Positions 1 through 64,000 of a DNA stretch of 64,000 bases are shown piece after piece; within the stretch, counting starts at the first letter, position 1, and each line of letters starts with the position of its first letter. Source of the DNA: a phage. Position numbers and translations under genes: made by a program. The notes beneath the pieces are model-generated. The model had not been told where the DNA came from. It saw only the letters and a program-made list of their open reading frames with translations, and did not search any database. The stretch lies in NCBI GenBank assembly GCA_020241125.1, contig GCA_020241125.1_4708.1. One strand, 5' to 3'.

Positions 1-47
1 AAAAAAAAAAAAAATGATAGTCACAGGCTCTCCAATGAAGGAGAGCC
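1..47 (-). terminator. hairpin GGCTCTCC/GGAGAGCC followed by T14 on the minus strand
   Basis: 8-bp stem at 26-33 and 40-47; plus-strand A14 at 1-14 is a T14 run 3' of the hairpin on the minus strand; lies 3' of gene 60-761. Confidence 0.5.
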
Positions 48-59
48 GTGACCGTCAGT

Positions 60-761
60 TTAAGATGCAGATAATCTCGCGTACTTCTGGCGAACATGGT
101 TCTTACGGCGAACTTCGTCGTCCTCGTCACGCCATTCGAGGTAAGCAACGAATCGACGTAACTGCGCCGCCGTCATCGTTGACGAGCGGTCTTCTACGTC
201 TAGAACAACGTAACGAACATCACCAACGCCATCGCAATCAACGTAACTGAATACCAAAAGGCCATCGCCGTACTCAACGATGGTAACTTCGAATCGTTTA
301 TCGAACAAATAAAACAGTTCCGATTCAATGATCATCGGAATGACGCATAAATCAGCACGATTGAGGATTTCCATCATCACCCGTAACGCGCGAGGAGTAT
401 GGCGAGCGAACTGGTCGTTAAAACGTTGTTTCATCGCTTGTTCCACGCCATCTGTTTTTGTTCCAAACCACGGACGTACTACAGATTTCGGTGGTGTAAG
501 ACGAAAGCGATATGCTTGTATAAACAACAGAATATCAGCGACGTTAGGAAATTCTTCCTGGTCTTCGTATATCTTGCGGATAATATCCGGAATCGTAACC
601 ATCAAGTATTTCTTATCGCCTCCCACTTTCTCGAGATTAGCAATATGTCCTTCTACCACAGGCTGGTAAACGAAATTATACCAATGACGGTATCTTTCAG
701 TACGTTGGTAGTTTGGGATAAAATTAAGAATAATACTCACTGCGCGTTTTAATGGGTTCAT
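60..761 (-). CDS. hypothetical protein (233 aa)
   Basis: Intact ORF with ATG at 761 preceded by AAGGA; followed on the minus strand by a hairpin plus T14 run (26-47, 1-14). No recognisable motif. Confidence 0.65.
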   Translation of the reverse strand: MNPLKRAVSIILNFIPNYQRTERYRHWYNFVYQPVVEGHIANLEKVGGDKKYLMVTIPDIIRKIYEDQEEFPNVADILLFIQAYRFRLTPPKSVVRPWFGTKTDGVEQAMKQRFNDQFARHTPRALRVMMEILNRADLCVIPMIIESELFYLFDKRFEVTIVEYGDGLLVFSYVDCDGVGDVRYVVLDVEDRSSTMTAAQLRRFVAYLEWRDEDDEVRRKNHVRQKYARLSAS

Positions 762-775
762 CGGAAGGATCCTTC

Positions 776-1189
776 TTATGTTTTAATATGCACATCGTCA
801 ATCCCCTCGGTAATCCAGCCGATGGGAAGGACAATCGTTGTTATCCTGTTATGGGTGTAGTGGTTGAGAAAATGGAAATAGTAATTTTTGTTAGACTGTT
901 CGATCCGCAGGTCGAGATGCGCGTCTTCAGGTAACCGTAACCAAGCACCGTACAGTTCATTAAACTTACGCTGAATTTTACCGGGGTTCATTGGAACCCC
1001 ACGACCACGACGATGTAGCTGACGTAATGATTCAATCAAACACTCAGAGATACCCGTTGTCGTTCCGTTATCGCTTGTATCAATAACGATGAACTCTCGT
1101 GACCCACGACCGAGATAAAAGCCAGCGACAAAAGCTGCAGCAACAAAAATTATCGTACCGATACCAATATACCAATAGTAAGTATCCAT
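776..1189 (-). CDS. small membrane protein (N-terminal TM helix)
   Basis: ORF 776-1210 begins with TTG; the first ATG (1189) has a GAGG RBS 6 nt upstream; hydrophobic N-terminus YWYIGIGTIIFVAAAFVAGFYL. Confidence 0.6.
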   Translation of the reverse strand: MDTYYWYIGIGTIIFVAAAFVAGFYLGRGSREFIVIDTSDNGTTTGISECLIESLRQLHRRGRGVPMNPGKIQRKFNELYGAWLRLPEDAHLDLRIEQSNKNYYFHFLNHYTHNRITTIVLPIGWITEGIDDVHIKT

Positions 1190-1200
1190 AACGACCTCAC

Positions 1201-1728
1201 TTATACCCAATAGTCGGCAAGCGGTTTTACCTTATTAATGGGCAACTGTACTTTACCGATGTTCTCTACATCCGCATCAGCGTAGAGAACAATTTTATCA
1301 CCGTCTCTTTCCCAACGAATAATGAATCGACCAGGAAGAAGATTACTCTGTTCAAGAGACGCAGTAACCTGTTGTGTTAAAACAGACAACCAAGCAGGCA
1401 TCAGTGTTGCAACATCTAAGTCATTTGACCATTCAGCGCGTTGCTCCACTGGACGTAACATACGTTCGACGGTGCGTTGAACTGTTGCGGTGATATAGCC
1501 TTTATCTTCGTCACTGATTGGATCAGGACGAGACACAAAACGTTCAGCAGGCTTGTGGGTAATATATTCATGCAAATCGATGAGTGGTGTTGTCATAGTA
1601 CTCGCTCCATCAGAATGTAATTGGGTAACCCGTAGGGTTGTCTGCATGCTATTCAGCAGCGCAAAAGCGCCATAAACAACAACGATACCAAGTATAGCCA
1701 AAACAGAAATCATTAACGTGTATTGCAT
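1201..1728 (-). CDS. membrane-anchored protein (N-terminal TM helix)
   Basis: ORF 1201-1776 begins with TTG; internal ATG at 1728 (MQYTLMISVLAILGIVVVYGAFALL) follows GGGGAG; the rest is hydrophilic. Confidence 0.6.
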   Translation of the reverse strand: MQYTLMISVLAILGIVVVYGAFALLNSMQTTLRVTQLHSDGASTMTTPLIDLHEYITHKPAERFVSRPDPISDEDKGYITATVQRTVERMLRPVEQRAEWSNDLDVATLMPAWLSVLTQQVTASLEQSNLLPGRFIIRWERDGDKIVLYADADVENIGKVQLPINKVKPLADYWV

Positions 1729-1795
1729 TGTCATCTCCCCTACATACGCATCTTGAAGATCGGTTAAAAACAACAAAAGAAAAAACGATATAAAG

Positions 1796-1823
1796 CAAGG
1801 TCCTCTGATATCAGAGGACCTTG
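1796..1823 (-). terminator. 28-bp perfect palindrome hairpin with T-rich tail on the minus strand
   Basis: CAAGGTCCTCTGATATCAGAGGACCTTG; the minus strand continues CTTTATATCGTTTTTTCTTTTGTTGTTTTT. Confidence 0.6.
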
Positions 1824-1829
1824 GATCAA

Positions 1830-2486
1830 TTAGCTTGCAGCTTCTTCATTTGTATCAGGTTTGCTTCCCCCTAACAAACCGTCAAACAGACCCGTATGTT
1901 TCAGGTAGAAGAGAGCGATAGCGCCCATTGCTGCTGCGCTCGTCGCCGTTAACGCAACCCCGGCACGATACTGCCATTTACGATCAGGCTTTTGATCAAG
2001 AGCCATACGACGCATGTATTCAGCCTCTGCTTCATTCCGATGAATTTCGGATTCAGCCAAGCGGGCTAAGGTATCGCGGTCAAGGTTATCATAACGTACG
2101 TTCATGGTGGTTTCCTCTTGTTTGGAAGTTGATTGCTTAGTGGATTCTTGGTCAACAGTCGTTTCAGATGGTTCAAACGGCTGGTTGTTCATTTTCTGAT
2201 CTTTATTGGTCATGATAGACTCCTTCGATTTTTGAGACGAAATTGATTTAAACCATCGTGGATGGCGGTATTCAGTTTTACATGTGCAGTTAAGTTTCTC
2301 GTGCAGGAAAGCGTAAAAACGTTTTGCGCCTACACGTAAGGCTTTCAGCATTACCCATCCACGAGCACTCAAACGGTGTAGCTGTTGCGGTATGTCGAGT
2401 TTCCTAGCCAAGCGAAAGTATCTTTCAATCACTTCGATAGGAAACCATTGTTGTTCCACATCGGTGAGACTGAAAGTCTTATCCAT
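1830..2486 (-). CDS. membrane protein with C-terminal TM helix (alternative start ATG 2213)
   Basis: 218-aa ORF; very strong internal RBS AAGGAG before ATG 2213 gives a 127-aa product; C-terminal hydrophobic segment GVALTATSAAAMGAIALFYL; TATATTAC-type motif 32 nt upstream of 2486. Confidence 0.6.
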   Translation of the reverse strand: MDKTFSLTDVEQQWFPIEVIERYFRLARKLDIPQQLHRLSARGWVMLKALRVGAKRFYAFLHEKLNCTCKTEYRHPRWFKSISSQKSKESIMTNKDQKMNNQPFEPSETTVDQESTKQSTSKQEETTMNVRYDNLDRDTLARLAESEIHRNEAEAEYMRRMALDQKPDRKWQYRAGVALTATSAAAMGAIALFYLKHTGLFDGLLGGSKPDTNEEAAS

Positions 2487-2517
2487 GATTGAAATCTCGC
2501 TGGCTTACTTCACTTAA

Positions 2518-2534
2518 GTAATATAGCCGTGAAA
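2518..2534 (-). promoter_or_regulatory. candidate phage early promoter (minus-strand TTTCACGGCTATATTAC)
   Basis: Exact 17-mer repeated at 15116-15132; contains TATATTAC; 32 nt upstream of the start at 2486. Confidence 0.45.
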
Positions 2535-2636
2535 AATGTTGGATTAAGTTAAATACCGCAACCGCAGCTAATTTTATAGGCTTTTAGCCTAAACCAATCA
2601 TCTTCGGAATCATCATCTTTGAAACAGGAATCTATC

Positions 2637-3458
2637 ATGGAAAAAGTATTTGTTTGTAAGTTGTTTACCAACGGCAATAGCCAACCAATGTATCTGACCG
2701 ATCCTGTTCTAGGTAATCGGAACAGTACCGTATTCAAAGAGGCTTTCGAATACGCTAAAAATAAAGCCGTGAGAACACTGACGTCTGATGACTGTATCAA
2801 CGGTATCACGTGGGCAGAGTTAATCGGTGATGCCGTTCGACACTTCGTTCGGGATGCGAGAAAACGGGAAATCTGTCTCACGACTATTGTTGTGCGTGAA
2901 AACGCAGAAATTTTATCAAACGTTTTGGTTGATTTTAATGACGTTTGTGTGTTTAATCCAGAGAACACGTTTGAACAATACCTTACTGCCCTGAACAACC
3001 AGCTCGGTAAAGATATTCATCCCGAATTCGCCAAGTTAACATATCAGTTACTTTTTGACGACGTCGATCCAAATACGAAGATCGATACCAGCTTATCGCC
3101 CCTGGTAAAGAAATACGGATCGGTTCTCGCTACGGCAACACCCACCACCGATGGTGGTTATGATATCGAATTGGATGATCCATTAAAAGAACAAGAGCCT
3201 ACTGGGGTTAGGGCGGTACATCACAACCTCGTCGTTAAATCTGATGGATGCGATGAACATTACGCTATGATAAACGATGAAAACAATTACCGTTTAAGTC
3301 AAGCGATTGGTGTTCTACGCTATACCGAACCCACTGTTGTAGACGATTATACATCGACAACAACGCACACCACGTGTTTCATTTTCATCTATCCCAATGA
3401 AAGTGTGTACATTACCGACTGCTATGGCAATACCGTAGATAGCTTACGTCGTTATTGA
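2637..3458 (+). CDS. hypothetical protein (273 aa)
   Basis: ORF 2619-3458 begins with TTG; ATG at 2637 with AGGA 8 nt upstream; followed by a classic UUCG-loop terminator at 3464-3491. Confidence 0.7.
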   Translation: MEKVFVCKLFTNGNSQPMYLTDPVLGNRNSTVFKEAFEYAKNKAVRTLTSDDCINGITWAELIGDAVRHFVRDARKREICLTTIVVRENAEILSNVLVDFNDVCVFNPENTFEQYLTALNNQLGKDIHPEFAKLTYQLLFDDVDPNTKIDTSLSPLVKKYGSVLATATPTTDGGYDIELDDPLKEQEPTGVRAVHHNLVVKSDGCDEHYAMINDENNYRLSQAIGVLRYTEPTVVDDYTSTTTHTTCFIFIYPNESVYITDCYGNTVDSLRRY

Positions 3459-3463
3459 TTATC

Positions 3464-3491
3464 GAGCCTGTCCTTCGGGGCAGGCTTTTTA
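3464..3491 (+). terminator. intrinsic terminator with UUCG tetraloop
   Basis: AGCCTGTCC-TTCG-GGGCAGGCT followed by TTTTTA, 6 nt after the stop of 2637-3458. Confidence 0.75.
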
Positions 3492-3561
3492 TGCTGTTAA
3501 ATATCAGGAATAAGAATTAACAAAATAGGAAAATGGTGTGTATATAACACAAAGGAGGGAG

Positions 3562-3684
3562 ATGATTATGTTACTCATTCTAATGGAGAGAGCATTGCTG
3601 GCGGGTATCTGCGCATTCTCTGTTAAACACGCTGTTGCTATCATGGCTGAAGAAAGGCGTAATACGCATAATGTATTACGCTGA
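3562..3684 (+). CDS. small hydrophobic peptide (40 aa), not in the ORF track
   Basis: Perfect SD AAAGGAGGGAG ending 1 nt before ATG 3562; translation MIMLLILMERALLAGICAFSVKHAVAIMAEERRNTHNVLR; TATATAAC element about 20 nt upstream. Confidence 0.45.
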   Translation: MIMLLILMERALLAGICAFSVKHAVAIMAEERRNTHNVLR

Positions 3685-3794
3685 AAACACTGTGTGCATT
3701 AGTGTATGACGAGAAATCGTCGAGGCCCCCGTCTTCACGAGGGCCAACACCTATGCATGATTATTCATCGTCTGTTAAACAAAAGGTTATAAAC

Positions 3795-4103
3795 ATGAGC
3801 AATTTGAACGTTGAATTTACTTCAACAACGCCTGTCATGAATGGTGTTGGCACTGAAACCAAAATCGTATTAGAACCCATTCCAGGGTTACGCGATCTCG
3901 GTGATTTTTATCCACTGATGCCGCGTATACGGAAGGCCTTAAACAGTATCGATCTTGATTCCAATAAAGATTTCCAACACGATACAGAAAATACCGATCA
4001 TGTATTGCTGCCATCAGGGATCGCAAAATTCACCTACACGCAAACATTGAAAGCCTCTGATGGTGAAATCCGTCGTTTTATCGTTGAAGTAGAAAGCGCA
4101 TAA
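3795..4103 (+). CDS. hypothetical protein (about 102 aa; ORF extends to 3702)
   Basis: ORF 3702-4103; the ATG at 3795 is the one with an AAGG-like RBS; ends 5 nt before conserved hairpin 4108-4139. Confidence 0.5.
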   Translation: MSNLNVEFTSTTPVMNGVGTETKIVLEPIPGLRDLGDFYPLMPRIRKALNSIDLDSNKDFQHDTENTDHVLLPSGIAKFTYTQTLKASDGEIRRFIVEVESA

Positions 4104-4107
4104 AAAC

Positions 4108-4139
4108 CATCCTCCCAACCCGTAAGGGAAGGGAGGATG
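4108..4139. terminator. conserved two-tier hairpin, family copy 1 (bidirectional)
   Basis: CATCCTCCC-AACCC-GTAA-GGG-AA-GGGAGGATG between convergent genes 3795-4103 and 4157-4786. Confidence 0.7.
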
Positions 4140-4156
4140 AAATATGCCGTTAAACG

Positions 4157-4786
4157 TTATTCAACAAACCCTGCATTCAACAGATTGTCGTAAACACGAT
4201 TAGCGACATCAACAGGAGAATGTGTGTTACTGGTATCTATACGCAGCGTTTTCGCGTCGCCGAGATAGTCCATAAAATCCATGTAACGATAACGTCGTTT
4301 ATTGAATGTCGCTTCATCGATGTTATCAAACATCTGATGTTTAGCGTGACGAACACGGAACCGCCTTAAATACGTAGGATAGTCGATATCCAGATAAACA
4401 TAGTAAGACGGCATGATAATCGACGGTAGGTTCGGCAACAATGCGTCAAACAACTTAACGTTGGCATCATTAACCTGATAAACATACGTCGAAGCAATCG
4501 AACGATCGCTAAGCACAGTCTTCCCTTCGTTAAGGGCTGGATGAATCACCTTGTTGAAGAGATGATTACGTTGCGACATCATCGCCAATAGTTCAGTTTC
4601 TGGATCGAATCTGTTCGTTGGTGTCTGATCTTCCAGGATAAGTTTACGAATGGCTTCTCCGTAGAGCGTACCACCGGGTTCACGTACGACACAGACGTTG
4701 TTTAAACGACTGTGTAAAGACGAGATAACCGAACTCTTTCCTGAATAATCCAGACCTTCAATAACGATATATTTATTACGAGACAT
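4157..4786 (-). CDS. tmk: thymidylate kinase (dTMP kinase)
   Basis: P-loop YIVIEGLDYSGKSS near the N-terminus and DRSIASTYVYQ, matching Tmk-family motifs; ATG 4786 with GGAG RBS (ORF track start 4798 is TTG). Confidence 0.8.
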   Translation of the reverse strand: MSRNKYIVIEGLDYSGKSSVISSLHSRLNNVCVVREPGGTLYGEAIRKLILEDQTPTNRFDPETELLAMMSQRNHLFNKVIHPALNEGKTVLSDRSIASTYVYQVNDANVKLFDALLPNLPSIIMPSYYVYLDIDYPTYLRRFRVRHAKHQMFDNIDEATFNKRRYRYMDFMDYLGDAKTLRIDTSNTHSPVDVANRVYDNLLNAGFVE

Positions 4787-4802
4787 TCCCCGCTCCAATT
4801 AA

Positions 4803-6029
4803 CTACTTCGTTTTCGCCGTTATCGGCTGCGATACTGTAATCTCGACCCGATCGACATCGGTACGTTTAACGATGATAAGGCTGCGTTCATCACCGAATG
4901 GTTCTGAGATCTTACAAGCCTCTTTAAGATTTTCGAGAATCGTGCCATGGGGTTCAAACACCGCAAAACCGGAACTAGCGTCGATTCTTATTAAATATAC
5001 ACGCACATTGTTTACGGTAATGGTGTCATCCGTCTTGAACCCACAGCAGGAGGGTAGACAGAACTGACCATTAACGCAATTAGCTAAGTATGCCTCACCA
5101 CCGAACATTTCTATTAACGTCACCGGTTTAAATGTTTTCTCTGGGAAAGCATTATTAAGAATATCGTTTCCATTCACAAACCAGATCGTTACTTTATCTT
5201 CGGAATACGCTAGTCTGTATGGTTGGGTTGCGGACGCCTGCGCTTTATGCTGGTTAAATAACTTTGATTTTGTCGCAATCACAGCACGACCTTGGGCGTC
5301 AAAGTACAGAACTTCATACCCAACACATCCGATAAACACGCGACGGTTATTAAGTTCCGGAATTCTGACTACTAACGCATTACCATCTTCCGTCGGTGTA
5401 ATACCACGTAGGATGATAGATTCGTTGTTCAATGTTGAGTTGCTCACGATGACGCTTCGCATTACCGCTGGCGACACTATTTCATCTGCTGCAGGTTCAA
5501 GTTGCTCCGCTGTTACAGTCACGGATCTGTCTTCCTTTTCAACTGGCCAGTTGAAAAGGATTGTTTTATTAAGACAAACAATTGGGGTAATTTCGCCGAT
5601 ACTCCGTATCTTGACTGAGGGGCAATTGCACACATACGGAACAAAAACATCAATATCGTTGGTCGCTTCTTCAAGCATGCTAGCATACGCCATTGCTTCG
5701 GGACGATCGGTGAGATGAATAACAGCATAGACGATATCGTCTTTTAACCACGCACGTTTCACTCGTCCTATAACACGATTGATGTCTACAATAACTCTCT
5801 GAGCTTTCATCTCCCATTTTACTGCATCAGTACCACCCGCAACCACGTTCGGTTTATCCGTGTTTACACGATGAAGGAAACTATTGATTATTTCCTCATC
5901 GATCTGGATATCCTTTCTCGCAAAATTCAACAACGGAATAACGAACTCATTGTTACCGCACTTCTCTGCTCCGCGAATGATAGGAGTACACTTCTTGTTC
6001 TCATCTGATCCCCAGATAACTTTAGTCAT
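4803..6029 (-). CDS. hypothetical protein (408 aa)
   Basis: ORF 4803-6056 begins with GTG; ATG 6029 has AAGGAAA RBS; N-terminus MTKVIWGSDENKK; no phosphoesterase motifs seen. Confidence 0.65.
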   Translation of the reverse strand: MTKVIWGSDENKKCTPIIRGAEKCGNNEFVIPLLNFARKDIQIDEEIINSFLHRVNTDKPNVVAGGTDAVKWEMKAQRVIVDINRVIGRVKRAWLKDDIVYAVIHLTDRPEAMAYASMLEEATNDIDVFVPYVCNCPSVKIRSIGEITPIVCLNKTILFNWPVEKEDRSVTVTAEQLEPAADEIVSPAVMRSVIVSNSTLNNESIILRGITPTEDGNALVVRIPELNNRRVFIGCVGYEVLYFDAQGRAVIATKSKLFNQHKAQASATQPYRLAYSEDKVTIWFVNGNDILNNAFPEKTFKPVTLIEMFGGEAYLANCVNGQFCLPSCCGFKTDDTITVNNVRVYLIRIDASSGFAVFEPHGTILENLKEACKISEPFGDERSLIIVKRTDVDRVEITVSQPITAKTK

Positions 6030-6062
6030 TTTCTGTTTCCTTCTTGGGTTTTGCACAAGTTT

Positions 6063-6677
6063 CTAACGGCGTTTTGTACCGACCTTCCCATTTCGATGGT
6101 CATCAAGAATACGCCATTCTTCGAACAGGAGTTCGGCTGCGAAATAACCTACAGCGATGCTGTCTATCGCATGCTCATCAAGATTCGCTAACACAACACC
6201 GTTTCTGGGTGTGATGTTCATGAGGTTCAACACTTTCTGGCGAACATCGTCCTTACCAACACGGGACGTCATAATCCCAACAGCGCGTTTTGCGCTTCGG
6301 TTATCAACCCCTAAGAAAGATACCGTAGGATCAAAATCGATAACCGTTGTCTGAATCGCTGAAAACAGCTCGCTGAGCGCCATACCGCTTTGCTTGAAAC
6401 GACCGATGAATGGCGTCTCACAAGCGACCGCTTGCGGCTGGTACTCTTGCAATAACGTTGTCAGTGAACGACGGTGTTCTTGGATACGTGCGGCACGATT
6501 ACCGTATCCAAGCGCAATATCGCCATCGGGATCATATCGACGTGAAGCGTGCCATGTCCCTGCATACAGCAGTTCAATATCTTCGACACGCACGTCCAAA
6601 CGTAGTAACGACGCACCGAGTGTATCGGTGCCAGGGTCGATTGCCAGAATATCGTAAGCGTATTCTGGTGGGATCAT
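6063..6677 (-). CDS. RuvC-like Holliday-junction resolvase
   Basis: Motifs ILAIDPGTDTLGAS, AVACETPF and DEHAIDSIAVG match the RuvC catalytic acidic residues; ATG 6677 overlaps the upstream stop as ATGA (translational coupling). Confidence 0.7.
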   Translation of the reverse strand: MIPPEYAYDILAIDPGTDTLGASLLRLDVRVEDIELLYAGTWHASRRYDPDGDIALGYGNRAARIQEHRRSLTTLLQEYQPQAVACETPFIGRFKQSGMALSELFSAIQTTVIDFDPTVSFLGVDNRSAKRAVGIMTSRVGKDDVRQKVLNLMNITPRNGVVLANLDEHAIDSIAVGYFAAELLFEEWRILDDHRNGKVGTKRR

Positions 6678-7486
6678 GGTGTTACAACAGCCTCTACTGA
6701 CCATGGGAAGGTTTTCGCAACAACACCTTCCAGGAAGCGTTCAACTTCCGATTGCTCATACACCGAAAGCTTTTCGAACGGCGTTTGGTCTTCGGTTAAA
6801 CCTATCGCGTGAATAGGACCCAGGTCTTTAACCAGAGTGACTTCGCCTTTAACGCCTTCGCGTTTAACGATGATCGCATGATCATTAACCTTGGGATCAT
6901 ACAGCACGCGCATCATGGTTACCGCGTCATCCGGTTCATGACCGAAATCGATGGCAACACGAGCATTCGTCCCTTCATCATCCAGAAGCTTGCTCAGCGC
7001 TTTACAACGGTCTTCAATCCAATCCAACGCAACCACGGTTTCTTGGCGTAGCTGAACCTCAACTTCTTTTCCTTGTTCGTCGATACGTTTCACGGTAACA
7101 AAATCGTGTAATAGGCGGTCAGGAAGGAGGGAAGCAATAAGCTCAATGTTGGGTTCAGGTTTTTCGTTTTCCAGAATGATGGTCGCTTGTGCGTCCAGAT
7201 GTTCTTTAAAACGGATGTAGCGCGTTAATCGCAGAACTTCATCTTGGGATTTTGCGTCTTCGGGAATAATCTCCGTCATGACGTTATAAATCTTTTCAGC
7301 GAACGTCGGAATTACGGTGATTGTAATTCGTGCTGGTGTACCACGCTCCTGGTACTCATCGGCTAACTTCTTCGCCATCCCGTTAAAGTAGGTCTGGAGA
7401 AACGGTTGCTGCGTTAAAAACATTTTCTCCAGATCGGAATAGCGATGCTTGCGTGCATGGCCTAGCTTCTTCATGGGTTTTTTCAT
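6674..7486 (-). CDS. hypothetical protein (270 aa) in the recombination module
   Basis: ORF with ATG 7486 and AAGGA RBS; no recognisable catalytic motif; sits between the SbcC-like and RuvC-like genes. Confidence 0.65.
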   Translation of the reverse strand: MKKPMKKLGHARKHRYSDLEKMFLTQQPFLQTYFNGMAKKLADEYQERGTPARITITVIPTFAEKIYNVMTEIIPEDAKSQDEVLRLTRYIRFKEHLDAQATIILENEKPEPNIELIASLLPDRLLHDFVTVKRIDEQGKEVEVQLRQETVVALDWIEDRCKALSKLLDDEGTNARVAIDFGHEPDDAVTMMRVLYDPKVNDHAIIVKREGVKGEVTLVKDLGPIHAIGLTEDQTPFEKLSVYEQSEVERFLEGVVAKTFPWSVEAVVTP

Positions 7487-7507
7487 CAACAGAAATCCTT
7501 ATTTGTC

Positions 7508-9964
7508 TTAAATAATCGTGACGTGTTCGTTATATGTTTCAGGGAGAATGATGTTCGTTTTATCAAGAACCATACACTCGGCTTTACGGAATGATGCATG
7601 GTTGATCACATAGTGACTGATGAACCACACCTGGCTTACGCGGTGACCATCAACCAGACGACGAACAAAATCCATGGCATTAGATTGGTGCTGCGGATCA
7701 AATGTTGATGCGAATTCATCTAACATCAACGGATAATCCGTAAACCCCTTGTAATGCATCATCGCGATGATGAACGCGATATTGATAATTTCCTTTTGTC
7801 CCTTACTCCCATAAACAATATCTTTTCGCGGTGTCGGATACTTCTCAGTTAAAAGCGGAAAACGATAGTTCAATCCTTGCGCGTCGATAGCACACGGGAG
7901 TATCTGAAGTTGGTATTCCCAAATACTCGCAATGATGCCGTTCATGTACTCAACGAACGCGTTGATGGGACCCGCAATTGTTTCGGCAATCAGTCCGTTG
8001 GATGGACTCAACTCATCCAGAACAAGTTGTGCGTAACTGAGCTGTTCTTCCACCTCTTTTTGTGTCGTTTCCAACTGAGCCAGAAGCTGCTGGTCGGTTT
8101 TAGCTTCCTGTAGTTGCTGTTCGACATGACTTATTCGGCGAACTGTATCAGACATCGCAGCACGTAACGATTTCGTGTAGAGGTGTTGCAGATACTCTAA
8201 CCACAGTTGCGTTAACGCTTTATCGCTGTTATCAGAACGTACCTGATCTTCCATAATCGCCGTAATGGTTTCCAATCTACCTTCCGTAGCTGTGATGGCT
8301 TGTGTTAACCGCTCAACGGTTGTTAACAACTCTGTCCTGTTCTTATAAAGCAATTCTCGACGTTGCTGTAACGGTTCAACATCAACCGCTTGTACACGTT
8401 CGAGCATGCCTTGAAGATGTTTACGTTCTTGTTCGGCTTGTGTATAACGTGCGAGTTTCTCGAATGCAAGCAACCAATCATTAATGATTCCAATGCTGCG
8501 GAATCCTAATCCGTTTTTACGTCCTTCTTCCAGCAGATTGTCCCACATGGGTTTAATGGCGTAATAATCCTTCGTCCAACGTGTTAACTGACGATGTTGT
8601 TCCATCCAGAGCGTATAACGCTGAACCTTCTCGCTAAGCTCAGCTAACGATTTCTCTTGTTCTTCAACCCAAGCACGGCCTTTCTGAATGCGTTGTTCAA
8701 TACTCGCTTTGCTGGTCTTTTCCGTTTCACCAACATGAAAGCGATAATTGCATTTTGGACAGCTGGTCTGGGGTTGATGATTCAGATGGTCGAGATGCGC
8801 TTCCAAATCGGCTAACGCATGTTTCGCGTTACGCAAACGCATTCTTGCTGCCTCTTCCTCCTTGATGTAAGCTTCAGCATCGTAAACATGATAGGTGTTG
8901 TCGGTATCAATCCATTCTTGCAATAGTTCCGTTAACGGAGCCTGAACTTGTGTGAGCTGTTGTAAACAAACCGCAGCGTCCAGATTCATCGTTAAAAGCT
9001 CACCTGGATGATCTTGCTGAAGTTGTTCGTCCAAACATGCAATGCGGGCTTTAATTTGATCGATATCACCTTCGCCAGACTGTTTCAACTGGTCAAGGAT
9101 ATTATCGATACCCAACAGCTCGTCAACCTGACTTTCGAGTTTTGCATTCGCATTCGCGAGTTGCTCTCTTAGTTCAGCCAGATTCTGCTGTTCTTGTTGC
9201 GATGTTCCTCCTTGGTAACGAACAACCGCACGAAGAAGCTCGCGATTAAAATGATGGGCACGTTGTGCGGATTCCAGAAGCTGTCGTTGATCAACATCGC
9301 TATCGAATAACGGCAATCCCATCATCGCTTCGAGCGCTGAGCGTTGCTGTTTTAACTCTGCTTCCAATCCCTGGTGGTCGGTGCCCGTGTATTTCGCTTC
9401 AATGCGCTGTGATGTTTCAACCAACTTATTCAGTGTATGCTCATTCACCGCTTTCAGTGAACGTACTTGTTGCTTAACAACCTGAAACAACTCGAGCGCA
9501 TAATCGACGTTAACCGGACATATCTGTGTTAATCGTTCGCGGCGTTTCATCGGTCCCATTTCGGTGAACTGATAAGCCGTTTCGTAACCTAGCAACAAAC
9601 GAATGGTGTCATCATTAAGTTCGAAATGTTCTTCAATCAGTTTCCATTGGGCCGGTTGTGTGCCACCACCGTTCAGGTTCTCGCTGTCGTTAACGTAGAA
9701 CTCATGCTTAAACCCTTTTTCTAAACGACTGATAAGACGGTATTGCTTATTACGGTGTTCGCAGCGGTACTCGTAATACCCGTCTTTATCAAAATCAGCA
9801 CGCTCAGGAACGGTCGGATACAGCAAAGGCAATAGACTACTCTTACCGGAACCATTACTGCCTAAAATGAGTTGTACGGGATTATCTGGCCGGATGACCA
9901 GCTCCCGAATCATCCCGGTATCAAAACGATTGAATCCACGTAAGTGGAGATAGGTGCATCGCAT
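7508..9964 (-). CDS. SbcC/Rad50-like SMC-type ATPase
   Basis: Walker A LILGSNGSGKSSLL, long central heptad-rich region with CPKCNYRF (CxxC zinc-hook-like), C-terminal GSKGQKE signature-like and LMLDEFAST Walker B; ATG 9964 with AAGGA RBS (ORF track start 10000 is GTG). Confidence 0.8.
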   Translation of the reverse strand: MRCTYLHLRGFNRFDTGMIRELVIRPDNPVQLILGSNGSGKSSLLPLLYPTVPERADFDKDGYYEYRCEHRNKQYRLISRLEKGFKHEFYVNDSENLNGGGTQPAQWKLIEEHFELNDDTIRLLLGYETAYQFTEMGPMKRRERLTQICPVNVDYALELFQVVKQQVRSLKAVNEHTLNKLVETSQRIEAKYTGTDHQGLEAELKQQRSALEAMMGLPLFDSDVDQRQLLESAQRAHHFNRELLRAVVRYQGGTSQQEQQNLAELREQLANANAKLESQVDELLGIDNILDQLKQSGEGDIDQIKARIACLDEQLQQDHPGELLTMNLDAAVCLQQLTQVQAPLTELLQEWIDTDNTYHVYDAEAYIKEEEAARMRLRNAKHALADLEAHLDHLNHQPQTSCPKCNYRFHVGETEKTSKASIEQRIQKGRAWVEEQEKSLAELSEKVQRYTLWMEQHRQLTRWTKDYYAIKPMWDNLLEEGRKNGLGFRSIGIINDWLLAFEKLARYTQAEQERKHLQGMLERVQAVDVEPLQQRRELLYKNRTELLTTVERLTQAITATEGRLETITAIMEDQVRSDNSDKALTQLWLEYLQHLYTKSLRAAMSDTVRRISHVEQQLQEAKTDQQLLAQLETTQKEVEEQLSYAQLVLDELSPSNGLIAETIAGPINAFVEYMNGIIASIWEYQLQILPCAIDAQGLNYRFPLLTEKYPTPRKDIVYGSKGQKEIINIAFIIAMMHYKGFTDYPLMLDEFASTFDPQHQSNAMDFVRRLVDGHRVSQVWFISHYVINHASFRKAECMVLDKTNIILPETYNEHVTII

Positions 9965-10078
9965 GCTATGATAATCCTTCTTCGATACCTTCTGAACCAC
10001 GGGTTCAGAATGCTAAGCTGAAGCCATACTTCAGCGTTATTTTCTATATCGTTATTTAAATCAGTAGGAGATTACAGC

Positions 10079-11167
10079 ATGAGCGACCTGGCAACAGACA
10101 ATCGCACAAAAGGGAGTCAGCTAGCTCCAGACAACAACGTAAGCGTTTTCCGTATCTATGCCTTGGGTACTGTTGCTGCCGACTTTTCCAATAAAAGTCT
10201 GGAGGAAGATCCTAACCAGACGCTGGAGGTCTTTCTTGATGAGATGATGTCAGGCGCTGATGGGAAAGTTGAAGCGGTGGGAAGCGTTAAAGAAGTCAGT
10301 GCAACAGACGCTCAAGGGAACAGCTATACGGCGAAAGCGGCAACAACAACCAGCATACAGTGTTACTGGTTACCCTTCGGCAGTAACCGGATGACAGCAC
10401 CTAACTTGAGGAAAGGTCAGCGTGTGGTGGTTTGGCGTACCGCGGATGAAGAACAACTCTATTGGCAACCCAAAGGAGGGGATAGCGAGCTGATGACCAT
10501 GGAATCGGTTATCCTCACCGTCAGCGCACGTCCTAGCGCCAAGAAGGACCGTAAATCGATTTCAACGGAAGACTGCTATTACCTAATGGTTGATACCTTC
10601 CTCAAGAAAGCGGTTATCGGCACCAGCGCACAGCTTGGTGAAGTTACCCAAGTCTACATGGAACTTAATCTGGACGAGGGTTACCTACAGGTTGCGGACA
10701 GCGTTCATCAAAATCTGTTGTTACTCCATTTTGTCGAGCATATGCTGCGTTATCAAAACCAGGACGACAGCATCATCGACGTGACAAAAAAGAACATCAC
10801 GTTCCAGTGCGAGGATACGCTCAAAGCAATCGCTAAGAACGATATCCGAATGAAAGCAAAAAATATTTATACGGAATGTGAGAACTTTGAACGTACCAGC
10901 AAAACAGAAAGCGTTACGAGTCAGAATGTTTCTTTGAAGTGTGATCGTTACACCGCGCAAGTATCAGGACAGACCACGTTTAAATGTCCTAATACGGTAT
11001 TCACTGGAGCTGTAAGCTTCACAGGTGAAGACGGAAACACGATGACGTTGAATGGGAACTTCGTACACATCGCAGGCTCTTGGCGTTCACCAACCGGAAC
11101 AAACGTATACACCCACGATCACGGTGGTGTAGATCGTGGTAGCGGTCGTACAGACCCGTTCCAATAA
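10079..11167 (+). CDS. hypothetical protein (362 aa), possibly beta-rich structural
   Basis: ATG 10079 with TAGGAG RBS; C-terminal THDHGGVDRGSG; ends at bidirectional hairpin 11199-11233. Confidence 0.65.
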   Translation: MSDLATDNRTKGSQLAPDNNVSVFRIYALGTVAADFSNKSLEEDPNQTLEVFLDEMMSGADGKVEAVGSVKEVSATDAQGNSYTAKAATTTSIQCYWLPFGSNRMTAPNLRKGQRVVVWRTADEEQLYWQPKGGDSELMTMESVILTVSARPSAKKDRKSISTEDCYYLMVDTFLKKAVIGTSAQLGEVTQVYMELNLDEGYLQVADSVHQNLLLLHFVEHMLRYQNQDDSIIDVTKKNITFQCEDTLKAIAKNDIRMKAKNIYTECENFERTSKTESVTSQNVSLKCDRYTAQVSGQTTFKCPNTVFTGAVSFTGEDGNTMTLNGNFVHIAGSWRSPTGTNVYTHDHGGVDRGSGRTDPFQ

Positions 11168-11198
11168 ACAGAAGAAAAAAAAAAGAAATGCAATACAA

Positions 11199-11233
11199 CC
11201 TCCTTCCCTAGCCGTCAAGGCCGGGGAAGGAGG
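11199..11233. terminator. conserved hairpin, family copy 2 (variant loop)
   Basis: CCTCCTTCCC ... GGGGAAGGAGG arms between convergent genes; A10 run at 11177-11187 is a T-run on the minus strand. Confidence 0.65.
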
Positions 11234-11248
11234 ATTATAGTTTATTTA

Positions 11249-11638
11249 TTAACGCGTTGCATTCTGGATGATTTCTTTTCCGATCTTAACCAAAGCGGGT
11301 ATCTGTACAGCGGTTGCGCCTCGATGACGAAACGCGGTCGTTAACGCGGTATCGATACTCACCGCACGTCCGTGAAGACGATCGAAATAGACTTGAGTGA
11401 TTGCGGTAGCGTAATCCTTTCGCTGTTTCTTGGTTTGGCTCAACAGCGCCGCACTATGACTAACGATGAAGTAAGCGATTAAGAAGAACGCCGCTGACCG
11501 AGAACCAGGTAGAAAACCTTGTCGCTTAGGGAGCATCTCACAATCGCGAACACTATTATCGTTCGCCAGCTCTTCCATATCAACACAGCATAATTTTGCA
11601 TAGGTGTGGAGATAGTGGGTAAAAGTTGAATTTAACAT
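11249..11638 (-). CDS. hypothetical protein (129 aa)
   Basis: ATG 11638 with GAGGAAA RBS. Confidence 0.6.
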   Translation of the reverse strand: MLNSTFTHYLHTYAKLCCVDMEELANDNSVRDCEMLPKRQGFLPGSRSAAFFLIAYFIVSHSAALLSQTKKQRKDYATAITQVYFDRLHGRAVSIDTALTTAFRHRGATAVQIPALVKIGKEIIQNATR

Positions 11639-11743
11639 TTTCTTTCCTCGATTGCCATGAGTTCAATGTATAGCTTAAACGTCACAGAACGACGTATAAC
11701 GGTTTGTTTTAATTTCTAAGGGGTTTCCTTATCTAAGATTGAT

Positions 11744-12106
11744 TTAAAGCGTTCTGAAGAGTTCTGTAGCGTTCTCGTCACGTAGGCAGGCTTCGTTCAA
11801 CAATTCAGCTAACAGCTTCGACCGAACTTCAACAAATGTCCTGAGGCGATGCTCCCATTCTAAACGGATAGTGTACGTATTATCCAGGTTTTTGTAATCA
11901 ACGACAGATGTAGAACAACGGGCCTCGCGTTTGTTCACAGCACTCCAAACATCACGGATAACCGTCACGCCTTTCTTGGTACACGTAAACGTTAAAATAA
12001 AGCGATTATTCGCAGCTTCTTCACGGACGCCAACAAATTCACTTCGCAACGATGAGACTTTGATCAGTCGGTCAATAGCTAACGATAAACCGATACGTTG
12101 TTGCAT
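11744..12106 (-). CDS. hypothetical protein (120 aa)
   Basis: ATG 12106 with AAGGA RBS; part of a leftward cluster of small genes. Confidence 0.55.
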   Translation of the reverse strand: MQQRIGLSLAIDRLIKVSSLRSEFVGVREEAANNRFILTFTCTKKGVTVIRDVWSAVNKREARCSTSVVDYKNLDNTYTIRLEWEHRLRTFVEVRSKLLAELLNEACLRDENATELFRTL

Positions 12107-12107
12107 A

Positions 12108-12533
12108 TCAAATTCCTTCTTTCAGAATCTCATTAAGACCGTCAGTAATCCAGTCGAACTTCGTCTTAATCATGGCTGGGTTCAATCCATATACTTCCCA
12201 CACAAGCTGGGGTTTATGTGTTCCATCGTCCAAACAAAGCACATCGATTGAGAGTACCATACCACCCGTCAATTTCATGTTCTCGCAACTACGAAGATAT
12301 GCGGATTCTAGCAATACTTTCCCTAACGCAGTGCAAGCAAATGTTAACCGGGAAGAGTACAGGTACGATGACGTTTTACAGTAGGTTGCTGATATCGGTT
12401 GAATATGTTTGCGGAGTTTGGCGTCTTCACGTAAAAGCAATAACGTGTGATGTAACCGCGTATGCTCGGTAACCGATGAGCTATACTCACAGATACACTC
12501 TTCGGCGACTGATTTAGGCCATTTAATTTTCAT
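12108..12533 (-). CDS. hypothetical protein (141 aa), weak paralog of 12549-12992
   Basis: ATG 12533 with GAGGA RBS; N-terminus MKIKWPKSVAEE resembles MEIKFCKSIAIV of the upstream gene. Confidence 0.55.
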   Translation of the reverse strand: MKIKWPKSVAEECICEYSSSVTEHTRLHHTLLLLREDAKLRKHIQPISATYCKTSSYLYSSRLTFACTALGKVLLESAYLRSCENMKLTGGMVLSIDVLCLDDGTHKPQLVWEVYGLNPAMIKTKFDWITDGLNEILKEGI

Positions 12534-12548
12534 GTTCGATTCCTCGTA

Positions 12549-12992
12549 TTAACACTGTGTTCCATTCGATAAGCGGGTGGTATCAAAACGATCCAGTTGG
12601 TGTACAATGCTATCAGCAACACGATGCAAATAGTGTATTTTGTCCATTCGTGAAATCGCAGAAATCGTCCAGCAAGCCTCTGACGTCCAATAGGTGCCGT
12701 CTTCACTAAGGCTAACGTTATAAACTAACTTCGTCATCACATTTCTCGCCTTATGCTCAGCAGACCAGAATATGTTTTCTAACACATCCTTCCCCGTTTG
12801 TGAAAACACGAACCCAAGCTTCACGTCGAAGTCGGATGCTTCAAGATTAACGCAGTGAAGATGATTCTCTAACGGCGCAAAAGAGGCTAAACGTTCCAGC
12901 GCATGTTGCAGTGTGGGATGATCGAGCTTTTCGAGATCATCCGCAGGTTGTTCAGGTACAATCGCGATCGATTTACAGAATTTAATTTCCAT
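12549..12992 (-). CDS. hypothetical protein (147 aa)
   Basis: ATG 12992 with AGAGGA RBS. Confidence 0.6.
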   Translation of the reverse strand: MEIKFCKSIAIVPEQPADDLEKLDHPTLQHALERLASFAPLENHLHCVNLEASDFDVKLGFVFSQTGKDVLENIFWSAEHKARNVMTKLVYNVSLSEDGTYWTSEACWTISAISRMDKIHYLHRVADSIVHQLDRFDTTRLSNGTQC

Positions 12993-13104
12993 GGTAGGTT
13001 CCTCTTGATAGTGGTTGATGATAGTAACGGGGACGGCGATGTCCCCTTGGTTTCTTATTGCCCCGCCCGAACCCGATGGGGTACAGGCGGGTGATGTTGA
13101 TGCG

Positions 13105-13512
13105 TTATAGCGGCATCAGACGTTCTTTAAGTTGGGTTAACTTATTTGCAACGATGTTCTCAACGTCGATCATCTTGTTCATGTTGTCGAGGGTATCCTG
13201 CCAGATGAAAATATCCACGGAACCGGTTCCGACTAACGCGTTCTCAGGACGATGGTCACGGGTCACGTAGCGTGGTCTCTGCGGGCAGGTTTGTAACTCG
13301 ATCCAAAGCGCATCTAACGGACCACGGTCCGTGACACCTAAGGCGAAGAATTCACCTCGTACGACCAGAACATCATCAGCCGTCCTGACACGGGTTGATC
13401 CTTCGTACACCAATTCCATCTTTGCTCGACAGGCTGGGTTCTCGTTCCACGCCTGGACGGCATCGGCAAGGGCTATTGACGTTGCGGTGGTGTTCGTTTG
13501 ATCATGTTGCAT
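13105..13512 (-). CDS. hypothetical protein (135 aa)
   Basis: Intact ORF with ATG 13512. Confidence 0.55.
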   Translation of the reverse strand: MQHDQTNTTATSIALADAVQAWNENPACRAKMELVYEGSTRVRTADDVLVVRGEFFALGVTDRGPLDALWIELQTCPQRPRYVTRDHRPENALVGTGSVDIFIWQDTLDNMNKMIDVENIVANKLTQLKERLMPL

Positions 13513-13589
13513 TCTAAGCTCCTGTAACGCTCTCTAAGCGTCGTTTTAAGTTAAGGTATAGTTTCCCTTCTTTGGATTCGTTTATTGCG

Positions 13590-13865
13590 TTATACGGCTT
13601 TTCTGTGCGCGTAGAACGCCTTCGTTCCGTTGTTGATTGCTTCAACCACATCCCGGGTTAACACAACGGCGTTATCGCTTCGAGACGACGGTGCGTAATA
13701 CCCTTCACCGTTCTCGGTAATCAGGCGATAACGGACTAAGCCTATGCTCGGTTCAACACGTAGCACCTTCTCAAGTTTGTATTTGATGATCTTCGTCAGG
13801 CTAACCGTGTCTGACACGTAGATCGCTTTATAAACTTTGTTCTTTGCTGTGGGTTTCATCAACAT
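13590..13865 (-). CDS. hypothetical protein (91 aa)
   Basis: Intact ORF with ATG 13865. Confidence 0.5.
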   Translation of the reverse strand: MLMKPTAKNKVYKAIYVSDTVSLTKIIKYKLEKVLRVEPSIGLVRYRLITENGEGYYAPSSRSDNAVVLTRDVVEAINNGTKAFYAHRKAV

Positions 13866-13905
13866 GATTTCTGTTGTATTTTCCTTTTCGCTTGTTGGTG
13901 TTGGA

Positions 13906-14205
13906 TTAATGTTTAGGTTCCGTTTTGTGTTGTGCGAGTAATGTGTTGATCTGCTCCCGTTGTTCTTTTAAGCATGCAGGAAGCTGGTCTTCCCGTACCG
14001 TTCCGATTTCCAACGTGATGTACCAACGTTGTTCGGAAGCCTGCCATTGAAAACTGCTCTGTAACCTCAGGATGCTAGGATCACGTACCTTGCTTGCACT
14101 GTAACGGTTGAACCAATCCAGGTATGCTGCTTTCCCTTCCTCGTCAGCGATGTAACGCTGCACGCTGTTCTTCCCTTTGTTCTCGTATCCCGTTGCACGT
14201 ATCAT
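13906..14205 (-). CDS. hypothetical protein (about 100 aa)
   Basis: ORF 13906-14259; ATG 14205 overlaps the stop of the upstream gene as ATGA. Confidence 0.5.
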   Translation of the reverse strand: MIRATGYENKGKNSVQRYIADEEGKAAYLDWFNRYSASKVRDPSILRLQSSFQWQASEQRWYITLEIGTVREDQLPACLKEQREQINTLLAQHKTEPKH

Positions 14206-14984
14206 GCGAACGTTTCTCCTGTAATGTGTTGCGGATGGCGTAGCATGGTAGCATCCCATTGTACGATCTGGCTTCGGCTTACCCGCATCATGATGGATTC
14301 GTCATCAAGCCCCTGTTGCGCAACCGGCAACCAACGTTCCCCAAGCACCTTCGCTTCAACACGTTTCTTGCGTGGGTTGTAACGCACCTCGCTAACCCAA
14401 GCGAATCCAAGCGGATGGACTACCCGTGGATAAAACATGCGAAGCAATTGATGCATCCGATCCGTTGCCTCCAATTTGCCATCCACCATGTAAGGTTTCA
14501 CCATGGTAAGCTTTTTGGTGTAATACGTTCCAACGGTATGGTTACGCCAACTTGGCAAGGCATGATCCCCTTCTCTCAGTTTGCTATCCGAGTTCATTGA
14601 CCAGACCTGCTGTTTACCGGCCAGCATCGCGTACTGCCGATCAACGCAACGAACCCGATCGGCGAACAATGGATCCAGGACATCATCCACCGCGCCCTTA
14701 TTGCGATAACCGTGATGTACCACCAACCTGCTTGCGCTCATCGATGCGGGATGCTGGCTCTTATGCGCATACAGCCCTCCGTCACCGCGAGCGTCGTAAA
14801 GATAACCGCATGCGCCACGCCATATCACCTTGCCTACGGTTCTCTCGTCTTCAAGCAGCATCGTCGGCCCATCAAGCAAATTGGTGAACCACTGCACCTT
14901 CACGCATTCCGCTTGGACATGCTCAGGTAATGCCTGATACTCTTTTTGGGTGTATAAGGTATCAAAAATGATTTCTTCGTTCAT
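14202..14984 (-). CDS. hypothetical protein (260 aa), first gene of a leftward unit
   Basis: ATG 14984; promoter-like motifs at 15065-15078 and 15116-15132 lie upstream on the minus strand. Confidence 0.65.
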   Translation of the reverse strand: MNEEIIFDTLYTQKEYQALPEHVQAECVKVQWFTNLLDGPTMLLEDERTVGKVIWRGACGYLYDARGDGGLYAHKSQHPASMSASRLVVHHGYRNKGAVDDVLDPLFADRVRCVDRQYAMLAGKQQVWSMNSDSKLREGDHALPSWRNHTVGTYYTKKLTMVKPYMVDGKLEATDRMHQLLRMFYPRVVHPLGFAWVSEVRYNPRKKRVEAKVLGERWLPVAQQGLDDESIMMRVSRSQIVQWDATMLRHPQHITGETFA

Positions 14985-15064
14985 TTAAAAAGTTCCTCTG
15001 TTTCACGTTAATTAAACAACGTATTGATTTCTATTTGACAGAATACGAACATCGTACGTATCTA

Positions 15065-15078
15065 TCACTTAGGTAACG
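15065..15078 (-). promoter_or_regulatory. TTACCTARGTGA motif, degenerate copy
   Basis: TCACTTAGGTAACG resembles the exact 16-mer found at 43272-43287 and 51447-51462. Confidence 0.3.
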
Positions 15079-15115
15079 CTTACGCGTCGCGTTCATGATA
15101 CCATGCATCATGAAG

Positions 15116-15132
15116 GTAATATAGCCGTGAAA
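15116..15132 (-). promoter_or_regulatory. candidate phage early promoter, second exact copy
   Basis: Identical 17-mer GTAATATAGCCGTGAAA (plus strand) upstream of the leftward small-gene cluster. Confidence 0.45.
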
Positions 15133-15367
15133 GGATTTGTGTTAACGCAAGGGTTTTGTTTGTTTTTTAAGAAGGGATGGATTTAGAAGAGGTGTTTCAA
15201 GGAAGGTAAACGAGAATAGGTATTTTGATTTAAGTAAGATGTTATCTGTATCCGTTAGAAGTGTATTGTCTAAGTTATCTTGTTTATCTTAGGTTTAATC
15301 GTTTTTATCTTGGTATGTTTAAGTTGTTTTTATTTAACTGTTAAAATGCTTATCTTCAAAACAATGG

Positions 15368-15422
15368 ATAACATGTGTTTACTACGCTCGTTGAGTTATA
15401 ACTCAACGGTAACACATGTCAT
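15368..15422. repeat. nested palindrome
   Basis: Perfect 20-bp palindrome CGTTGAGTTATAACTCAACG (15389-15408) flanked by inverted arms AACATGTGTT and AACACATGT. Confidence 0.6.
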
Positions 15423-15811
15423 CTGTGCATTACACTACGTTACATGCTAGTTAAATCGGATAACTCAAAAAAACATTTGTGATACTCTTCTTCACGTTGT
15501 TCATCAGAGTATCTCGTCTATACTCATTGCATTCGTATACGACATAACCGTTACACGCTAACGCTACGCTTATAGCTTGATAACTCTAAGGATAAAAACA
15601 TAAACTCGCTTCGCTCGTTTAGTTTTTCTTTTTCTTAGAGTTATCCTGTTGCTCGTCTCTAAAGGACTTCGCTCCTCCCCCGTCCCCCGAAGGGGCCGAG
15701 GTCGTGGAAATTTTACTTTCCAAATACATTTACAACATCTGTAAACTTTTACTCCAGGTACTTAATCTTATCATTAGAAATTATAAAAGAGAAAATAAAC
15801 ACAAACATAAA

Positions 15812-15846
15812 CCTTCCCCCGACCCGTAAGGGAAGGAGGAAGGGAG
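15812..15846 (-). terminator. conserved hairpin, family copy 3
   Basis: CCTTCCCCCGACCC-GTAA-GGGAAGGAGGAAGGG, 9 nt 3' of the stop of 15855-16748. Confidence 0.65.
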
Positions 15847-15854
15847 AGATTAAA

Positions 15855-16748
15855 TTATTCGGAAACGTTATAACCGAATACTGCTTTACCGTAGGTGTGA
15901 GTACCGTCAGCTAACGACAGCACCAACACATGGTTGTATGTAGCGTTAACGCCTTTATCGGTAGACCCGGTGGTAGCACCGTTATAGACAAAGGTAGCTG
16001 TTTGCAGATTGGTTTTCAGTTCATTGATGATATCATCACTTACACCAGTCTGTTCTTTAATCAGGGTGGTCAGGTTACCCGCTAAGCCTGCATCGATCTT
16101 GGTATCGTTACTGGTAATAGCTTGTAAACCTGCGGTGTAAGTACTGAAGTCTAACGGATAGGTTAACAGACGTGCTGAGGTCTTGGTACCATCGCCTTCA
16201 TCAACGTAGGTTAAGTTACCCAGATTGGTAACCTTGATGATGTTAGCCAGATCCAGCGTGGTGTTATAAACTTTAACTTGAACAGAGCCATACCACGCCA
16301 ACGAATCTTCTTTGGCTTCCAGGGTGATCGTCTGGATACCATGCTGGTCGAAGGTAACCGGCGTAGCTAACGTTTCGGCTTTGATGTCTTTCGCTTTATC
16401 CAGGAACTTCTCACCGGAAGGCGTGATCATACCGTAGCGTTGAGCTACAAGGTCAACCACATCACCGATGGTGGTGTTCGCCTCAACGTTAACACGTACA
16501 GCGATCTTCTGGAACCACTTAGCCAGATCCAGACGATGGTAGGTGACATCTCGGTTATTGAAGTAAGGGGTACCTTCACCAGGACTAAGTGTTAAAGTTG
16601 CTTCTGGAGCAGAAGGATTCTTTTCTTTAAGGACGTATTTAAGGTCGGTATATTTAAAGCTGGCACCAGTGTCAGCGTTAAGCTGGTTGATCTCATCAAC
16701 GATAAGTTGCCAAGGTGTTTTTAAAGTAAGCGATACTTGAGCAGTCAT
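15855..16748 (-). CDS. abundant (codon-optimised) protein, member of a six-gene paralog family
   Basis: ORF 15855-17024; ATG 16748 with GAGGAA RBS; strong host-like codon bias; motifs YHRLDLAKWF and LAWYGSV shared with 27809-31428 genes; followed by conserved hairpin 15812-15846. Confidence 0.8.
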   Translation of the reverse strand: MTAQVSLTLKTPWQLIVDEINQLNADTGASFKYTDLKYVLKEKNPSAPEATLTLSPGEGTPYFNNRDVTYHRLDLAKWFQKIAVRVNVEANTTIGDVVDLVAQRYGMITPSGEKFLDKAKDIKAETLATPVTFDQHGIQTITLEAKEDSLAWYGSVQVKVYNTTLDLANIIKVTNLGNLTYVDEGDGTKTSARLLTYPLDFSTYTAGLQAITSNDTKIDAGLAGNLTTLIKEQTGVSDDIINELKTNLQTATFVYNGATTGSTDKGVNATYNHVLVLSLADGTHTYGKAVFGYNVSE

Positions 16749-16887
16749 TTTCTTCCTCGATAGTTGGTACATCACTCTCAAAAGATGTAAGTGTTTACAG
16801 AAATTAATATATTTTATATTAAATGTGAATATTATGGAGAACGACTCCGAATCTCCTTTTCGACCATCAAAATCAGAGGACACGAAC

Positions 16888-17433
16888 ATGTCTACTTTAG
16901 ACTTTAACAAAGCAGCGAAATCCCTTCTGCTTGATCTTATTAACACCAAAGCGACCCGCACATTGGCTGAAGAAGAACTGCAGTTCGGTACTCCGCAGGA
17001 ATCTTCCGAACATGAAAAGAACACCGTTATTCAGCTGGACGCGGCGGCTGAAGCAGCTAACCTGCAGGGTACTCAGCAGTTCTACTACGATCGTCTGGCT
17101 CTGTCTGACGTTTTCGCTGATGTAACTGGTGATGTTACTTTCGAACTGCCGCACGGTACTGACAGCATTCAGGCTTCTGAGCTGGTAAGCAAGCTGGTCA
17201 CCAAATTCGGTCTGGCTTCCCTGAATGGTGAAATCAGAGAAGAAACCTTCCAGCTGTCTGCCGGTACTGTTGGTGAGGTAATTCTGAATGCGATCGAGGG
17301 TGGCCTGGTATACACTGGTACTCTGCGAGTTGCCCTGACCTACGCACTGGCACCAAAAGACGAACTGGCAACCGTTCTGGCGAATAACGTAGCTGAAGGT
17401 TTCGAGAAACCGACCGTTAGCGTTGTTGGCTAA
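16888..17433 (+). CDS. abundant (codon-optimised) protein, paralog-family member
   Basis: ORF 16825-17433; ATG 16888 follows AGAGGA; strong codon bias; QFYYDRLALSDVF motif; divergent from 15855-16748. Confidence 0.75.
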   Translation: MSTLDFNKAAKSLLLDLINTKATRTLAEEELQFGTPQESSEHEKNTVIQLDAAAEAANLQGTQQFYYDRLALSDVFADVTGDVTFELPHGTDSIQASELVSKLVTKFGLASLNGEIREETFQLSAGTVGEVILNAIEGGLVYTGTLRVALTYALAPKDELATVLANNVAEGFEKPTVSVVG

Positions 17434-17632
17434 TAAGCACATAGAGCAATAGTATGGGTTTTGTACAGCTCGGCTATTGATCTTCTACAATTTGGTTGTA
17501 ACAATCTGCGTGGTTGCACGCTTATCTTTCTCATTGAACGCTTCGTATGAAGCGTGGTGTTGAAAGGGTTGTGGATCTCCTCAAGCGGCCAGGGACCCAG
17601 ACCAACCTGAATAAACACAAACACATGTTAAG

Positions 17633-17664
17633 CCCCTCCTCATCCGTTATTGGGTGGGGGGGGG
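17633..17664 (-). terminator. degenerate family-like hairpin with G9 tract
   Basis: CCCCTCCTCA ... TGGGTGGGGGGGGG with the same upstream context (AATAAACACAAACA) as copy 3; 3' of the endolysin gene. Confidence 0.35.
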
Positions 17665-17727
17665 TCTTATACGTCTTTATGCGTTCCGTTCGTTCTGGAG
17701 CGTTTTAGGACGGTTTATGATGGTGTT

Positions 17728-18363
17728 TTACTCAACACTGAACCCGTTCAAGATGATCGCTTCATAACGCTTACGTTCACGACGTTTGCGTGCCTGCCAA
17801 CCGTAGATGAATTTCTCATCTTTCTCACGACGTTCCGCTAATTCGATGTAATAGGTGCTCTGCATGTCCAGCATCGCATCGATGAGATAATCCTTACCGG
17901 TTGCACCACGCTTAGCGATGTAAGCGTCGAGCGCGCTTAACGTCGCAGGTCCCATCAAACCGTCGGCGTTGATATTCTTCCAGTACGTTTGTCGGTTGTT
18001 CATGACGTTCAGATAACGTTGGAGGTTCTTAACCGGGACGGTTTTGCCAGCATTGATACCCAGGTCAAAGAGACGGTCAGCTAAGAACACAGAACGTTTC
18101 ATGACTTCGTCAAGTTTCATCTTATCCCAGAAGTGGGTCTTGTAGATAAAGAACGCCATTTCCGTGGTAAGGTTACGCATGTTACCGTCCCAGCCGAATT
18201 TCGTTTTCAGCGTGGTTTTGTATTGATCGGCGAGTGTTTTCGTAATGCCGTGGTTCGTGATTCCACCCGAGTCATCGGGATCGTCGACGTAACCTGCTTC
18301 GATGCTGGTTTTATCGCGAATGATAAATTCGCACGTGAAATCTTTCTCAGTAATCTTAGCCAT
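17728..18363 (-). CDS. endolysin, GH108-like N-terminal domain plus PG_binding_3-like domain
   Basis: GYVDDPDDSGGITNHGIT matches the GH108 EGGYxxDPxDxGGxTxxGIT core; DGLMGPATLSAL matches the peptidoglycan-binding DGxxGxxTxxAL motif; GAGGAG RBS 6 nt before ATG 18363. Confidence 0.85.
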   Translation of the reverse strand: MAKITEKDFTCEFIIRDKTSIEAGYVDDPDDSGGITNHGITKTLADQYKTTLKTKFGWDGNMRNLTTEMAFFIYKTHFWDKMKLDEVMKRSVFLADRLFDLGINAGKTVPVKNLQRYLNVMNNRQTYWKNINADGLMGPATLSALDAYIAKRGATGKDYLIDAMLDMQSTYYIELAERREKDEKFIYGWQARKRRERKRYEAIILNGFSVE

Positions 18364-18406
18364 TAGAACTCCTCGTTTAAATAACGATTTAGAGGAACAG
18401 GAAGGG

Positions 18407-18484
18407 TCTAGAACGCGATAAACGATTTAACCCAGGCAAACCCTAGATTAAACTTTTCGAAGCGTTACAACGCGTTCTAGAACG
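18407..18484. promoter_or_regulatory. 11-bp inverted repeat plus 12-bp palindrome upstream of the endolysin gene
   Basis: TCTAGAACGCG (18407-18417) and CGCGTTCTAGA (18471-18481), plus palindrome CGTTCTAGAACG (18473-18484), between the tail-fibre stop and the endolysin start. Confidence 0.4.
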
Positions 18485-18489
18485 TTGAA

Positions 18490-20538
18490 TTAAATACCCT
18501 TGGTTCCCTTCACGTGATGTGCAATTTCTTCAACCATTGCACGCAGAGCACGAAGTTGTTGGTCATGTTCGTACCAACCACCCAACAGAACCCCGCTATA
18601 CACCATGGTGTCAAGACTTAACAGCCCTTTATCTGATACGTTGATCATTTCCGGGAACTGTTCTTGAACACGCTGTGCGATAACACCGATCTTCTCGACA
18701 TCAGGATCGTAGTTGTGACGGAAACGGGCAAGTCCGGTATACGCCATTTCACGTAAACGATCACTGAAAGATTCCGGATGATCTTTCAGATAACGAATGT
18801 CATGTTTACTACGTTCATCCGAGCGAATGTAAGCGTTAGGAACATCGATATTGCTGTTGAAGTACAGCGCACTACCACCGCCTGCAGAGTTCCCCCAATA
18901 GAAGCGTGTGATCTCACCGCCACCATTCTCCGTGATGATGACATGTTTACCTAAACGCGTACCGCCACTACCATCAACGAAGACCAGTTTGTTTCCGCTG
19001 TAAGAACCCCAGAACAAACGTGTATCGATGATGTGCGTTGCAGCGAGGCGGGCGTTACGTGGTGTAGAATACACGGTGTTAACATCTTGCTGCGCTTGCG
19101 CATCGGAAGCGATACCATAGTTCTGTACGTTACCTAACCCAACCTGCGCTTTCGTAACCGCGTGTGGGTTATCACGACGGTTAGCGTGAGCGTTAACCAG
19201 ATCACCCGCTAATTTCTGAATTGCCCAGTTGGTAGACTGTGGTGTCATGTAACGGTTAGTTGCAGAACCACCTTGCGCTTCAGCTTGGTTAGCGGTTGGA
19301 TAGTTCTCAACGCTTCCCAACCCTACTTGTGCCTTAGACACTTGGTGTGGGTTGTTCTTGTCAGCGATGTGCGCATTAAGCGGAACTAACGCAAAGGTCT
19401 CAATGGACGCTTTGGTTGTGTTCGGTGCCATTAATCGGTTAGCTGCAACACCGGCACGCGCTTCTTCTTCAGAAGCCATCGGATAGTCTTGCACATTCCC
19501 TAACCCAACCTGCGCTTTGGTTACTCTGTGTGGGTTGTTGTAATCGGCTTTATGTGCATTAAGTGGAATCAATGCGAACTGTTCAATCGCTGCAACAGTG
19601 CGTAGCGGCGTCATGAAACGGTTGTTCGCTGTTCCGGCTTTCGCCTCATCATCCGAAGCGGTCGGGAAGTTATCAACGTTCCCAAGGTTAACCTGTGCTT
19701 TGGTGACGCTATGCGGGTTGTCTCGACGGTTAGCGTGAGCGTCGACTAGATCGCCCGCCAGTTTAGCAATCGCCCATCCAACCGTTTGTGCTGTCATGTA
19801 ACGGTCTGGTGCGGTACCGGCTTCTGCCTCCGCCTTGTTGGCAGTAGGATAGTTCTGTACATTACCTAGTCCGACTTGGGCTTTTGTGGTTTCGTGCGGG
19901 TTATCGGTACGGTTAGCATGTGCGTAATGCAGATCGGTCAGATCTTTATCCGCTGCTTGCATGTCTTTGCGTAACTGATCGATTGCCGCCCAGAGACGGT
20001 TATCGGATGCAGCATCACCGATAAGTATTGCGGCTTTCAGTGAATAGATCGCTAAGCAAAGATGTTCGGTACCGTAGATAGCACTAACGTGGTGGATGTG
20101 TGGTTCAGGCGGATAAAGTTCCGGTTTGTTCTTGATGTCGTCCCAGTTGATCGGACGATCGTCAAGTTTGAGTTCTTCGATAGCCTGATATAACGCGTCA
20201 ATAAGACTTACGTAAACACCACCGATGATACGATAGTCGTTAACTAATGTACCCTCGATATCATCGTTGATGATGGCGATGGCTGCACAGATTTCTTTAC
20301 CAGCGTAAAGCGTAGCGTCCTGATACAAGAAGATGGGCTTATAATCCACACCTCGCACCAGTGTCTTACCGGTAAGCTTTTCGGTGATAACCAGACTTTC
20401 GGTGAAGAACGGTCCGCCATCAAGAGCGTAACATTTGTTCTCGGTTCGTGGAACGGTATGCTCTTCACCAACGATGTGGTTGCTATCGAGCGTGCCGGTC
20501 CAGTCCTCGGGGTACTTCAGGGTAATTGGTGTTGACAT
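18490..20538 (-). CDS. tail fibre with C-terminal intramolecular-chaperone (S74-like) domain
   Basis: Five tandem NPHxVTKAQVGLGNVxNY repeats; C-terminus SDERSKHDIRYL ... IGVIAQRVQEQFPEMI resembles the autoproteolytic chaperone domain of phage fibres and endosialidases. Confidence 0.85.
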   Translation of the reverse strand: MSTPITLKYPEDWTGTLDSNHIVGEEHTVPRTENKCYALDGGPFFTESLVITEKLTGKTLVRGVDYKPIFLYQDATLYAGKEICAAIAIINDDIEGTLVNDYRIIGGVYVSLIDALYQAIEELKLDDRPINWDDIKNKPELYPPEPHIHHVSAIYGTEHLCLAIYSLKAAILIGDAASDNRLWAAIDQLRKDMQAADKDLTDLHYAHANRTDNPHETTKAQVGLGNVQNYPTANKAEAEAGTAPDRYMTAQTVGWAIAKLAGDLVDAHANRRDNPHSVTKAQVNLGNVDNFPTASDDEAKAGTANNRFMTPLRTVAAIEQFALIPLNAHKADYNNPHRVTKAQVGLGNVQDYPMASEEEARAGVAANRLMAPNTTKASIETFALVPLNAHIADKNNPHQVSKAQVGLGSVENYPTANQAEAQGGSATNRYMTPQSTNWAIQKLAGDLVNAHANRRDNPHAVTKAQVGLGNVQNYGIASDAQAQQDVNTVYSTPRNARLAATHIIDTRLFWGSYSGNKLVFVDGSGGTRLGKHVIITENGGGEITRFYWGNSAGGGSALYFNSNIDVPNAYIRSDERSKHDIRYLKDHPESFSDRLREMAYTGLARFRHNYDPDVEKIGVIAQRVQEQFPEMINVSDKGLLSLDTMVYSGVLLGGWYEHDQQLRALRAMVEEIAHHVKGTKGI

Positions 20539-20551
20539 AACCTGGAGGTCC

Positions 20552-23149
20552 TTATAACGTGACTGTACCTAATTTGGTTGTCTTATTGAGATTAATGACT
20601 GAGATCTGGGTATCGCTGGTCGTGATGGTGCCGATATTAACGCGCTGTCCTTTATCATCCTCTTGCTTGTGGATGGTTAATTCCAGCTCTAACTGGTTAC
20701 CATTAGGAACAACGGAAACGTACCATGTTTTATTACCTGGTGAGCTATTATAGTCTTTTAGGTTATAATGGCCTTTAGGTAAGGTCATGGCCTTACCAGC
20801 AAACAAACATGAAATATCCTCGTTGATATAAACGTCGAAACCGGAAGAAGCGATGACTGTTGAGGCCATTATTCGAGACGCGACGATACCACGATTATAG
20901 TCGTCGATTGTGGTACCTATGACATTGAATACTTGCCCCCCGTTACCCATAATGGTCGATTCGCTAGTGTTTACGTAGCCGATACCCCAAGTCGGATGAA
21001 TGTTCCAGCGGTACCCACTGTTTTGTAAATATGTATACAAGTCTTCATAGGCCGCATTCACCCAACTACCATCACTTTTTCGTCCAGCCCTAAATTGGAA
21101 TGTATTGCTATTTCCAGATGTTCCTCGGCCAAGAGGGACATGTCCCGCCACTAACCAACCATCTGTACTTTGCATATACGCGAACGAACCGTACGCTCTG
21201 TTATCGGCCCAAATATTCACGGTATCAACACGTTCAACGTAGGCGATCACCTTTTGTACGCCGGTTATAGCGATCGAACCCTTGCGTGCCGACACACTAA
21301 CTTCAGCAATTACGACACCCATTTTCCGCTGGCTGCTGTTAAATCCCAATACAACCATTAAACACGGTGCGTTTGTTGTTTCTGGAGGAATCGTTATCGA
21401 TTGTTTCCAGTCGGTGATTCCGCTGAGTTTTGTTCCAGTATATGCGTTCCAGACGGTTTGTCCAGCCGATTTCAGATTCTGTTCAGAAATAGAAATGGCC
21501 TCGCCCTCAGGGATTAACGTGTCGTAATTGAGACCAATGTTGCTGGATAGACGAAGGTCGTTTAAGTAAGATCCGCTGAGTGTGACGTTACCGTTACGAT
21601 AAATTGTCAAGAATGGCGCAGCCAGGGAGTTTAATACCGTAAAGTTACTCGATGGCATGAAACCATAGACATCGATGCCATTACCGTGGTAATGGTAGTT
21701 TGTCCAACTACCTTGATAACTTACGGTACGTGCATCGTAGTGGCCTTGTCCAAGACCGCTGCTGGATAACGTGTATATCTTGGTTGCTGATAGAAATGCG
21801 AGATATCCATGCGCTGCCAGAGCTCCAACTACCCTGTCTTTTATCTTTAACCAAGCTGAAGTATACAACGTACTGTCGGGATTCATTTTGGCTATTTCAT
21901 CGTAAGCTGTGCCTGCGAAGTTTCCGATAGTGTACGTACGTATATCCGGCTGTCCGTTATTGTCGTTCTGTACAGCAATTACTTGCCCAGAATCATTGAT
22001 ATCGATATTACCGATACAGTTGTGAGCCCCCCACACCCAATATCCATCTTTATAATTGGATTCTCCTTGTGTAAATGTCGACGGTCCTCGCCACGCGATG
22101 CCGTTCGATTCGGCGTAGTAGGTAGCTTGTCCCGATCCTGGATTCATGGCGTATCTGTTATTGGTCGGGTCAAAATCGATGTAAAAATGATGCATTCCTT
22201 GACGTTGACGGTTGTCCCGATCATTTGTCCACCACGACGAACCGACCAGAATTCGCGCCTTACCATTTTTTACAGTGGACCATAAACGTATTGCGGCGCG
22301 CCAGACGATTTGACCGATCCCGTTGGACGGGAAACTATTCGTACTGATGCTGTTGCAGACAACGAGCTCGCTGCTGTTGTTTATTTGAGTCCCTTCAATT
22401 GTAACGCCGTTTATGTTAGTAATCAGTGTTGCCGATACACTACCCCCTGTAGGGGCGATAGAGGAACGTTGAACGGTGTAAATTTTTAGTGATAATTTAT
22501 AGCCGCTCCGAATAGCTATACCAATGTAAATAGTTCCATTAATTTCCCAACAACAAACATCGGGCATTGTTTCTTTGAAATCGGATAAAGCACCGTCGAT
22601 ATACATCGCAACGTGTTTGCTGGCGTCGAATGTGCCGTCCGTTAACGCGATGAACATTTTGGCATTATTACCGTTGATATCAGCCGCTAATCCGAGTAGT
22701 ATGTTGTTCTGATGACAGTAAATGGCTTTAGGCGCTAGATCCAACATAGCTGGTTGGTACTGTCGGCTTGTTGGTATTACGCTAGTAACTGCGCCATTTT
22801 GATCCGTTTTACAAATAACGTAATATACACCGTGTATGATGCTGTTTGTCGCTGACCTCAGTAGGACGATCGTCCCGTCAGATTCACGACATATACCGTA
22901 ATGACGATAGTCGGTGATTAAACCGATAGCGCCATCGGCCGAACCTTCGATTGCCAGAGGAAAATAACTTTGGTCCCCAACCTGTTCGATATCGGTTGCG
23001 CCGATATCGATGTATTTTTCCATCTCAGTGTTGAACTCAGCGGTACTGTAGGCACCGAGATCGCTCGCCTTTAGTCCCGTTGGGTTGTCACGACTGGCGA
23101 TACGTGTAGTAACGCTACTCACCAGTTCGCTGAACTTTTTCATTGCCAT
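20552..23149 (-). CDS. tail fibre or tailspike (865 aa)
   Basis: N-terminus MAMKKFSELVSSVTTRIASRDNP is shared with the two small downstream genes (adaptor-like); long beta-rich, G/N/S/T-rich body; GAGGTG RBS. Confidence 0.7.
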   Translation of the reverse strand: MAMKKFSELVSSVTTRIASRDNPTGLKASDLGAYSTAEFNTEMEKYIDIGATDIEQVGDQSYFPLAIEGSADGAIGLITDYRHYGICRESDGTIVLLRSATNSIIHGVYYVICKTDQNGAVTSVIPTSRQYQPAMLDLAPKAIYCHQNNILLGLAADINGNNAKMFIALTDGTFDASKHVAMYIDGALSDFKETMPDVCCWEINGTIYIGIAIRSGYKLSLKIYTVQRSSIAPTGGSVSATLITNINGVTIEGTQINNSSELVVCNSISTNSFPSNGIGQIVWRAAIRLWSTVKNGKARILVGSSWWTNDRDNRQRQGMHHFYIDFDPTNNRYAMNPGSGQATYYAESNGIAWRGPSTFTQGESNYKDGYWVWGAHNCIGNIDINDSGQVIAVQNDNNGQPDIRTYTIGNFAGTAYDEIAKMNPDSTLYTSAWLKIKDRVVGALAAHGYLAFLSATKIYTLSSSGLGQGHYDARTVSYQGSWTNYHYHGNGIDVYGFMPSSNFTVLNSLAAPFLTIYRNGNVTLSGSYLNDLRLSSNIGLNYDTLIPEGEAISISEQNLKSAGQTVWNAYTGTKLSGITDWKQSITIPPETTNAPCLMVVLGFNSSQRKMGVVIAEVSVSARKGSIAITGVQKVIAYVERVDTVNIWADNRAYGSFAYMQSTDGWLVAGHVPLGRGTSGNSNTFQFRAGRKSDGSWVNAAYEDLYTYLQNSGYRWNIHPTWGIGYVNTSESTIMGNGGQVFNVIGTTIDDYNRGIVASRIMASTVIASSGFDVYINEDISCLFAGKAMTLPKGHYNLKDYNSSPGNKTWYVSVVPNGNQLELELTIHKQEDDKGQRVNIGTITTSDTQISVINLNKTTKLGTVTL

Positions 23150-23161
23150 TATTCACCTCGA

Positions 23162-23647
23162 TTAAATAGGCGAGTCGGGTAGCTGACCATCATCGATCTC
23201 GATGGTGGCCACCTTACGTGTTGCAGCAAGATGTGATGTACCCTGGATTTTGTTCCAGGTGCCGATACGCATGGCGTTTTTGTAGCTGCTATCGCTATCG
23301 TTCAGCGTGTAAACAAAACCGCTATCGGTTACGGCAAGATAGATCCAGCCTACAGACTCACTGATGCCTGACACATCCAAAGTTGCTGCTGGCACCGTCC
23401 CTACCACCGTGTTGTATTCCGCTGTACCTTGACCAATGCTGATCCGGCCGTTGCTGTAAGTGGCTGCCGGAAGCGTTTTATTTCGACTGAAGAAAAGAAA
23501 CGGAAGGTAACGCTGAGTAACAAGCGGTGCAAGTTTAGGAGCCACTTCGGTCTTAACGTAGACATTTGTTTGTGCTGGCGTTACCTCGTGAGGGTTCTTT
23601 TGGGTGAGATACGCTCCCCATTCAGAAAGCAATGTTGATAGCTTCAT
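23162..23647 (-). CDS. small tail-fibre-related protein (161 aa)
   Basis: N-terminal similarity (LSEWGAYLTQKNPHEVTPAQ) to fibre N-termini. Confidence 0.6.
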   Translation of the reverse strand: MKLSTLLSEWGAYLTQKNPHEVTPAQTNVYVKTEVAPKLAPLVTQRYLPFLFFSRNKTLPAATYSNGRISIGQGTAEYNTVVGTVPAATLDVSGISESVGWIYLAVTDSGFVYTLNDSDSSYKNAMRIGTWNKIQGTSHLAATRKVATIEIDDGQLPDSPI

Positions 23648-23651
23648 GCGG

Positions 23652-24167
23652 TTACCCCATGTAACGTTTTTGGCCGAGGATGAAGACTTTGTTGAATACC
23701 ACCGAAGTGATTCCTGTTGCGTTACAGCTCACCTGCCCGACGCGAATTGCTGTTGATGTATCGACCCCAGCACTACTCTGCCAGATCCAATCGATCGATC
23801 CGTCTTTCTGACGAATGAAAAGATAACCGGTTTTGTTCGCCCAGTCGGAAGTAAGTTTTTTGATGTCTAGCGTTCCCTTCGCCAGAATATAGTCGGTACC
23901 GGCGATCATGACGGGTATTTCAGGATACGAGATTACCGTACCGCTGGCAGTAACGTTGCTGATGCGTTCGCTACGAATATCGGTACAGTCACCGAAATAC
24001 GCTACGGGGAGTATCCCCTTAGGGAGCTTTTTGCCGATTCTCGTATCGATCGTGTTTTTATCGGGTGCGTCGATTTGCGCTGCGGTGACTTGGTTAGGGT
24101 TATCCTTCCTTGCGTACCATGTCGTCATGCGAGCACCCAATTCACTCATTTTTGTGCCCATTTTCAC
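23652..24167 (-). CDS. small tail-fibre-related protein (171 aa)
   Basis: N-terminus MSELGARMTTWYARKDNPNQVTAAQ is similar to 23162-23647 and 20552-23149. Confidence 0.6.
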   Translation of the reverse strand: MKMGTKMSELGARMTTWYARKDNPNQVTAAQIDAPDKNTIDTRIGKKLPKGILPVAYFGDCTDIRSERISNVTASGTVISYPEIPVMIAGTDYILAKGTLDIKKLTSDWANKTGYLFIRQKDGSIDWIWQSSAGVDTSTAIRVGQVSCNATGITSVVFNKVFILGQKRYMG

Positions 24168-24174
24168 ATCCTAT

Positions 24175-24212
24175 CGAAAAATAAAAAGAAGGAAAGGTGG
24201 GTAGAACCCACC
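24175..24212 (-). terminator. intrinsic terminator after tail fibre gene 24219-26372
   Basis: Stem GGTGGGT/ACCCACC (24196-24212); the minus strand continues CTTTCCTTCTTTTTATTTTTC. Confidence 0.65.
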
Positions 24213-24218
24213 CATCCG

Positions 24219-26372
24219 TTATAACGTTTCGAAGTCGGTTGCTTTGATAACCGCGTTGAAGTTGGCAAGGAATTCCTTAAGCAGTGCTTGGAAGACATCA
24301 CGAAACGCTGTGTTCGTCTGCAAGCTGGTTAAATAATCGTTCTTAAGGTAATCGCTCAGCTTACCGATCTTCTGCATCTTCTCGCCGTCTTGGTTCTCTC
24401 CAGGTTCTTGGCTGTTGATGTTAACCCATTTGATCCCTTCGAGATCGCCATCGGCAAGGAAGTTGGCGGGTGTCTCATCGTCGTTCAGGATTTTAATCGT
24501 ATCACTGGATTCAATGCCACCGTAAGCTTCCAGAAGCTGGTTGACTGTTAGCTTATTGGTGTTGATTGAACCATTGACACCATCGATACCGATGCCTGCA
24601 CCTGTGATGGATGTCGCCGAAAGATCGATCGGTCCGGTTAACTTACCACCGTTGATCGGTAACGCACCAACTTGCTCAGCGGTGTGTGTATGGTCAGCTA
24701 ACGCCGCAAACGCCACGATAGACTTATATGTCGAATACGGCGTCATATACGCTGATTGGTTGGTGTTGTCAGCCGCTTCAGTATCGGTAGCGACATTAAA
24801 GTTCTGCACGTTGCTGAGACCGACCTGCACCTTCGTTACTTCATGCGGGTTGTTCTTATTGACAACGTGTGCTGCAAAACCATCACCAGCTAAAGCAGTG
24901 ATTGCCGCTTTTGTCGCAGCCGGTGTCATATAGCGGTTGGTTGCTTCACCCGTTTGCGCCTCTTCGTCGGAAGCAACAGGATAGTTCTCAACGCTTCCCA
25001 AACCGACCTGAGATTTTGTTACTTGGTGTGGGTTTTCGGTATTCGCAATATGACTACTGAACCCTTGACCCGCCAGTTGCTCGATTGCGTAACGAACAAG
25101 TATTGGTGTCATGTACTTGTTGTTAACTTGACCATCGATAGCTTCTTGGGTGGTGGCAACCCCGAAGTTTTGCACGCTCCCCAACCCAACTTGCGCTTTC
25201 GTAACAGCGTGGGGGTTATTGGTGTTACCGATGTGATCGGTAACCGTTGGGGTGATTAATCCTGCGATAGCGGCTGCCGTGGTCGCAGGGGTCATGTATT
25301 TATCGTTAGCAACACCCGCAGCAGCTTCTACGTTAGATGCTACACCGTAGTTCAATACATTTCCTAACCCAACCTGCGCCTTGGTTACCCCGTGGGGGTT
25401 GTTCTTGTCTCCGGTATGGGTTGTCAACGTAGCGTTAACGTTATCGATACGCGTGCTTAAGCTATCAGTGATTGCTTTGATTGCGGCTCGTACACCCGCT
25501 GGTGTTGTGTACAGATCTGTGGCCGTACCGGTAATGGTTGTATTACTATCGGCTACACCGTAGTTCTCAACGTTTCCGAGTCCCACCTGGGCTTTCGTTA
25601 CCTTGTGTGGGTTGTTGTAGTTGCTGATGTGCGCAGCAGCACTATCACCACTCAGGTTAGCGATCATCTTACGCGTCATCGCCAACGTCATGTACAGATT
25701 TTCACCGATGGTTTCCAGATCGCTCTCGGTCGCCGTTGTGAAGTTCTGAACATTTCCTAACCCAACTTGAGCCTTGGTTACGCCGTGGGGGTTATCGCGA
25801 CGATTCTCGTGCTGCAGCAATGCAGTCATTGCTTTATTGAACCCTTCTTCAAGCGGTTCTTTCAATGATTCGATTGCAGCCACCACATCGTCCCACGTCA
25901 TTGTGTCGGTTTCGACATTATGTTGGTGGTTGATTGGCGGGAATACGGAAGGAACGTCAGCAACCTTTTCCCAGAACGTAACGCGAGGGTCGTAAAGGTT
26001 GTTGGCTAAAACGTTAAGAATTTGTTGTTGATCAAGTGTAAACTCACCCCCCAGTGAATAGTAGTTCAGTTGCAACTGTCCACTGAATGCGGTGTCCAAC
26101 AGCATGATGGAACCGTATAATTCCAGGCCGGTCAGCGCAGCCATGGCACGGAAGGGGTGAGTGCATAAAAAGTCAACGCCTTCTTCCAGATACGCGTTTG
26201 TTTCAGGGTTGTAGATCTTTAACCCATTGCGAAAATATGGCGCGTATTTAGGAACGAGAAAGTTAAATCCGGTCCCCGTGGAAGGACGGACAGTGACGAG
26301 TTCTTCTGGAACCCATGCGCCATCCAAATTCCCCTGCGGGTTATACGGAAGGCGTTTAATTTCATCTGTCAT
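24219..26372 (-). CDS. tail fibre (717 aa) with NPHxVTKAQVGLGNV repeats
   Basis: At least seven NPHGVTKAQVGLGNVQNF-type repeats; followed by hairpin plus T-run 24175-24212. Confidence 0.85.
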   Translation of the reverse strand: MTDEIKRLPYNPQGNLDGAWVPEELVTVRPSTGTGFNFLVPKYAPYFRNGLKIYNPETNAYLEEGVDFLCTHPFRAMAALTGLELYGSIMLLDTAFSGQLQLNYYSLGGEFTLDQQQILNVLANNLYDPRVTFWEKVADVPSVFPPINHQHNVETDTMTWDDVVAAIESLKEPLEEGFNKAMTALLQHENRRDNPHGVTKAQVGLGNVQNFTTATESDLETIGENLYMTLAMTRKMIANLSGDSAAAHISNYNNPHKVTKAQVGLGNVENYGVADSNTTITGTATDLYTTPAGVRAAIKAITDSLSTRIDNVNATLTTHTGDKNNPHGVTKAQVGLGNVLNYGVASNVEAAAGVANDKYMTPATTAAAIAGLITPTVTDHIGNTNNPHAVTKAQVGLGSVQNFGVATTQEAIDGQVNNKYMTPILVRYAIEQLAGQGFSSHIANTENPHQVTKSQVGLGSVENYPVASDEEAQTGEATNRYMTPAATKAAITALAGDGFAAHVVNKNNPHEVTKVQVGLSNVQNFNVATDTEAADNTNQSAYMTPYSTYKSIVAFAALADHTHTAEQVGALPINGGKLTGPIDLSATSITGAGIGIDGVNGSINTNKLTVNQLLEAYGGIESSDTIKILNDDETPANFLADGDLEGIKWVNINSQEPGENQDGEKMQKIGKLSDYLKNDYLTSLQTNTAFRDVFQALLKEFLANFNAVIKATDFETL

Positions 26373-26476
26373 GATGCGCCCTTTACAAGTTGTTAGTAAG
26401 TATGGGATACCCTGGGGTATCCTGTGTTAACAGCGGTAAAATATTACTGTAACTATAAAATAAGGGGGCCTCTCCC

Positions 26477-27757
26477 ATGTATACATTGGTAAAAACTTAC
26501 GGGTTACCCGTAGGTTCTGGCACGGCCTGGACAGCGCTTGAGGCGGGTGAAAGTGTCCTGAGTACGTTGTTCTCAACGTATCAAAAACTCAAGATCCAGG
26601 TCCACGAAAGCTATGCTGACCAGCAACAAGTTATTGATCTGTACACATTTCAATCCGAGCTTCAAAACAGCAGCGATACGCTCAATGCGTGGTTGAAAGC
26701 GAAATCGGATGCGCATACCAACCTTCGTGGACAGCCTGGCGAGCTGTCGATTAAAACCCACAAGCTTTATTGTCACGACGCTATTACTGTAGGCTTTCTC
26801 CCTAAAGTCGGTAATAGTGGCTATCATCCGAGCAACGCGATCCCTGAGTCGGAACGCACTGATATCCTGTTGACGAAAGCGAATACGAATTACGAAAATA
26901 TCGGCAAACACTGCTTGTTCACCGTAGGCGGTTATGTTCATCCTCACGTCTACGGTAAAGACGTCGGTGTCTATATCCATGGTGGGTTCAAGACGGCACA
27001 GCGCAGCCAAGAAAACGATATCGGCATGATTGATTTTAGCCGTATCGGGAGTTTGGAAATCCATGCTATCACAGAAGAGATGGTTGCTGATTCCACGAAG
27101 CTCTTGCCGTATAAGGACGAGATGTACTTGCGGTTACCGCGCAAGGTCGCCGAAGATGAAACCGTCGCGCTGGTGTTCGGGGGATATTTACATCTTCTTG
27201 ACGATTGTTACACGATCGTTAGCGACACGACAGCGAAAATAAACTGCATTAACATGTTTCTCTATGAACGGTACTTCCGTTCCCGTAAATACCTTGATCT
27301 AACATCTCTTGGTATTCTGTTGAACGAAGAAGACCCACAGTCCGACATTGTTGCCAATCGTTTATTGTCCGATAAAGCATTAAAAGCGTGGGTGACGCAT
27401 CCTTGCAGTTTCTGGGTGTATATCAAAGCAACATCAATTCAGGTTACGCAAGAACCTTTACCACGAAGCGGTGTACCGGGACAGTATTTCTTAGGTAAGA
27501 AACCGGAAGGATTGATTCGGGCCGATCTCGGTGAGTTACCCGCTTACGTGCAGACCTATGAAAAACCGTTATGGGTACTTCACTCGCGCTGGGGACTTCG
27601 TAAGAACATGTTGTTTGAAAATACGTTGTACAAACATACGCGCGTTAAGCGACTTAACGATACGCCTTATCTTCACCAGGTCTGGTTGGAAACGCATGCG
27701 ACGTTGCAGACAGTACACAAGCTCGAATTGATCGATTCCAGTCAGAAAAACAAATAA
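26477..27757 (+). CDS. hypothetical protein (426 aa), plus-strand gene inside the tail module
   Basis: ATG 26477; AATATTAC element about 30 nt upstream; ends at bidirectional hairpin 27768-27799. Confidence 0.7.
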   Translation: MYTLVKTYGLPVGSGTAWTALEAGESVLSTLFSTYQKLKIQVHESYADQQQVIDLYTFQSELQNSSDTLNAWLKAKSDAHTNLRGQPGELSIKTHKLYCHDAITVGFLPKVGNSGYHPSNAIPESERTDILLTKANTNYENIGKHCLFTVGGYVHPHVYGKDVGVYIHGGFKTAQRSQENDIGMIDFSRIGSLEIHAITEEMVADSTKLLPYKDEMYLRLPRKVAEDETVALVFGGYLHLLDDCYTIVSDTTAKINCINMFLYERYFRSRKYLDLTSLGILLNEEDPQSDIVANRLLSDKALKAWVTHPCSFWVYIKATSIQVTQEPLPRSGVPGQYFLGKKPEGLIRADLGELPAYVQTYEKPLWVLHSRWGLRKNMLFENTLYKHTRVKRLNDTPYLHQVWLETHATLQTVHKLELIDSSQKNK

Positions 27758-27767
27758 CCAAACATAA

Positions 27768-27799
27768 CCCTCCTCCAACCCGTAAGGGAAGGAGGAGGG
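27768..27799. terminator. conserved hairpin, family copy 4 (bidirectional)
   Basis: CCCTCCTCC-AACCC-GTAA-GGG-AA-GGAGGAGGG between convergent genes 26477-27757 and 27809-28714. Confidence 0.7.
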
Positions 27800-27808
27800 A
27801 ATATGCTG

Positions 27809-28714
27809 TTATGCTACATATAACGTCAGATAACCGTCGATGAGCGTATTCATCACACTGAGTTGAAGTACGACAGCTTTACTACCATCTGTACGTACAC
27901 CGAACGGTAGTGTTTTGAATTGCTCTGGATCGGCTATTACTTGCGCATTCTGCAAGTTGAGCGGTCCAGGCATTGCTGACAATACCCAGCGATCGTTGAC
28001 CATAAGGCCGTCGATCTCTTCAGAGAGACCCAATTGCAGTGCGTTCATTTCTGCGATTAGTGCCTCCGATTGCGTATCGCCTGAGGTTAGCGTATACCCA
28101 TCGGTAAGCGATGCCAGAACACCAGCAGATACGAACCAGTTGTACGAAACAATAGCGCCTGGGAGTTTACTGCTATCTCGATCGATGATATAATTCAACC
28201 CAGCCAACATATTGTTGCGAACGAGGTTGTTGAGGTCATTATGTCCTGAGGTTAACTCAACAAGTAACTGACCAACCCATACTTGGTTACCGGGTTTAGG
28301 TGTTATCATAACCTGTATCGGTGACTTGGACTTATCCAGATCCGCGTCGACAATCTCGGTTTTGTTGAGAAGGATACCGTACGTCGATGCTAAGACAGGT
28401 AGGATCTCAGAGACCTTGGTTAATGCATCTAAGGTTTCGATCTCGATGGGCCAGCGGTGCTGTCCGCCAGACCAGGTACCCAGTTTACCAAGATCGATGC
28501 GGTTATAATAGATGTCGACAGAGTTCACCAACCCTGAACCCGGTTGGGGATGCACGGTTAACTTGCTGTTACGCTTGTACCATGTGCTTTCAGAAGCCTC
28601 ACCGATAACCAGTTTATCCAGCGTTACGCCTCGAGCATCGAAATCGCTATGCTTTCGAATCAGCAGAAAGAGGATTTCTTTCGATTCTAACCCCAGGATT
28701 TCACTGTACTCCAT
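27809..28714 (-). CDS. paralog-family protein (301 aa), putative tail or baseplate-associated
   Basis: AAGGGG RBS; motifs YYNRIDLGKL and DRWVL shared with 30493-31428. Confidence 0.7.
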   Translation of the reverse strand: MEYSEILGLESKEILFLLIRKHSDFDARGVTLDKLVIGEASESTWYKRNSKLTVHPQPGSGLVNSVDIYYNRIDLGKLGTWSGGQHRWPIEIETLDALTKVSEILPVLASTYGILLNKTEIVDADLDKSKSPIQVMITPKPGNQVWVGQLLVELTSGHNDLNNLVRNNMLAGLNYIIDRDSSKLPGAIVSYNWFVSAGVLASLTDGYTLTSGDTQSEALIAEMNALQLGLSEEIDGLMVNDRWVLSAMPGPLNLQNAQVIADPEQFKTLPFGVRTDGSKAVVLQLSVMNTLIDGYLTLYVA

Positions 28715-28729
28715 TTAACACCCCTTAGG

Positions 28730-29614
28730 TTACGGTAGGATTTCTGCGCCCGTCGGGCCTGCCTTACGAGCTTCCAACGCACCAAGGTCGTATTTCAACG
28801 TCAGCGTATCGTTGGTGGTAAATAGGTTGTGATAAGTCGAAATCAGATCGGTAACCTGTGCGCCTACGATTTCGTTCATGTCGAAGGCAGAACCTTGACC
28901 ATCATCAGCACGAACGATTTTGTCGCCAGCAGAGACCATCCCAATTTCAGAAATAACCGCGTACTCTTCACCACCTTCGGTGAGTTTAGCCACATTGAGG
29001 TATTCGCTGATATCCCACGGCGTCCAGACCAAAGAGACTTTACAGCTATAATCGTAGTACTCTCCGGTTGCCACCAGAATTCCTGTTGTTGGAATATCCG
29101 GTCGGGGTGGGTTGAGGTTCTTGTCGGTTGGATGCCATTCAATAGTCTGAGCAACACCATCGATGTACTTGGTATATCGCGTGGAGCGGACAACGTTATC
29201 GAAATCGATGCGACGGCCGTAATAACAGATGTACTTTTTACCGTTTTCCAGTGTCTCAATACGACGTAACCCAAATCTAGCACGTTCGTCCGTGGTTAAA
29301 TCGTTACCAACTTCACGCATCACGAAAGGTTTGATTTTCCATGGTGAAAGATCGCTTGCTTCGTGAGCGATCGGCATCGAGGAAGGGATGCCGTTAGCGT
29401 TGCGGATGAATTCGTGACCTTGGTTGCCGATACAGAAGTAACGTACAGCAGGATTACCCTCGGGGTAAACCTTTGATTGAATCTGAAGCTTTTCGTTCAA
29501 GGTGCTGTGTTCTTCCCATGCGTGAGGAAGACCGAGCGTAAGGTTAGTTTGTACTTGACCGCCGATAATCGTACGGACGATACGATCGGTAGCACGGATT
29601 TGTGTAGAAGCCAT
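28730..29614 (-). CDS. hypothetical protein (294 aa), possible paralog-family member
   Basis: AGGAAA RBS; YYGRRIDFDNV resembles the family YxDRI motif. Confidence 0.65.
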   Translation of the reverse strand: MASTQIRATDRIVRTIIGGQVQTNLTLGLPHAWEEHSTLNEKLQIQSKVYPEGNPAVRYFCIGNQGHEFIRNANGIPSSMPIAHEASDLSPWKIKPFVMREVGNDLTTDERARFGLRRIETLENGKKYICYYGRRIDFDNVVRSTRYTKYIDGVAQTIEWHPTDKNLNPPRPDIPTTGILVATGEYYDYSCKVSLVWTPWDISEYLNVAKLTEGGEEYAVISEIGMVSAGDKIVRADDGQGSAFDMNEIVGAQVTDLISTYHNLFTTNDTLTLKYDLGALEARKAGPTGAEILP

Positions 29615-29630
29615 GTCTTTTCCTATTTAA

Positions 29631-30482
29631 TCAGTTATATTGCATCAACAGGATACCGCCGTAGTTCGTGCAGTAATCTTGGCTAAGCGTAACGATAACA
29701 GCGTTAGCGAACGCAGGGTTAACAGGATAACCCTGTGCGATAAGTTCTGTTGTTTTACCGGTTGCAAGCACGGTGGCTCCGTAAAGGTTGTTTTCGTCTT
29801 CACGGCCGTTATAAACCCATGGGGTTGGCGCAACGTTGTTGAATAAGCTAACCAATGCGCTTAAGTTACCACCAACTTTTAACCCGGCGAGATCGGAACG
29901 GATAGCTGTACAGTCTATAGCGTAACTGTAGACCAATGCCTGGATACGATTTGCGGTGTAGTACGGGAAATTGAGACCGGTCATCACCGAAGTCTTCATC
30001 ATCCCCGCAATATCGTGGGCACTATCGAGGAGATAGAACGTAACACTTCCCGTCCAAGCCAATCCGGTTGTTTTCAATTCTACGGTGTGAGGGAACGGAT
30101 ACTCATCACCTCGTACGATCGGAGAATCGACGCAGCTATCCTGATCGATAACGATTCCGTACGTTGATTGAATCAGAGGGATAAGATCGTGCGTTGTTTT
30201 AACCCCAGCATCGATAGCAAGCTTCGGTTCCATTCCCAAGAAGAAGTCTTGGATAGGGATACGATCGTACCACACGTAGCTGCTTTCGCGGTATTGTGCT
30301 GGTGTTACTGTTGCCGAAGGGGATACCTTAGCGCGAGTGTTTCGGCTATACGCGTGGTTTCCGTTTTCAGCAACATCCGTGATATCAATTGCATCGAAGT
30401 TAAAGTCGAAGTCAGGATTGGCTGCCTGAATAAGTTCAGCGACCAGTACTTTAGGACTTTTGTTTAACAATTTCTGACTCAT
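29631..30482 (-). CDS. paralog-family protein (283 aa)
   Basis: AAGGA RBS; motifs VWYDRIPIQDFF and LAWTGSV. Confidence 0.7.
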   Translation of the reverse strand: MSQKLLNKSPKVLVAELIQAANPDFDFNFDAIDITDVAENGNHAYSRNTRAKVSPSATVTPAQYRESSYVWYDRIPIQDFFLGMEPKLAIDAGVKTTHDLIPLIQSTYGIVIDQDSCVDSPIVRGDEYPFPHTVELKTTGLAWTGSVTFYLLDSAHDIAGMMKTSVMTGLNFPYYTANRIQALVYSYAIDCTAIRSDLAGLKVGGNLSALVSLFNNVAPTPWVYNGREDENNLYGATVLATGKTTELIAQGYPVNPAFANAVIVTLSQDYCTNYGGILLMQYN

Positions 30483-30492
30483 TGTTTATTCC

Positions 30493-31428
30493 TTAGCCTT
30501 GTTCTTCTGGAGAACGACCCTGGAGGCTTGCGGTATGTCCGTCGACGTTGTAATAGAAAATCAATGGACCGCCGACAGCAGTACAGTAGTTTTCATCCAG
30601 ACTGATCTCGATACCGTATTGGTAACCTGCTCGTGCTGGAATACGTCCACCTAACTCGCCGTTGAAAGCCACTTTAGCGTTATACAGGTTATACGGTGCG
30701 ATGTTGTCGTCTAATACCCAACGATCGGTAGTCATTTCAGCCAGAAGATCGGCAACCACCACATCGCTAATAACGGTACCTGTTACCAGCGAAGCCAGCA
30801 GTTCACCGTAATCAGAGGTATCACGACTGTAACTGTAAATCTCACCGCTAGCGCGTACGCCTTGACCAAAGAACTTAAGACCATCCAGCTCCTTGATCGC
30901 GATAATATCATCAAGATTCGGTACACGCGACTTCATCAAGATACGAACGCTCCCCGTCCAAGCCAGGCAGTTAGATGCGACACGAAGCAATTGTCCGTTA
31001 ACAGTATCCCAGTTAAGTTCGTCGTTGACGATTTCTTCCGCGGTAAGACCAAGACCGAAACGTTCTTTGATGATAGGCCAGATATCACGCATCTTGGCGG
31101 CGTCTGGCGCATCGATAAGAATAGGCGCTACGTTACGCAGATACGCACCGATATTGATACGATCGTAATACAGCGTCGTCGAACCTTCATAATCGTCTAA
31201 CTCGGTAAGCTTAGCGGTTGCTGTCGCCGTAATCTGGGTGTCGCGCTCATAGGCGCTTTGGTTGGTGGTTGGTGTTCCTAAAACCAATAATTCAGGGGTT
31301 AGGATATGCTCTCCGTTCTGAGGTGGGTTATCGTGGTTGATAAGACCATACACGAGATCGGATGAGGGTAAAGAGACGTCGACCGGGTAAAGTTCGGTGT
31401 CGTCAATAGTTGTTACCGTATCACTCAC
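30493..31428 (-). CDS. paralog-family protein (311 aa)
   Basis: GTG start with strong GAGGAGG SD; motifs LYYDRINIGAYL, LAWTGSV, DRWVL. Confidence 0.7.
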   Translation of the reverse strand: MSDTVTTIDDTELYPVDVSLPSSDLVYGLINHDNPPQNGEHILTPELLVLGTPTTNQSAYERDTQITATATAKLTELDDYEGSTTLYYDRINIGAYLRNVAPILIDAPDAAKMRDIWPIIKERFGLGLTAEEIVNDELNWDTVNGQLLRVASNCLAWTGSVRILMKSRVPNLDDIIAIKELDGLKFFGQGVRASGEIYSYSRDTSDYGELLASLVTGTVISDVVVADLLAEMTTDRWVLDDNIAPYNLYNAKVAFNGELGGRIPARAGYQYGIEISLDENYCTAVGGPLIFYYNVDGHTASLQGRSPEEQG

Positions 31429-31487
31429 GGTGACCTCCTCGCCAGGAATTAGATAAAAAAGACTTTACGATTTGCTGCGCTATCACG

Positions 31488-33899
31488 TTAAACGTCCTCG
31501 ATAGGCAAAGGTTTAACAATCAAACGATTGAGCGGATTCGATAGACGCATACTGATAGGCTTATACGCAGCATGATTCGTCTCACTTAGAGCCACTGATC
31601 TGAAACGACCGTTCAACTGTTTGTAAATCGGTTCTATCCAGAGACCTCGAAGATCACGTTTACGGAAACGTTGTTCGAACGGTTTGATTGGGGTTACGGT
31701 TAACCCACGCAACGACTCTGATGGCAGACGCTCACGAAGGTCGCGTGGTGCCCGACCTGGGAACGGTGCAAGCCACAAACCATCGAGCGGATTTTTACGG
31801 AAACGCAACGAGACAGGATCGCTAATGACTTGTGCCCAATATTGCGTACTGAATCGAACGGTTTGGGTGTTCTCGTAACCACTACAATCACACCAGGTTG
31901 GTTTCGGAGGCGCTTCCAAACTTTCAACCGCTGATTCACGCCAGTTCGTCATCGGGTTGTTATCATGCACGAATTTGATAACTTCCGTAGCCTGGTTATC
32001 CGTATCATGAACGTTTGCCTGTGCCCAGTCTTCCCACAGTTCTTCACTACCACTTACTAAACTCGAACCGAGACGAACGGCGATTTTATTTAGTGGTTTG
32101 ATTGGGTCACTGTTGATTGTCTGGATAAAATGGATGGTGTAACTGCTCAATGTCTTAAGCAGCTGCAGCATTCCGTATTGAATATCCTTAAGACTGGTGA
32201 CATCTTCCAAATCCTGGCCGGTGGCCTTTGTGAAGATATCGAGAGCCAGAATACCCGCCTCTTCTTGACTGATTGCGTCAAGCTCCCAATCCATCGATAA
32301 GAACCATTCCTTGTAAAGCTGTCCAATACCGAAGTCGACACCAACATCCATGTAGAAGTTTTCAACGATTGCTTCAGCCATGCCTCGAGCTTGATAATGT
32401 TCTTGGAGCTGATACATGAACTGATGGCGACGCCAGCCCTGGTAAATCTCGGTAACGGCGCTCAGAAACTCTTCAGTACTGACGACAGCACGCAGCGTCA
32501 CTTGCTTATCCAAACACCACCAGATCAGTTTATCGGGAATGATAGCAGGATCGGTAATGCTACGGAGATGGTCGAATGTCGGTAGCGTTAACACCCTGAC
32601 GTGGTTAGCATGGATCTTAGGTACTTCAATCAGCGTCATGCCCATCGAATAGTTCAGCAAATACAAGAACAGCTTGTATGCATCTTTCATCGACATCGTC
32701 ATGGTATCACCCGTCACCGGGTTGGTTGTCGTTAACCGTGACTGATACATGCCTATCGCGCTAAGATGAATCCATTCGTTCAGCAGGAAATCATACTTAG
32801 GATACAGTTCACTGTCTGTAAGGTCTTCGGCTTCACTTTCCAACACCTTGGTCGTTAAGGTATTGTTGTCATGCATCGACATCTTCTCTATCGTGCGGTT
32901 AAGCTCGGTATAATACTCCGCTTCGTTATCCCGCGCTAAAGGGAACTGTTGCTGCATCACGGTGGTGACCTTACGTCTTACCGTGCCATTACCGACGATC
33001 TCTTGAAGGTTAAGCGGTTTACGCTCCATGTAAACAGCAGGTTTTAACGTCTGGGGTATCTCGGAAGCGTCTTGTTTGATCGAGAACGCACCGATTGGAA
33101 TTCCACGATCGGTTAATACCTTTTGAATGAGCTTATCGTAGTTTTCCGTTCTGCCCATGTTTCTTTCAACGTAAGCGATGTTACGATAGAACCAGAGCAT
33201 TTGGGATTCGGTCATGTATCGCTTGAATCGATCGAGACCTTGATGGCTTGCCAGATAACTCCAGATATGGAAGCTATGGGCATAATGGGTATGACAGTTT
33301 TCCCAACGAATACCTTTTATCATCTCAGGTATTTGTGTGAATAGGATGGCGTATAGCGCAGGCCAATGAAGCATATCGACGCTCTCGTATGCCGGATGTT
33401 CCCAGCGTCTGAAGTAATCGTCGATTTCTTGCTGTAAACGTGGAATAAGATTGGCCTCGCGTGACTCAACATCTTGTGTATCGTACCAGAGAATCTCATG
33501 ATTGCGTGCCGCAATTGCTTTCTCGATATCGATGGGGTTAAGGATACCCAAGATCAACATACGTTGTTCCGGGTACCGCGCAATTAAACGATTGAAATAA
33601 TCTCCACCATACGCGTACTCCCTTGCCGTCATGCGATGCCGTAACATGTTTTCCTTAGTGAACTCGATCTCTTCGAGCGTATCCAGGGAATTTACGGTCA
33701 TCATTGTCTGACAAGGATGATACTCGCCAGCGAGATTCATGTAGTATAACCACGTGCGTGGGTCGTCCCCGACGGCCATCTGGTAGACTTCGGAAACCTT
33801 GAGGTTTAACCGTTCTGCCGTGATGTCGCTTTTAATAATCAGGGTGTCCGTTAGACGCTGCACGCTTTCCGAATAAAGCTGATAGTCAGTGTTGGACAC
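31488..33899 (-). CDS. large structural-type protein (about 804 aa) with C-terminal RFRK...GLW repeats
   Basis: ORF 31488-33968 begins with TTG; GTG at 33899 has GGAGGA SD; C-terminal repeats RFRKNPLDGLWLAP and RFRKRDLRGLWIEP. Confidence 0.65.
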   Translation of the reverse strand: MSNTDYQLYSESVQRLTDTLIIKSDITAERLNLKVSEVYQMAVGDDPRTWLYYMNLAGEYHPCQTMMTVNSLDTLEEIEFTKENMLRHRMTAREYAYGGDYFNRLIARYPEQRMLILGILNPIDIEKAIAARNHEILWYDTQDVESREANLIPRLQQEIDDYFRRWEHPAYESVDMLHWPALYAILFTQIPEMIKGIRWENCHTHYAHSFHIWSYLASHQGLDRFKRYMTESQMLWFYRNIAYVERNMGRTENYDKLIQKVLTDRGIPIGAFSIKQDASEIPQTLKPAVYMERKPLNLQEIVGNGTVRRKVTTVMQQQFPLARDNEAEYYTELNRTIEKMSMHDNNTLTTKVLESEAEDLTDSELYPKYDFLLNEWIHLSAIGMYQSRLTTTNPVTGDTMTMSMKDAYKLFLYLLNYSMGMTLIEVPKIHANHVRVLTLPTFDHLRSITDPAIIPDKLIWWCLDKQVTLRAVVSTEEFLSAVTEIYQGWRRHQFMYQLQEHYQARGMAEAIVENFYMDVGVDFGIGQLYKEWFLSMDWELDAISQEEAGILALDIFTKATGQDLEDVTSLKDIQYGMLQLLKTLSSYTIHFIQTINSDPIKPLNKIAVRLGSSLVSGSEELWEDWAQANVHDTDNQATEVIKFVHDNNPMTNWRESAVESLEAPPKPTWCDCSGYENTQTVRFSTQYWAQVISDPVSLRFRKNPLDGLWLAPFPGRAPRDLRERLPSESLRGLTVTPIKPFEQRFRKRDLRGLWIEPIYKQLNGRFRSVALSETNHAAYKPISMRLSNPLNRLIVKPLPIEDV

Positions 33900-33926
33900 G
33901 ATCGGTCCTCCAAGGAGCCAGTGTAA

Positions 33927-36836
33927 ATGAACGATATAAATAAAGGGCGCGTCGCCCTCGAACGTCAAATGAGCAATAATGACGTTGCGAAGGCACTCAT
34001 GAACAAATTTGTCGCTCCTGCTCCGCAGTCACGTCTTTATAATACACGTGATGCGGAAGGAGCGAACGGTCGTTTCGGGTTAGTTGTTCCCGACCAAATG
34101 ACGATGAACACGGTTACGCGTGCGACCGCGACAAACATCGAGGATAATAAAAACATCCTCGAGCTGTTCCCTGAACTTAAACGCGTGATGCAGATCTATG
34201 TTGCCGCGTTGACGAACCCTAACGATCTTAAGACGGTCGAGATGTTTATCGACAGCGAAGATTTCCCCGGCAGAGTCGCAGAAATCGTTCAGCCGATGAT
34301 CGATACCATCGACACGCATTTTAAGAATATCTATAAAATAAAGACGCTTATCCCTCGTATCATCGAAGACGTCTTCTTTATCAAGGGCAGTTATAACTTC
34401 GTTGTTCTGCCGGAAAGCACGCTCGACCGCGCCATTAATGGTAACGGTCAACTGAAACTTGAAGAATACGGATTTAAAGACAACCATTTTGCAAGTTGGG
34501 GGCTTCTAGGTAACGACAGTCGCAAACGCCACGAAAATCAATTACCTGCGACGGTTTCGATGGAAGATTATTTCTCGGGTGTTAATGAAACCATACCGTA
34601 CGATCCTGTTGTTCGCATAGACAGCATCAAGTTTACCAATACCCTGCTTCGCGATAAGGACGGTAAATTCATTGAAGCGAAGATCGATATTCCGGATATG
34701 GTTACGGTTGTCGATAACCCAGACATCCTCCGCATGCCTATTCTGCATCAACGTCGAGCAGCGACAGCAGTGCAGCGTGCGTTACGCGCAAACACGTTAG
34801 GAGGTAGTGGTTTGGTAACGCTGTCAGGCGATCCGACCCTAACCGCTAACCGACGTGAGCTGTCGCAAGAACAGGTTAACGAGATCTGGAATAAGCTCAA
34901 CATCCAGCGCCACACCAAGGTATCGCCCGTTTACGCGCTGGCAACCCCAGATACGCTTGATCGTCAAAGCGTTGGCCATCCTGGCGTGATGCATGTACCA
35001 CCTGAGGCATTAGAACCCGTACATGCGCCCGGTGATCCTGAGAACCATATCGGGTATTTGGTTCAGTTGGATGAGTTTGGTTATCCAGTACGTTTGGTTG
35101 AAGATGCGGCGTATTACAAGCAGTTGGAAGGTCGGTTGTCGAAGATCACCGCAGATATCGCAGGTACGTCAAGCAACGGCATGGCGAGCGAGATGATTGG
35201 TGCAGCCAAGAACATGATCCAAGGTACGTCATGTAATCAGGTAGACATGTCGGCCTTCGTATCATCGTACGAATCGCTGATGCAACGTTACATTGTCGAA
35301 CGTATCGTTAACGGTTATCTTGGCAGTGCGGTGGAGATCGGTGCGACATCATCGTTTTATCTGTCGATGCTTGCTCGTAGCCTCGCTCACAAGCAGACCC
35401 GTGTTTTGTTTATTCCTCGAGAGATGGTGACTTACATCGCCTATGAATACAACAAATACGGTATCGGTCGTTCGCTGCTTGAAAGTACGAAGATGATCTC
35501 ATCGCAACGAGCCATGCTCATGGTTCAAGAACTGATGGCGAAAATCAAAAGTTCGTTGAACTATACGACGCTAAGCGTAATGCTTGAAGACACCGACAGA
35601 AACCCGGTCGATACCGTCGAACAAGCACTGCATAGTTTCGCTCGTGTCTACCAGTCTGGTTTCCCGTTGGGTGAAACTAACCCGATGGATATCATCAACG
35701 CGTACGAACGAAGCTCGATTCGATTGAAGGTTGAGGGGAATAACCCACGCTTCCCGAAATTGAATACAGACGTCAGTGTTGAGCAGCGTAACTATCAGTC
35801 TCCTGATAATGAGCTGATGGATCGTTACCGTCGTGACCATTTCATGGGCTTGGGTGTGTCTCCGGAGATTATCGATACTTCCTACCAATCTGAATTCGCA
35901 GCTTCTGTGATTACAGCTAACGCGATGCAAGAGAAACAGTTCACGGTTTGTCGTGAGGTGATCACGAATGGGTTATCGGACCACATCAAGAAATATACGG
36001 CATACAGTCCCGTGTTGTTGACGTCGTTACGAAACACGGTTCGTGCGAACATGTCTAAGCTTTCCCAGGCACAATTGAAGCAGCTTTTTGGTAGCGATTT
36101 CGAAAACGGTGTTATCCGTAACGTTAACGCCTATCAGGAGATTGACGACCAATCAGCAACAATGGATCTGGATTACACTAAACCAGAAGTCCAGGAAGTT
36201 ATTGCCGATGCTTATGTGTCCATGTTCTTAAACAGCCTGCGTGTGCGTTTACCGGATAGCAATGCCCGTCGCCTTGAAGATCAGGTACGTGAATATAATC
36301 AGTACAAGGAAGCGATTACTGCGCAACTTGATGATTATTTAACGCCTGATTACGTCATGGGTCTGGGTGGGGTTGATGAAACAACGCTGCAGATGATCCG
36401 CGCATGCATTATTGGTACCGCGATGCGTACGTGGGCAAAAGAGAACAACTTCAATCAGGAGCTGGCTGATCTCTTCAGTCTTGACGATAAGAAGAATGCC
36501 GTGCAAGATTGGAAACGTATGTCCATGGAACATATTGAAGTCATGGGTAAATGCATGGGTGATTTTGCATTGTATATTCAGAATCTGACGAAGAAGATTG
36601 AAGAGAAGATGGGAGCTCAAGCACAGGACGGTAGCGTTTCATCTGATGGTTCGTGGTCATCCGATTCAAGTAGCGATACCGGTTCTTCTGATGACTTCGG
36701 TGGCGGTGACGATTTCGGAGATACCGATTTCGATACCGAAACGATGGAGGAAACCTCAACAGAAGAAACAACCACATCTGAGGAAACGACTACCGACACA
36801 ACGTCAGAAGACGATACTTCAGGTGACATTGTCTAA
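33927..36836 (+). CDS. large protein (969 aa) with acidic S/D/T/E-rich C-terminal tail
   Basis: ATG 33927 with AAGGAG RBS; last about 110 residues low-complexity acidic; ends before hairpin 36868-36902. Confidence 0.75.
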   Translation: MNDINKGRVALERQMSNNDVAKALMNKFVAPAPQSRLYNTRDAEGANGRFGLVVPDQMTMNTVTRATATNIEDNKNILELFPELKRVMQIYVAALTNPNDLKTVEMFIDSEDFPGRVAEIVQPMIDTIDTHFKNIYKIKTLIPRIIEDVFFIKGSYNFVVLPESTLDRAINGNGQLKLEEYGFKDNHFASWGLLGNDSRKRHENQLPATVSMEDYFSGVNETIPYDPVVRIDSIKFTNTLLRDKDGKFIEAKIDIPDMVTVVDNPDILRMPILHQRRAATAVQRALRANTLGGSGLVTLSGDPTLTANRRELSQEQVNEIWNKLNIQRHTKVSPVYALATPDTLDRQSVGHPGVMHVPPEALEPVHAPGDPENHIGYLVQLDEFGYPVRLVEDAAYYKQLEGRLSKITADIAGTSSNGMASEMIGAAKNMIQGTSCNQVDMSAFVSSYESLMQRYIVERIVNGYLGSAVEIGATSSFYLSMLARSLAHKQTRVLFIPREMVTYIAYEYNKYGIGRSLLESTKMISSQRAMLMVQELMAKIKSSLNYTTLSVMLEDTDRNPVDTVEQALHSFARVYQSGFPLGETNPMDIINAYERSSIRLKVEGNNPRFPKLNTDVSVEQRNYQSPDNELMDRYRRDHFMGLGVSPEIIDTSYQSEFAASVITANAMQEKQFTVCREVITNGLSDHIKKYTAYSPVLLTSLRNTVRANMSKLSQAQLKQLFGSDFENGVIRNVNAYQEIDDQSATMDLDYTKPEVQEVIADAYVSMFLNSLRVRLPDSNARRLEDQVREYNQYKEAITAQLDDYLTPDYVMGLGGVDETTLQMIRACIIGTAMRTWAKENNFNQELADLFSLDDKKNAVQDWKRMSMEHIEVMGKCMGDFALYIQNLTKKIEEKMGAQAQDGSVSSDGSWSSDSSSDTGSSDDFGGGDDFGDTDFDTETMEETSTEETTTSEETTTDTTSEDDTSGDIV

Positions 36837-36867
36837 ACGGATGTAAAAAAAAATAACACATAGTTAA

Positions 36868-36902
36868 CCTTCTCCCCAACCCGATGAGGGAAGGGGAGAA
36901 GG
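36868..36902. terminator. conserved hairpin, family copy 5
   Basis: CCTTCTCCCC-AACCC-GATGA-GGG-AA-GGGGAGAAGG with perfect 10-bp outer stem; A9 run at 36847-36855. Confidence 0.7.
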
Positions 36903-36922
36903 GCTATGCGCTATTTAATTTA

Positions 36923-37195
36923 TTACGAGGTTAACCACGATTCAATTGTGGTGAGTTTGCTTCTCAGTACGCGCCAACTAGGGTGTGGTGGGATCACAGC
37001 GCCTTTGTCGATTACGGTTAGCTGAACCTGGTACTTCTGTTGCATACGCGCTACCGTGTCGCTTATCGAGAGGAAAAGCTGGTAACGTTCATATGCCGTC
37101 AGTTCACTGTCCTGTTGAACTGCGTTGGCCGCTAACGTAATTTCGCGTAAGTCCTTTGCATCCACAGAGACGGTAATGAGTTTATATTGACTCAT
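36923..37195 (-). CDS. hypothetical protein (90 aa)
   Basis: ATG 37195 with AAGGAAA RBS. Confidence 0.55.
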   Translation of the reverse strand: MSQYKLITVSVDAKDLREITLAANAVQQDSELTAYERYQLFLSISDTVARMQQKYQVQLTVIDKGAVIPPHPSWRVLRSKLTTIESWLTS

Positions 37196-37256
37196 ACGGT
37201 TTCCTTATCAACTAGGGTATTGCAAATACAATACCCACCGTCGGACGATAAGTTAA

Positions 37257-39815
37257 TTACTGCTCTTCACGTTCCAGCAGATACTCGGAAGCGGTAATAC
37301 CGTTTACCGTACGTACTGCTTTCAGACGAGTATCATCGCTCAGAATTACAGTAACAGATTGCAGACCTTTTACTTTGGTTTCGAAGGTCTTGAACACCTG
37401 ATCCAGCATACGAGCAATGCTTGGGTTGGTTGCAGCCGATGCGTGGGTGTAACCGCTTTGGTTCAGCTTCAGAATCTTGGCGTTGGTCGGTACGCGAACA
37501 ACAACATGCGGACGCATCGCGAACACGCTGTGATTGAACCAGTAAGCATCGTTGCTATCTTCGTCGGTAACGATGTCTGGATTAACACGCATATCCTCGA
37601 CAGCCGCATCCGCCAAACGACGTTCGATTTCATCGGCGTCCAGAGAGCCATCTTTCTCCAGTTCTGCACGATACTCACTCATGGCAACCAGATGACGTTC
37701 ACGATTCGCTGCGGATTTTTCGTGAGCGGCTTTCAGGTAGTCATGCATGTTGTACAGTTCTGCCATGGAAAGACGAATGTTCCACTGACCTTCGCCGTCA
37801 CGATTGCAGTAGAGACACTTCAGCATGTTGACCCAGGTATAGTAGCAATTGGAGAATTCATCTTCAATGAACTTCTGGTCCATTTTAAGATCGTGAATCA
37901 GCCAACCGGACAGTTCTCCGATATCATCAACGAAGCTAGAGATGGTGGTTTCAGAGAAGTTCTTCGGTACGATACGTTTGATCAGCTTATTGACGTCTTT
38001 GGTCATGCTATCGTTCAGGAAATGCCAAATACGCAGAGGAATAACATCTCGATACTGTTGCATGATCTGACGATAAGCTTTGATATCGTCGCTACGACCT
38101 TTATCAATAGACAACGCATCCAGGAATTCATGGATTGCATCCAGCTCTTTGTCGGTATAGGTTCCCAGATAGGAATTGACGGTGGCAAGGAATGCTAATG
38201 CGTCGTTTTGGTTAACGTCGGTGTTGGTCTGCTGAATGATTGCCACTGAAGCTTTGGTTTCAGCATCCTCAACGCTTGACGCTGCGATTGCGTCGGTGAC
38301 GGTAAACAGTTTCATTTCGCGCTGCTCACCGACAACGATTGGCTCACGTTGAACCGGTTTGTTAAGACTAACACGAACAACTTCTGCTTGCGCGATGCGA
38401 TCCAGTTTTGCCATTTCCTGCTCTGCCATACGACGAGCGGTTGGATCTGATTCAAGTTCGATGTATTCCACTTCTTCCTCCGTGAGGGATGTAATGTCAA
38501 CAATGGTTTCATGAAGAATTCCGTTTTCGTCGATACGTGCTCGACGAGCGAAGTGCCTGAAGTCATACAACGTCGGCCAACGACTATTAGGTGCAAAGTC
38601 TTTGGCTTTCAGACGCATCTGCATAAATTCTTCATGTTGAACAACACGACCGTAACGCTTAGCATCTTCGGTCGCATCAATTGGATTAACGGTCTTTGTT
38701 ACCGTAGCAGAACGAGCCGTACGAACGGGTTCCGGTTTCACCTGCGCAGGTTCAGGTTGAACGGGTTTCTGCTGCCCAGCCTTAACATGCCATTCTGGCT
38801 CTTCGTACTGCTCAGCAAATTGCTCAGCCGCTGCAAAGATATCGTTGATACCACCAATATCTCCTTCAGGATTTGTCGAGTAAATCCGTGGTTGTGGTGC
38901 CTCGTAACGCGGTGCTGTAGTAGCAGGTACCTCATCAACGATAGGATCGTCATCACCAACATCATACAAACGGTTGAACACACAATCCTTCGAATCAATG
39001 TACGATGGCGCTTGTGGTTGGACAACCGTCGGCCGAGGTTGTGCACCGTATCCTGGTGTTGTTGGAGCCATGCCGCGCATAACTGCCGGACTAGGTTGGT
39101 ATTGCGGTTGCGGATAGGTTCCACCATACATGGCGTACGCAGGCTGTTGTGGTTGACCATACCCGCTGCTAACCATCGCGCTTGCTTGCGGCCCACGATA
39201 AGTCATCCCCATCTGCATCACCTGCTGCTTCAAACCACGTGACTTCTGAGCGATTTGCGCTAGGCTTCCGCTTTTATTCAGCTGCGTGTACTTATTCGCG
39301 GCTTCCGGGTTAATGCGTGATAATTCAATCGCGCGATAATATTCCGGGTACTGATTCGGTTCAAAGAGCCACGTTACAAGATGATACAGCGCAACTGTAC
39401 TCACGGCAGCAGAGACGATCTGGTCATCGGACGCGTTCTGCGGCATCGGGTTGATGTAAGAGAACACGTTCCAACAACAGTCTTCAACAAGAGATTCCAT
39501 CATCATATCGTTATTGGTATAACGTGCGACGAACTCGGTTTGTATTTTGTCTTGCTGAGCGAAGTCTTTCAGGACATTAAAGATGGCTTGACGGATTTTG
39601 ACGATCGTCGCTTCTTGGGTGATGAAGTTATAGTTCTGCTGATATGAGGGTTGTTGGTATTGTGGTGGTTGATAGGCGTTATTCGGGTATGCGCCGTACG
39701 GCGATTGCTGATACTGTTGCTGACGAACCTGTTCAGCCGCATAATTAACCGTGCTCGTATAAGGGTTTTCGCTATAACCCATTTGTTGATACATGTTGTT
39801 ACTGCCATTATACAT
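37257..39815 (-). CDS. abundant (codon-optimised) 852-aa protein with Q/Y/P/N-rich low-complexity N-terminal region
   Basis: Strong codon bias; N-terminus YQQSPYGAYPNNAYQPPQYQQPSYQQNYN and a second block YGQPQQPAYAMYGGTYPQPQYQPSP. Confidence 0.8.
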   Translation of the reverse strand: MYNGSNNMYQQMGYSENPYTSTVNYAAEQVRQQQYQQSPYGAYPNNAYQPPQYQQPSYQQNYNFITQEATIVKIRQAIFNVLKDFAQQDKIQTEFVARYTNNDMMMESLVEDCCWNVFSYINPMPQNASDDQIVSAAVSTVALYHLVTWLFEPNQYPEYYRAIELSRINPEAANKYTQLNKSGSLAQIAQKSRGLKQQVMQMGMTYRGPQASAMVSSGYGQPQQPAYAMYGGTYPQPQYQPSPAVMRGMAPTTPGYGAQPRPTVVQPQAPSYIDSKDCVFNRLYDVGDDDPIVDEVPATTAPRYEAPQPRIYSTNPEGDIGGINDIFAAAEQFAEQYEEPEWHVKAGQQKPVQPEPAQVKPEPVRTARSATVTKTVNPIDATEDAKRYGRVVQHEEFMQMRLKAKDFAPNSRWPTLYDFRHFARRARIDENGILHETIVDITSLTEEEVEYIELESDPTARRMAEQEMAKLDRIAQAEVVRVSLNKPVQREPIVVGEQREMKLFTVTDAIAASSVEDAETKASVAIIQQTNTDVNQNDALAFLATVNSYLGTYTDKELDAIHEFLDALSIDKGRSDDIKAYRQIMQQYRDVIPLRIWHFLNDSMTKDVNKLIKRIVPKNFSETTISSFVDDIGELSGWLIHDLKMDQKFIEDEFSNCYYTWVNMLKCLYCNRDGEGQWNIRLSMAELYNMHDYLKAAHEKSAANRERHLVAMSEYRAELEKDGSLDADEIERRLADAAVEDMRVNPDIVTDEDSNDAYWFNHSVFAMRPHVVVRVPTNAKILKLNQSGYTHASAATNPSIARMLDQVFKTFETKVKGLQSVTVILSDDTRLKAVRTVNGITASEYLLEREEQ

Positions 39816-39849
39816 TTCTTACGATCCTTTTTATTTATTCGGTTATGTG

Positions 39850-41646
39850 TCAATCGATTATGTCGTGATCGTTAATTTCTACAATTTCTTCATCGAATCG
39901 ACCGACGTCTTTCTTCAAGCCTGCATTGGTTGCTGCAACGTCATTTGCAATTTGTGGGGTAATGATTAACCGACCGCGCTCATCGATAGGTGCGTACATA
40001 CTGAACTTCTGACGTCCGGTTGGTTCGGAGTGTGGAAGATTCAGATAGCTTGCACAGAACGGGATGGAACCACTAACCAAACGACTCTCGTCAGCCAATG
40101 CAGCACCGCCTGCGTTTTGGCTCTGGAGAACAACATGCGTGCTCACTTTGAACAGCATGCAATCACCTGGTGACTGAATCGATGTTGCCACTTTCTCACG
40201 TTTATCACGATTGCTCTGGATATTGAGAATCGCTTCCGTTGCAACTTGATTTCGCAACGCCTTCTGTACATCGCGATTGGTCATCTCTTTACGGTTGTTC
40301 TGTCGTTTACCACGTTCTGTGGTTTTAAGATGGAACCCCAGTTTAAAGATGCTCTTACGCACATCCTCCATGACATATTCCAACACCATCAATTCCTTAC
40401 CGAACATCGTCGTGGTATCAACACGACTCATTTCGATAGTGACATTGTCAATCAGATACGCCATAAATTCGTAGAAGTCGTCGCAAGGAATATTTTCCTG
40501 TTTGAACTTCTTCTGCTGAATCTCGTCAACGTAAAGATCGAGACTGTCGATGTGGTGATTTACATCACGTAACAAACGCGCATCCGCGTTGTTGTTATTA
40601 AAGATAATCAAACCGAGTAATGTACGCCAATGGTCTGGCGCATTCGCGAACTCCTCAACCGGATAGTCTTCCGGAAAACGATCGTAATAACGGTCGATGA
40701 GATACAAGAATGCACCGACAAGGCCAAGAACAATACGTTCCGTGCCTCCGCGTCTTACAGCAATTTGAATATCAGGATGTTTGTAACGTACAGCGCTAGC
40801 GCTACGGCTTTTACCGCTTTTGCTGATACTAAAGCCTTTAGGAATAACCCCCATGGTGCGATAGATTACCCATTGGTCACGCGGAAAATCGCGTTCAGCA
40901 AGGTTCCGTCCGGTTACGGCTTCGACACCTGCAAAACGTCGGAAACACTCACCCACCCCATACTTCGCAAAGAGATAGTGACCCAGTGTGGTTACGCTGG
41001 TGTGGTTGATGTTGTCACCGTTCACTTTACTTTGTTTAGTAAGATGGTAGATTTGCGACCAGGGTAACGACAGGTAATGACGATAATCGATACCGGTCGG
41101 TGTATCATTGCTCAGGAACTGATACGGTGTACGTTTAACCGTGATTTTGTCACGCGGAAGCATGATGAACGCCATGTCTTTCGTGTAACTGATTACCGGG
41201 TCAGCGAGCACTGCACTGAGAATGAAGTTCGCACCACGTAGACGCATTTTACCACCCTGACCTACCGCGGGTAATAGGAGAGGATGTCGGATAATGCAGT
41301 AGTCCTTTCCGGGTTCACGACGGTCACCTGATTCCATCGCGCCGTACCAGCGGAATTCTAGCATCACCATAAACACATCGGATGGCGCAAGGTCGAAGGT
41401 CAGCTTACCGCTATCCTTCCCTTTGGTTTTCTTTCCTCCGCTTAAGTAGTGGAACTGTTCGCGGGCCATACAGCGACGCAGGCCATGATACACCAGATCC
41501 TTAGGTAAACTATCTTTGCTGTTCCGCCAAAGACGATCAACATAGGACTCAACATCTTGCATCTTATCGACGACGATGTTGCGTGCTATCTTCTCGTTCA
41601 TCTTCGGTGCAAGCCCAGCGACAGCTTTGCAGAATCTAGGATCCAT
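39850..41646 (-). CDS. hypothetical virion-module protein (598 aa)
   Basis: ORF 39850-41649 begins with GTG; ATG 41646 with AAGGAG RBS. Confidence 0.75.
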   Translation of the reverse strand: MDPRFCKAVAGLAPKMNEKIARNIVVDKMQDVESYVDRLWRNSKDSLPKDLVYHGLRRCMAREQFHYLSGGKKTKGKDSGKLTFDLAPSDVFMVMLEFRWYGAMESGDRREPGKDYCIIRHPLLLPAVGQGGKMRLRGANFILSAVLADPVISYTKDMAFIMLPRDKITVKRTPYQFLSNDTPTGIDYRHYLSLPWSQIYHLTKQSKVNGDNINHTSVTTLGHYLFAKYGVGECFRRFAGVEAVTGRNLAERDFPRDQWVIYRTMGVIPKGFSISKSGKSRSASAVRYKHPDIQIAVRRGGTERIVLGLVGAFLYLIDRYYDRFPEDYPVEEFANAPDHWRTLLGLIIFNNNNADARLLRDVNHHIDSLDLYVDEIQQKKFKQENIPCDDFYEFMAYLIDNVTIEMSRVDTTTMFGKELMVLEYVMEDVRKSIFKLGFHLKTTERGKRQNNRKEMTNRDVQKALRNQVATEAILNIQSNRDKREKVATSIQSPGDCMLFKVSTHVVLQSQNAGGAALADESRLVSGSIPFCASYLNLPHSEPTGRQKFSMYAPIDERGRLIITPQIANDVAATNAGLKKDVGRFDEEIVEINDHDIID

Positions 41647-41685
41647 CACACACTCCTTTCAGAAAGTTGCTTAAGCAGATTAAAG

Positions 41686-43128
41686 TTACTTTTTCGATGA
41701 CACTTTCTCAAGAATCTTGAAAAAGGTCATACCTATACCGACAACGGCCGCGGTTATGCTCGCAGCGGCTTTCCAAACATCGACGTTACGTTGACGTCGC
41801 GCTTCTTCCGCTTCACGTTGTCTTTTTGCCTCTTCATCACGTCGACGTATCTCAGCAGCAAACTCGTCGTGCTTACGTTTGGATTCTTCGTCTCGACGAC
41901 GAAGTTCAGCGACGAATTCTTCATGTTTGCGTTTAGCCTCGTCGTCACGACGTTTTAAATCAGCTTGATAATCTTCGTGTATTTGTCTACGTAGATCATC
42001 TTGACGCTTCATTTCGGCTTGGTGTTGTTCCATCCTACGTTTTTGTTCGTCTTTAAGCTGATCGAGTTCGGCTTTATGTTGTTCATCACGCAGCTTTGCG
42101 TCGGCGCGATGCGCCTCATGCATCTGTGCGATAACTGCCTTGTGTTCATCCGCCATACGTCGCATTTCAGCCATCACCCCTTTAAGGGTTTCTTCTGATG
42201 CCTTACGTTCGTAGCTACGTTGGTCGAAATCATTTTTGTAGGCTTCTTTTTGGATGGGGTCGCGCCAATGCAATGCCGATTCACGTGTCGGAAAAACATT
42301 GTACTTCCACATCTCTTTTTCCAAATCTTCGACCGGTACGAAGATGGAGTCATTATTCCCGAAGGTAACCAACATACCTGGCGCGCCTGCTCCATTCGTT
42401 GGTTTTATTTCGAACGCTTTCCCCAACACGTTAACCCATAAGCTATACGGATTATGAAAGTCGGGCGGCGTCCAATGGATAGTGAGTTGCGTTCCGAGAA
42501 TCCGGAAACCCTCTGTTTTTCCCGTCAAGCTCCGCGCGCACGTTGCGATGTAGGGGTGATCAATCCCTTTCGTAACGTGGTCTGCGCTTTTGTATTCTCC
42601 TTTAACTTTTACGATTGCCACGTTGATTTGCGCGACATAAGCGGGTTGATTAAAGTTCAGCGTGTTGAGGTCAATTTGACATATCTCATCCAGCGTATCG
42701 TACCAGTCTTGCTGGTCTAATAGACGCGGCATTTTCTCAGCGTTAACAATACGACGGATATGCGGTTTCCTTATCGCGTAACCTGTACCGTTTTTAACAC
42801 GGAGTATATCCCGACGTCTACCCGCGTAGACGAAGTTTCTGAATGCACCATTCGCATTAGATACGTCATGGCTGTCAACTATTACAGGACTACGAAATTT
42901 TGAACGTCGTACGATCCTGAATGTATTGCCGTCCTCAACCCTACCAGGAATGTACTGGAACATATTGTCGGAGGTGATAACCAACACGGTATGGCCAGAT
43001 TCATTAATACATGCCCATCCTAATTCCAGGTCATATAACGGTTCAGCATAACCGTCAATGCGATAAGCGTGCGTACCATCCCACGGTTCGAACGCGGTAT
43101 CACATATTGGCATGGAGGGCATCGTCAA
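41686..43128 (-). CDS. protein with C-terminal charged coiled-coil repeats and terminal TM helix (480 aa)
   Basis: GGAGG RBS; C-terminus has RRRDEEAKRKHEEF-type repeats then AAASITAAVVGIGMTFF. Confidence 0.75.
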   Translation of the reverse strand: MTMPSMPICDTAFEPWDGTHAYRIDGYAEPLYDLELGWACINESGHTVLVITSDNMFQYIPGRVEDGNTFRIVRRSKFRSPVIVDSHDVSNANGAFRNFVYAGRRRDILRVKNGTGYAIRKPHIRRIVNAEKMPRLLDQQDWYDTLDEICQIDLNTLNFNQPAYVAQINVAIVKVKGEYKSADHVTKGIDHPYIATCARSLTGKTEGFRILGTQLTIHWTPPDFHNPYSLWVNVLGKAFEIKPTNGAGAPGMLVTFGNNDSIFVPVEDLEKEMWKYNVFPTRESALHWRDPIQKEAYKNDFDQRSYERKASEETLKGVMAEMRRMADEHKAVIAQMHEAHRADAKLRDEQHKAELDQLKDEQKRRMEQHQAEMKRQDDLRRQIHEDYQADLKRRDDEAKRKHEEFVAELRRRDEESKRKHDEFAAEIRRRDEEAKRQREAEEARRQRNVDVWKAAASITAAVVGIGMTFFKILEKVSSKK

Positions 43129-43271
43129 CCTCCATCAGATTGAAAACTATCACGCATAATACATTTCCCTTTTCTTGTTCTTATCGAGCCGACAGCCGAC
43201 GGTTTCAGCATCGTTCCTAGCGCGAGAACGACCTTACGTGTTGTCTATGCCTTATTCATCGCAGGCGTCTG

Positions 43272-43287
43272 TCACCTAGGTAATGTA
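43272..43287 (-). promoter_or_regulatory. conserved 16-mer TCACCTAGGTAATGTA (candidate promoter or operator)
   Basis: Exact repeat of 51447-51462; about 145 nt upstream of the start at 43128, just after a family hairpin. Confidence 0.4.
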
Positions 43288-43330
43288 AGCGTCAAATTTT
43301 TTCTATTCGCAACAATAAACGGCATAGAAA

Positions 43331-43360
43331 CCTCCCCCAACCCTTGCGGGCTGAGGGAGG
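43331..43360 (-). terminator. conserved hairpin, family copy 6 (variant loop), 3' of the capsid candidate
   Basis: CCTCCC-CCAA-CCC-TTGC-GGG-CTGA-GGGAGG. Confidence 0.6.
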
Positions 43361-43459
43361 CTGACTTATGTATCACGGTGCCGGATGAATGTCCGGTGCA
43401 ATGAAACCATCCGCAACGTTGTCGTCAAGAATATCATCCAACGAAGCAGCTACGGTAGT

Positions 43460-45682
43460 TCAGTTAGTCTGAACAGGCAGCTTGATGTTTTCAGTGTAGA
43501 CCTTACGCAGGTTCACAACGTTAATCAGACCCAGCAGCGGGCAGTTGTTAACGAAGCGGCAGCGCGGCTGAACCATGGTTTCTTTAGAAACCTGACCGTT
43601 ACGGGTAACCTGAGCAACAGATACCAGTTCCGGTACATACAGGAACATACCGAAGGTCAGCGGATCCGGAGAACCCTGGATACCACGAGACAGGGTCACG
43701 AAGATCTTATCGCGCAGCATGACGTTCGGGTTATCTACAACTACGAAGTTGAAGCTTACACCAACGGTACGGAAATCACCATCGGTCTGCAGGAACTGCG
43801 GGATGTAGTTGTCAGTTGCTACTACGCAACGCGGTTTCTCATCAGCGTTGGAAGACAGCAGCTGCAGAGCTGGCTGATAACCAGACTCGGAGTACATGCG
43901 GTATGCCATCTCACGAATCACGTTCATGATCGCAGCAGACACTTCAGCACGACGTTCTGCAGTGGTGGTACCCTGAACAGATTTCTCCAGGTCCAGATTG
44001 ATTTCTTCGAACCACGGACGGATCAGGTAACGACCGAAACCTTCGATCTGGATGTCACCGAACTGACGGAAGCGAGAGGTCGCAACCGCTTTCAGTGCGT
44101 CTTTGTAGCTGAACAGTTTCTCAACCATCAGGTTGTCGAAACGTGCGTTAGCAGCTTGGATCAGAACGTCCAGGTCAGCAGCGTTTTCTTCCCAATCCAG
44201 CGGACGAGGAATGGAGAACGGAGCCAGCAGGCCGATTGCGTAACGTTCTTGCTTCATGTTGAAGTCAAGGTGCTTACCGCGCTCACGACGGTTGCTGTTG
44301 TTACGGCGGATACGCAGTTCGTAACCAACCAGTTTGAAGCTCAGGTCTTCAGCCAGTTGTTTGAACTCTTCGCTCTTACGCGGTTGTTCGATGTTGTCCT
44401 GATCAACCAGGCGATACAGTTCAGCGTTAGCGCCGTTAACACGCAGACCGGCTTTCTCTACGTTGGAAGAACCGTAAACTTCGATCGCCAGCTGAGCAGC
44501 AGATTTCGCATCGATGATGTCCTGCAGCGCTTCAGCTTTCGCGCCTTTAACGTCTTTGGTGTTCTCATCAACGAAGATGGAGTGGGTGTCGAACGCCAGG
44601 GTCATTTTGCGGAAGTCGCCTTCCAGGGATTTCTGGAAACCGTTGGTGATCAGACCAGATACGTCGAACGGTACGTAAGAGGTTTTGCTGTGCTTGGTAG
44701 ATTTGATTTCCACCAGGATTTTGGTCAGCGTGATCTGGGCGTCCAGCGCGTCGGTGTTGTCGCTGTAACCGTTAGCCAGGATGCTATCGTCTTCAGCAAT
44801 ACCGATCATGTCGATCAGTTTATCAACAGCCAGGTAAGACGTTTTGTAAGTTACGCCTTTAATTTCGATGTCGCGCGGAGCAACGATAGCTTTGTCAACG
44901 AAGTACTGTGCGTTAGCATCGTCAGCACGATAGATCGGATGCAGATCGGTCACGTCGTTGGACAGAACGTCGTTGTACATGAACGCATCCAGCAGCGGAC
45001 GACGTACCCAATCAGCCGGAGTACCGTCAGCGTTACGACGCAGGTGGTTGAACACCAGCGGACGACGGAAAGATACGTCGTAACCGATCTGGTTCGGAGC
45101 CAGAACGATGGTGTTGTACAGTTCGTTACCCATGCGGCTCAGACGAGAAGCCTTCACGTTGAACACAACGGAGTACGGCATCATGTCACGCAGTTCTTTC
45201 TGGTCGTAGGACAGCTGAACCAGTTCTTCAGATTCGCAACCGCAGGAATCAGCAGCCATCATGACGAAGTTAGAGCTGTCAACTTCACGGCCAGACGGAG
45301 TGGTGCTGATGTTCATGGAACGTGCTTGTTTAGCATATTCTACCGGGTTACCATGAGCCAGCATGATCAGTGCTGCTGCACGAGCCTGCTGTGCGTTCAT
45401 GGTGAACAGCTGTTCTTCAATACGCTGCTTCTCTTCCGGAGTGGTGGTTTCGAAGCCCAGCATGGACAGAACCGGTTCTTCGGCTTTACGGATGTCGCTG
45501 CTGAAGCTCTTAACATCCATTTCGTTAACCAGTTTGTCCATGGATTTGAAATCAACCTTAGAAGCAGATTCCATAGACAGGAAGGTGTTCTCCAGACCTT
45601 TGTCTGCTGGTTTGCTACCATTAGCGGTCAGGAACTGGCGAGTGGCCGCGACCTGTTGGCTAAGAAGGGTTTTATCATTCAT
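43460..45682 (-). CDS. candidate major capsid protein (740 aa)
   Basis: Strongest codon optimisation in the window, so the plus-strand ORF 43385-45685 is an antisense shadow; AAAGGA RBS; size fits jumbo-phage capsid proteins (recollection, not verified). Confidence 0.6.
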   Translation of the reverse strand: MNDKTLLSQQVAATRQFLTANGSKPADKGLENTFLSMESASKVDFKSMDKLVNEMDVKSFSSDIRKAEEPVLSMLGFETTTPEEKQRIEEQLFTMNAQQARAAALIMLAHGNPVEYAKQARSMNISTTPSGREVDSSNFVMMAADSCGCESEELVQLSYDQKELRDMMPYSVVFNVKASRLSRMGNELYNTIVLAPNQIGYDVSFRRPLVFNHLRRNADGTPADWVRRPLLDAFMYNDVLSNDVTDLHPIYRADDANAQYFVDKAIVAPRDIEIKGVTYKTSYLAVDKLIDMIGIAEDDSILANGYSDNTDALDAQITLTKILVEIKSTKHSKTSYVPFDVSGLITNGFQKSLEGDFRKMTLAFDTHSIFVDENTKDVKGAKAEALQDIIDAKSAAQLAIEVYGSSNVEKAGLRVNGANAELYRLVDQDNIEQPRKSEEFKQLAEDLSFKLVGYELRIRRNNSNRRERGKHLDFNMKQERYAIGLLAPFSIPRPLDWEENAADLDVLIQAANARFDNLMVEKLFSYKDALKAVATSRFRQFGDIQIEGFGRYLIRPWFEEINLDLEKSVQGTTTAERRAEVSAAIMNVIREMAYRMYSESGYQPALQLLSSNADEKPRCVVATDNYIPQFLQTDGDFRTVGVSFNFVVVDNPNVMLRDKIFVTLSRGIQGSPDPLTFGMFLYVPELVSVAQVTRNGQVSKETMVQPRCRFVNNCPLLGLINVVNLRKVYTENIKLPVQTN

Positions 45683-45831
45683 TGAAAGTATCCTTTACAG
45701 AATTAACTTATATAAGTCGGTCGATAGACCATAGCGTACACGCGTGCATGCGCCACTATAGTATCAGTAAACACTTACCGTTATTGAGGTCGTGATACAA
45801 CACTAAAAATGCCGCATAACTTTTCCCTACG

Positions 45832-46452
45832 TCACAAACGACGCAGGCGATAATGGATGGAACGATTGGTGCAATATGAACGGAACAGCGGCAATTGCGC
45901 AACTTCCGCAAGACTCATATTAATTCGCAGGTGTTCAATAACGGCGCTGTAGTTATCAGCAATACGATCGCTCAATAACTCTTCTGCCAATAAAGGAAGA
46001 CAATCGACAACAATCGCGATCACATCCTCATTAACATAACGCACCCGAACACTCAACGGACGTTTGTCTGGGCTGTAAGTTGGATCCGCCAAACGACGTT
46101 CAATATCACGCGGATAGCTCGTCAGTAAATGGTAATAACCATTGTCATAACGATTGATGTACTCACACAGCACATCAACATTCTTCTCTGGCGGCAAACC
46201 TGTTTCGTCATAGTGATACGCAAACATACCACCAAGCAGGTTGTTAAGATGAACCGCAGGGTTCGCTTGTTCGTGTTCTTTCGTGATGAAGAAAGGCACG
46301 TTCTGGGCTGCGAAATAAAAACCTACATCATTGGGCGATAGTATGCCGAAAAGACTTTTAGGGTCTAATAACACCTGTAAGTCATCACGCGCATTTCGAA
46401 TAATCGCGTGTTCTACCCAATTCGGAACGACGAGATATCGGAGTTCCTTCAT
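45832..46452 (-). CDS. hypothetical protein (206 aa)
   Basis: ATG 46452 with AGAGG RBS; immediately upstream of the capsid candidate. Confidence 0.65.
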   Translation of the reverse strand: MKELRYLVVPNWVEHAIIRNARDDLQVLLDPKSLFGILSPNDVGFYFAAQNVPFFITKEHEQANPAVHLNNLLGGMFAYHYDETGLPPEKNVDVLCEYINRYDNGYYHLLTSYPRDIERRLADPTYSPDKRPLSVRVRYVNEDVIAIVVDCLPLLAEELLSDRIADNYSAVIEHLRINMSLAEVAQLPLFRSYCTNRSIHYRLRRL

Positions 46453-46491
46453 TATGATTACCTCTTTGCAAGTATCGAAAGGATTGAGTCG

Positions 46492-48102
46492 ATGGACCCA
46501 AAACAGATAGCCATTAAGATTATTACGTTACTGTTTCGTAATGCACAATTGAACCATCCCGATCCCAGTACGATCGAACATGTTAAATCCGTCTTAGATA
46601 AAGTCGAACCCCCGAAAAACCATCTCGCTACAGACGTAGATAGAGAGGTTTTCAACAACCTGATGAATACCATTCATTGGATGTTGGAACAACCATTATC
46701 GGAACCTTTCGATAAACAACAGTTGTTACAAAGGATACGTTTGGATTGCCTTGAACAAAGCAATCTTTACGAGATTCTTGCCGACGGACTGTACGATATC
46801 GAAGACGACGCTCATATCAGTAAGGTCTGTTCACTCTATTACAACGAATTACGTAATCTGATTACCCGTCGTCGTGTTTTCGAAACCTTTAGAAACACGT
46901 ACATGGATATCAGTAACGGGCGACTTGGGGATAAAGAATTTTTCGATGCAATGGCGAATCTGAAATTATCGCTAGACAGTATCGAAATGGATACCGAAAA
47001 TCCCGAAGAGATGTCGTGTATGATTGACGGCTTTATCGCTGACAGCGAAGACGATATCGAGAAAGTCGAACGTATGTTCGTCAAAGCGATGGAACGTAAC
47101 AGTCCTGAAGGTGGATTTGTAACCGGCTGGCAAGGCTTTAATAAAATGTTGGGGTCGGTCGGTGTTTTACGTCGCGGTACCTTAGGACTGATTGGTGCAA
47201 TGCAGCACCGGAACAAGTCAGGCGTGTTGTTAAAACTGTTCACACATCTGGCATTGTACAACAAACCCCATTTCTTTTTCCCGGAGCGAGCAAAGAAAGC
47301 ATTACTGATTCATTTGTCGACAGAAAACGAAGTGGAAGAAAACACGCTTCAGATATACAAGAACATGCGAGAACAGGAAACAGGCGAATATGTCGATATT
47401 CGTAAGATTGACCCTCGCGAGGCATCACGTTATGTGTTGAAGGTGTTCAACGATGCGGGTTTCTCTGTTTGTATGCGTCGTGTTGATGGGATGAGTTATA
47501 AACAACTCGCTAATCTCATCGACCATTTCGAACGCATGGGTTATGAAGTCATGGCGTTGTTCATTGACTATCTGAAAATGTTCTCATCGGAAGGGCTGGA
47601 TAGAAATGGACCGACCGGCGCATGGCTCCAAGAACTCTTCAACAAAGTCCGTAACCTCTGCAGTGTTAAACGTATTTTAGGCATGACCGTACACCAGCTG
47701 TCATCCGATGCGAAGATGCGTGCACGTGATGGCAACGATGAAGAGTTTGTTGACCAAGTCGCAGGTTTAAGTTACTGGGATGGTTGTAAAGGGATTGACC
47801 GTGAGATTGACCTTGAAGTGATTGTTGATATCGTTAAGGAACCGGGCAAACGTCAAAGCTGGCAAGTCTTTGCATTAGGGAAAGACCGTCAACCGGATAA
47901 CGGTTCAACGAAACCTGAAGACAAACACTTCGCAATGCCATTCCAAACCATCGGGATGCTTCCTGATGATTACGGTAAGAAAGCAGTGTATTGCCGCAAG
48001 GTTGGCGGACAACCTGTCTCCGAGGGAGGTAAAGGTCCGTGGAACAAGTTCGATGAAAACGCAGCACCGAGTAATGAATTACAATTTGATTTAGAATTTT
48101 AA
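46492..48102 (+). CDS. possible DnaB-like (SF4, RecA-fold) helicase
   Basis: ALFIDYLKMF resembles DnaB H2/Walker B (hhhhDYLQLM); degenerate Walker A-like LIGAMQHRNKSG; QLSSDAKMRAR resembles the H3 region; start taken at ATG 46492 (ORF opens at 46408). Confidence 0.45.
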   Translation: MDPKQIAIKIITLLFRNAQLNHPDPSTIEHVKSVLDKVEPPKNHLATDVDREVFNNLMNTIHWMLEQPLSEPFDKQQLLQRIRLDCLEQSNLYEILADGLYDIEDDAHISKVCSLYYNELRNLITRRRVFETFRNTYMDISNGRLGDKEFFDAMANLKLSLDSIEMDTENPEEMSCMIDGFIADSEDDIEKVERMFVKAMERNSPEGGFVTGWQGFNKMLGSVGVLRRGTLGLIGAMQHRNKSGVLLKLFTHLALYNKPHFFFPERAKKALLIHLSTENEVEENTLQIYKNMREQETGEYVDIRKIDPREASRYVLKVFNDAGFSVCMRRVDGMSYKQLANLIDHFERMGYEVMALFIDYLKMFSSEGLDRNGPTGAWLQELFNKVRNLCSVKRILGMTVHQLSSDAKMRARDGNDEEFVDQVAGLSYWDGCKGIDREIDLEVIVDIVKEPGKRQSWQVFALGKDRQPDNGSTKPEDKHFAMPFQTIGMLPDDYGKKAVYCRKVGGQPVSEGGKGPWNKFDENAAPSNELQFDLEF

Positions 48103-48106
48103 ACGC

Positions 48107-48163
48107 AAAAAAAAAAAAAGATTGTGCGGTTCCCTCCTCCAACCCGTAAGGGAAGGAGGAGGG
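48107..48163. terminator. conserved hairpin, family copy 7, with A13/T13 run
   Basis: CCCTCCTCC-AACCC-GTAA-GGG-AA-GGAGGAGGG (48132-48163) plus A13 at 48107-48119; between convergent genes. Confidence 0.75.
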
Positions 48164-48179
48164 GTTATGACCGCTTTGA

Positions 48180-48506
48180 TTAACTTATTGTCATGAATTC
48201 ATTAGGTGAAAATTTCCAGCCGTTCTCGGTGAGAAGCGTGTTGAGTTTCGCTGCAACGATAAGCCATGCGTGCATGGCTGTTACATCGTATTGGCGATTC
48301 ACTCGACGTTGGTTTTCGATATTGATTTGCTCCTGTTCAGTGATGTTTGGATAAAGTGCGATAGCGCTAGGTTTACCCAGCGCGCTAGTCATCACCGCCG
48401 TACATTCACTGATAATGTTGTTTAAGTGGTAGTTATACACCGTTCCACGCATGACGCGATGACGGCATTCGATAATAGCGTCGTAAATGATTTCTCGAGT
48501 AATCAT
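48180..48506 (-). CDS. hypothetical protein (108 aa)
   Basis: Intact ORF; followed by conserved hairpin 48132-48163 and T13 run. Confidence 0.55.
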   Translation of the reverse strand: MITREIIYDAIIECRHRVMRGTVYNYHLNNIISECTAVMTSALGKPSAIALYPNITEQEQINIENQRRVNRQYDVTAMHAWLIVAAKLNTLLTENGWKFSPNEFMTIS

Positions 48507-48512
48507 GATAAT

Positions 48513-48914
48513 TTAAAACATACGGTCGTTTTTAGCACGGGCGTCCATTACCAGATCGTAGATGCCTGCGGTTCGTAAGCACTCTTCGTAGTAACGATGT
48601 GTGCCTTCCTCAGCCATCCACGATAACCCTCGGCTATCCGCAACGATAACCAGTTTGTTATTGTTGAACGCACACACCACACGGTATGTCGCGTTGTTAT
48701 TCGGATCGCGAGTGATGAGTTCATAGACGCCGTTAACAGGTTTACTGAATTCGCCGTTTAACGGAACGAGTTCGGTAGTACCTTCAGCAAACGTTACGTT
48801 GATCGGTGATGGATCTTTAGCGATAACAGTATATTCCACATTGTGTTCTTTACTGGTCATAATACCGAAGTAAGAACTCACAGGGGAACGCGGTACACTA
48901 AGAATATTAAACAT
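48513..48914 (-). CDS. hypothetical protein (133 aa)
   Basis: ATG 48914 with AGAGGA RBS. Confidence 0.6.
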   Translation of the reverse strand: MFNILSVPRSPVSSYFGIMTSKEHNVEYTVIAKDPSPINVTFAEGTTELVPLNGEFSKPVNGVYELITRDPNNNATYRVVCAFNNNKLVIVADSRGLSWMAEEGTHRYYEECLRTAGIYDLVMDARAKNDRMF

Positions 48915-48984
48915 AAATGTTGTCCTCTTAATTGGATTTAGATTGTTGGGTATGTGATTGGGAAATGAAAACGTTGTTTCGGTT

Positions 48985-49554
48985 TTAGACGATGAGTGAC
49001 CAGGTAGTAAGCACCCCGCTTGCGAATTCGAGCTTAAGACGTTTACCGATAAGTTGTTGCTGGATCATCTTCTCGGTGATACGTCGATCATGCTGAACCG
49101 CTTTATCAAACGCTTCTTTCGCTTCAGCTTGGTAGAAGTTCGTTTCTTCGTTTTCGTCGATCTCTTCGAGAGCATCGTCGTCGATGTCAGCAAGTTTCAC
49201 TCGACCGTTTTCATCAGGTTGTTCTGCAGGTTCATTGTCATACGGCGTGTCTTTTGTTGGTGCGACACGATGTTGCAACTCGACCTGCGTTAACATGATC
49301 TCCATCTCACCATCGATAGGAATGATTTCATCGGCGCTGCCGTTTTCGGTCAACTCTCGACTTTCCAGTAATGTCGTCGTAACAGAGAACACCTCTTCAA
49401 CAGGAACCTCATCATCGTCGATAGTGTTAACCGTATTGCTGGTAACTTCGGCAACGACCATCAAATCGAATGCGTGAGGATCGCCTGGCATTTTGATTCC
49501 TGGAAGTTTGTTGAGGTACCAAGGATCGAGAATCATGATTTCTGGATTGAACAT
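48985..49554 (-). CDS. acidic hypothetical protein (189 aa)
   Basis: Intact ORF, strongly D/E-rich. Confidence 0.6.
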   Translation of the reverse strand: MFNPEIMILDPWYLNKLPGIKMPGDPHAFDLMVVAEVTSNTVNTIDDDEVPVEEVFSVTTTLLESRELTENGSADEIIPIDGEMEIMLTQVELQHRVAPTKDTPYDNEPAEQPDENGRVKLADIDDDALEEIDENEETNFYQAEAKEAFDKAVQHDRRITEKMIQQQLIGKRLKLEFASGVLTTWSLIV

Positions 49555-49629
49555 CGTTTTTACCTTTCTATGTTAGGTGGGTTGCGGATAGAAGAATCAA
49601 TGCATAGACTGATTTAAGTTTGTTAAGGT

Positions 49630-50532
49630 TTACTTAGTCTTCGAGTTACAAGGACTGACATGTTGTTGTACTCGTTGAATCGTATCGTAGTACGGGTTAG
49701 ATTGGTTGAACATGCTGTTGTGTGGATGATAGCCGTATGGCGCATTTTGCCTTGTTGATGAGAAACCTTGTTGAGAAGGACGATTTGAATTAACCGCGAG
49801 TACGTAGTAAACCAAATTTTGACGGTCGAACGTTCCTTCGTTTTTGAAGGTGTCGGCGTAGGTGTTTATCGCTGGAGCGAGTCTATCACCATCGGCGGTA
49901 ATAATTGTACCGTCTGGGTAAACTTCACGAACGACGCACCATGTTCCGATAAGAACGTCTTTGGGCGGCGTATTGCCGTATCCGGTTGTAACGGTAAGGT
50001 AAGTATCGAACCCTTCAGAACAACAAGGATGACGATAGATAGGTCCTGTCATTTCCGTTCTATCGGTATCGTCGCATTTCTCTATCGAGAGCGATGGTGT
50101 GTCGGTTTTGAAATTGTCAAATTCTTTCTTTAAGTCGATTACAGGTTCTTTCGTATAGTACTTCTTGATTGCTTTGACGTAAAGATCAGGAACGGTTGTC
50201 AGCATTCCGTTATACCTGATTCTCAGGTTTTCGAGTAATCCAAAGATACTCGCGCATGCTTGTTCGCGAGGTTTTGTAAGATAAGAGATCCCCCCAGGAA
50301 CGCTGGGATCTTTGAGAAAGAAGATTGCGTTATTGTCGTTGTGCAGTGCGTTGAAGAAAACGATTGATTCGATATATACGGAGCATAGGCTGTCGTTGGC
50401 GTCGTCAGATAACACCCAGATGCACTCATCGGTCGTCTTGTTTAAAAGTTCTGTTTTGTCCACCAAACGTTGTTTCATTGCGAGGAAATGTGCCTGTTGT
50501 TCAGCGGATAATTCACGATAAATAGTGGTCAT
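49630..50532 (-). CDS. hypothetical protein, tandem paralog of 50618-51391
   Basis: ORF 49630-50610; ATG 50532 with AAGGAG RBS; IYRHPCCSEGFDTYLTVTTGYG ... VREVYPDGTII aligns with IYIHPECHTTYDRYLTITGG ... IREIYPDGRIV. Confidence 0.7.
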   Translation of the reverse strand: MTTIYRELSAEQQAHFLAMKQRLVDKTELLNKTTDECIWVLSDDANDSLCSVYIESIVFFNALHNDNNAIFFLKDPSVPGGISYLTKPREQACASIFGLLENLRIRYNGMLTTVPDLYVKAIKKYYTKEPVIDLKKEFDNFKTDTPSLSIEKCDDTDRTEMTGPIYRHPCCSEGFDTYLTVTTGYGNTPPKDVLIGTWCVVREVYPDGTIITADGDRLAPAINTYADTFKNEGTFDRQNLVYYVLAVNSNRPSQQGFSSTRQNAPYGYHPHNSMFNQSNPYYDTIQRVQQHVSPCNSKTK

Positions 50533-50617
50533 GTTGAGCTCCTTGATTACGATAAGGATGATTGCGGTTTTGTGATGCTGGTAGGGCCCTAAACAAAGGA
50601 GCCCTACCAATATTGGG

Positions 50618-51391
50618 TTACTCAGGATCGGCGTAGAAATGGTGAGGATAGCCGGAGTACGATCCCGCGTTACCGGCTATGGATTCTTTCTGGGAATCGA
50701 CGACGAGCGCATAGAACTGTCGGGAATTTGTTAGCGTTGAGAAATAAGCGGAAAGGACTTTTTCATTCAACGCATCGCAAGGTAGACAGGTGCGACCGCA
50801 AAACGTCACGATACGGCCGTCGGGATAGATCTCACGAATCATTCTCCACTCACCGATATCCACTGGTGATGGCGCTGCTACACCACCTGTTATCGTTAAG
50901 TAACGATCGTACGTGGTATGGCATTCAGGATGAATATAGATCGGCTTGTTCGTTTCGACAGGTTCCGAAGTATCTCGACGACTAAGAAGCTCAACGACTT
51001 CAAGATAAATCGTTGGTAGATCGCGGAGAATACCGGTGCTACGACGTTTCTTTGTGATTCGCGGACGAATCTCGTTGAGAGCGTATTCGAGCTTACGTTC
51101 AGCTTCGTACGCATCGAGTTTTATCAGGCGACCCGGTTCATCGGAATGATCCTGAGTTACGTAAACGAAATACGCGTTGCCTTTTGCAGCGTGAAAGATT
51201 CGAGCGACCTTAAATGTTTCTACGGTACGATACCCAAGGCGCGATTGATTTTCCACAGGAGAAAATATCCAATGTCGTCCTTCGTCCGCCTCAACAATTT
51301 CGTTGAAACTATCCGTTTGTTCTGGGACCTGGTAGTCAGCCATTAATGTATCAAGAGCGTCGTCAGCCAGTTTGATGTAAATATCTGTCAT
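50618..51391 (-). CDS. hypothetical protein, tandem paralog of 49630-50532
   Basis: ORF 50618-51604; ATG 51391 with GAGGAT RBS; promoter-like motif and inverted repeat just upstream. Confidence 0.7.
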   Translation of the reverse strand: MTDIYIKLADDALDTLMADYQVPEQTDSFNEIVEADEGRHWIFSPVENQSRLGYRTVETFKVARIFHAAKGNAYFVYVTQDHSDEPGRLIKLDAYEAERKLEYALNEIRPRITKKRRSTGILRDLPTIYLEVVELLSRRDTSEPVETNKPIYIHPECHTTYDRYLTITGGVAAPSPVDIGEWRMIREIYPDGRIVTFCGRTCLPCDALNEKVLSAYFSTLTNSRQFYALVVDSQKESIAGNAGSYSGYPHHFYADPE

Positions 51392-51424
51392 GTTTGTATC
51401 CTCGGCTATTAAGAGAAATTTACA

Positions 51425-51462
51425 GTGATAACAGTAACCGTTGTTATCACCTAGGTAATGTA
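51425..51462 (-). promoter_or_regulatory. conserved 16-mer plus adjacent 9-bp inverted repeat
   Basis: GTGATAACA-n8-TGTTATCAC (51425-51450) overlapping TCACCTAGGTAATGTA (51447-51462); about 35-70 nt upstream of ATG 51391. Confidence 0.4.
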
Positions 51463-51495
51463 GTCGCGAAATAAACTGGGTTAGACAGTATATGA

Positions 51496-51527
51496 CCCTC
51501 TCCCAACCCGTAAGGGAAGGGAGAGGG
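51496..51527 (-). terminator. conserved hairpin, family copy 8
   Basis: CCCTCTCCC-AACCC-GTAA-GGG-AA-GGGAGAGGG, 5 nt 3' of the stop of 51532-52899. Confidence 0.7.
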
Positions 51528-51531
51528 AATA

Positions 51532-52899
51532 TTAAACGGTTGGACGAACAGTATTGTCTTTTTCTGGTGCAATCCATAACGTGACTGTACCATGGCATGT
51601 CCACTGCGGTTCACGCACAGAAGAACCTGCCATTGTAACAGCGCAATCGGTACGCATGATAACCCCGTATGCTTCGCAGAGATTGTTATCCTGCATCCAC
51701 ACAACTTTAGCGGGCATGCCAGGATACAACAAATCCATGTTTGCGTATTCCCACACCAACTGCATCGTTCTACCGCGTAATCCGGCAGTATTGCTTAATT
51801 CACGCCATCGGTTATCGGTTACGCGTCCCATCCCTTTCGCCACTTTCACGTTATCGCTACGTTCTTCAGTTACGTACTCGCTAACGTTTACGGTACGACT
51901 GATGATCGTATCACCCCCTTTTGATAATGTCATTCCCTGACTCATCTGACTTGCCGAAACAAAACGCCCACCCGCATTACCTAACAACGAAGCCGCGTTA
52001 TTGATGTCGCTTACCGACGCCCCTCTCGTACACGCAATTTCCACGTATTTGTCACGATTGATCCAGGTCTTGTCCATGCCCGGAAACATATCGGCAGGAT
52101 AGTTGTAAAAGATCGCCGTGCGCCGACCGTCAGAGAAACGGGTTTCGTCGTATAAGGGGTAGATATACAGATACGGGGATTGATAATAACAACCGACGTC
52201 AGCTGAATAAATACCGACCTGGTTCTGTATTTTATCTACGAGATCCATCGCATTGGTACCGTGTGGAAGAATAAGCAACTTGAATGGGTTGTCGTTATTC
52301 GGTGCAACAATATCCACACCCTGCATTTTGAATCCGGTGTCAGCTTCAACCGCAGAAAGTATCTTGCTGAATTCAAGTCGCAGTACATCCAGCACTTTCG
52401 ACCCAGTATAGTTCTCACCGGTTTCTGATTGCATGAAGCTTTCAAGAACAGGATCGAACAGTTGAAATTGAAGATCGACCATTTGTTCGTAGTCTTTCTT
52501 CGAAGAATCGGTTGCGGTACGTTCGTCGGTAGCGGACATACGACTGTCTACGGTTGTTAAACAAACCGCTCGGTAGACGTAAGCTTGTGCGGCATCGTCT
52601 ACGGTTTGGCGTTGTCCGCGCATCAGGCTGTACGCCTGCACGATGATGCGCATTTTAAGTTGTTGTTGGTACGGTAGAATGTATTTTCCGTAACTGCCGG
52701 GCGGGAACTTTACAGAGATATAGAGTTCATCTCCAGCGTTACGTTCATAGTCTCGATACGTGTGGACTTGAGTCACTAAAGGAACAGACACCGTCATTGA
52801 CGGCGTGATTAATTCCGCGGTGACTTTATACGCAACAGCAACTGCTTCCTGCGCAAATGTACCGATATACCGTCCTAACGGCGTCTGTTTGTAATCCAT
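51532..52899 (-). CDS. hypothetical virion-module protein (455 aa)
   Basis: Intact ORF with ATG 52899; followed by conserved hairpin 51496-51527. Confidence 0.75.
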   Translation of the reverse strand: MDYKQTPLGRYIGTFAQEAVAVAYKVTAELITPSMTVSVPLVTQVHTYRDYERNAGDELYISVKFPPGSYGKYILPYQQQLKMRIIVQAYSLMRGQRQTVDDAAQAYVYRAVCLTTVDSRMSATDERTATDSSKKDYEQMVDLQFQLFDPVLESFMQSETGENYTGSKVLDVLRLEFSKILSAVEADTGFKMQGVDIVAPNNDNPFKLLILPHGTNAMDLVDKIQNQVGIYSADVGCYYQSPYLYIYPLYDETRFSDGRRTAIFYNYPADMFPGMDKTWINRDKYVEIACTRGASVSDINNAASLLGNAGGRFVSASQMSQGMTLSKGGDTIISRTVNVSEYVTEERSDNVKVAKGMGRVTDNRWRELSNTAGLRGRTMQLVWEYANMDLLYPGMPAKVVWMQDNNLCEAYGVIMRTDCAVTMAGSSVREPQWTCHGTVTLWIAPEKDNTVRPTV

Positions 52900-52901
52900 G
52901 T

Positions 52902-53507
52902 TTAACGACCCCGTTGCTGTTGTTGAATGATGAATTCTTCGATCTTCGTACCACGGAATTCGCTGTGACGAACCGCTTGCAGTTGCTCTTCAACGGTTGG
53001 GCCTGCATTGAGACCACCACGACGTGCGCGGTTGATGCCGATTTTACGGCGCTGACCGATTTCACGTAAACGTGAAGATAATCCGCTCATTTCGGTTGGG
53101 TCTTTAATGCGACCGCGTGCAACGTTCCACAGACCACCCATGAACTCTTCGAGGATACGGCTGGCTTCGAGAGACGGTACGCGCGCGTTAGGGTCGTTTT
53201 CGAGATTGTATTTAACGTATTCCGTATGTTCCAGAAGAAGCATGAACATCTTCATGGCGTTCACGTCAGGATTTGCAATACGCATAGGAACACCACGAGA
53301 ATGTTTTTCAGCAGCCTGCGGTACGGTAAGCTGTGCGGGCACCTCTTCGTTCATGGCCATATCGTCGATTTCTGCAACCCCTGAAGAGTAGACGCCGCTG
53401 ACCTCATTGGTGTAATTGTCCACCATGAATTTACGGGGAATCCAGAATTCGAATTTACGTTCAAATAGACGTTTGGTTGGGGTACCTTTAACGTGTTGTA
53501 GACTCAT
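52902..53507 (-). CDS. hypothetical protein (201 aa)
   Basis: ATG 53507 overlaps the upstream stop as ATGA. Confidence 0.65.
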   Translation of the reverse strand: MSLQHVKGTPTKRLFERKFEFWIPRKFMVDNYTNEVSGVYSSGVAEIDDMAMNEEVPAQLTVPQAAEKHSRGVPMRIANPDVNAMKMFMLLLEHTEYVKYNLENDPNARVPSLEASRILEEFMGGLWNVARGRIKDPTEMSGLSSRLREIGQRRKIGINRARRGGLNAGPTVEEQLQAVRHSEFRGTKIEEFIIQQQQRGR

Positions 53508-54820
53508 GGTTCAATAGCTCCTGCTCGTAACAGCATAATAACGAACGGTGTGAAATAATAACGATCCAGCGGAGAAAGCAACGGTAATGCGTCAACCATC
53601 TGTTTCAGTGCTGGATGACTGATTGCTTTCTCATCGACCATATCACGTACCATACTCTCAATGATTGTCATTGGGGCTTGATTGCGATAGAAAGCCTCTG
53701 TGAAAACATAGTACGGATCGTCCGCTACAGATGGAAACAACGGAACGCCGTCATACTCCATCGATGTAAGGTTGGTCACCAACGGATTTGTCGGTGGTGT
53801 GTTTTCAGGTACAGCCAACTCTTTACCTACGTCTTCACCGAGCGACGTGGTCGCAGGCCACATACAGAACCGCGCACCACTAAAACGAATCCCACCTGCA
53901 GCCGGGTACTGATAGAAACGCTTTGTTGACAACAGTGTGAATTTCACCGTCAACCGCGCCTCGTCTTCCCGACGTCCGTCCATTACCCATTCAAAGACAG
54001 AAATCGCATTCGCTTCCTGGCTGTCGTCTACGTTAAGACGTCCGAAGTTCCATGAAGGTTTTCCTTCAAGCGACGACCATAATTTCGTAAACGCGTTAAC
54101 ACACCAGGGATCGTAGGTTGCCGCATCCTGACCAGGAACAAGTAATGTGTTTAATTCACGGCTGTAGAATTCATGGTAGTACGCGTGACAAAGTCCCAGC
54201 GCACGACGGAGATAATCATACTTACGATTGTATTTCTCCGTTGCCATTACGGGATGTTTTCCGTGCTTTAACTGGTCTTGGTCGTACAGCGTATCCTCAA
54301 CGATTTTCGCTTCCAGTTCGATAAGCTGTTTTTCGTCAAGAATACGCTGGAAGGAAATATCGCATTCGTAAGCCGGTGCTAAGCTAATGTTCTTCGGCGT
54401 GATTCGGGTGATCGTGTACACCGCGATACGATGATCGAGACCGGAGATTAACAGCATGTTACCTAAAAGAGGAACCGATACCGCCGGAAGTATACACGTA
54501 CCCTCGGATTGAAAACGTGCGGTCCCGTTGTCGTACGACGGCGTCAATGACGACATTAACTTGATAGGGTAATGTCTGATGCGACGGTACTGCTGTTCAG
54601 CGATGTCTCGGTTAGCTTGAAAACTGCTTTGTTCATCATCGCGACCGAGAATCTGTTCGTAATAATCACATTCTACGGAATAACCGGATGCGTAATTCAC
54701 TAACCCGATTTGACTATTGTATTGCTCATCCACCACCGCAGAACGATAAACATCGTCGCGAGCCTTCGCGGGTTGTTGGGGGTTGATGGTGGGTTTCGCG
54801 GGCTTCTTAGCGAGCGCCAT
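53504..54820 (-). CDS. hypothetical virion-module protein (438 aa)
   Basis: ATG 54820 with AGGAG RBS. Confidence 0.75.
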   Translation of the reverse strand: MALAKKPAKPTINPQQPAKARDDVYRSAVVDEQYNSQIGLVNYASGYSVECDYYEQILGRDDEQSSFQANRDIAEQQYRRIRHYPIKLMSSLTPSYDNGTARFQSEGTCILPAVSVPLLGNMLLISGLDHRIAVYTITRITPKNISLAPAYECDISFQRILDEKQLIELEAKIVEDTLYDQDQLKHGKHPVMATEKYNRKYDYLRRALGLCHAYYHEFYSRELNTLLVPGQDAATYDPWCVNAFTKLWSSLEGKPSWNFGRLNVDDSQEANAISVFEWVMDGRREDEARLTVKFTLLSTKRFYQYPAAGGIRFSGARFCMWPATTSLGEDVGKELAVPENTPPTNPLVTNLTSMEYDGVPLFPSVADDPYYVFTEAFYRNQAPMTIIESMVRDMVDEKAISHPALKQMVDALPLLSPLDRYYFTPFVIMLLRAGAIEP

Positions 54821-56372
54821 AGCGTTTCACTCCTACGATGGTACCGACAAGAATTCTCGGTACGAATAAACTACGATGTTTGAACCACGAAGCGGTTGTT
54901 GGGATACGTTTGATGGCTTCGATAAGCCCGATTAGCGTATAGCACCCCCGACTGTTCTTCTTAGGCCAGTACTTTTTATCTAGACCTAATACTGCAAACA
55001 GCTCATCCACCAGATTGGGATAACAACACAACGCTTCAAGTGTTTCAACCTGTAACTGACTTAAATCTAACAGTATCGCCAGACGAACGTGGTAATCACT
55101 CCGTAAGTCTAACGGATCTTTCGCTTCAAGATCGCCAACGTCGGTTAATGTCCACGCGTCTCTTGCGTAGCGGTATTTGCCCTTCCAAACCTCAAGGAAA
55201 AAAGGAGACTGGTAATGACATTTTGACCATTCTGGGTACTCACGGAACCACCGAACAAGATCGGGATGGAATTCACCTTCTTCGGCTAACGAGTCCAACG
55301 TCACCAACAGGTTAGGTTGTTCAGGATCGATGGCAAGCAGCGCGGTGAAAAGCGTGCTTGATGGAAGTTCGGTTTCCACACTTGATGGCGGTAGCCATTC
55401 ATCCAGATCAGGATACCGATACGCTTGAATCGACGCACCCTGCTCGGGCAAGAACGAATCACGAAGAATGTCCTGATACTGCACCACCATACCACCACGA
55501 CGCGCACGGGATTTATCACGCACCGAAAGGCTCGGTTTGTAAAGGTACTCTTCGGGGAGTATCTGTTGGTGTACTTGAACAGGATACCGTGCTACGATAT
55601 GTGTTGGCGTGTCGTACGTGTAACGGTAAGAGAAGGTTGCGTTGTACGAAGAACTGTTCTCATTCTTCTCTGGCTTCGGAGCGTCGGTGAAATCAAATTG
55701 ACCAGAGATCTCTTCTTGCATTTCCCTGATAACCAATTTAACGCTCTTACCGTCACCGGCAACTGTCGTCATGGTGGTTGCGCGGTTGTCGAACCCGTCT
55801 CTAAGGTATTCGCTGAACTTATCCCCGTAACCCGCTATTGCTTCCCGGTGTGTATGAATAACTTTTAACAACATGAGAAACTGTGTTGGGATCGCATAGC
55901 TGTATTCGGCGCTAAGGAAGGCAGCGACATGCTGACTTGTGAGCAACCGTTTCATGTCGTACCACCAACGTTCGGCAGTGACCTGATCTTCGAACCGTTT
56001 GGTGATCTGCATGGTTGCAACCATCGTACTGTAAACAGGTACTAACGATACGCCAAGGTTACGGTCTTCAAATACGGGAAGACTGTTTCGTTTGTAAACG
56101 GTATCGTACATAGAGGCCTGTTCTTCAGGGACAATGTTAAGCTCAATTTGGATAAACCCGTCAGCAGGCCCCTTTACATCCTGATCAACAACTTGCGGCG
56201 GTTGCTCGTTCGCAGCACTCATTTTAGCGTGAAGAGCTTCCCCTCGAAAAAGAATGTTCTCCCGACTATAATCCCACCCGCAAAGCTCGCTGATCTGCCG
56301 TAACACCGCGATTGCAACCGGACGTGTTACCGTCGCGTATACGTCATTGATTTTTCGATCAAGTTTAGGCAT
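54807..56372 (-). CDS. hypothetical virion-module protein (about 521 aa)
   Basis: ORF 54807-56399 begins with GTG; ATG 56372 with GAGGA RBS sits 3 nt after the upstream stop. Confidence 0.75.
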   Translation of the reverse strand: MPKLDRKINDVYATVTRPVAIAVLRQISELCGWDYSRENILFRGEALHAKMSAANEQPPQVVDQDVKGPADGFIQIELNIVPEEQASMYDTVYKRNSLPVFEDRNLGVSLVPVYSTMVATMQITKRFEDQVTAERWWYDMKRLLTSQHVAAFLSAEYSYAIPTQFLMLLKVIHTHREAIAGYGDKFSEYLRDGFDNRATTMTTVAGDGKSVKLVIREMQEEISGQFDFTDAPKPEKNENSSSYNATFSYRYTYDTPTHIVARYPVQVHQQILPEEYLYKPSLSVRDKSRARRGGMVVQYQDILRDSFLPEQGASIQAYRYPDLDEWLPPSSVETELPSSTLFTALLAIDPEQPNLLVTLDSLAEEGEFHPDLVRWFREYPEWSKCHYQSPFFLEVWKGKYRYARDAWTLTDVGDLEAKDPLDLRSDYHVRLAILLDLSQLQVETLEALCCYPNLVDELFAVLGLDKKYWPKKNSRGCYTLIGLIEAIKRIPTTASWFKHRSLFVPRILVGTIVGVKRYGAR

Positions 56373-56748
56373 CGATGTCGTCCTCGCTAATTTCCTCACC
56401 TCCTTGTTGTCGATATCCGGTATAATGAATCAGACTGCTCTGTAGAAGCTCTTTAACGAGCCCTAGACGCGTTTTATCTGTTTCATTGGACGTTTCCATT
56501 AATGTTTCTATTTCGTTGTTTAAAACAGCGTATAGCGCTTCTAACGGCAATCCTTGGATGATTGGTTTGATGGTACCTTCCGGTAGTGCCGCAACAGGAA
56601 TCTGCACGACGGTTTCGTGTGCGGTATGTGGGTTAATACGGCAAATATACATACCGGGTACTGAATGTCGCGGGCACGCCGCTACCAAGCATGTCTGTTG
56701 CTGCGCACCGTTAAGTGCGAGTGAAAGAAATTTTGCTTCACGTGTCAT
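56365..56748 (-). CDS. hypothetical protein (127 aa), first gene after a terminator
   Basis: ATG 56748 preceded by leader AAACAGGAATCT, identical to the 12-mer before ATG 2637. Confidence 0.6.
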   Translation of the reverse strand: MTREAKFLSLALNGAQQQTCLVAACPRHSVPGMYICRINPHTAHETVVQIPVAALPEGTIKPIIQGLPLEALYAVLNNEIETLMETSNETDKTRLGLVKELLQSSLIHYTGYRQQGGEEISEDDIDA

Positions 56749-56800
56749 CGCAGATTCCTGTTTGAAAGATAAGATATCACATGATGGTCGACAGCATAAA

Positions 56801-56820
56801 GCCCACCCCGAAGGGCGGGC
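56801..56820 (-). terminator. GC-rich hairpin 3' of the 1125-aa gene
   Basis: GCCCACCCC-GAA-GGGCGGGC; on the minus strand followed by TTTATG; not a member of the conserved family. Confidence 0.45.
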
Positions 56821-56836
56821 TGTTTATGCGTACGGA

Positions 56837-59800
56837 TTACTTGTAGGCACCGCAATGGGCTTTGATGAGGAAAAGCACCGCTTGCATCGGTTTATTGAAC
56901 TGTTGCCATAACGTCAATGCCGGATGGAACAACCAATCTTCCAGGCCGAGAACAATACCGTAGTTAACGACATTATTAACATCGTTCTCAACGTTGAGTT
57001 CGCTATCCAGGAATTTATCGATTGAACGCAGGGTCTGCATGGCGTTGTCAGCAATAAGCCAAGCTTCATGTGCTTCACGAGCCGCACGCAGCACTGCCTC
57101 CAGTTCGCTGATAGTAGCTACCGGTAATTCCTCACTGGTGAGGTCGTCAGAAACCGTAAACTGGCGATTGATACCGGTGTAGATCCACTGCATCAGTTTC
57201 GCTGCTTCCTCGTTCGGGTTGTTACGCGTTGTCGCATAAGTCGCGCTCACCTTCACGATGTGCGTTTCACCAAGATACGCTTTGGACCCAACACCTTTAC
57301 GATCGCTGTCTTTCCACGGTTGTACGGTAGCGACCATGAGCTTATCCCATTTCTGAATAGGAATACGCTTCAGACCAACAACCGATCCAGCGGATGTTTC
57401 GGACTGGTTGCTCTTCCGCACGTCGCTGAGCTCACGATCGATCGCAACGATTAATTCACGCGTCATGTTACCAAGCATTTTGATTTCACCCAACGCAGCG
57501 ATGAGCTTCTTCACATCGGTAACAGGTTCACCACCGATGGTAAGATGACGGATGAAACGTTTCAGAATAATCCGTTCTGCTGCTGGGTTACCGCGACGCG
57601 CTTTGGCCAGCGCTTGCTGTGTTTCGGCGAACAGCTTATCCCATGGAGCCGTAGCGGCGGTATAGTAACGATGGTTGGTTTCAATCCAGTTACCGATACG
57701 GTTAACCGCGCTCTTAACGGTATCCATGAATCCTTCCATCGCAATTTCGGTAGCTTCGACGTTACCCTGGAAGTTATCGGGACCGATCTCGCGTGCCGCT
57801 ACCAGAATACCTTCCACCGCGCTCACCGCGTGGCGACCGATAGCCAGATTTCGCTGCGCTTCTTCAGCACGCTCAACGAATTCCACCACCGCAGGATTAT
57901 CAACGATTTCCGCCTCGGCAACAACACGTGTACCGGCATCGCCTTCCAGTGTTTCGATGGTGACAACAGGATCGTTTTCACCAGCAACATCCTGGTATTC
58001 TTCCTGTTTGAGATCGCCGTTATCAGCCGCTGCGACAGCGGTGAGTATACGAACGGTAACATCGCCGAGTTCTTTTGCAGCGAATCCGTAAACGGTGCAT
58101 GCGGTCGTTGCAAAGTTCATCAGGGTACGTGTGCGCTGCGTGACGTAGCGTGCGCCCGATTCGTTTTCCACTTTGTCCAGATCGCGGAGTAACTGCTCAG
58201 CCGTCTCCTGAAGTTGAGTAACTGCTTTCAGGAGGTCTTCGTCAAACAGTTTCGTTGCCGCACCGATCAGCATTTCAACGCTAACGTTGGACGGCACAGC
58301 ATCATCCTGTTGTTTCATGGCGCTAAGTTCGTCACGGAACTCACGAATGCCGTTTAACGCATCGTCGATAGAATATCCGAACGCTTTCACGCCCGCCATT
58401 CCAAGAGCTGCTTTCATTTCAGCTGGATGCTGAACTTGCTCGCCTTCCTTGCTGTTCTTTAACTCATCGAAATATTTCTTCGACGCGTCCGCAATACGTT
58501 TACTGTCTTTAACCGCATTTACGATCTTATCGACAGATTTCGAGTCGTTTGCGAGCAGCGTATCCAGTTTATTCCACTCAACGTCAACCTTCTTGGTGTC
58601 GCTCGGCGGAGGAAGCAGTTTCATCACTGGTGCTGTGCGTTGTTCTTTGGTCAGCTTGTCGGCCTTCTCTTCGATTTTTTTCTTATTAACACCAAAGAGA
58701 TTTTTCAAACGCGCCACGAGGGCTTTTAAGAACTTCGCGACCGCTTCGTAAACCGATTTCAGAATCTGTTTAAAGCGACCCGGCTGCTTTTCCCCGTCTT
58801 CCAGATTGAGATCGCTGTTCAGTGCGACATCAAGCTGTTTGTACGATTCCATGATGTATTCGTCTTTGATTTCAGGACGAATCTCGAAGCTTTCCATCGG
58901 ACCTTCAGCCGGACGGAATTCCATTTTCAGTTCGCCTTGCAGGGTAGGGTCGACAATGGCGATCGCTTCACCCTGACCATCAGCGTTAAAGCGTTCAGCG
59001 TAACGAGTACGGCGAACAATAACACTCTTATCCCCATCAAGACGACGTACCACCATGGTGCCAGGAATGTACGGTTGTTCTGTTTCAATGACGGTTACAT
59101 CTGTTTCACCCTCACCGAGAATAACAGATGCACGCTGTTCAACAACAGGAACATCTAATACACCACGGGCTTCCAGCTCTTGATGAATTTCGAACGACTC
59201 TTGTTTCAGATCTTCATCTTCTTCGTTTTCGTCGTCTTCATCATCGTCACCTTTGGTGTTTTCATCACCCTTGGTGGTTGTGTCGTCGGTGGCACCAGCG
59301 TCAGCGTCGGTGTTAGCAGGTTCTTCGGACGCAGGTTCGGTGGTGTTGTCCTCCGTGGACGACCCGTCAGTGTTATCGACATCAACATCACCTTGCAGTT
59401 CTGTTTCCTGAGCAACTGCTTCGGCTTTCTGCTCGCCGGTATTGCCGTCATTAGCGTCAACGACAGGTTGTTCGTCAGCGACGGTATCTTCAACCTTTTC
59501 TACTTTCTCCACGACACGTTTAATCACGGTGACTTTGATGGGTTCTTCCGTTGTTTTGGTTTCTGGCGTCACCTCGGTTGCCGCAGCCGCTGTTTCAGCA
59601 ACAGGTTCTGCTTTTTCCGGTTCGACGACATTACCTTTAACACCTTCGGTGGTTTCTGCAGGTTGCGCTGCCTGTTCGATTTGCGCCGGATTGGTTGGAT
59701 CGATGGCGTTAGCCGCATCCTGAATCTTGTTCTTCAGGTTGTCGCGGTCAGCGTTAACGGTCGGGTCGTTGGTCACTTTCGGTGCCGGTGTTTCGGTCGG

Positions 59801-60214
59801 TGCGTTTGCCGGATACGGGTTCTTCGGCTCTTCGCCAGGTGCGGTCGGTACCGCGATCAGAACGAACGGTTGAACATCGTTACCGTCTTCCATGGTTACG
59901 CCACCGTTGCTCGGTGTGAAACGAATTCGTAAACTACCATCAATAGGACGGGTCACAATAACAGCACGTACGACATCCTCACCGTTCTCATCCGTGCTAC
60001 GAATCACACGAACAGCGTCATCAACGGTAGCCCCTTCCTCGAGCGTATCTGATTCGATCGTCGCTTCGATGCTGTCTGGCCGTGCCGCTGTAGGTAATGC
60101 GATCACTTGCTCTTCTTTATCAGTAGAAAGCGTTGCTTTGACTTCGATAGGTGTATCGCCGCTTTCCAGGTTAAGATGCGACTTACGCATCAGATCAGCT
60201 AACGATTTTTTCAT
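56837..60214 (-). CDS. very large protein (1125 aa) with long acidic low-complexity linker
   Basis: Intact ORF; central about 200 residues E/D/T/A/P-rich (for example DDDEDDENEEDED); followed by hairpin 56801-56820. Confidence 0.8.
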   Translation of the reverse strand: MKKSLADLMRKSHLNLESGDTPIEVKATLSTDKEEQVIALPTAARPDSIEATIESDTLEEGATVDDAVRVIRSTDENGEDVVRAVIVTRPIDGSLRIRFTPSNGGVTMEDGNDVQPFVLIAVPTAPGEEPKNPYPANAPTETPAPKVTNDPTVNADRDNLKNKIQDAANAIDPTNPAQIEQAAQPAETTEGVKGNVVEPEKAEPVAETAAAATEVTPETKTTEEPIKVTVIKRVVEKVEKVEDTVADEQPVVDANDGNTGEQKAEAVAQETELQGDVDVDNTDGSSTEDNTTEPASEEPANTDADAGATDDTTTKGDENTKGDDDEDDENEEDEDLKQESFEIHQELEARGVLDVPVVEQRASVILGEGETDVTVIETEQPYIPGTMVVRRLDGDKSVIVRRTRYAERFNADGQGEAIAIVDPTLQGELKMEFRPAEGPMESFEIRPEIKDEYIMESYKQLDVALNSDLNLEDGEKQPGRFKQILKSVYEAVAKFLKALVARLKNLFGVNKKKIEEKADKLTKEQRTAPVMKLLPPPSDTKKVDVEWNKLDTLLANDSKSVDKIVNAVKDSKRIADASKKYFDELKNSKEGEQVQHPAEMKAALGMAGVKAFGYSIDDALNGIREFRDELSAMKQQDDAVPSNVSVEMLIGAATKLFDEDLLKAVTQLQETAEQLLRDLDKVENESGARYVTQRTRTLMNFATTACTVYGFAAKELGDVTVRILTAVAAADNGDLKQEEYQDVAGENDPVVTIETLEGDAGTRVVAEAEIVDNPAVVEFVERAEEAQRNLAIGRHAVSAVEGILVAAREIGPDNFQGNVEATEIAMEGFMDTVKSAVNRIGNWIETNHRYYTAATAPWDKLFAETQQALAKARRGNPAAERIILKRFIRHLTIGGEPVTDVKKLIAALGEIKMLGNMTRELIVAIDRELSDVRKSNQSETSAGSVVGLKRIPIQKWDKLMVATVQPWKDSDRKGVGSKAYLGETHIVKVSATYATTRNNPNEEAAKLMQWIYTGINRQFTVSDDLTSEELPVATISELEAVLRAAREAHEAWLIADNAMQTLRSIDKFLDSELNVENDVNNVVNYGIVLGLEDWLFHPALTLWQQFNKPMQAVLFLIKAHCGAYK

Positions 60215-60229
60215 AAAGCGTTATTCCTC

Positions 60230-61336
60230 TTAAAAGTAATATTTCAGCGCCTCGCGAGAGACATCAAGCATAGCCGCTGTTGAATTCGTAAAGAACTCGG
60301 CATAGCCCACAAGCGGCACCTTGATCCACGCGGTATACGCTGTAAGGTATCGAGAAAGGGCTACCATAGCATCATCAGAAGCAGTAGTAACTGACAACTG
60401 ACCTTGTTGACGATAAACGTCGTTAAGTTTTGCTTGTAGATTCCCTGCGATTTCGAGTAACTCGTTGGCGTACTTTTTACGATGGTAACTAACCAGTAAA
60501 TCAACACCCGTATTTACCGACTCGAGTAGCACACCAACTTGTTCTAATGTTGGCATTGTAACCACCATATCCCGTTCAACGGACGGTACATCCTGGACTT
60601 CAAACCGTGCGGATTGAATAGCGAGGGACTGTTGAATTGAACCAGAACCTGAGGTGGTAACCTGATCGAGTCGTAGCGTACGGTTGCCCAGTAACGTTAC
60701 ATTGACGAGTCTCGATTCGTTCAGCGTACTGTAGACTTTATGCAATAACGTATACGCATCACGATTAATCACATCGATTAATGCGGTATCCGTCTGTTTT
60801 AAGATAATGTCGAGTGCTCTATCTAACGTATTAGCGAACTGCTTAAAATCATCACGGAACGACGAAGACAAGAGATATTCAGCGATTGCCAAATTCTGTT
60901 TGTATAACGTATTCCCAGTTGTGAAGTCGAATCCAAAACTGTTCCCATACCGTAGGTGCGGTGCCAGCGTTGACGAAGCTTCGAAGCTTTGCGCGATGGG
61001 TTTACGACCAACGGCTTTTGTGTAGTGACGGCGGATGTTGCTGAGTTCGAGCTGTAGTGCGCGACTACGATCGATAAACCGGGCGATAAACGCAGTGATG
61101 TTCCGCAACGTTGTCCAGATCGCATCGATGATGGCTTTGATGATTTTCATCGCAAGCTGATTGTACGATTCCATCGTGAGGAGATCAGCACTTTCTGTGG
61201 TATAACCGGTTGCCGGAATACCGCCTGCTTGCTGATAAATAAGCTGGTGAATTTGTCGTTGCGTTGCTGTCTCTGGCACAGGTAATGTTTTTAACAAGCT
61301 TAACGCTTGAATCTGTCCGTCATAGGTCTGCAGCAT
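60230..61336 (-). CDS. hypothetical virion-module protein (about 369 aa)
   Basis: ORF 60230-61378; ATG 61336 with GAGGAAA RBS; overlaps the upstream gene by 17 nt. Confidence 0.7.
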   Translation of the reverse strand: MLQTYDGQIQALSLLKTLPVPETATQRQIHQLIYQQAGGIPATGYTTESADLLTMESYNQLAMKIIKAIIDAIWTTLRNITAFIARFIDRSRALQLELSNIRRHYTKAVGRKPIAQSFEASSTLAPHLRYGNSFGFDFTTGNTLYKQNLAIAEYLLSSSFRDDFKQFANTLDRALDIILKQTDTALIDVINRDAYTLLHKVYSTLNESRLVNVTLLGNRTLRLDQVTTSGSGSIQQSLAIQSARFEVQDVPSVERDMVVTMPTLEQVGVLLESVNTGVDLLVSYHRKKYANELLEIAGNLQAKLNDVYRQQGQLSVTTASDDAMVALSRYLTAYTAWIKVPLVGYAEFFTNSTAAMLDVSREALKYYF

Positions 61337-62621
61337 TGCTGGTTTCCTCAAGTTCGAGATGCGCGTCAAGATAATCATTAAGACCGTCGATGACGTCGCA
61401 GACAGTTAACAGGAATCGGGCAAAAGCAACCGCCTGGAAGCCGACGACGTTACGCGCGATACCCACACGTTGAACGATAGCGGATGCGGTGGTATCGTCG
61501 TTGTCCATCTGTTGTAGCAAACGCTCGTAAGGTTGAATCCATTCGTCCTGGTCGGCAAGGCCTGCTTCAAGACAACGTTTAAATTCCAACTGTCGTAGCG
61601 TAGACCATAATGTACTTAATGCGTTGATGATTGTATTGGTTCCGTCGATAACGTCGTTCAACGGTAAGAAACGGAATCCGTCTTTTGCTGATTGGAACGG
61701 TGCAGCCTCCCACACAACGCTGAATTGTGTTCCTGTTGCGTCTTCGATGTTGTGTAATTTAAGGTAGGAAGCACCAACAGGTGCGTCAACGACGATATCG
61801 TCTGTTCCGGTAGGCTTTAACGGCTTCTCGCATAACGCGTCGTTGATGACTTCGAGGATATTCTCCCAACAGGCTTCGTTTTCTGCAGCGATACCTTCTT
61901 TGTTATCCGCTGATGGTGCTTTTAGTAGCTGCATTAATAACGGATCGAGTTGACGATGCCATGCTGCGAGGATTCCTGTGTTCGTTACGATGTTTTCTGC
62001 GGTTTGTCGTAAATCAGCAATGCTGCTTACCGCACCGCCTTTCGGATGAAGATATCGCCAGTTGTAGGGAAAGTTCTCCCAGAATGCGTTATCTTCATCG
62101 ACGTCGTATTCGGAAATAGTTTTCAACGCAGCCGCTTTCTTTAATAACGGCTTCACCTGACGAACGAATCGACGATAACAGCGATTACAGATATCGATCG
62201 CATAGCGGTATAATTCGTTCATGTAAAGCCATAACGCTCGGGTTGCTTCTTTTGCGGTCTTGTCAAAACTTTCCATGTTCAAGCTCATCCCGCTGGAAGT
62301 TTCCTCTTCCAGACCCTCGATGATTTGGTTTGGGTCCATTCCCATTCCGGCTGCTGCGGTTGTTGCGATATGTTTGATCGTGCTGATATCGCGTTCTTCA
62401 ACTTCAGCCATGTTTGGGACAATATCCAGCCGGAGTTTATTTAATGTTTGAAGGTGTTGTTCACCTTCTTTCATCACCGTGTTTGTTTCGTCGATTGAGT
62501 GAAACTGATTCTCAATATTACTGGCATCGAGAATGTTGCCAGCGATACCGAACGATTCTACAGGTTCATCATCAATCCCTTGAAACAACGATGTCATGGG
62601 TTGTTGCAACACGTTTTCCAT
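61320..62621 (-). CDS. hypothetical virion-module protein (433 aa)
   Basis: ATG 62621 with AGGAG RBS; first gene after conserved hairpin 62729-62760. Confidence 0.75.
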   Translation of the reverse strand: MENVLQQPMTSLFQGIDDEPVESFGIAGNILDASNIENQFHSIDETNTVMKEGEQHLQTLNKLRLDIVPNMAEVEERDISTIKHIATTAAAGMGMDPNQIIEGLEEETSSGMSLNMESFDKTAKEATRALWLYMNELYRYAIDICNRCYRRFVRQVKPLLKKAAALKTISEYDVDEDNAFWENFPYNWRYLHPKGGAVSSIADLRQTAENIVTNTGILAAWHRQLDPLLMQLLKAPSADNKEGIAAENEACWENILEVINDALCEKPLKPTGTDDIVVDAPVGASYLKLHNIEDATGTQFSVVWEAAPFQSAKDGFRFLPLNDVIDGTNTIINALSTLWSTLRQLEFKRCLEAGLADQDEWIQPYERLLQQMDNDDTTASAIVQRVGIARNVVGFQAVAFARFLLTVCDVIDGLNDYLDAHLELEETSNAADL

Positions 62622-62728
62622 TTGGGACTCCTACGTAGGAAAATCTTGGCGGGTGATCATGTCCGCCATTTACCTTCTGAACCGTTGATTCAGAAGTCAA
62701 AAGATAACCGGATACCAACGCCATAAAA

Positions 62729-62760
62729 CCTTCCTCCAACCCAACAGGGAAGGAGGAAGG
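62729..62760 (-). terminator. conserved hairpin, family copy 9
   Basis: CCTTCCTCC-AACCC-AACA-GGG-AA-GGAGGAAGG, 3' of 62771-63922. Confidence 0.7.
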
Positions 62761-62770
62761 GATATAGTGG

Positions 62771-63922
62771 TTATGCTTTTTCGGTTACAGCGTCGAAGTA
62801 TTTCGCTGCAGCAAATACAGCATCCGCATATTGGCGTATCGAAGCGCGAAGAATCTTGGTTGACAATACAGTACTTAAGCGCGCCATTTCAGAAACCGCG
62901 CTTACATAAGGACGGATGGTTTCACGATCGGCTTCAGGCAGCTTGTCGAGCATATCACCCCACTTCGTTTTGATTTTCATGCCGTTGAGTTTAGCGGTAC
63001 GCTCCACAGAACCGGCCAAAGCTTCAACCATGTGGAAATAAGAGGAGTCTATCGTACGGAACACGTTAAGATAGGAAGTCAATGCACCTTTCAGTTCGTT
63101 ATCGTCTTTGAAAATGTTTGCGTTCTCTATCTCACCGGTCACCGTCGTCTCGGCTTCAACCCGAATATTTTTCACCAACGTATAGGCTTTAATCGCATCG
63201 TGTTCGTTTTCGACGGCGTCGAGACCTTGAATAACGAATTCCTTCCCACCGCTCTCTGGAAAAACAACTTTATTCAGAGCTGATTTGATCGCCAGCAGGT
63301 ATTTGTCTAAGATAGACGGAAGCAGTGTGAGGTCAGTGAGGTCTGCGACCTTTTTATTGATATCAGCCACATGCTTAAACAGTGAATCCGTCCCGCTTGC
63401 GCTTGCAGCGAGTTGTTCGATATGCTTGCTTGCAAACACGGCATTCGCTGATTTAGCATTAGGGAACATATTGACCATATTTCCAGTGGGCTTATCCAAC
63501 TGTTTGATATGGCGCTCACCTTTATTCACAGCGGTTGCGATCTTGACAATTTTGTTGTATGCAACGACCAGGTTCTTGAACAACATCTGGAACAGTTTGA
63601 ACAGTTGCTCAGCGATATTCGCAATGATTACCCAAACTGCGTATAACGCTTGTGCTGCGCGTTCTTTAAAGCCTTCCAGCACAATAGCTTGCCCTTCCAC
63701 CAAACGATCGTCAGCTTGGAACATGTCTTCATCGGACATCCCCAGGTTAGCCGCTGACGTCGAAGCAATCTGACGGATAAGGGCGATGTCGCTCGCACGT
63801 GCTTCAGGGATCGTAGGTGCGATCATGTACGCGGTATCTTCCAGCGTTGCTGAGGTACGCACCGCAATTTCAGCCAGTTCGCTGGATTCGTCGATCGTCT
63901 CGTCGGTGCGTCGAACCACCAA
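62771..63922 (-). CDS. hypothetical protein (383 aa; start uncertain)
   Basis: ORF track start is TTG; first ATG is at 63826; the upstream context runs toward the window edge. Confidence 0.65.
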   Translation of the reverse strand: MVVRRTDETIDESSELAEIAVRTSATLEDTAYMIAPTIPEARASDIALIRQIASTSAANLGMSDEDMFQADDRLVEGQAIVLEGFKERAAQALYAVWVIIANIAEQLFKLFQMLFKNLVVAYNKIVKIATAVNKGERHIKQLDKPTGNMVNMFPNAKSANAVFASKHIEQLAASASGTDSLFKHVADINKKVADLTDLTLLPSILDKYLLAIKSALNKVVFPESGGKEFVIQGLDAVENEHDAIKAYTLVKNIRVEAETTVTGEIENANIFKDDNELKGALTSYLNVFRTIDSSYFHMVEALAGSVERTAKLNGMKIKTKWGDMLDKLPEADRETIRPYVSAVSEMARLSTVLSTKILRASIRQYADAVFAAAKYFDAVTEKA

Positions 63923-64000
63923 CTCAACTTCGTCCTCTTCGATTTCTGCGTTGGGATCATTTTGCTCCGCTGGAATTGCCGCAAGAAGATCTTCGGCGCT

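Follow-up and report, generated by a model that had tools for sequence, protein, structure and literature searches.

A Goslar-type major capsid gene in a 64-kb stretch of jumbo-phage DNA and the antisense reading frame associated with its codon usage

Introduction

The closest described counterpart of the gene considered here is gp41, the major capsid protein of Escherichia phage vB_EcoM_Goslar (Goslar), whose virion was resolved by cryo-EM to 3.6 Å in a 2026 preprint (10.64898/2026.04.21.720040). In this structure, gp41 builds both the hexons and the pentons of a T=27 shell (h=3, k=3) of ~147 nm in diameter that holds 1,615 copies of the protein. It adopts the canonical HK97 fold with an N-arm, P and A domains, an insertion (I) domain and a C-arm; 583 of its 740 residues were modelled in hexons and 576 in pentons, and the N-terminal 157 residues left no density (10.64898/2026.04.21.720040). 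The same study used gp41 as the copy-number standard for virion mass spectrometry and saw a gp41-GFP fusion localise around the phage nucleus at first and in bouquets at a later time. Goslar is treated in the literature as a member of the Chimalliviridae.

A second point of reference is gp120 of Pseudomonas phage phiKZ, the founder of Pfam family PF25620, to which gp41 is 25.8% identical (10.64898/2026.04.21.720040). With 747 residues it is close in length to the 740-residue protein studied here, and it shares with the Goslar-type protein the HK97 fold and the insertion domain. Its N-terminal propeptide of ~160 residues is removed after a glutamate, where the head protease gp175 cuts the chain between Glu163 and Asn164 (PMC11297242). 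The gp5-type capsid proteins of HK97 have in common with the Goslar type the assembly into hexons and pentons and a core fold of N-arm, P domain and A domain (10.64898/2026.04.21.720040), but the protein analysed here is about twice as long, replaces the E-loop by a large insertion domain and possesses a long N-terminal region that is probably cleaved off.

The DNA analysed here, referred to as the window, is a 64-kb stretch from a phage. An original prediction had singled out in it an ORF of 740 codons as a candidate major capsid gene of a phiKZ-like jumbo phage, with a codon bias strong enough to create a long shadow ORF on the opposite strand. We are all but certain that this locus is the capsid gene of a Goslar-like jumbo phage and that the adaptation of its codons opened the antisense frame; its product is probably a precursor that is processed.

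Results

Identity of the capsid gene

The gene and its mature product occupy the following positions.

43460-45682, minus strand: gene for the major capsid protein, homologous to Goslar gp41; 740 codons followed by a TGA stop, ATG start; identified by ORF call and by Pfam, PHROG, PDB and Goslar matches.
43463-45211, minus strand: mature HK97-fold shell subunit, codons 158-740; 100% identical to the solved chain 36za_A0.

The 740-residue product matches PF25620 ('Bacteriophage PhiKZ major capsid protein gp120') with an E-value of 5e-218 and 725.7 bits (curated cut-off 27); in the Pfam scan this match covers residues 98-731 and thereby the profile from position 2 to 635 of 635. A second family that it matches is PHROG 3231, 'major head protein' (E 1.5e-164). 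At E <= 1 the Pfam scan returned, besides PhiKZ_MCP, one sub-threshold unrelated repeat only, and no other capsid family (T4 gp23-type, HK97 gp5-type, P22 or lambda gpE) was matched. Among solved structures, chain 11bt_Ar, deposited as 'Major capsid protein' (also in 11fg, 11mk and 11ml), is identical to the window protein at 738 of 740 residues, and the 583-residue chain 36za_A0 is 100% identical to residues 158-740. At a greater distance follow the solved chains 8bfl, 'Major head protein' (E 6e-62), and 8y6v, the phiKZ gp120 chain (E 7.2e-56, window residues 56-731 against 63-735). The similarity to the phiKZ gp120 family asked for in the original prediction is thus present in the PDB search and likewise in tblastn, where PHIKZ120 is 25.7% identical (E 1e-44), and in the multiple alignment, where the identity is 25%. 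The predicted HK97-like fold is borne out through the solved chains, over residues 158-740 by 36za_A0 and over the full length at 99.7% identity by 11bt_Ar, and the preprint describes this fold as canonical HK97. Collectively, the match to the PhiKZ_MCP profile over its full length and the near-identity to the solved Goslar capsid protein confirm the proposed assignment of the ORF, and no observation speaks against it. The domain layout of the mature subunit (N-arm, P, A and insertion domains, C-arm), as well as the fold, T number, copy number and missing N-terminus, are taken from the Goslar literature, and the experiments behind the capsid assignment (cryo-EM, mass spectrometry and GFP localisation) were made on Goslar gp41 and are carried to the window phage by sequence identity.

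When the capsid protein was compared by tblastn with 50,697 phage records, 230 of them matched; every one is a phage, and most are jumbo phages whose hosts belong to Pseudomonas, Erwinia, Salmonella, Serratia and Ralstonia. Identity above 60% was confined to Goslar (two records, 99.7%). The Goslar counterpart lies at Goslar positions 43442-45661, so that even the genomic position is kept with an offset of ~21 bp, and the neighbouring genes and the extreme codon bias are the same; GenBank MK327938 still lists it as 'hypothetical protein', RefSeq NC_048170 as 'major head protein' (Goslar_00041/HOV27_gp041). The two genes differ by two substitutions in the propeptide and by 20 synonymous changes. 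Beyond Goslar, the capsid proteins of 201phi2-1 (gp200; Pseudomonas), RTH11 (Xanthomonas) and FLC4-4C (Ralstonia) belong to the same family, with lengths of 745-756 residues and identities of 23-31%, but these phages have other hosts and represent other genera. RTH11 provides the nearest non-Goslar relative at ~31-32% identity; phiKZ gp120, at ~25-26%, also comes from a phage of another host.

Since phiKZ-like phages carry paralogous families of head proteins, one might ask if the protein is such a paralogue with a role in scaffolding, decoration or the inner body instead of the shell subunit. Yet residues 158-740 are identical to a chain that is modelled 1,365 times in a solved 'Major capsid protein' entry, gp41 is assigned to hexons and pentons in the preprint (10.64898/2026.04.21.720040), and the Goslar record contains a single place that matches the capsid protein by tblastn. 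We regard the chance that the gene encodes a paralogue of this kind as vanishingly small, and it is as the shell subunit that the protein is discussed in the following.

Origin of the window

Between positions 40000 and 50000, the window is 98.2% identical to Goslar over 96% of the length (aligned part 40000-49613), and the whole window is collinear with positions 43-62280 of the 237,307-bp Goslar genome, apart from a few divergent or inserted stretches. Being collinear with Goslar without being identical to it, the window represents the leftmost 64-kb part of the genome of a Goslar relative and not of Goslar itself. In the public assembly collection, 138 blocks contain the exact 740-residue sequence. 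Single contigs of 237-240 kb are among them, originating in ENA metagenomes and three NCBI assemblies. Over the 8.2 kb that were compared (40460-48682), the window is 99.98% identical to contig ABDDKD010000007.1 of GCA_020395325.1, which measures 238,282 bp. The collinearity with Goslar and the 237-240 kb contigs that encode an identical capsid protein substantiate the predicted origin from a jumbo phage with a genome of more than 200 kb.

The further prediction of a phiKZ-like lineage holds in the broad sense of the family, but needs to be corrected in its narrower meaning: judged by the near-identity to Goslar, the window phage would belong to Goslarvirus (Chimalliviridae), with a capsid protein only ~26% identical to phiKZ gp120. 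The chimallin gene for the nucleus shell of Goslar and the genes for its split multisubunit RNA polymerases map outside the 64-kb window.

Processing of the precursor

Upstream of the part that is visible in the solved capsid lies a region that would be removed during maturation.

45212-45682, minus strand: N-terminal propeptide region, codons 1-157; absent from the mature capsid, the solved chain 36za_A0 comprising residues 158-740.

Both residues by which the protein differs from Goslar gp41 fall into this region (S73T and M74L; S73/M74 in the window protein, T73/L74 in Goslar). In an alignment of five proteins (window, phiKZ, 201phi2-1, RTH11 and FLC4-4C), the cleavage site E163|N164 of phiKZ coincides with E152/E153 in the window protein, a position that precedes the first modelled residue, S158, by five to six residues. 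By analogy to phiKZ, cleavage of the window protein probably occurs after E150, E152 or E153.

These data lend themselves to a simple maturation scheme. The 740-residue precursor would first assemble into the procapsid; subsequently, ~153-157 N-terminal residues would be removed by a prohead protease as in phiKZ, probably after a glutamate at positions 150-153. The resulting HK97-fold subunit of 583 residues, with its extra insertion domain, would then form the pentons and hexons of a T=27 shell of ~147 nm with 1,615 copies per virion, as in Goslar.

Codon usage of the capsid gene

The codon choice of the gene is strikingly narrow. Leucine is encoded by CTG in 64 of 67 cases, phenylalanine by TTC in 35 of 35 and asparagine by AAC in 43 of 46; all 46 arginine codons are CGT or CGC, and all 34 glycine codons GGT or GGC. 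We mapped 56 Goslar coding sequences onto the window and scored each of them for codon adaptation. With the Sharp & Li weights for E. coli, the capsid gene reached a CAI of 0.752 and an ENC of 30.1, compared with ~0.28 and ~51 for typical window genes. A second set of weights, computed from 30 genes of E. coli K-12 for ribosomal proteins, EF-Tu and EF-G, agreed closely with the first (r = 0.97). By these weights the remaining window genes have a median CAI of 0.363 and reach 0.746 at most, and the capsid gene stands at 0.805 (z = 5.5). This last value lies inside the range of the K-12 reference genes themselves (0.56-0.84); the weakly expressed gsp and chiA genes of E. coli have a median of 0.32 with the computed weights. 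Divided into its parts, the gene scores 0.752 in the propeptide and 0.819 in the mature region. The claim that it shows the strongest host-like codon bias in the window is therefore correct.

Selection for efficient translation of abundant proteins is established for phage structural genes, and the ranking of the window genes conforms to it. By the computed weights, the four highest CAI values belong to the homologues of gp41, gp23, gp22 and gp53. In Goslar, these proteins are present in 1,615 (gp41), ~2,140 (gp23), ~580 (gp22) and ~330 (gp53) copies per virion, and gp54, gp55 and gp56 in ~50-70 copies (10.64898/2026.04.21.720040). The homologues of the latter three have ordinary CAI values of 0.24-0.36 with the Sharp & Li weights; a separate gp57 homologue was not mapped inside the window. 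We infer that translational selection is the cause of the codon bias of the capsid gene: the heavy demand that capsid protein synthesis places on the host ribosomes would have driven its synonymous codons to the set used by highly expressed genes of E. coli. No tRNA genes and no Rfam families were found in the whole window, which consequently offers no phage tRNA that might explain the codon usage.

Alternatively, the E. coli-like codons might mean that the phage took over the gene from its host in recent times, or stem from a local mutational or compositional bias, and the GC content of the gene, 0.51 and slightly above the window average, could be read in this way. Its GC3 of 0.59, on the other hand, does not exceed that of several unbiased neighbours; the codons it prefers (CTG, CGT, GGT, TTC, AAC, ATC and ACC) are those favoured by the weights computed from the K-12 ribosomal-protein genes; the remaining high-CAI genes of the window encode other high-copy virion proteins; and the family is a phage capsid family, with 230 of 230 matching records in the phage collection coming from phages. 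Synonymous divergence from Goslar was used as a test for constraint: pS of the capsid gene is 0.039, the median being 0.086, which places it 7th lowest among 46 genes (gp037 was dropped from this comparison owing to a misalignment). As this rank is not extreme and the genome is mosaic, the low divergence alone is no proof of selection on codon choice; it is compatible with constraint. Taking this evidence together, we consider host acquisition or compositional bias very improbable, and translational selection remains our explanation.

The antisense reading frame

Opposite to the capsid gene runs an even longer open frame.

43385-45685, plus strand: shadow ORF of 766 aa, antisense to the capsid gene; it results from codon bias and is not a gene.

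Both open frames are present as originally described, with 740 and 766 codons. The stop codon of the antisense frame (45683-45685) is in phase with the start codon of the capsid gene on the minus strand (45680-45682), and each antisense codon is consequently the reverse complement of one sense codon. In this register, antisense stops can come only from the sense codons TTA, CTA and TCA. None of these occurs among the 119 leucine and serine codons of the capsid gene, where 24.7 would be expected if synonymous codons were used as they are, on average, in the rest of the window genes (P(0) = 6e-13), and owing to their absence the antisense frame stays open across the whole gene. When codons were resampled with average usage in 5000 trials, the longest open antisense run had a mean of 106 codons and a maximum of 288. 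The two other antisense frames contain 26 and 44 stops. The original prediction that the codon bias itself creates the 766-aa ORF is fully in line with these numbers.

Could the plus-strand ORF nevertheless be a real gene that overlaps the capsid gene, or even the true gene of this locus? It is the longest ORF there, and three further phages, 201phi2-1, RTH11 and FLC4-4C, have the equivalent frame without any interruption; TTA, CTA and TCA are absent from their capsid genes, too. Against this stands that no Pfam or PHROGs family was found for the antisense product, while the product of the minus strand has both the capsid family match and a solved structure. The lack of three rare codons fully explains why the frame is open, and the composition of the antisense product, rich in V, F, R, Q and T, mirrors the codon bias of the sense strand. 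Moreover, among eight near-identical relatives the frame is broken in Goslar by one TCA, in L004 by two stops (from CTA and TCA) and in L008 by one (from TCA), the capsid protein itself differing by no more than two substitutions, all within the propeptide. In phiKZ, whose capsid gene has the opposite codon bias (43 leucines encoded by CTA, 2% by CTG), the use of CTA results in 47 stops in the equivalent frame, and there is no antisense ORF. Since changes that are silent for the capsid protein interrupt the frame in close relatives, the antisense ORF is not a gene; we judge the opposite view to be extremely unlikely. The frame is best regarded as a shadow of the codon bias.

One might also speculate that the complete lack of TTA, CTA and TCA, which this capsid gene shares with those of 201phi2-1, RTH11 and FLC4-4C as independent cases, was selected for reasons beyond the speed of translation. 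Candidate causes might be an insensitivity to host defences or stresses that deplete or cleave particular leucine and serine tRNAs, or the maintenance of an open antisense frame for a product made in some lineages only. In a milder form of such reasoning, codon adaptation would rank the virion copy numbers of this phage (gp41, gp23, gp22 and gp53) well enough to serve for predicting, on the basis of the sequence, further abundant virion proteins that have so far escaped modelling. We consider these readings very improbable.

Flanking sequences and gene order

Four features flank the capsid gene.

45832-46452, minus strand: gp042 homologue, inner-capsid vertex-binding-complex protein; directly upstream, 100% identical to Goslar gp42.
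45691-45695, minus strand: Shine-Dalgarno-like AAGGA, 8 nt upstream of the ATG; read from the sequence, with a putative function.
43330-43361, minus strand: hairpin found by eye and by folding, with a 14-bp stem and a GCAA loop; starts 98 nt downstream of the stop codon.
43273-43287, minus strand: TACATTACCTAGGTG, a motif resembling the early promoters of the phiKZ group; between the capsid gene and the downstream gp040 homologue, 42 nt beyond the hairpin.

Goslar gp42 has been equated with phiKZ gp119 as a vertex-binding-complex protein (10.64898/2026.04.21.720040). PHIKZ119 lies directly upstream of PHIKZ120, and a gp119-type gene precedes the capsid gene in the window as well; hence, this gene order is conserved between phiKZ and the window phage. 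Next in line, on the opposite strand, follows a divergent DnaB-like helicase gene, an arrangement that is also found in Xanthomonas phage RTH11. No Pfam or PHROGs match was obtained for the gp040 and gp042 homologues or for two ORFs that are inserted relative to Goslar.

In a scan of positions 43000-46000, no sigma-70-like promoter was present on the coding strand in the 149-nt spacer upstream of the capsid gene; the single sigma-70-like site detected lies inside the gene and on the wrong strand. This fits transcription by a phage polymerase, and we infer from the biology of the phiKZ group that the capsid gene is probably transcribed late by the phage RNA polymerase. Downstream of the gene, a simple terminator scan of the same region called no terminator. 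It missed the hairpin owing to an imperfect U-tract; we recognised this structure by eye and by folding. The 66-nt segment 43320-43385 (minus strand) folds with -35.5 kcal/mol (z = -5.3), and none of 200 shuffled sequences folded as well. The hairpin probably marks the 3' end of the transcript or stabilises it.

The octamer TATATTAC is listed as a predicted promoter of phiKZ, and ...BTATATTACDWHDGTG is given for 201phi2-1 (PMC7058600, Table 2). It had been put forward as a pointer to the phiKZ-like lineage, a proposal that we reject: four exact copies occur in the window against 1.68 expected, 11 of 100 shuffled sequences reach this number, and no exact copy is located near the capsid gene. 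The looser pattern ATTACNNNNGTG was likewise discarded as lineage evidence, its count being at chance level. Of the extended pattern TAYATTACNTARGTG, 0.01 copies would be expected, and three are found (2511-2525, 43273-43287 and 51448-51462), each time on the minus strand, in an intergenic position and upstream of minus-strand genes; as the pattern was defined after the sites had been seen, this shuffle statistic is optimistic. Its likeness to the published consensus does not depend on how the pattern was chosen, and TACATTACCTAGGTG resembles the consensus published for 201phi2-1, phiKZ and EL. The latter site belongs to the context of the capsid gene and is not part of it.

Discussion

Neither the gene nor the structure and role of its product is new, a 99.7%-identical homologue having been characterised before. 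Our analysis consequently carries little weight as a discovery, the structure, copy number and role of Goslar gp41 having been published.

The identification of the capsid gene nonetheless fixes the identity of the whole window as DNA of a Goslar-like, nucleus-forming jumbo phage of E. coli. For the annotation of such genomes it follows that the larger ORF on the plus strand must not be entered as a gene. At the same time, the capsid gene is a clean example of codon adaptation that follows virion copy number.

Codon adaptation and virion copy number

Next below the capsid gene in codon adaptation index (CAI) among the window genes rank the homologues of Goslar gp23, gp22 and gp53:

16888-17433, plus strand: gp23 homologue, CAI 0.687 from the Goslar-equivalent start at 16888 (automatic mapping had given 16963)
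15855-16748, minus strand: gp22 homologue, among the top CAI values after the capsid gene
56837-60214, minus strand: gp53 homologue, likewise among these top values

Since these are precisely the unmodelled virion proteins for which the Goslar preprint (10.64898/2026.04.21.720040) gives about 2,140 (gp23), 580 (gp22) and 330 (gp53) copies, CAI in this phage ranks virion proteins by their copy number. The gp120 capsid gene of phiKZ (positions 712-2955 of its locus L010) displays strong codon bias as well, but for CTA, which accounts for 43 of its leucine codons while CTG contributes only 2%. This choice is the reverse of that made in the Goslar-type, 201phi2-1, RTH11 and FLC4-4C capsid genes.

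Diverged, inserted and ORF-poor regions

The gp026 homologue (20552-23149, minus strand) is only 65.5% identical to Goslar gp026, and its central 1.4 kb (20852-22285) lacks any DNA-level alignment to Goslar, whereas the flanking neighbours retain 97-99% identity. Judged by this sequence pattern, it looks like a swapped module, possibly of the host-range or tail-fibre type. Other homologues with unusually low identity to Goslar are those of gp009 (62%), gp021 (60%), gp056 (78%) and gp022/gp023 (89%).

Relative to Goslar, where just a 62-aa remnant (gp047) occupies the corresponding site, an insertion of about 1.7 kb (49614-51386) is present that harbors two ORFs:

49630-50532, minus strand: inserted ORF 1, 300 aa
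50618-51391, minus strand: inserted ORF 2, 257 aa

The two are paralogues (30% identical across a 153-aa stretch, E 4e-18), and neither has a match in Pfam or PHROG. Immediately upstream of the pair lies the early-promoter-like TACATTACCTAGGTG (51448-51462), and the insertion may represent an accessory early-gene cassette. Of all sequences in the window, TATATTACTTAAGTG at 2511-2525 (minus strand) comes closest to the early promoter consensus published for 201phi2-1/phiKZ (PMC7058600); it is preceded by a T-rich tract and positioned 25 nt upstream of the start codon of the gp004 homologue.

The gp021 and gp022 homologues are separated by 870 nt (14985-15854) with no ORF longer than 56 aa and no match in an Rfam scan; the Goslar counterpart is without annotation. 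A single exact TATATTAC resides within this stretch (15116-15123, minus strand).

Goslar-like genomes in public assemblies

Complete Goslar-like genomes occur as single contigs of 237-240 kb in ENA metagenomes and in NCBI assemblies, the latter holding the close relatives L005 (GCA_020395325.1), L008 (GCA_019944695.1) and L009 (GCA_020241865.1). These three look like bacterial isolate assemblies, and a capsid protein identical to that of the window is listed in 138 blocks of the public assembly collection. Collectively, such whole genomes in isolate-like assemblies and the recurrence of the identical capsid protein hint that lytic Goslar-like jumbo phages travel with isolates, either in a carrier state or as contamination.

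Follow-up and report, generated by a model that had tools for sequence, protein, structure and literature searches.

Early promoters of phage phiKZ carry a conserved AT-rich core (PMC7598289), and in its middle promoters an A-rich repeat precedes a TACT motif whose center is 22 nt upstream of the start (PMC8244752). The late promoters consist only of T(-3)ATG(+1) (PMC7598289, PMC4666361), which is bound by a beta-like subunit (PMC12809450). The purified phiKZ non-virion polymerase showed no middle-promoter transcription in vitro, for which a recruiting DNA-binding protein has been suggested as one explanation (PMC4666361). Escherichia phage vB_EcoM_Goslar, the E. coli model for nucleus-forming jumbo phages, has a phiKZ-like annotation in which both a virion and a non-virion multisubunit RNA polymerase are encoded. 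We found no published promoter map or transcription start sites for Goslar in the literature searched, which included work on ChmC (PMC11077065), on virion structure, and a jumbo-phage review.

The window, by which we mean the whole 64,000-nt stretch of phage DNA analyzed here, is from a close relative (~96% identity) of Goslar, a nucleus-forming E. coli jumbo phage of the Chimalliviridae. Identity to Goslar was 95.5% in noncoding DNA, 96.2% in coding DNA, and 98.8% in the capsid region. Several hypervariable patches (5508-6035, 14549-14892, 20852-22285, and 63176-63447) were unaligned to Goslar by blastn, the rest being ~96% identical, and the gp022-gp026 region was also less conserved (~92%). 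A window-specific segment of 1,773 bp (49614-51386) stands in place of 82 bp of Goslar and holds two ORFs, 49630-50610 and 50618-51391, with a shared early-type promoter upstream; since it replaces Goslar DNA downstream of that promoter, it looks like a variable early-gene slot. Pfam returned no match for either window-specific ORF or for the fibre gene, no Rfam covariance model matched at gathering score in the whole window, and the window holds no tRNA or tmRNA genes. For statistical power, the whole Goslar genome was used (237,307 bp, 247 CDS, 7.06% noncoding).

The first-pass annotation had proposed that the heptamer CTGTAAA, in places extended to TTAATT(T)CTGTAAA, recurs as a late-promoter or leader element upstream of the capsid gene (gp041 homologue), gp022, and ORF 50618-51391, with a TTGTAAA variant before the fibre gene. 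All four quoted strings are in the window as written, on the minus strand:

45694-45700, minus strand: CTGTAAA, 11 nt before the capsid ATG (45680-45682)
16794-16800, minus strand: CTGTAAA, 45 nt before the gp022 ATG at 16748
51419-51425, minus strand: CTGTAAA, 27 nt before the ATG at 51391 (ORF 50618-51391)
26382-26388, minus strand: TTGTAAA, 9 nt before the fibre ATG at 26372

Whether the heptamer is enriched depends on the background used. Window-wide, on both strands, 12 copies were counted versus 8.26 ± 2.83 in shuffles, which is not an enrichment; restricting the count to the window's noncoding DNA (4,446 bases) gave 4 copies versus 0.72 ± 0.82 expected (P = 0.002). The noncoding excess arises because two of these four copies (15739-15745 and 16794-16800) belong to a longer GTAA-N5-TAC box, of which they are the left halves; the remaining two (capsid and insB) are within chance. 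Among Goslar genes, CTGTAAA lies upstream in sense orientation at 4 of 247 (0.85 expected; 5 of 500 shuffles reach 4), and it was absent from the words enriched in an unbiased k-mer analysis of Goslar upstream regions. The proposed extension did not hold up: upstream of gp022, TTAATT is polymorphic among four Goslar-like genomes (variants TATTAATTT, TAGTAATTT, TATTGATTT, and TACTGATTT), and the sequence from CTGTAAA onwards is invariant in the same four. As for a leader element, all copies lie where a 5' UTR is expected, but the four sites are not one element.

We think it probable that CTGTAAA occurs here in unrelated contexts, that the capsid copy is part of the translation-initiation region, and that the capsid promoter is an upstream box resembling the phiKZ middle type. 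In the capsid mRNA, the AAA of the heptamer would begin the Shine-Dalgarno sequence AAAGGA, with an unstructured, A/U-rich leader before it. Capsid transcription would most likely begin further upstream, directed by a box of the form C-(G/T)-GTAA-N5-TACT at 45764-45781 and starting near G45747 in CATGC, with TTATGC (45814-45819) and TATG (45730-45733) as possible additional starts. The box at gp022 is of the same form, with CTGTAAA as its left half. In the Goslar lineage, such a box may correspond to the upstream element of phiKZ middle promoters, and the RNA polymerase machinery of the phage itself would presumably recognize it within the phage nucleus. Throughout, we infer function from sequence statistics and analogy.

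The box was found via k-mer analysis and pairwise comparison of upstream regions, with all 44 Goslar copies of CTGTAAA aligned. In Goslar, the upstream regions of gp022 and gp245 have a common 39-nt element (score 35, among the top 20 of 8,515 pairs; those ranked higher, where they could be placed, involved genes with early promoters or with terminator hairpin/TTATGC elements). The core common to the two is a dyad, GTAAA-NN-TTTAC, whose five exact Goslar copies are all intergenic, and of the 23 Goslar matches to GTAAANNTTTAC with one mismatch at most, 15 are in noncoding DNA, which makes up 7% of the genome. A regular-expression test of spacing, which involves no training and is free of PWM selection bias, gave 13 noncoding versus 5 coding copies of GTAA-N5-TACT in Goslar (31-fold by density); the other spacings (N2 to N4 and N6 to N9) gave 0 to 2 noncoding copies each. 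The 19 best PWM matches in Goslar are all noncoding (a partly circular result), and T.TG with its G 16 to 20 nt after TACT follows 7 of the 19 (versus 1.4 in random noncoding controls), both statistics being somewhat inflated because the PWM was refined on noncoding matches and the T.TG window was chosen post hoc. A gene start is faced by 15 of the 19 boxes, at 12 to 243 nt downstream; three of the other four are antisense between same-strand genes, and one lies between convergent genes. Divergent spacers hold 7 of the 19 versus 15% of noncoding length (P = 0.014). By column, the consensus reads C, K (G/T), G, T, A, A, a, n, t, T, T, T, A, C, T. A perfect dyad makes up the core (G1/C12, T2/A11, A3/T10, A4/T9, and A5/T8), and the flanks are asymmetric (position 0 never A; position 13 T in 15 of 19). 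Within GTAAA (positions 1 to 5), A3 is kept in 17, A4 in 18, and A5 in 11 of 19 boxes, and TACT is invariant or nearly so. The five boxes common to the window and Goslar show 0 differences in 90 positions, compared with the 95.5% identity of noncoding DNA overall (P = 0.016). The box is spacing-specific, noncoding-specific, and conserved, and it marks the phage at ~19 intergenic sites; no mention of it was found in the literature searched. We infer that GTAA-N5-TACT is a promoter element, with starts predicted downstream.

The six best PWM matches in the window are all noncoding:

45764-45781, minus strand: canonical box ACGGTAAGTGTTTACTGA (core GTAA-N5-TACT at 45766-45778), 81 nt upstream of the capsid ATG
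26433-26450, plus strand: box GCGGTAAAATATTACTGT in the divergent spacer between the fibre gene (gp029) and gp030; 19.2 bits, an exact pattern match
16784-16801, minus strand: box TCTGTAAACACTTACATC, 35 nt upstream of gp022; 14.4 bits
10061-10078, minus strand: box GCTGTAATCTCCTACTGA, 96 nt upstream of an SbcC-like gene (gp012 homologue)
15738-15755, plus strand: orphan box TCTGTAAACTTTTACTCC, with CTGTAAA at 15739-15745, antisense to gp022
49619-49636, plus strand: weak box

The capsid box is the top match in the window (20.6 bits, an exact match to GTAANNNNNTACT) and lies 65 nt further upstream than the capsid heptamer. Two of the spacers flagged by the first-pass annotation thus do hold promoter-like elements, the canonical boxes at 45764-45781 and 26433-26450, although not at the coordinates it had given; moreover, the latter faces gp030 rather than the fibre gene, 26 nt before the gp030 ATG. 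On its sequence and position, the box at 45764-45781 is the best candidate for a promoter element of the capsid gene. Three candidate starts can be placed upstream of that gene:

45745-45749, minus strand: CATGC with predicted start G45747, the G 19 nt after TACT; would give a 65-nt leader
45814-45819, minus strand: TTATGC, an alternative TATG-type start (predicted G45815), 13 nt after the gp042 stop and 131 nt before the capsid ATG; would give a 133-nt leader
45730-45733, minus strand: TATG (in CGCTATGGTC), a third possible start of phiKZ late type, 48 nt before the capsid ATG

We favor G45747 because T-n-T-G sits 16 to 20 nt after TACT in 7 of the 19 boxes. The candidate at 45730-45733 is weak, since TATG alone is barely enriched upstream of Goslar genes (51 versus 39.8 regions). 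There is no TATG within 45686-45720, and neither a sigma-70-like promoter nor an intrinsic terminator was found within 45400-46000. All candidate starts lie upstream, so that 45686-45720 would be in the leader under each of them. The capsid upstream region is 99 to 100% identical in nine Goslar-like sequences (the GenBank Goslar record and eight related loci, Goslar itself among them, taken from collections of viral and metagenome sequences), and the interval 45686-45720 is identical in all nine. The next relatives beyond this set have only ~34% capsid identity. With upstream regions this nearly identical, phylogenetic footprinting and conservation are uninformative at this locus.

At gp022, the promoter reading of the heptamer survives, and only there: CTGTAAA at 16794-16800 forms positions -1 to 5 of the box, and the predicted start region reads GATG, with the G at 16770. 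In the variable gp022/gp023 spacer, four genomes agree from the box through GATGTA, except for one spacer position and one base before ATG, and both flanks vary. The sequence TATATTAA at 16804-16811, considered as an early-type core, is not conserved. The gp022 product is an abundant virion protein (DUF7941 in Pfam). As judged from these sequences, this is the one flagged site with a real promoter-like signal.

Other box-like sequences are less readily placed. Around the orphan box, the noncoding block 15650-15790 is invariant in four Goslar-like genomes, whereas the adjacent gp022 is only 89 to 93% identical at the protein level; downstream of the box are an A-rich stretch and then a stable hairpin (15812-15843; z = -3.1). 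The block with its hairpin could be the source of a short RNA or of an antisense transcript. The weak box-like sequence at 49619-49636 is at the edge of the window-specific segment. Outside the window, the spacer between gp218 (tail sheath) and gp219 in Goslar (197133-197159) holds a box-like dyad, GTAATATTTTAC, flanked on both sides by divergent TTATGC with the G ~12 nt from the dyad center, a geometry unlike that of the other boxes.

Might GTAAA-NN-TTTAC instead be an operator for a dimeric DNA-binding protein (a repressor, activator, or nucleoid-type protein), or a target for recombination or an endonuclease? The perfect dyad of the conserved core speaks for this, as do the copies between convergent genes and antisense to genes and the weak copy at the edge of the insertion. 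Nevertheless, the flanks are asymmetric at positions 0 and 13, the boxes are biased in orientation towards genes, and a positioned T.TG lies downstream, so that we regard an operator as unlikely; an activator operator and a promoter element are, in any case, not mutually exclusive. One version that would join the two, in which C-K-GTAAA-NN-TTTAC-T is the docking site of a dimeric, DNA-binding phage factor recruiting a phage RNA polymerase to middle-class promoters in the phage nucleus, is speculative, and we would give it a small chance. If true, it would answer the question of how middle promoters come to be used in phiKZ (PMC4666361), and Goslar on E. coli would be a tractable system for finding the recruiting factor.

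We return to the promoter-element reading of the box, under which the capsid-proximal heptamer itself falls in the leader. The flagged interval and the ribosome site within it are as follows:

45686-45720, minus strand: 3' end of the capsid leader, with A/T-rich TTATATAAGTTAATT, CTGTAAA, and the ribosome site
45691-45696, minus strand: AAAGGA, the Shine-Dalgarno sequence of the capsid gene, separated from the ATG by 8 nt

AAAGGA shares the last three bases of CTGTAAA, and 8 nt separate the end of AAGGA from the ATG, the spacing preferred in Goslar. In Goslar as a whole, 61 of 247 genes have AAGGA in the 30 nt before them, its end 6 to 11 nt from the ATG, and AAAGGA occurs in 26 genes, mostly 7 to 8 nt before the ATG (the genome-wide spacing peak is at 6 to 8 nt). 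Unbiased searches of Goslar upstream regions also returned ribosome sites of the AAAGGA/AGGAG type. The capsid-proximal copy would act only in translation. A structured capsid leader was considered and rejected (not significant; z = -0.09 and -0.94). The fibre site has a similar arrangement:

26379-26388, minus strand: TTGTAAAGGG before the fibre gene, with AAAGGG as the Shine-Dalgarno sequence at 6 nt from the ATG (26370-26372)

By sequence and spacing, the TTGTAAA variant is part of this predicted Shine-Dalgarno sequence. The leader region of the fibre-like gp029 also contains a perfect 8-bp dyad, GGATACCC-CA-GGGTATCC (26405-26422, minus strand).

Alternatively, UGUAAAGGA could act at the RNA level in the leaders of very abundant virion proteins, by extending the ribosome site, enhancing translation, or binding a protein. 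The related TGTAAAGG occurs eight times in Goslar, three times at the ribosome-site position (versus 0.07 expected unconditionally), and these three are only gp29, gp41 (the capsid gene), and gp58, which is present at ~2150 copies per virion. Published copy numbers per virion are ~580 for gp22, ~2140 for gp23, and ~2150 for gp58, all three ranking among the most abundant Goslar virion proteins (bioRxiv 10.64898/2026.04.21.720040). However, the TG prefix is found in 3 of 15 TAAAGG-type genes (P ~0.06, an estimate), so that, given how common TAAAGG sites are, the three TGTAAAGG sites are suggestive but not significant. Other abundant proteins (gp23, gp22, gp53, and the sheath protein) are without TGTAAAGG, and no complementarity between the extra bases and 16S rRNA is known. 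We therefore consider a leader element improbable, although at gp41 and gp58, the two head proteins of highest abundance, TGTAAAGGA could do more than serve as an ordinary Shine-Dalgarno sequence. AGGATAC was rejected as a shared extension of the ribosome site, since only two genes have it.

The capsid-proximal copy can also be read as a near-box, TCTGTAA-AGGA-TACTTTC, with full flanks and N4 spacing. Were this a functional off-spacing box, it would bind the same factor or polymerase as the other boxes, for instance as a decoy, a roadblock that tunes capsid-gene transcription, or a second, internal promoter. Only two noncoding N4 copies exist in Goslar, and both are flanked by C-K on the left and TACTT on the right; C-K is missing from all three N4 copies in coding DNA. 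Yet two copies are too few for a claim. The ungapped PWM score is below 9 bits, no T.TG lies 16 to 20 nt downstream, and a start there would fall in capsid codons 4 to 6. The spacing test moreover shows strong selection for N5 only. A start downstream of the capsid heptamer would also remove the ribosome site, so that a promoter at this position could not serve the gene. A functional role for the near-box is in our view improbable, and its likeness to the box is probably fortuitous; the translational reading of the capsid-proximal copy is the one that we retain.

The third flagged site has a promoter of another type. TATATTAC is 30-fold enriched in Goslar upstream regions, with the extended consensus TTTCACGGCTATATTACTTAnGTGA. 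A PWM built from 12 Goslar sites of this type located four early-type (virion RNA polymerase) cores in the window, given here together with the hairpin at the third site:

51447-51465, minus strand: core GACTACATTACCTAGGTGA, upstream of ORF 50618-51391; 29.8 bits
2510-2528, minus strand: core GGCTATATTACTTAAGTGA, upstream of the gp004 homologue
15108-15126: further early-type core
43272-43290: further early-type core
51424-51451, minus strand: 10-bp hairpin at the predicted 5' end of the early transcript (-14.5 kcal/mol; z = -2.0)

The core at 51447-51465 is also present in Goslar. A phiKZ-type early promoter was thus found at the third gene and not at the capsid or gp022 site. The last two pairs of the hairpin use the C and T of CTGTAAA (51419-51425). 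Goslar has TTGTAAA at this site and a partner G changed to A, a compensatory replacement of a G-C by an A-U pair; between the window and Goslar, one U-A pair of the same hairpin is also replaced by U-G. As predicted from pairing and position, the third-site heptamer is the flank of a hairpin downstream of an early-type promoter and not a promoter core. Predicted early transcripts of the TATATTAC type often open with a hairpin directly after the conserved GTGA (window 51424-51451 and 15089-15126, both minus strand; Goslar 113790, 166062, and 226688).

That the capsid, gp022, and 50618-51391 genes share CTGTAAA or TTAATT(T)CTGTAAA as a late-promoter core has the noncoding enrichment (4 versus 0.72) in its favor but is scarcely credible: the heptamer lies upstream of only 4 of 247 Goslar genes, the ATG distances differ (11, 45, and 27 nt), the capsid copy overlaps a ribosome site, the copy at the third gene comes after an early-type promoter and has a C that covaries with the base it pairs with, and the TTAATT extension is polymorphic. 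Position and covariation contradict this suggestion of the first-pass annotation, and at the capsid site it is wrong to read CTGTAAA as a common late promoter. The outcome for the heptamer itself is mostly deflationary.

An EM motif search of Goslar upstream regions returned the ribosome site, the early promoter, and a terminator hairpin. The hairpins form a nearly identical, GC-rich family in Goslar (e.g., CCCTCCTTCCCTTACGGGTTGGAGGAGGG; 65 PWM matches) and are very often followed directly by T(T)TATGC(C/T)GT. TTTATGC occurs in 11 sense upstream regions of Goslar (0.9 expected) and TTATGC in 15 (2.6 expected). In the window, members of the family are found at these positions:

3451-3494, plus strand: terminator hairpin
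17640-17682, plus strand: terminator hairpin
56794-56829, both strands: terminator hairpin

Hairpin and TTATGC together look like a combined terminator and TATG-type restart signal; the TATG extension after hairpins was not seen in the phiKZ stretch examined. In Goslar (NC_048170), the annotated starts of gp047 (49584-49772), gp111, and gp183 are the ATG of TTATGC after a terminator hairpin. These annotated starts are probably wrong, since better ATGs preceded by ribosome sites lie downstream.

Ribosome sites can in this way be separated from promoter-like signals, and coordinates can be given for early TATATTAC cores, GTAA-N5-TACT boxes, and hairpins with TTATGC. Such a provisional signal map would improve the annotation of transcription units and guide knock-down and engineering designs aimed at ribosome sites, and the box offers a sharply defined bait sequence for whatever recognizes middle promoters in these phages.

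How do these signals compare with those of better-described phages? The layout of the capsid leader, with AAGGA 8 nt from AUG after an unstructured A/U-rich leader, is like that of T7 gene 10, whose leader combines a Shine-Dalgarno site with A/U-rich sequence; the capsid gene, too, is the most highly expressed structural gene. The likeness is one of layout alone, and the capsid leader has no sequence identity to the T7 enhancer. The middle promoters of T4 carry a MotA box, and T4 transcribes with the host polymerase. By analogy only, the Goslar box is likewise a short upstream box at a fixed distance that could recruit polymerase via a DNA-binding phage factor; however, it has no sequence similarity to the MotA box, and T4 differs in using the host enzyme.

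The comparison with phiKZ covers all three promoter classes. The TATATTAC core of early promoters is common to Goslar (TTTCACGGCTATATTACTTAnGTGA), the window, and phiKZ (TTTGAGATyTATATTACTAA), but the flanks are lineage-specific, and Goslar-type copies are often followed by a 5'-terminal hairpin. As a likeness to the TATG of phiKZ late promoters, T-n-T-G is present at the predicted start after 7 of the 19 boxes, and TTATGC is strongly enriched upstream of genes; in contrast to phiKZ, the Goslar TATG has the longer form T(T)TATGC(C/T)GT, in most cases right next to a conserved terminator hairpin. With regard to middle promoters, no GTAA-N5-TACT was found in phiKZ noncoding DNA between 30 and 62 kb (32 kb), so that the link is a resemblance in architecture only. 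Candidate phiKZ middle promoters read AAATAATACT, A-rich followed by ATACT, whereas the Goslar box has a run of T after its A-rich part and is more sharply defined, with a fixed GTAAA-NN-TTTAC dyad and a C-K left flank. The order of elements is nevertheless the same: the Goslar box has A-rich sequence immediately before TACT and then, after ~20 nt (22 nt in phiKZ), a TATG-like predicted start. In both phages, these elements precede structural and DNA-metabolism genes, and both phages have their own multisubunit RNA polymerases. The phiKZ chmA gene has an early and a middle promoter, and the Goslar chmA/gp245 spacer has an early core and a box. On this analogy, the Goslar box would be a putative, lineage-specific promoter of the phiKZ middle type and would work like one.

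Follow-up and report, generated by a model that had tools for sequence, protein, structure and literature searches.

What kind of ATPase is encoded on the plus strand at this locus, opposite to the head genes that surround it, is the question addressed here. The window, i.e., the whole stretch of phage DNA that was analysed, is 64,000 nucleotides long. The original prediction was a DnaB-like helicase with a degenerate nucleotide-binding motif, for which a replicative helicase, a divergent or inactive relative and a packaging-related RecA-fold ATPase were all considered and which was likened to an inserted cassette. By sequence comparison, the gene is identified as the already known DnaB-like replicative helicase of nucleus-forming jumbo phages (Chimalliviridae, phiKZ-like). 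This gene is needed in explaining how these phages copy their DNA and, as a core marker gene of Chimalliviridae, has been used in published phylogenies. Its RefSeq name, its Pfam family, the deviant motif, its place in a conserved block of the core genome and the nuclear localisation of an orthologue were in print beforehand, leaving the published picture unchanged. The additions made here are minor: counts of the glycine replacement, the alignment of K464 and R466, the lack of detectable similarity to the DnaB N-terminal domain (NTD) and a conserved acidic-aromatic tail.

The open reading frame as called mechanically ran from GTG 46408 to the stop codon at 48100-48102 on the plus strand. The first residue of every homologue corresponds to the one encoded at 46492 (MDPKQI...), and the GTG start would make the gene overlap its divergent neighbour, which ends at 46452; ATG 46492 was therefore preferred, and coordinates 46492-48102 are right. 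An AGGA sequence lies approximately 10 nt 5′ of this ATG. The sequence elements ALFIDYLKMF and LIGAMQHRNKSG, on which the helicase assignment had been based, were both found in the translation, and the three neighbouring genes are on the minus strand, as had been stated (Table 1).

Table 1. Positions in the window of the helicase gene, its motifs and the surrounding elements.
Feature	Position	Strand	Remarks
Major capsid protein (MCP) gene (phiKZ gp120 type)	43460..45682	-	Anchor of conserved block; Pfam PF25620 PhiKZ_MCP, E=5e-218; PHROG 3231
Divergent 206-aa neighbour gene	45832..46452	-	Positional counterpart of phiKZ gp119 and RAY gp316
Helicase CDS	46492..48102	+	536 aa; ATG 46492, stop 48100-48102; orthologue of Goslar gp043, phiKZ gp118, 201phi2-1 gp197, RAY gp315
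N-terminal all-helical region	46492..46992	+	aa 1-167; predicted
Linker helix ahead of RecA core	47047..47097	+	aa 186-202; predicted; preceded by a poorly modelled stretch
RecA-like ATPase core	47104..48036	+	aa about 205-515
Deviant Walker A / H1, AMQHRNKS	47197..47220	+	aa 236-243; K242 invariant; N241 at Gly position of GK[ST]
E278, H1a catalytic glutamate	47323..47325	+	STEN aligned to DnaB SLEM (FSLEM)
D359-Y360, Walker B / H2	47566..47571	+	FIDYLKM vs DnaB IDYLQLM; Y 163/164
H401-Q402, H3 sensor	47692..47697	+	HQLS vs DnaB SQLN/SQLS (HQLSS vs SQLNR); H 149/164
K464-D465-R466, arginine finger	47881..47889	+	GKDR vs E. coli DnaB K440-Q441-R442 (GKQRNG)
Acidic-aromatic C-terminal tail (predicted disordered), WNKFDENAAPSNELQFDLEF	48040..48099	+	Last 20 residues; pLDDT below 50; preceded by Gly-rich linker
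Stable hairpin, convergent helicase (+) / 108-aa gene (-) junction	48126..48174		Core 48132-48163, 30 nt past helicase stop
108-aa gene	48180..48506	-	Convergent with helicase
Hairpin copies	about 4109-4139, 15813-15845, 27767-27800, 48132-48163, 51497-51527, 62730-62765		All in same orientation

The encoded protein was identical to Goslar gp043 (YP_009820728.1; RefSeq product name "DnaB-like replicative helicase") at 534 of 536 positions (99.6%), the two substitutions being conservative, and megablast with region 40000-52000 returned Escherichia phage vB_EcoM_Goslar as its sole match (97.9% over 85% of the query). Pfam family PF20307 divDNAB ("Divergent DnaB-like ATPase") was matched with E=1.4e-120 over profile positions 3-355 of 356, the score of 402.7 bits exceeding the gathering cut-off of 26, and 22 of 22 aligned relatives matched this family too. 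Similarly, PHROG 3213 (DnaB-like replicative helicase) matched over the full length (E=1.2e-122). Using tblastn, full-length homologues of ~30-35% identity were found in 282 phage records; among the 40 records listed, all were phiKZ-like jumbo phages, with Pseudomonas, Erwinia, Salmonella, Ralstonia, Xanthomonas and others as hosts. When 1.84 billion representative proteins were searched exhaustively by HMM, 655 clusters were assigned to this divergent family at E<=1e-30, and the best 150 matches were nearly all 500-520 aa long and aligned end to end. Conservation in the family was counted on 164 full-length representatives sharing <=50% identity.

The window protein resembles the divDNAB members Goslar gp043, phiKZ gp118, 201phi2-1 gp197, EL gp76 and RAY gp315 in length class, motifs and genomic position, with a full-length match. 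The Goslar clade has an Asn in place of the family-typical Tyr or Phe before the P-loop Lys and a tail that is ~20 aa longer and ends in DLEF. In three oversized relatives of 560-640 aa (P0145, P0159 and P0036), either low-complexity acidic insertions follow YN[LM]P, right behind the Walker A helix, or the C-terminus is prolonged by a long acidic stretch. Inteins are frequent in bacterial DnaB; in these three proteins, neither an intein nor an endonuclease domain was found.

Similarity to canonical DnaB emerged at the level of profiles. No PDB chain stood out from noise in a single-sequence phmmer search (E>=0.12), and Pfam DnaB_C (PF03796) did not match the window protein at E<=1, its threshold thus not being reached; seven of the 22 relatives matched PF03796 weakly (best E=2.9e-7), and a search of NCBIfam returned nothing relevant. 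With a profile of 22 homologues, the only significant PDB matches were DnaB chains, namely Aquifex 4nmn (E=5.5e-6) and Geobacillus 2r6a (E=4.1e-5) and 2vye (~4e-5). Alignment of the family profile with E. coli K-12 DnaB by hhalign covered 255 columns (probability 87%, E=3.7e-6) and kept every motif in register.

AlphaFold2, run on the alignment, gave a model with a mean pLDDT of 79.6. On fold comparison, this model scored 24.6 with the C-terminal domain of E. coli DnaB, 22.5 with T4 gp41, 22.4 with Aquifex DnaB, 22.0 with Twinkle and 20.5 with T7 gp4, followed by RadA (19.6) and by RAD51 paralogues, KaiC and RecA (15-18). By the model, a RecA-like ATPase core is present, and the best fold matches are all SF4 replicative helicases, in keeping with the RecA fold on which the helicase assignment had been made to depend. 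A RecA-fold motor of the RadA/Sms type, serving recombination, branch migration or some other non-replicative DNA transaction instead of the fork, was considered and judged highly improbable. Sequence profile, fold and motif alignment together support the DnaB-like helicase.

The motifs of SF4 helicases were then compared one by one with those of bacterial DnaB and T4 gp41 (PF03796). In common with these proteins, the window protein has the RecA-like core, the linker helix, the TGxxxLN motif, the H1a Glu, the DYL Walker B (H2), the QLS sensor (H3), H4 of the form (I/L)(E/D)Q(D/E)xD and the GK(Q/H)R arginine finger; H1a, H2, H3, H4 and the arginine finger all aligned to their DnaB counterparts. 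The pre-Walker A segment reads TGWQGFNKM, compared with TGYDDLNKK in E. coli DnaB (G212 in 153/164 and N217 in 152/164 representatives), and H4 reads IDREIDLE, compared with IEQDADL (D440 in 159/164, E442 in 140/164). R466 was placed on DnaB R442 by hhalign.

The difference lies in Walker A, which is A-[LM]-Q-H-x-[YFN]-K-[ST] in the window family and A-R-P-[SG]-M-G-K-T in bacterial DnaB and T4 gp41. The canonical pattern [AG]xxxxGK[ST] is not present in the window protein, which keeps the Ala, the Lys and the Ser and has Asn for Gly: GAMQHRNKSG is aligned with AARPSMGKTT of E. coli DnaB, N241 falling on the Walker A glycine G235. Ser or Thr at position 243 occurs in all 164 representatives, A236 in 146 and H239 in 144. 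The degenerate Walker A with N replacing G had thus been read correctly, and it characterises the family as a whole. The residue before the P-loop Lys is Tyr in 70 of the 164 representatives, Phe in 61, Asn in 17, Trp in seven, Gly in four and His in two; Asn is a minority residue, used by the Goslar clade.

The second glycine of Walker A is normally needed for P-loop geometry, and its replacement in 160/164 representatives (by N241 here, by Tyr or Phe in relatives) would fit a catalytically dead DnaB-like protein whose sole role is that of a scaffold or loader-like factor. The AlphaFold model points the same way, since the helix after strand 231-236 starts at residue 239 already, so that the loop is possibly not as long as in a canonical P-loop. 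On the other side, K242, E278 and D359 are each found in 164/164 representatives, Q402 in 163/164, K464 in 162/164 and R466 in 161/164. Purifying selection on each catalytic residue is unexpected in a dead enzyme, and this strict conservation of the residues that do the chemistry argues against the inactive relative that had been entertained, which we regard as very improbable. For Iyer et al. 2021 (PMC7824862), a divergent DnaB is one of the genes that define the group 1 (phiKZ-like) jumbo phages; they noted that its nucleotide-binding Walker motif is modified (their wording is "Walker B") and likewise concluded against inactivity from its intact Mg2+ site. That an SF4 helicase should work with an aromatic residue or Asn for the P-loop glycine, and with no primase partner known, is a matter of biochemistry that concerns the whole family and not this window in particular.

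Outside the core, the protein departs further from bacterial DnaB and T4 gp41, with an NTD that is not recognisably DnaB-like, an acidic-aromatic C-terminal tail and no PF03796 score. According to the model, five short helices (aa 3-99) make up the head of the N-terminal region, and behind them a long hairpin of helices spans aa 106-141 and 147-167. By hhalign, E. coli DnaB was aligned from its residue 175 on, a point just upstream of the linker helix, and no similarity between the N-terminal domain and that of DnaB was detectable. Unlike T7 gp4, the window protein has no fused primase domain; both T7 gp4 and Twinkle have a canonical Walker A. Unlike bacterial DnaB systems, these phages have no DnaG primase partner, neither a DnaG-type nor an AEP primase being recognisable in group 1 jumbo phages (PMC7824862). 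We infer that the lack of a recognisable DnaB-type NTD fits this published absence of a primase.

The last 15 aa of the 164 relatives contain an aromatic residue in 97% and carry a net negative charge in 92%. At least one aromatic residue combined with a net charge <=-2 was found in 76% of the tails, compared with 20% of internal windows. Many of the tails carry a P-[FW]-[FWY] motif, and the linker ahead of them has 13% Gly, compared with 6% overall. In E. coli SSB and in gp2.5 and gp4 of T7, acidic tails with a terminal aromatic residue serve for docking. By analogy, the helicase tail might be a docking peptide as well, its likeness to that of T7 gp4 being compositional only.

The protein is thus taken to be the core replicative helicase of Chimalliviridae, a divergent member of the DnaB/SF4 helicases that works at the phage fork in the phage nucleus, with a probability of about 0.88. 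By homology, its subunits would assemble into a ring, which is probably hexameric and would bind NTP at the subunit interfaces, each site being composed of K242/S243, E278, D359 and Q402 (with H401) of one subunit and K464/R466 of its neighbour. The ring would hydrolyse NTP in spite of the unusual P-loop, move 5′→3′ on single-stranded DNA, unwinding the genome within the phage nucleus, and act ahead of the divergent family-B DNA polymerase of the phage. Localisation has been published for the RAY orthologue only, GFP-tagged RAY gp315 being found inside the phage nucleus (Prichard et al. 2023; PMC10299810), and reviews list the phage DNA helicase as a nuclear protein (PMC12908238, PMC13282480). 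A literature search for biochemistry or structure of any divDNAB-family member, including phiKZ gp118 and 201phi2-1 gp197, found no dedicated study, and the mechanism is therefore derived from homology.

Counted against the replicative helicase were the replaced P-loop Gly, the lack of a PF03796 score, the NTD without detectable similarity to that of DnaB and the lack of a recognisable primase partner. Some of these features may be connected. On a speculative view, which we consider unlikely, the loss of the Gly (to Y/F/N), the NTD not recognisable as DnaB-like and the acidic-aromatic tail would be joint signs of a helicase adapted to a replisome that has no primase; its pocket geometry or specificity would be unlike that of all studied SF4 helicases, and the tail, instead of an NTD-primase contact, would tether it to the divergent family-B polymerase, to an SSB or to the phage RNA polymerase, which possibly does the priming.

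The location of the gene was examined in related genomes. The helicase gene is divergent from a ~200-aa gene, beyond which come the phiKZ-type MCP gene, one or two small genes and an nvRNAP subunit annotated "polymerase." This helicase-MCP block corresponds to Goslar gp039-gp043, phiKZ gp118-gp123, 201phi2-1 gp197-gp203, Erwinia phage RAY gp315-gp317 and Ralstonia phage RP12 ORF092-096, and its order and orientation are identical in all five phages, which belong to five distant genera. Prichard et al. 2023 (PMC10299810) placed the replicative helicase in core-genome block 5 and found its tree congruent with the whole-genome tree. The position of the helicase opposite the capsid-block strand thus reflects the ancestral family arrangement and not an insertion.

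A packaging-related ATPase, or a mobile cassette within the head-gene block, had been suggested by the site among virion genes, the opposite strand and the repeated flanking hairpin, and the GC content of the gene (44.1%) is slightly lower than that of the whole window (46.9%). The GC content is nevertheless inside the window's range of 0.42-0.51, and the recurrence of the helicase-gp119-MCP arrangement in five genera, the published core block 5 with its congruent tree and the occurrence of the hairpin throughout the genome, past the 3′ ends of unrelated ORFs and in related genomes, refute the cassette. No terminase large-subunit or portal-associated family or fold was matched by the helicase in Pfam, PHROG, NCBIfam or the fold comparison, and with best folds that are all SF4 replicative helicases, packaging is left unsupported as well; among the explanations weighed, this one is the most improbable.

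In BLASTP searches, the divergent 206-aa neighbour showed weak similarity to RAY gp316 (E=8e-6) and none to 201phi2-1 gp198, so that its equivalence to phiKZ gp119 is by position only. The start codons of the helicase gene and this neighbour are 39 bp apart (46453-46491); the corresponding gap is 28 bp in RAY and 128-224 bp in 201phi2-1, phiKZ and RP12. With so short a gap, the promoter of at least one of the two genes must extend into coding sequence in both the Goslar and the RAY lineage. A 766-aa stop-free frame (43385-45685, plus strand) lies antisense across the whole MCP gene; the minus-strand MCP frame is the real gene, and the plus-strand frame is most likely a by-product of codon usage.

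The hairpin downstream of the helicase had been recognised as a member of a repeated family, and this part of the claim stood; its role as a cassette boundary did not, since copies sit past the 3′ ends of unrelated ORFs. The element at 48132-48163 reads CCCTCCTCC-AA-CCC-GTAA-GGG-AA-GGAGGAGGG, with an additional outer GCGGU/ACCGC stem, and folds with -32 to -34 kcal/mol on either strand (z -5 to -5.9). On the minus strand, a U13 run follows 6 nt beyond the outer stem, and the sequence trailing it on the plus strand is likewise rich in U. Six copies of the core were found in the window, compared with 0.03 expected, all near-identical, GC-rich and conforming to CC[CT]TCC[TC]CC-AA-CCC-GTAA-GGG-AA-GG[AG]GGAGGG. 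Every copy lies roughly 5-20 nt from the stop codon of a minus-strand ORF, three of the six at convergent junctions, and U-rich sequence, often UUU(U)AUG, comes next on the minus strand. From this anatomy, the hairpins look like a family of intrinsic terminators, and the one at 48126-48174 is probably a bidirectional terminator. A sigma-70 promoter and terminator scan of 45500-49000 gave fewer sites than shuffled sequences and missed the hairpin, the T-run of which is offset; such a scan is uninformative here, these phages using their own RNA polymerases. An Rfam scan of the whole window found no RNA family.

The 18-mer of the hairpin core recurs on both strands in Goslar and in two related IMG/VR contigs. 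At the same helicase-downstream junction of IMGVR_UViG_3300045988_173921 (8895-8930), the outer arms are identical and the apical part is inverted (TTCCCTTACGGGTT compared with AACCCGTAAGGGAA); judging from the two sequences, this near-palindromic element is flipped between relatives at the helicase junction. Further downstream, a 1.77-kb segment (49614-51386) is absent from Goslar, which has 82 bp there (Goslar 49575-49656). On this segment, two ORFs of the minus strand (49630-50532 and 50618 to about 51394) are paralogues with YPDG-type motifs in common, and the hairpin copy at 51497-51527 lies ~110 bp past its edge.

Follow-up and report, generated by a model that had tools for sequence, protein, structure and literature searches.

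Two-tier hairpins at transcription-unit ends in a Goslar-like jumbo phage: probable terminators of a conserved chimallivirus type

In a phage DNA stretch of 64,000 nucleotides (referred to below as the window), a gene for a DnaB-like helicase on the plus strand ends at position 48102 and faces a minus-strand gene that ends at 48180. The short spacer of this convergent junction carries a hairpin with a second, smaller hairpin in its loop. A preliminary description had assigned it to a family of at least nine such elements placed at the ends of transcription units, and had suggested that their stereotyped core could also be a processing or protein-binding element. We ask here what these hairpins do, and what the inner module contributes.

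Reading of the sequence confirmed the coordinates and the common architecture of the nine copies, i.e., a pyrimidine arm, AACCC, a tetraloop, GGG, AA and a purine arm; only for the copy given as 15812-15846, whose architecture holds, is the end better set at 15843. The copies carry 13–17 nt between the arms, which form a 3–4-bp inner stem with a tetraloop. On either strand a copy folds into a 9–10-bp outer stem, a 2x2 internal loop, a 3-bp inner stem and the tetraloop, with an exception at 43331, located 99 nt past the major head protein gene, where the minus sense gives a single continuous 13-bp stem with a GCAA loop. For the two-tier fold of each copy, minimum free energies of -20.9 to -26.5 kcal/mol, z-scores of -3.4 to -5.65 and an ensemble frequency of about 0.94 were obtained. 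An alternative pairing GCGGT/ACCGC at 48132 was rejected, as it is broken without compensation in a relative.

The motif is far more frequent than expected by chance and is confined to the spaces between genes. With up to one mismatch, the pattern AACCCNNNNGGGAAGG was found six times in the window, always on the plus strand, against 0.11 matches expected, and perfect hairpins with pyrimidine/purine arms occupied 10 loci vs. 0.25 in Markov shuffles. Run over the window with filters off, a covariance model trained on six copies recovered all nine, seven at E-values of 6e-14 to 1e-7 and the copies at 11199 and 43331 at 0.003–0.005. It gave zero coding matches below E=0.2, so the motif is not equally frequent in coding regions. 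All nine copies are intergenic, and hairpins of -22 kcal/mol or lower were found at 13 intergenic sites and one gene edge vs. two coding sites, although coding sequence makes up 93% of the window. The gaps between the copies and the stop codons of minus-strand genes amount to 4–99 nt, in line with the proximity described before, and the plus-strand genes listed earlier as ending at a copy do so.

Two degenerate relatives had also been proposed. The one at 17633-17664 belongs to the family as the decayed ortholog of a hairpin that is perfect in IMG/VR contig 3300011560_000001. The hairpin at 26-47 (8.8 bits, E about 5) is terminator-like, yet its arms are of mixed composition and it therefore falls outside the two-tier family. 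An additional relative, overlooked at first, lies at 13061-13091, 13 nt past the minus-strand gene that ends at 13105. Searches of the whole window gave no Rfam matches at gathering thresholds and no tRNA genes. Coordinates of the features are collected in Table 1.

Table 1. Hairpins, their relatives and flanking elements in the window
Feature	Position	Strand	Details
Focal two-tier hairpin, CCCTCCTCC-AA-CCC-GTAA-GGG-AA-GGAGGAGGG	48132..48163	.	56.1 bits; -25.2 kcal/mol, z -4.6
TATG, 2 nt past the focal stem in plus sense	48166..48169	+	flank pattern
A13 run, U13 in minus-sense RNA, 12 nt past the hairpin	48107..48119	-	sequence
Two-tier hairpin, convergent junction	4108..4139	.	52.2 bits; TATG on both sides (4099-4102 as CATA, 4143-4146)
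Variant two-tier hairpin, 10-bp outer stem, inner GCC/GGC, convergent junction	11199..11233	.	18.9 bits; -26.4 kcal/mol
Extra relative, CCCGCC arms, inner ACCC-GATG-GGGT	13061..13091	.	12.4 bits; -23.6 kcal/mol, z -4.6
Two-tier hairpin, tandem-minus junction	15812..15843	.	52 bits; TATG on minus-sense side only (15806-15809 as CATA)
Decayed copy	17633..17664	.	minus sense only -13 kcal/mol, z -1.7
Two-tier hairpin filling a 51-nt convergent spacer, flanks CATAA/AATATG	27768..27799	.	56.1 bits
Two-tier hairpin, 10-bp outer stem, 5-nt loop, convergent junction	36868..36902	.	34.9 bits; -26 kcal/mol; TATG on both sides
Variant copy, tandem-minus junction	43331..43360	.	19.6 bits on minus strand; -26.5 kcal/mol
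Two-tier hairpin, 4 nt past the minus gene ending at 51532	51496..51527	.	55.3 bits
Two-tier hairpin, AACA loop, tandem-minus junction	62729..62760	.	49.7 bits; TATG on minus-sense side only (62722-62725 as CATA)
Non-family terminator-like hairpin, UUCG loop, then TTTATG; after plus gene 2637-3458	3464..3487	+	terminator in Goslar annotation
Non-family terminator-like hairpin, flanks GCATAAA/TTTATGC	56799..56823	-	Goslar-annotated terminator 55080-55101

Positions 44000-52000 of the window match Escherichia phage vB_EcoM_Goslar at 97% identity over 78% of the length and, judged from its sequence, the window is a close relative of this E. coli jumbo phage, a nucleus-forming chimallivirus. The 237-kb Goslar genome encodes a nuclear shell protein, the PhuZ tubulin and many split RNA polymerase subunits of the phiKZ type, and is thus that of a chimallivirus related to phiKZ. 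Several of the hairpins are already entered as “putative transcriptional terminator” in Goslar’s GenBank record; the counterparts of the copies at 11199, 17633 and 27768 are those at 11186-11220, 17603-17637 and 27746-27777, respectively. An IMG/VR scan for AACCCGTAAGGGAAGG found multiple copies only in Goslar and in two further Goslar-like contigs, 94–100% identical to the window in the overlap; single matches in other IMG/VR contigs lacked the outer stem or scored low, and no intermediate relatives were found among them. In a phage-collection search with the major capsid protein, the next relative after the Goslar-like phages, Erwinia phage pEa_SNUABM_54, was only 34% identical. The Goslar lineage is therefore isolated, which leaves the origin of the inner module untraceable.

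Several differences and peculiarities were noted near the hairpins. The copy at 51496 adjoins an insertion of about 1.8 kb relative to Goslar (window 49630-51450), with two ORFs on the minus strand (326 aa and up to 328 aa), for which Pfam gave nothing; Goslar has gp047 (62 aa) at this place. An AT-rich stretch of about 830 nt (14985-15811), downstream of hairpin 15812 when read in the minus sense, contains no ORF longer than 56 aa and no Goslar-annotated gene, and holds hairpins at 15677-15701 and 15373-15418 together with TTATG sites; it may encode a non-coding RNA or have a regulatory function. An Rfam scan of the 14900-15900 gap by E-value returned isrI as the sole match, at chance level. 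An unusually long ORF of 766 aa (43385-45685, plus strand) lies in exact antisense to the gene for the 740-aa major head protein (43460-45682, minus strand), probably as a by-product of codon usage.

The whole Goslar genome was used for genome-wide counts of hairpins, junctions and flanks. It contains 41 loci with pyrimidine/purine hairpins, 39 of them intergenic. The hairpins occupy 15–18 of about 20 convergent junctions vs. 20 of 196 tandem-minus ones, and the two-tier form prevails at convergence (17/18 convergent copies vs. 11/20 tandem, p=0.009), while plain single-tier forms resembling those of phiKZ occur in Goslar at tandem junctions only (117670, 132987, 140971). Convergent spacers measure 51–83 nt and consist almost wholly of flank, hairpin and flank. 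The simplest reading of this arrangement is that the longer stem serves tighter two-way termination where polymerases would otherwise collide. One full-scoring Goslar hairpin (134585-134616), 11 nt past the end of gp146, lies inside the annotated gene gp145 (75 aa; 134413-134640, 34413-34640 in L003), and the 3′ end of gp145, or gp145 itself, may be mis-annotated.

Beyond the stems, flanks that the preliminary description had overlooked are also kept: on the plus strand, CATA(A) precedes the hairpin and (T)TATG follows it, so that RNA from one or both strands reads as a hairpin followed by (U)UAUG. Minus-sense tails in the window include TTTATGTTTGTG (after GGAAGG), TTATGTTTGG and TTTTATGGCG. 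These flanks depend on the type of junction. At tandem-minus junctions of Goslar, TATG stands within 10 nt on the minus-sense side of 16 of 20 hairpins and on the plus-sense side of four of 20; at convergent junctions the plus-side TATG is present at 13 of 18 (background 1.5%; Fisher p=0.0028). The hairpin-adjacent TATG thus follows the direction of incoming transcription. A third pairing tier between CATA and TATG was rejected, since tandem junctions carry the motif on one side only. The non-family hairpins at 3464-3487 and 56799-56823 share the flanks, which makes the TATG a general signal that is not tied to the two-tier core.

At the focal junction, the TATG at 48166..48169 is read as the directional part of a terminator for the incoming plus-strand transcript. 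This copy, like that at 51496, is without a minus-side TATG, and the A13 run at 48107..48119 probably provides the U-tract for minus-strand transcripts. The length of this run differs among relatives (A13 in the window, A9 in Goslar, A10 in L028), and comparable A-runs lie to the left of other Goslar convergent-junction hairpins, at 36815, 146586 and 200201.

Measured against canonical Rho-independent terminators, the copies have the GC-rich hairpin; their tails are T-rich yet interrupted in the minus sense and merely A/T-rich, not U-tracts, in the plus sense. A consensus intrinsic-terminator scan of positions 1-20000, which include three of the nine copies, flagged only that at 15812. Bacterial bidirectional intrinsic terminators are alike in that a single perfect palindrome serves both strands and the flanks are inverted repeats; they differ by long A/U tracts in the place taken here by CATA(A)/(T)TATG.

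A close match is provided by phiKZ. ONT-cappable-seq of this phage defined 133 termination regions, 61 of which share 5′-BCCYCCCCHWWDGGGRRGGBYTTATKYYGT-3′ (Putzeys et al., 2024; PMC10914365). Our scan of phiKZ 1-50 kb found 13 pyrimidine/purine hairpins vs. 0 expected, with CATAAG/CTTATG flanks, for example GCATAAG-CCCTCCC-ATTGC-GGGAGGG-CATTATG. The published phiKZ RNA 3′ ends fall 4–9 nt past the scanned stems (supplementary Table S4, 10.1101/2023.10.13.562163), and two pairs among them, T012/T013 and T018/T019, are bidirectional between convergent genes. Like the phiKZ motif, the nine copies combine a perfect stem of a pyrimidine 5′ arm and a purine 3′ arm with a YTTATK(YYGT)-like 3′ flank (TTAT(G) tail), CATAA on the opposite flank, an intergenic site just past stop codons and an arrangement between convergent genes such as phiKZ uses bidirectionally; the minus-sense flank GGAAGG-TTTATGTTTGTG fits the phiKZ terminator motif. 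The fixed-spacing phiKZ-tail pattern GGRRGGNNTTATK was matched just once, because the distance between stem and tail varies and a fixed spacing is too rigid. This shared design, like the structure, intergenic placement, covariation (see below) and flank directionality, was computed or seen here directly. The loop sets the two apart: phiKZ hairpins have a 6–8-bp stem and a plain loop of 4–11 nt, whereas the short plain loop of the motif (HWWD, about 4 nt) is absent from the nine copies, which instead carry a 14-nt mini-hairpin, AA-CCC-GNRA-GGG-AA, on an outer stem of 9–10 bp. The mapped 3′ ends in this comparison are those of phiKZ; for Goslar, an RNA-seq time course has been recorded (10.1101/2023.09.20.558163).

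In phage 201phi2-1, which has a motif closely similar to that of phiKZ, a subset of the hairpins is elongated and 15 sites are bidirectional; eight of its terminators stopped transcription in vivo in reporter assays (PMC11512511). The likeness to the hairpins described here is that of a conserved chimallivirus terminator sequence (motif A) lengthened in a subset by a second motif (the elongated A/B hairpin); it is drawn from the published description, and the authors relate the longer hairpins to a possible resistance against antitermination rather than to convergent junctions (PMC11512511). In 42 kb of Erwinia phage pEa_SNUABM_54, strong intergenic stems (L038: 3025-3056, 8316-8354, 16957-16995, 22393-22432, 27808-27853) have GGCATA/TATGCC flanks and one stands at a convergent junction; unlike the copies in the window, these stems have a mixed composition and UUCG-type loops, and pyrimidine/purine arms were found in two only. 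The AACCC-GNRA-GGGAA module was found neither in these 42 kb nor in phiKZ 1-50 kb. The TATGC tail thus seems to be more widely conserved across chimalliviruses than the pyrimidine/purine stem.

By analogy with these phages, the hairpins are probably intrinsic transcription terminators for the phage’s own multisubunit RNA polymerases, in a Goslarvirus form of the conserved chimallivirus terminator. phiKZ is transcribed by its own non-canonical multisubunit RNA polymerases, and it is presumably such enzymes of the phage that the hairpins serve here. The earlier proposal of terminators at transcription-unit ends that act bidirectionally at convergent junctions is in this way supported, by the likeness to phiKZ in arms, flanks and placement together with the occupancy of convergent junctions in Goslar. 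In the mechanism that we propose, nascent RNA would form a perfectly paired stem, its 5′ arm rich in C and U and its 3′ arm in G and A. As the pyrimidine/purine asymmetry is the same on both strands, one DNA element would give an equally stable hairpin from either side. Release would follow a few nucleotides later, within the short (U)UAUG stretch, and from phiKZ we infer that RNA ends at the hairpin sites in this phage. With (U)UAUG standing on the side or sides where transcription arrives, copies at convergent junctions would be bidirectional. The inner AACCC-GNRA-GGGAA mini-hairpin would take the place of the short phiKZ loop; most likely it does no more than make the stem longer and more stable, so that termination in both directions is tighter where genes collide.

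A different reading is that the hairpins stabilise or process 3′ ends, so that exonucleases trim transcripts back to the stem and the polymerase is not stopped. Very stable GC-rich stems at gene ends and the weak U-tracts of the plus-sense tails would fit such a role, and the 3′ ends obtained by ONT sequencing in phiKZ cannot separate termination from exonuclease trimming. However, a stem-adjacent, directional TATG has no role in a pure exonuclease block, collisions at convergent spacers of 51–83 nt would be left unsolved, and the terminators of 201phi2-1 stopped transcription in the reporter assays (PMC11512511). We consider trimming alone unlikely.

Slightly less likely again is that the non-virion polymerase uses the hairpin-adjacent TATG as its late promoter core, the elements being terminator-promoter cassettes or hairpin-dependent promoters that restart transcription downstream. 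Late promoters of phiKZ have TATG as their core, with +1 at the G, and require it (PMC4666361), the beta-like subunit of the phiKZ non-virion polymerase reads this TATG on the non-template strand (PMC12809450), and the source of late-promoter specificity remains open (PMC4666361; PMC12809450); at tandem junctions, moreover, the TATG points at the next gene. Yet TATGs at convergent junctions would fire antisense into the facing gene, and the plus-side TATG is present mainly where plus-strand transcription arrives. In phiKZ 1-50 kb not one mapped transcription start coincides with a hairpin-adjacent TATG, the starts lying 25–50 nt further on at other motifs. Since the TATG tracks incoming transcription and no mapped start in this part of phiKZ falls on such a site, it probably belongs to the terminator, and a promoter role is unlikely.

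The reading of TATG by the beta-like subunit at late promoters means that the elongating enzyme might re-read it just past a hairpin. It is conceivable, though we regard this as doubtful, that hairpin and TATG together make up a termination signal specific to chimallivirus RNA polymerases, in which TATG acts as a sequence-specific pause in place of a long U-tract and the two-tier, invertible module is a Goslarvirus-specific two-way reinforcement. If so, the same four bases would start or stop transcription depending on context, which would bear on why most genomic TATGs are not promoters.

As regards the inner module, the preliminary description had noted that the outer stems co-vary while the core is kept. 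This covariation is real. In 16 distinct strong copies from four Goslar-like genomes, six of the nine outer pairs show double changes, almost all from C-G to U-A and thus preserving the pyrimidine/purine asymmetry; 97.8% of cells in the alignment are paired, no one-sided changes occur, and the inner CCC/GGG is invariant, although these copies were selected and fitted by the covariance model, which favours pairing and partly builds in the invariance of the inner module. The inner stem does vary in weaker copies (GCC/GGC at 11199; others in Goslar, some with bulges).

In IMG/VR contig 3300045988_173921, which is 95–99% identical to the window, the 14-nt inner module is reverse-complemented at the orthologs of the copies at 4108 and 48132, both at convergent junctions, with outer arms and flanks identical (window 4117-4130 and 48141-48154, AACCCGTAAGGGAA, vs. 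9531-9562 in L026 and 8898-8929 in L028, TTCCCTTACGGGTT). On a given transcript, the inversion changes AA/GUAA to UU/UUAC. It looks like a product of recombination or template switching between the inverted arms, which, being perfect, would yield exactly such an in-place inversion. As far as these sequences tell, both orientations are tolerated, and the in-place inversion in a close relative means that the module requires neither a fixed orientation nor, by extension, recognition on a particular strand. The orientation is nevertheless biased in Goslar (13:3), which a purely symmetric role does not account for. The loops appear to have moved as well. The copies at 15812 and 62729 have the same outer arms; the former carries GTAA (15826-15829) where the orthologs in Goslar and L022 have AACA, and the latter AACA (62743-62746) where three orthologs have GTAA. 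This suggests that loops were exchanged between copies by gene conversion, and conversion of this kind could be behind much of the module’s uniformity.

These observations bear on the proposal that a phage factor binds the inner module at transcript 3′ ends and acts in, for example, antitermination, termination, or the handling or export of mRNA from the phage nucleus. AA-CCC...GGG-AA is unchanged in the 16 strong copies, whose outer stems differ, most copies have a GNRA loop, and export of mRNA from the phage nucleus is required in chimalliviruses (PMC11077065). Against this stand the module flipped in place at two orthologous sites, the variation of inner stem and bulges in weaker copies, an invariance that partly reflects model-based selection, and the lack of such a module in the phiKZ and Erwinia sequences scanned; we find the proposal very improbable. 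ChmC was rejected as a binding partner, its eCLIP peaks lying near start codons and showing no motif (PMC11077065). The earlier suggestion that the core is a special processing or protein-binding mark is not upheld, because the conserved terminator sequence is typical of chimalliviruses, the module is inverted with nothing else changed, and loops are apparently exchanged.

Least probable of all is that the hairpins are selfish or DNA-level palindromes (REP/MITE-like repeats or cruciform recombination sites) with no transcriptional role: many near-identical copies, the signs of loop exchange and in-place inversion and the gene-content differences next to copy 51496 would fit, but traceable copies keep their orthologous place in all Goslar-like genomes that span a given site (two to four per site), compensatory changes keep the pairing, directional flanks fit gene orientation, almost all convergent junctions are occupied, and in place of variable orthologous presence, target-site duplications or gene-end-independent placement we found positions tied to junction type and to stop codons a few nucleotides away.

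The terminator type itself was already known; new here are the two-tier form of the loop, the enrichment at convergent junctions, the directional TATG and the invertible module. Of these, the directional TATG, identical to the late-promoter core, and the concentration of the two-tier form at convergence may not have been reported before. The inversion of the module in place between near-identical phages is a clean natural experiment, in which its orientation proved dispensable. For engineering, the hairpins are compact candidate two-way terminators, and for Goslar they give about 40 candidate transcription-unit boundaries. Taken as terminators, they extend a design conserved in the Pseudomonas phages phiKZ and 201phi2-1 to a widely used model chimallivirus of E. 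coli.
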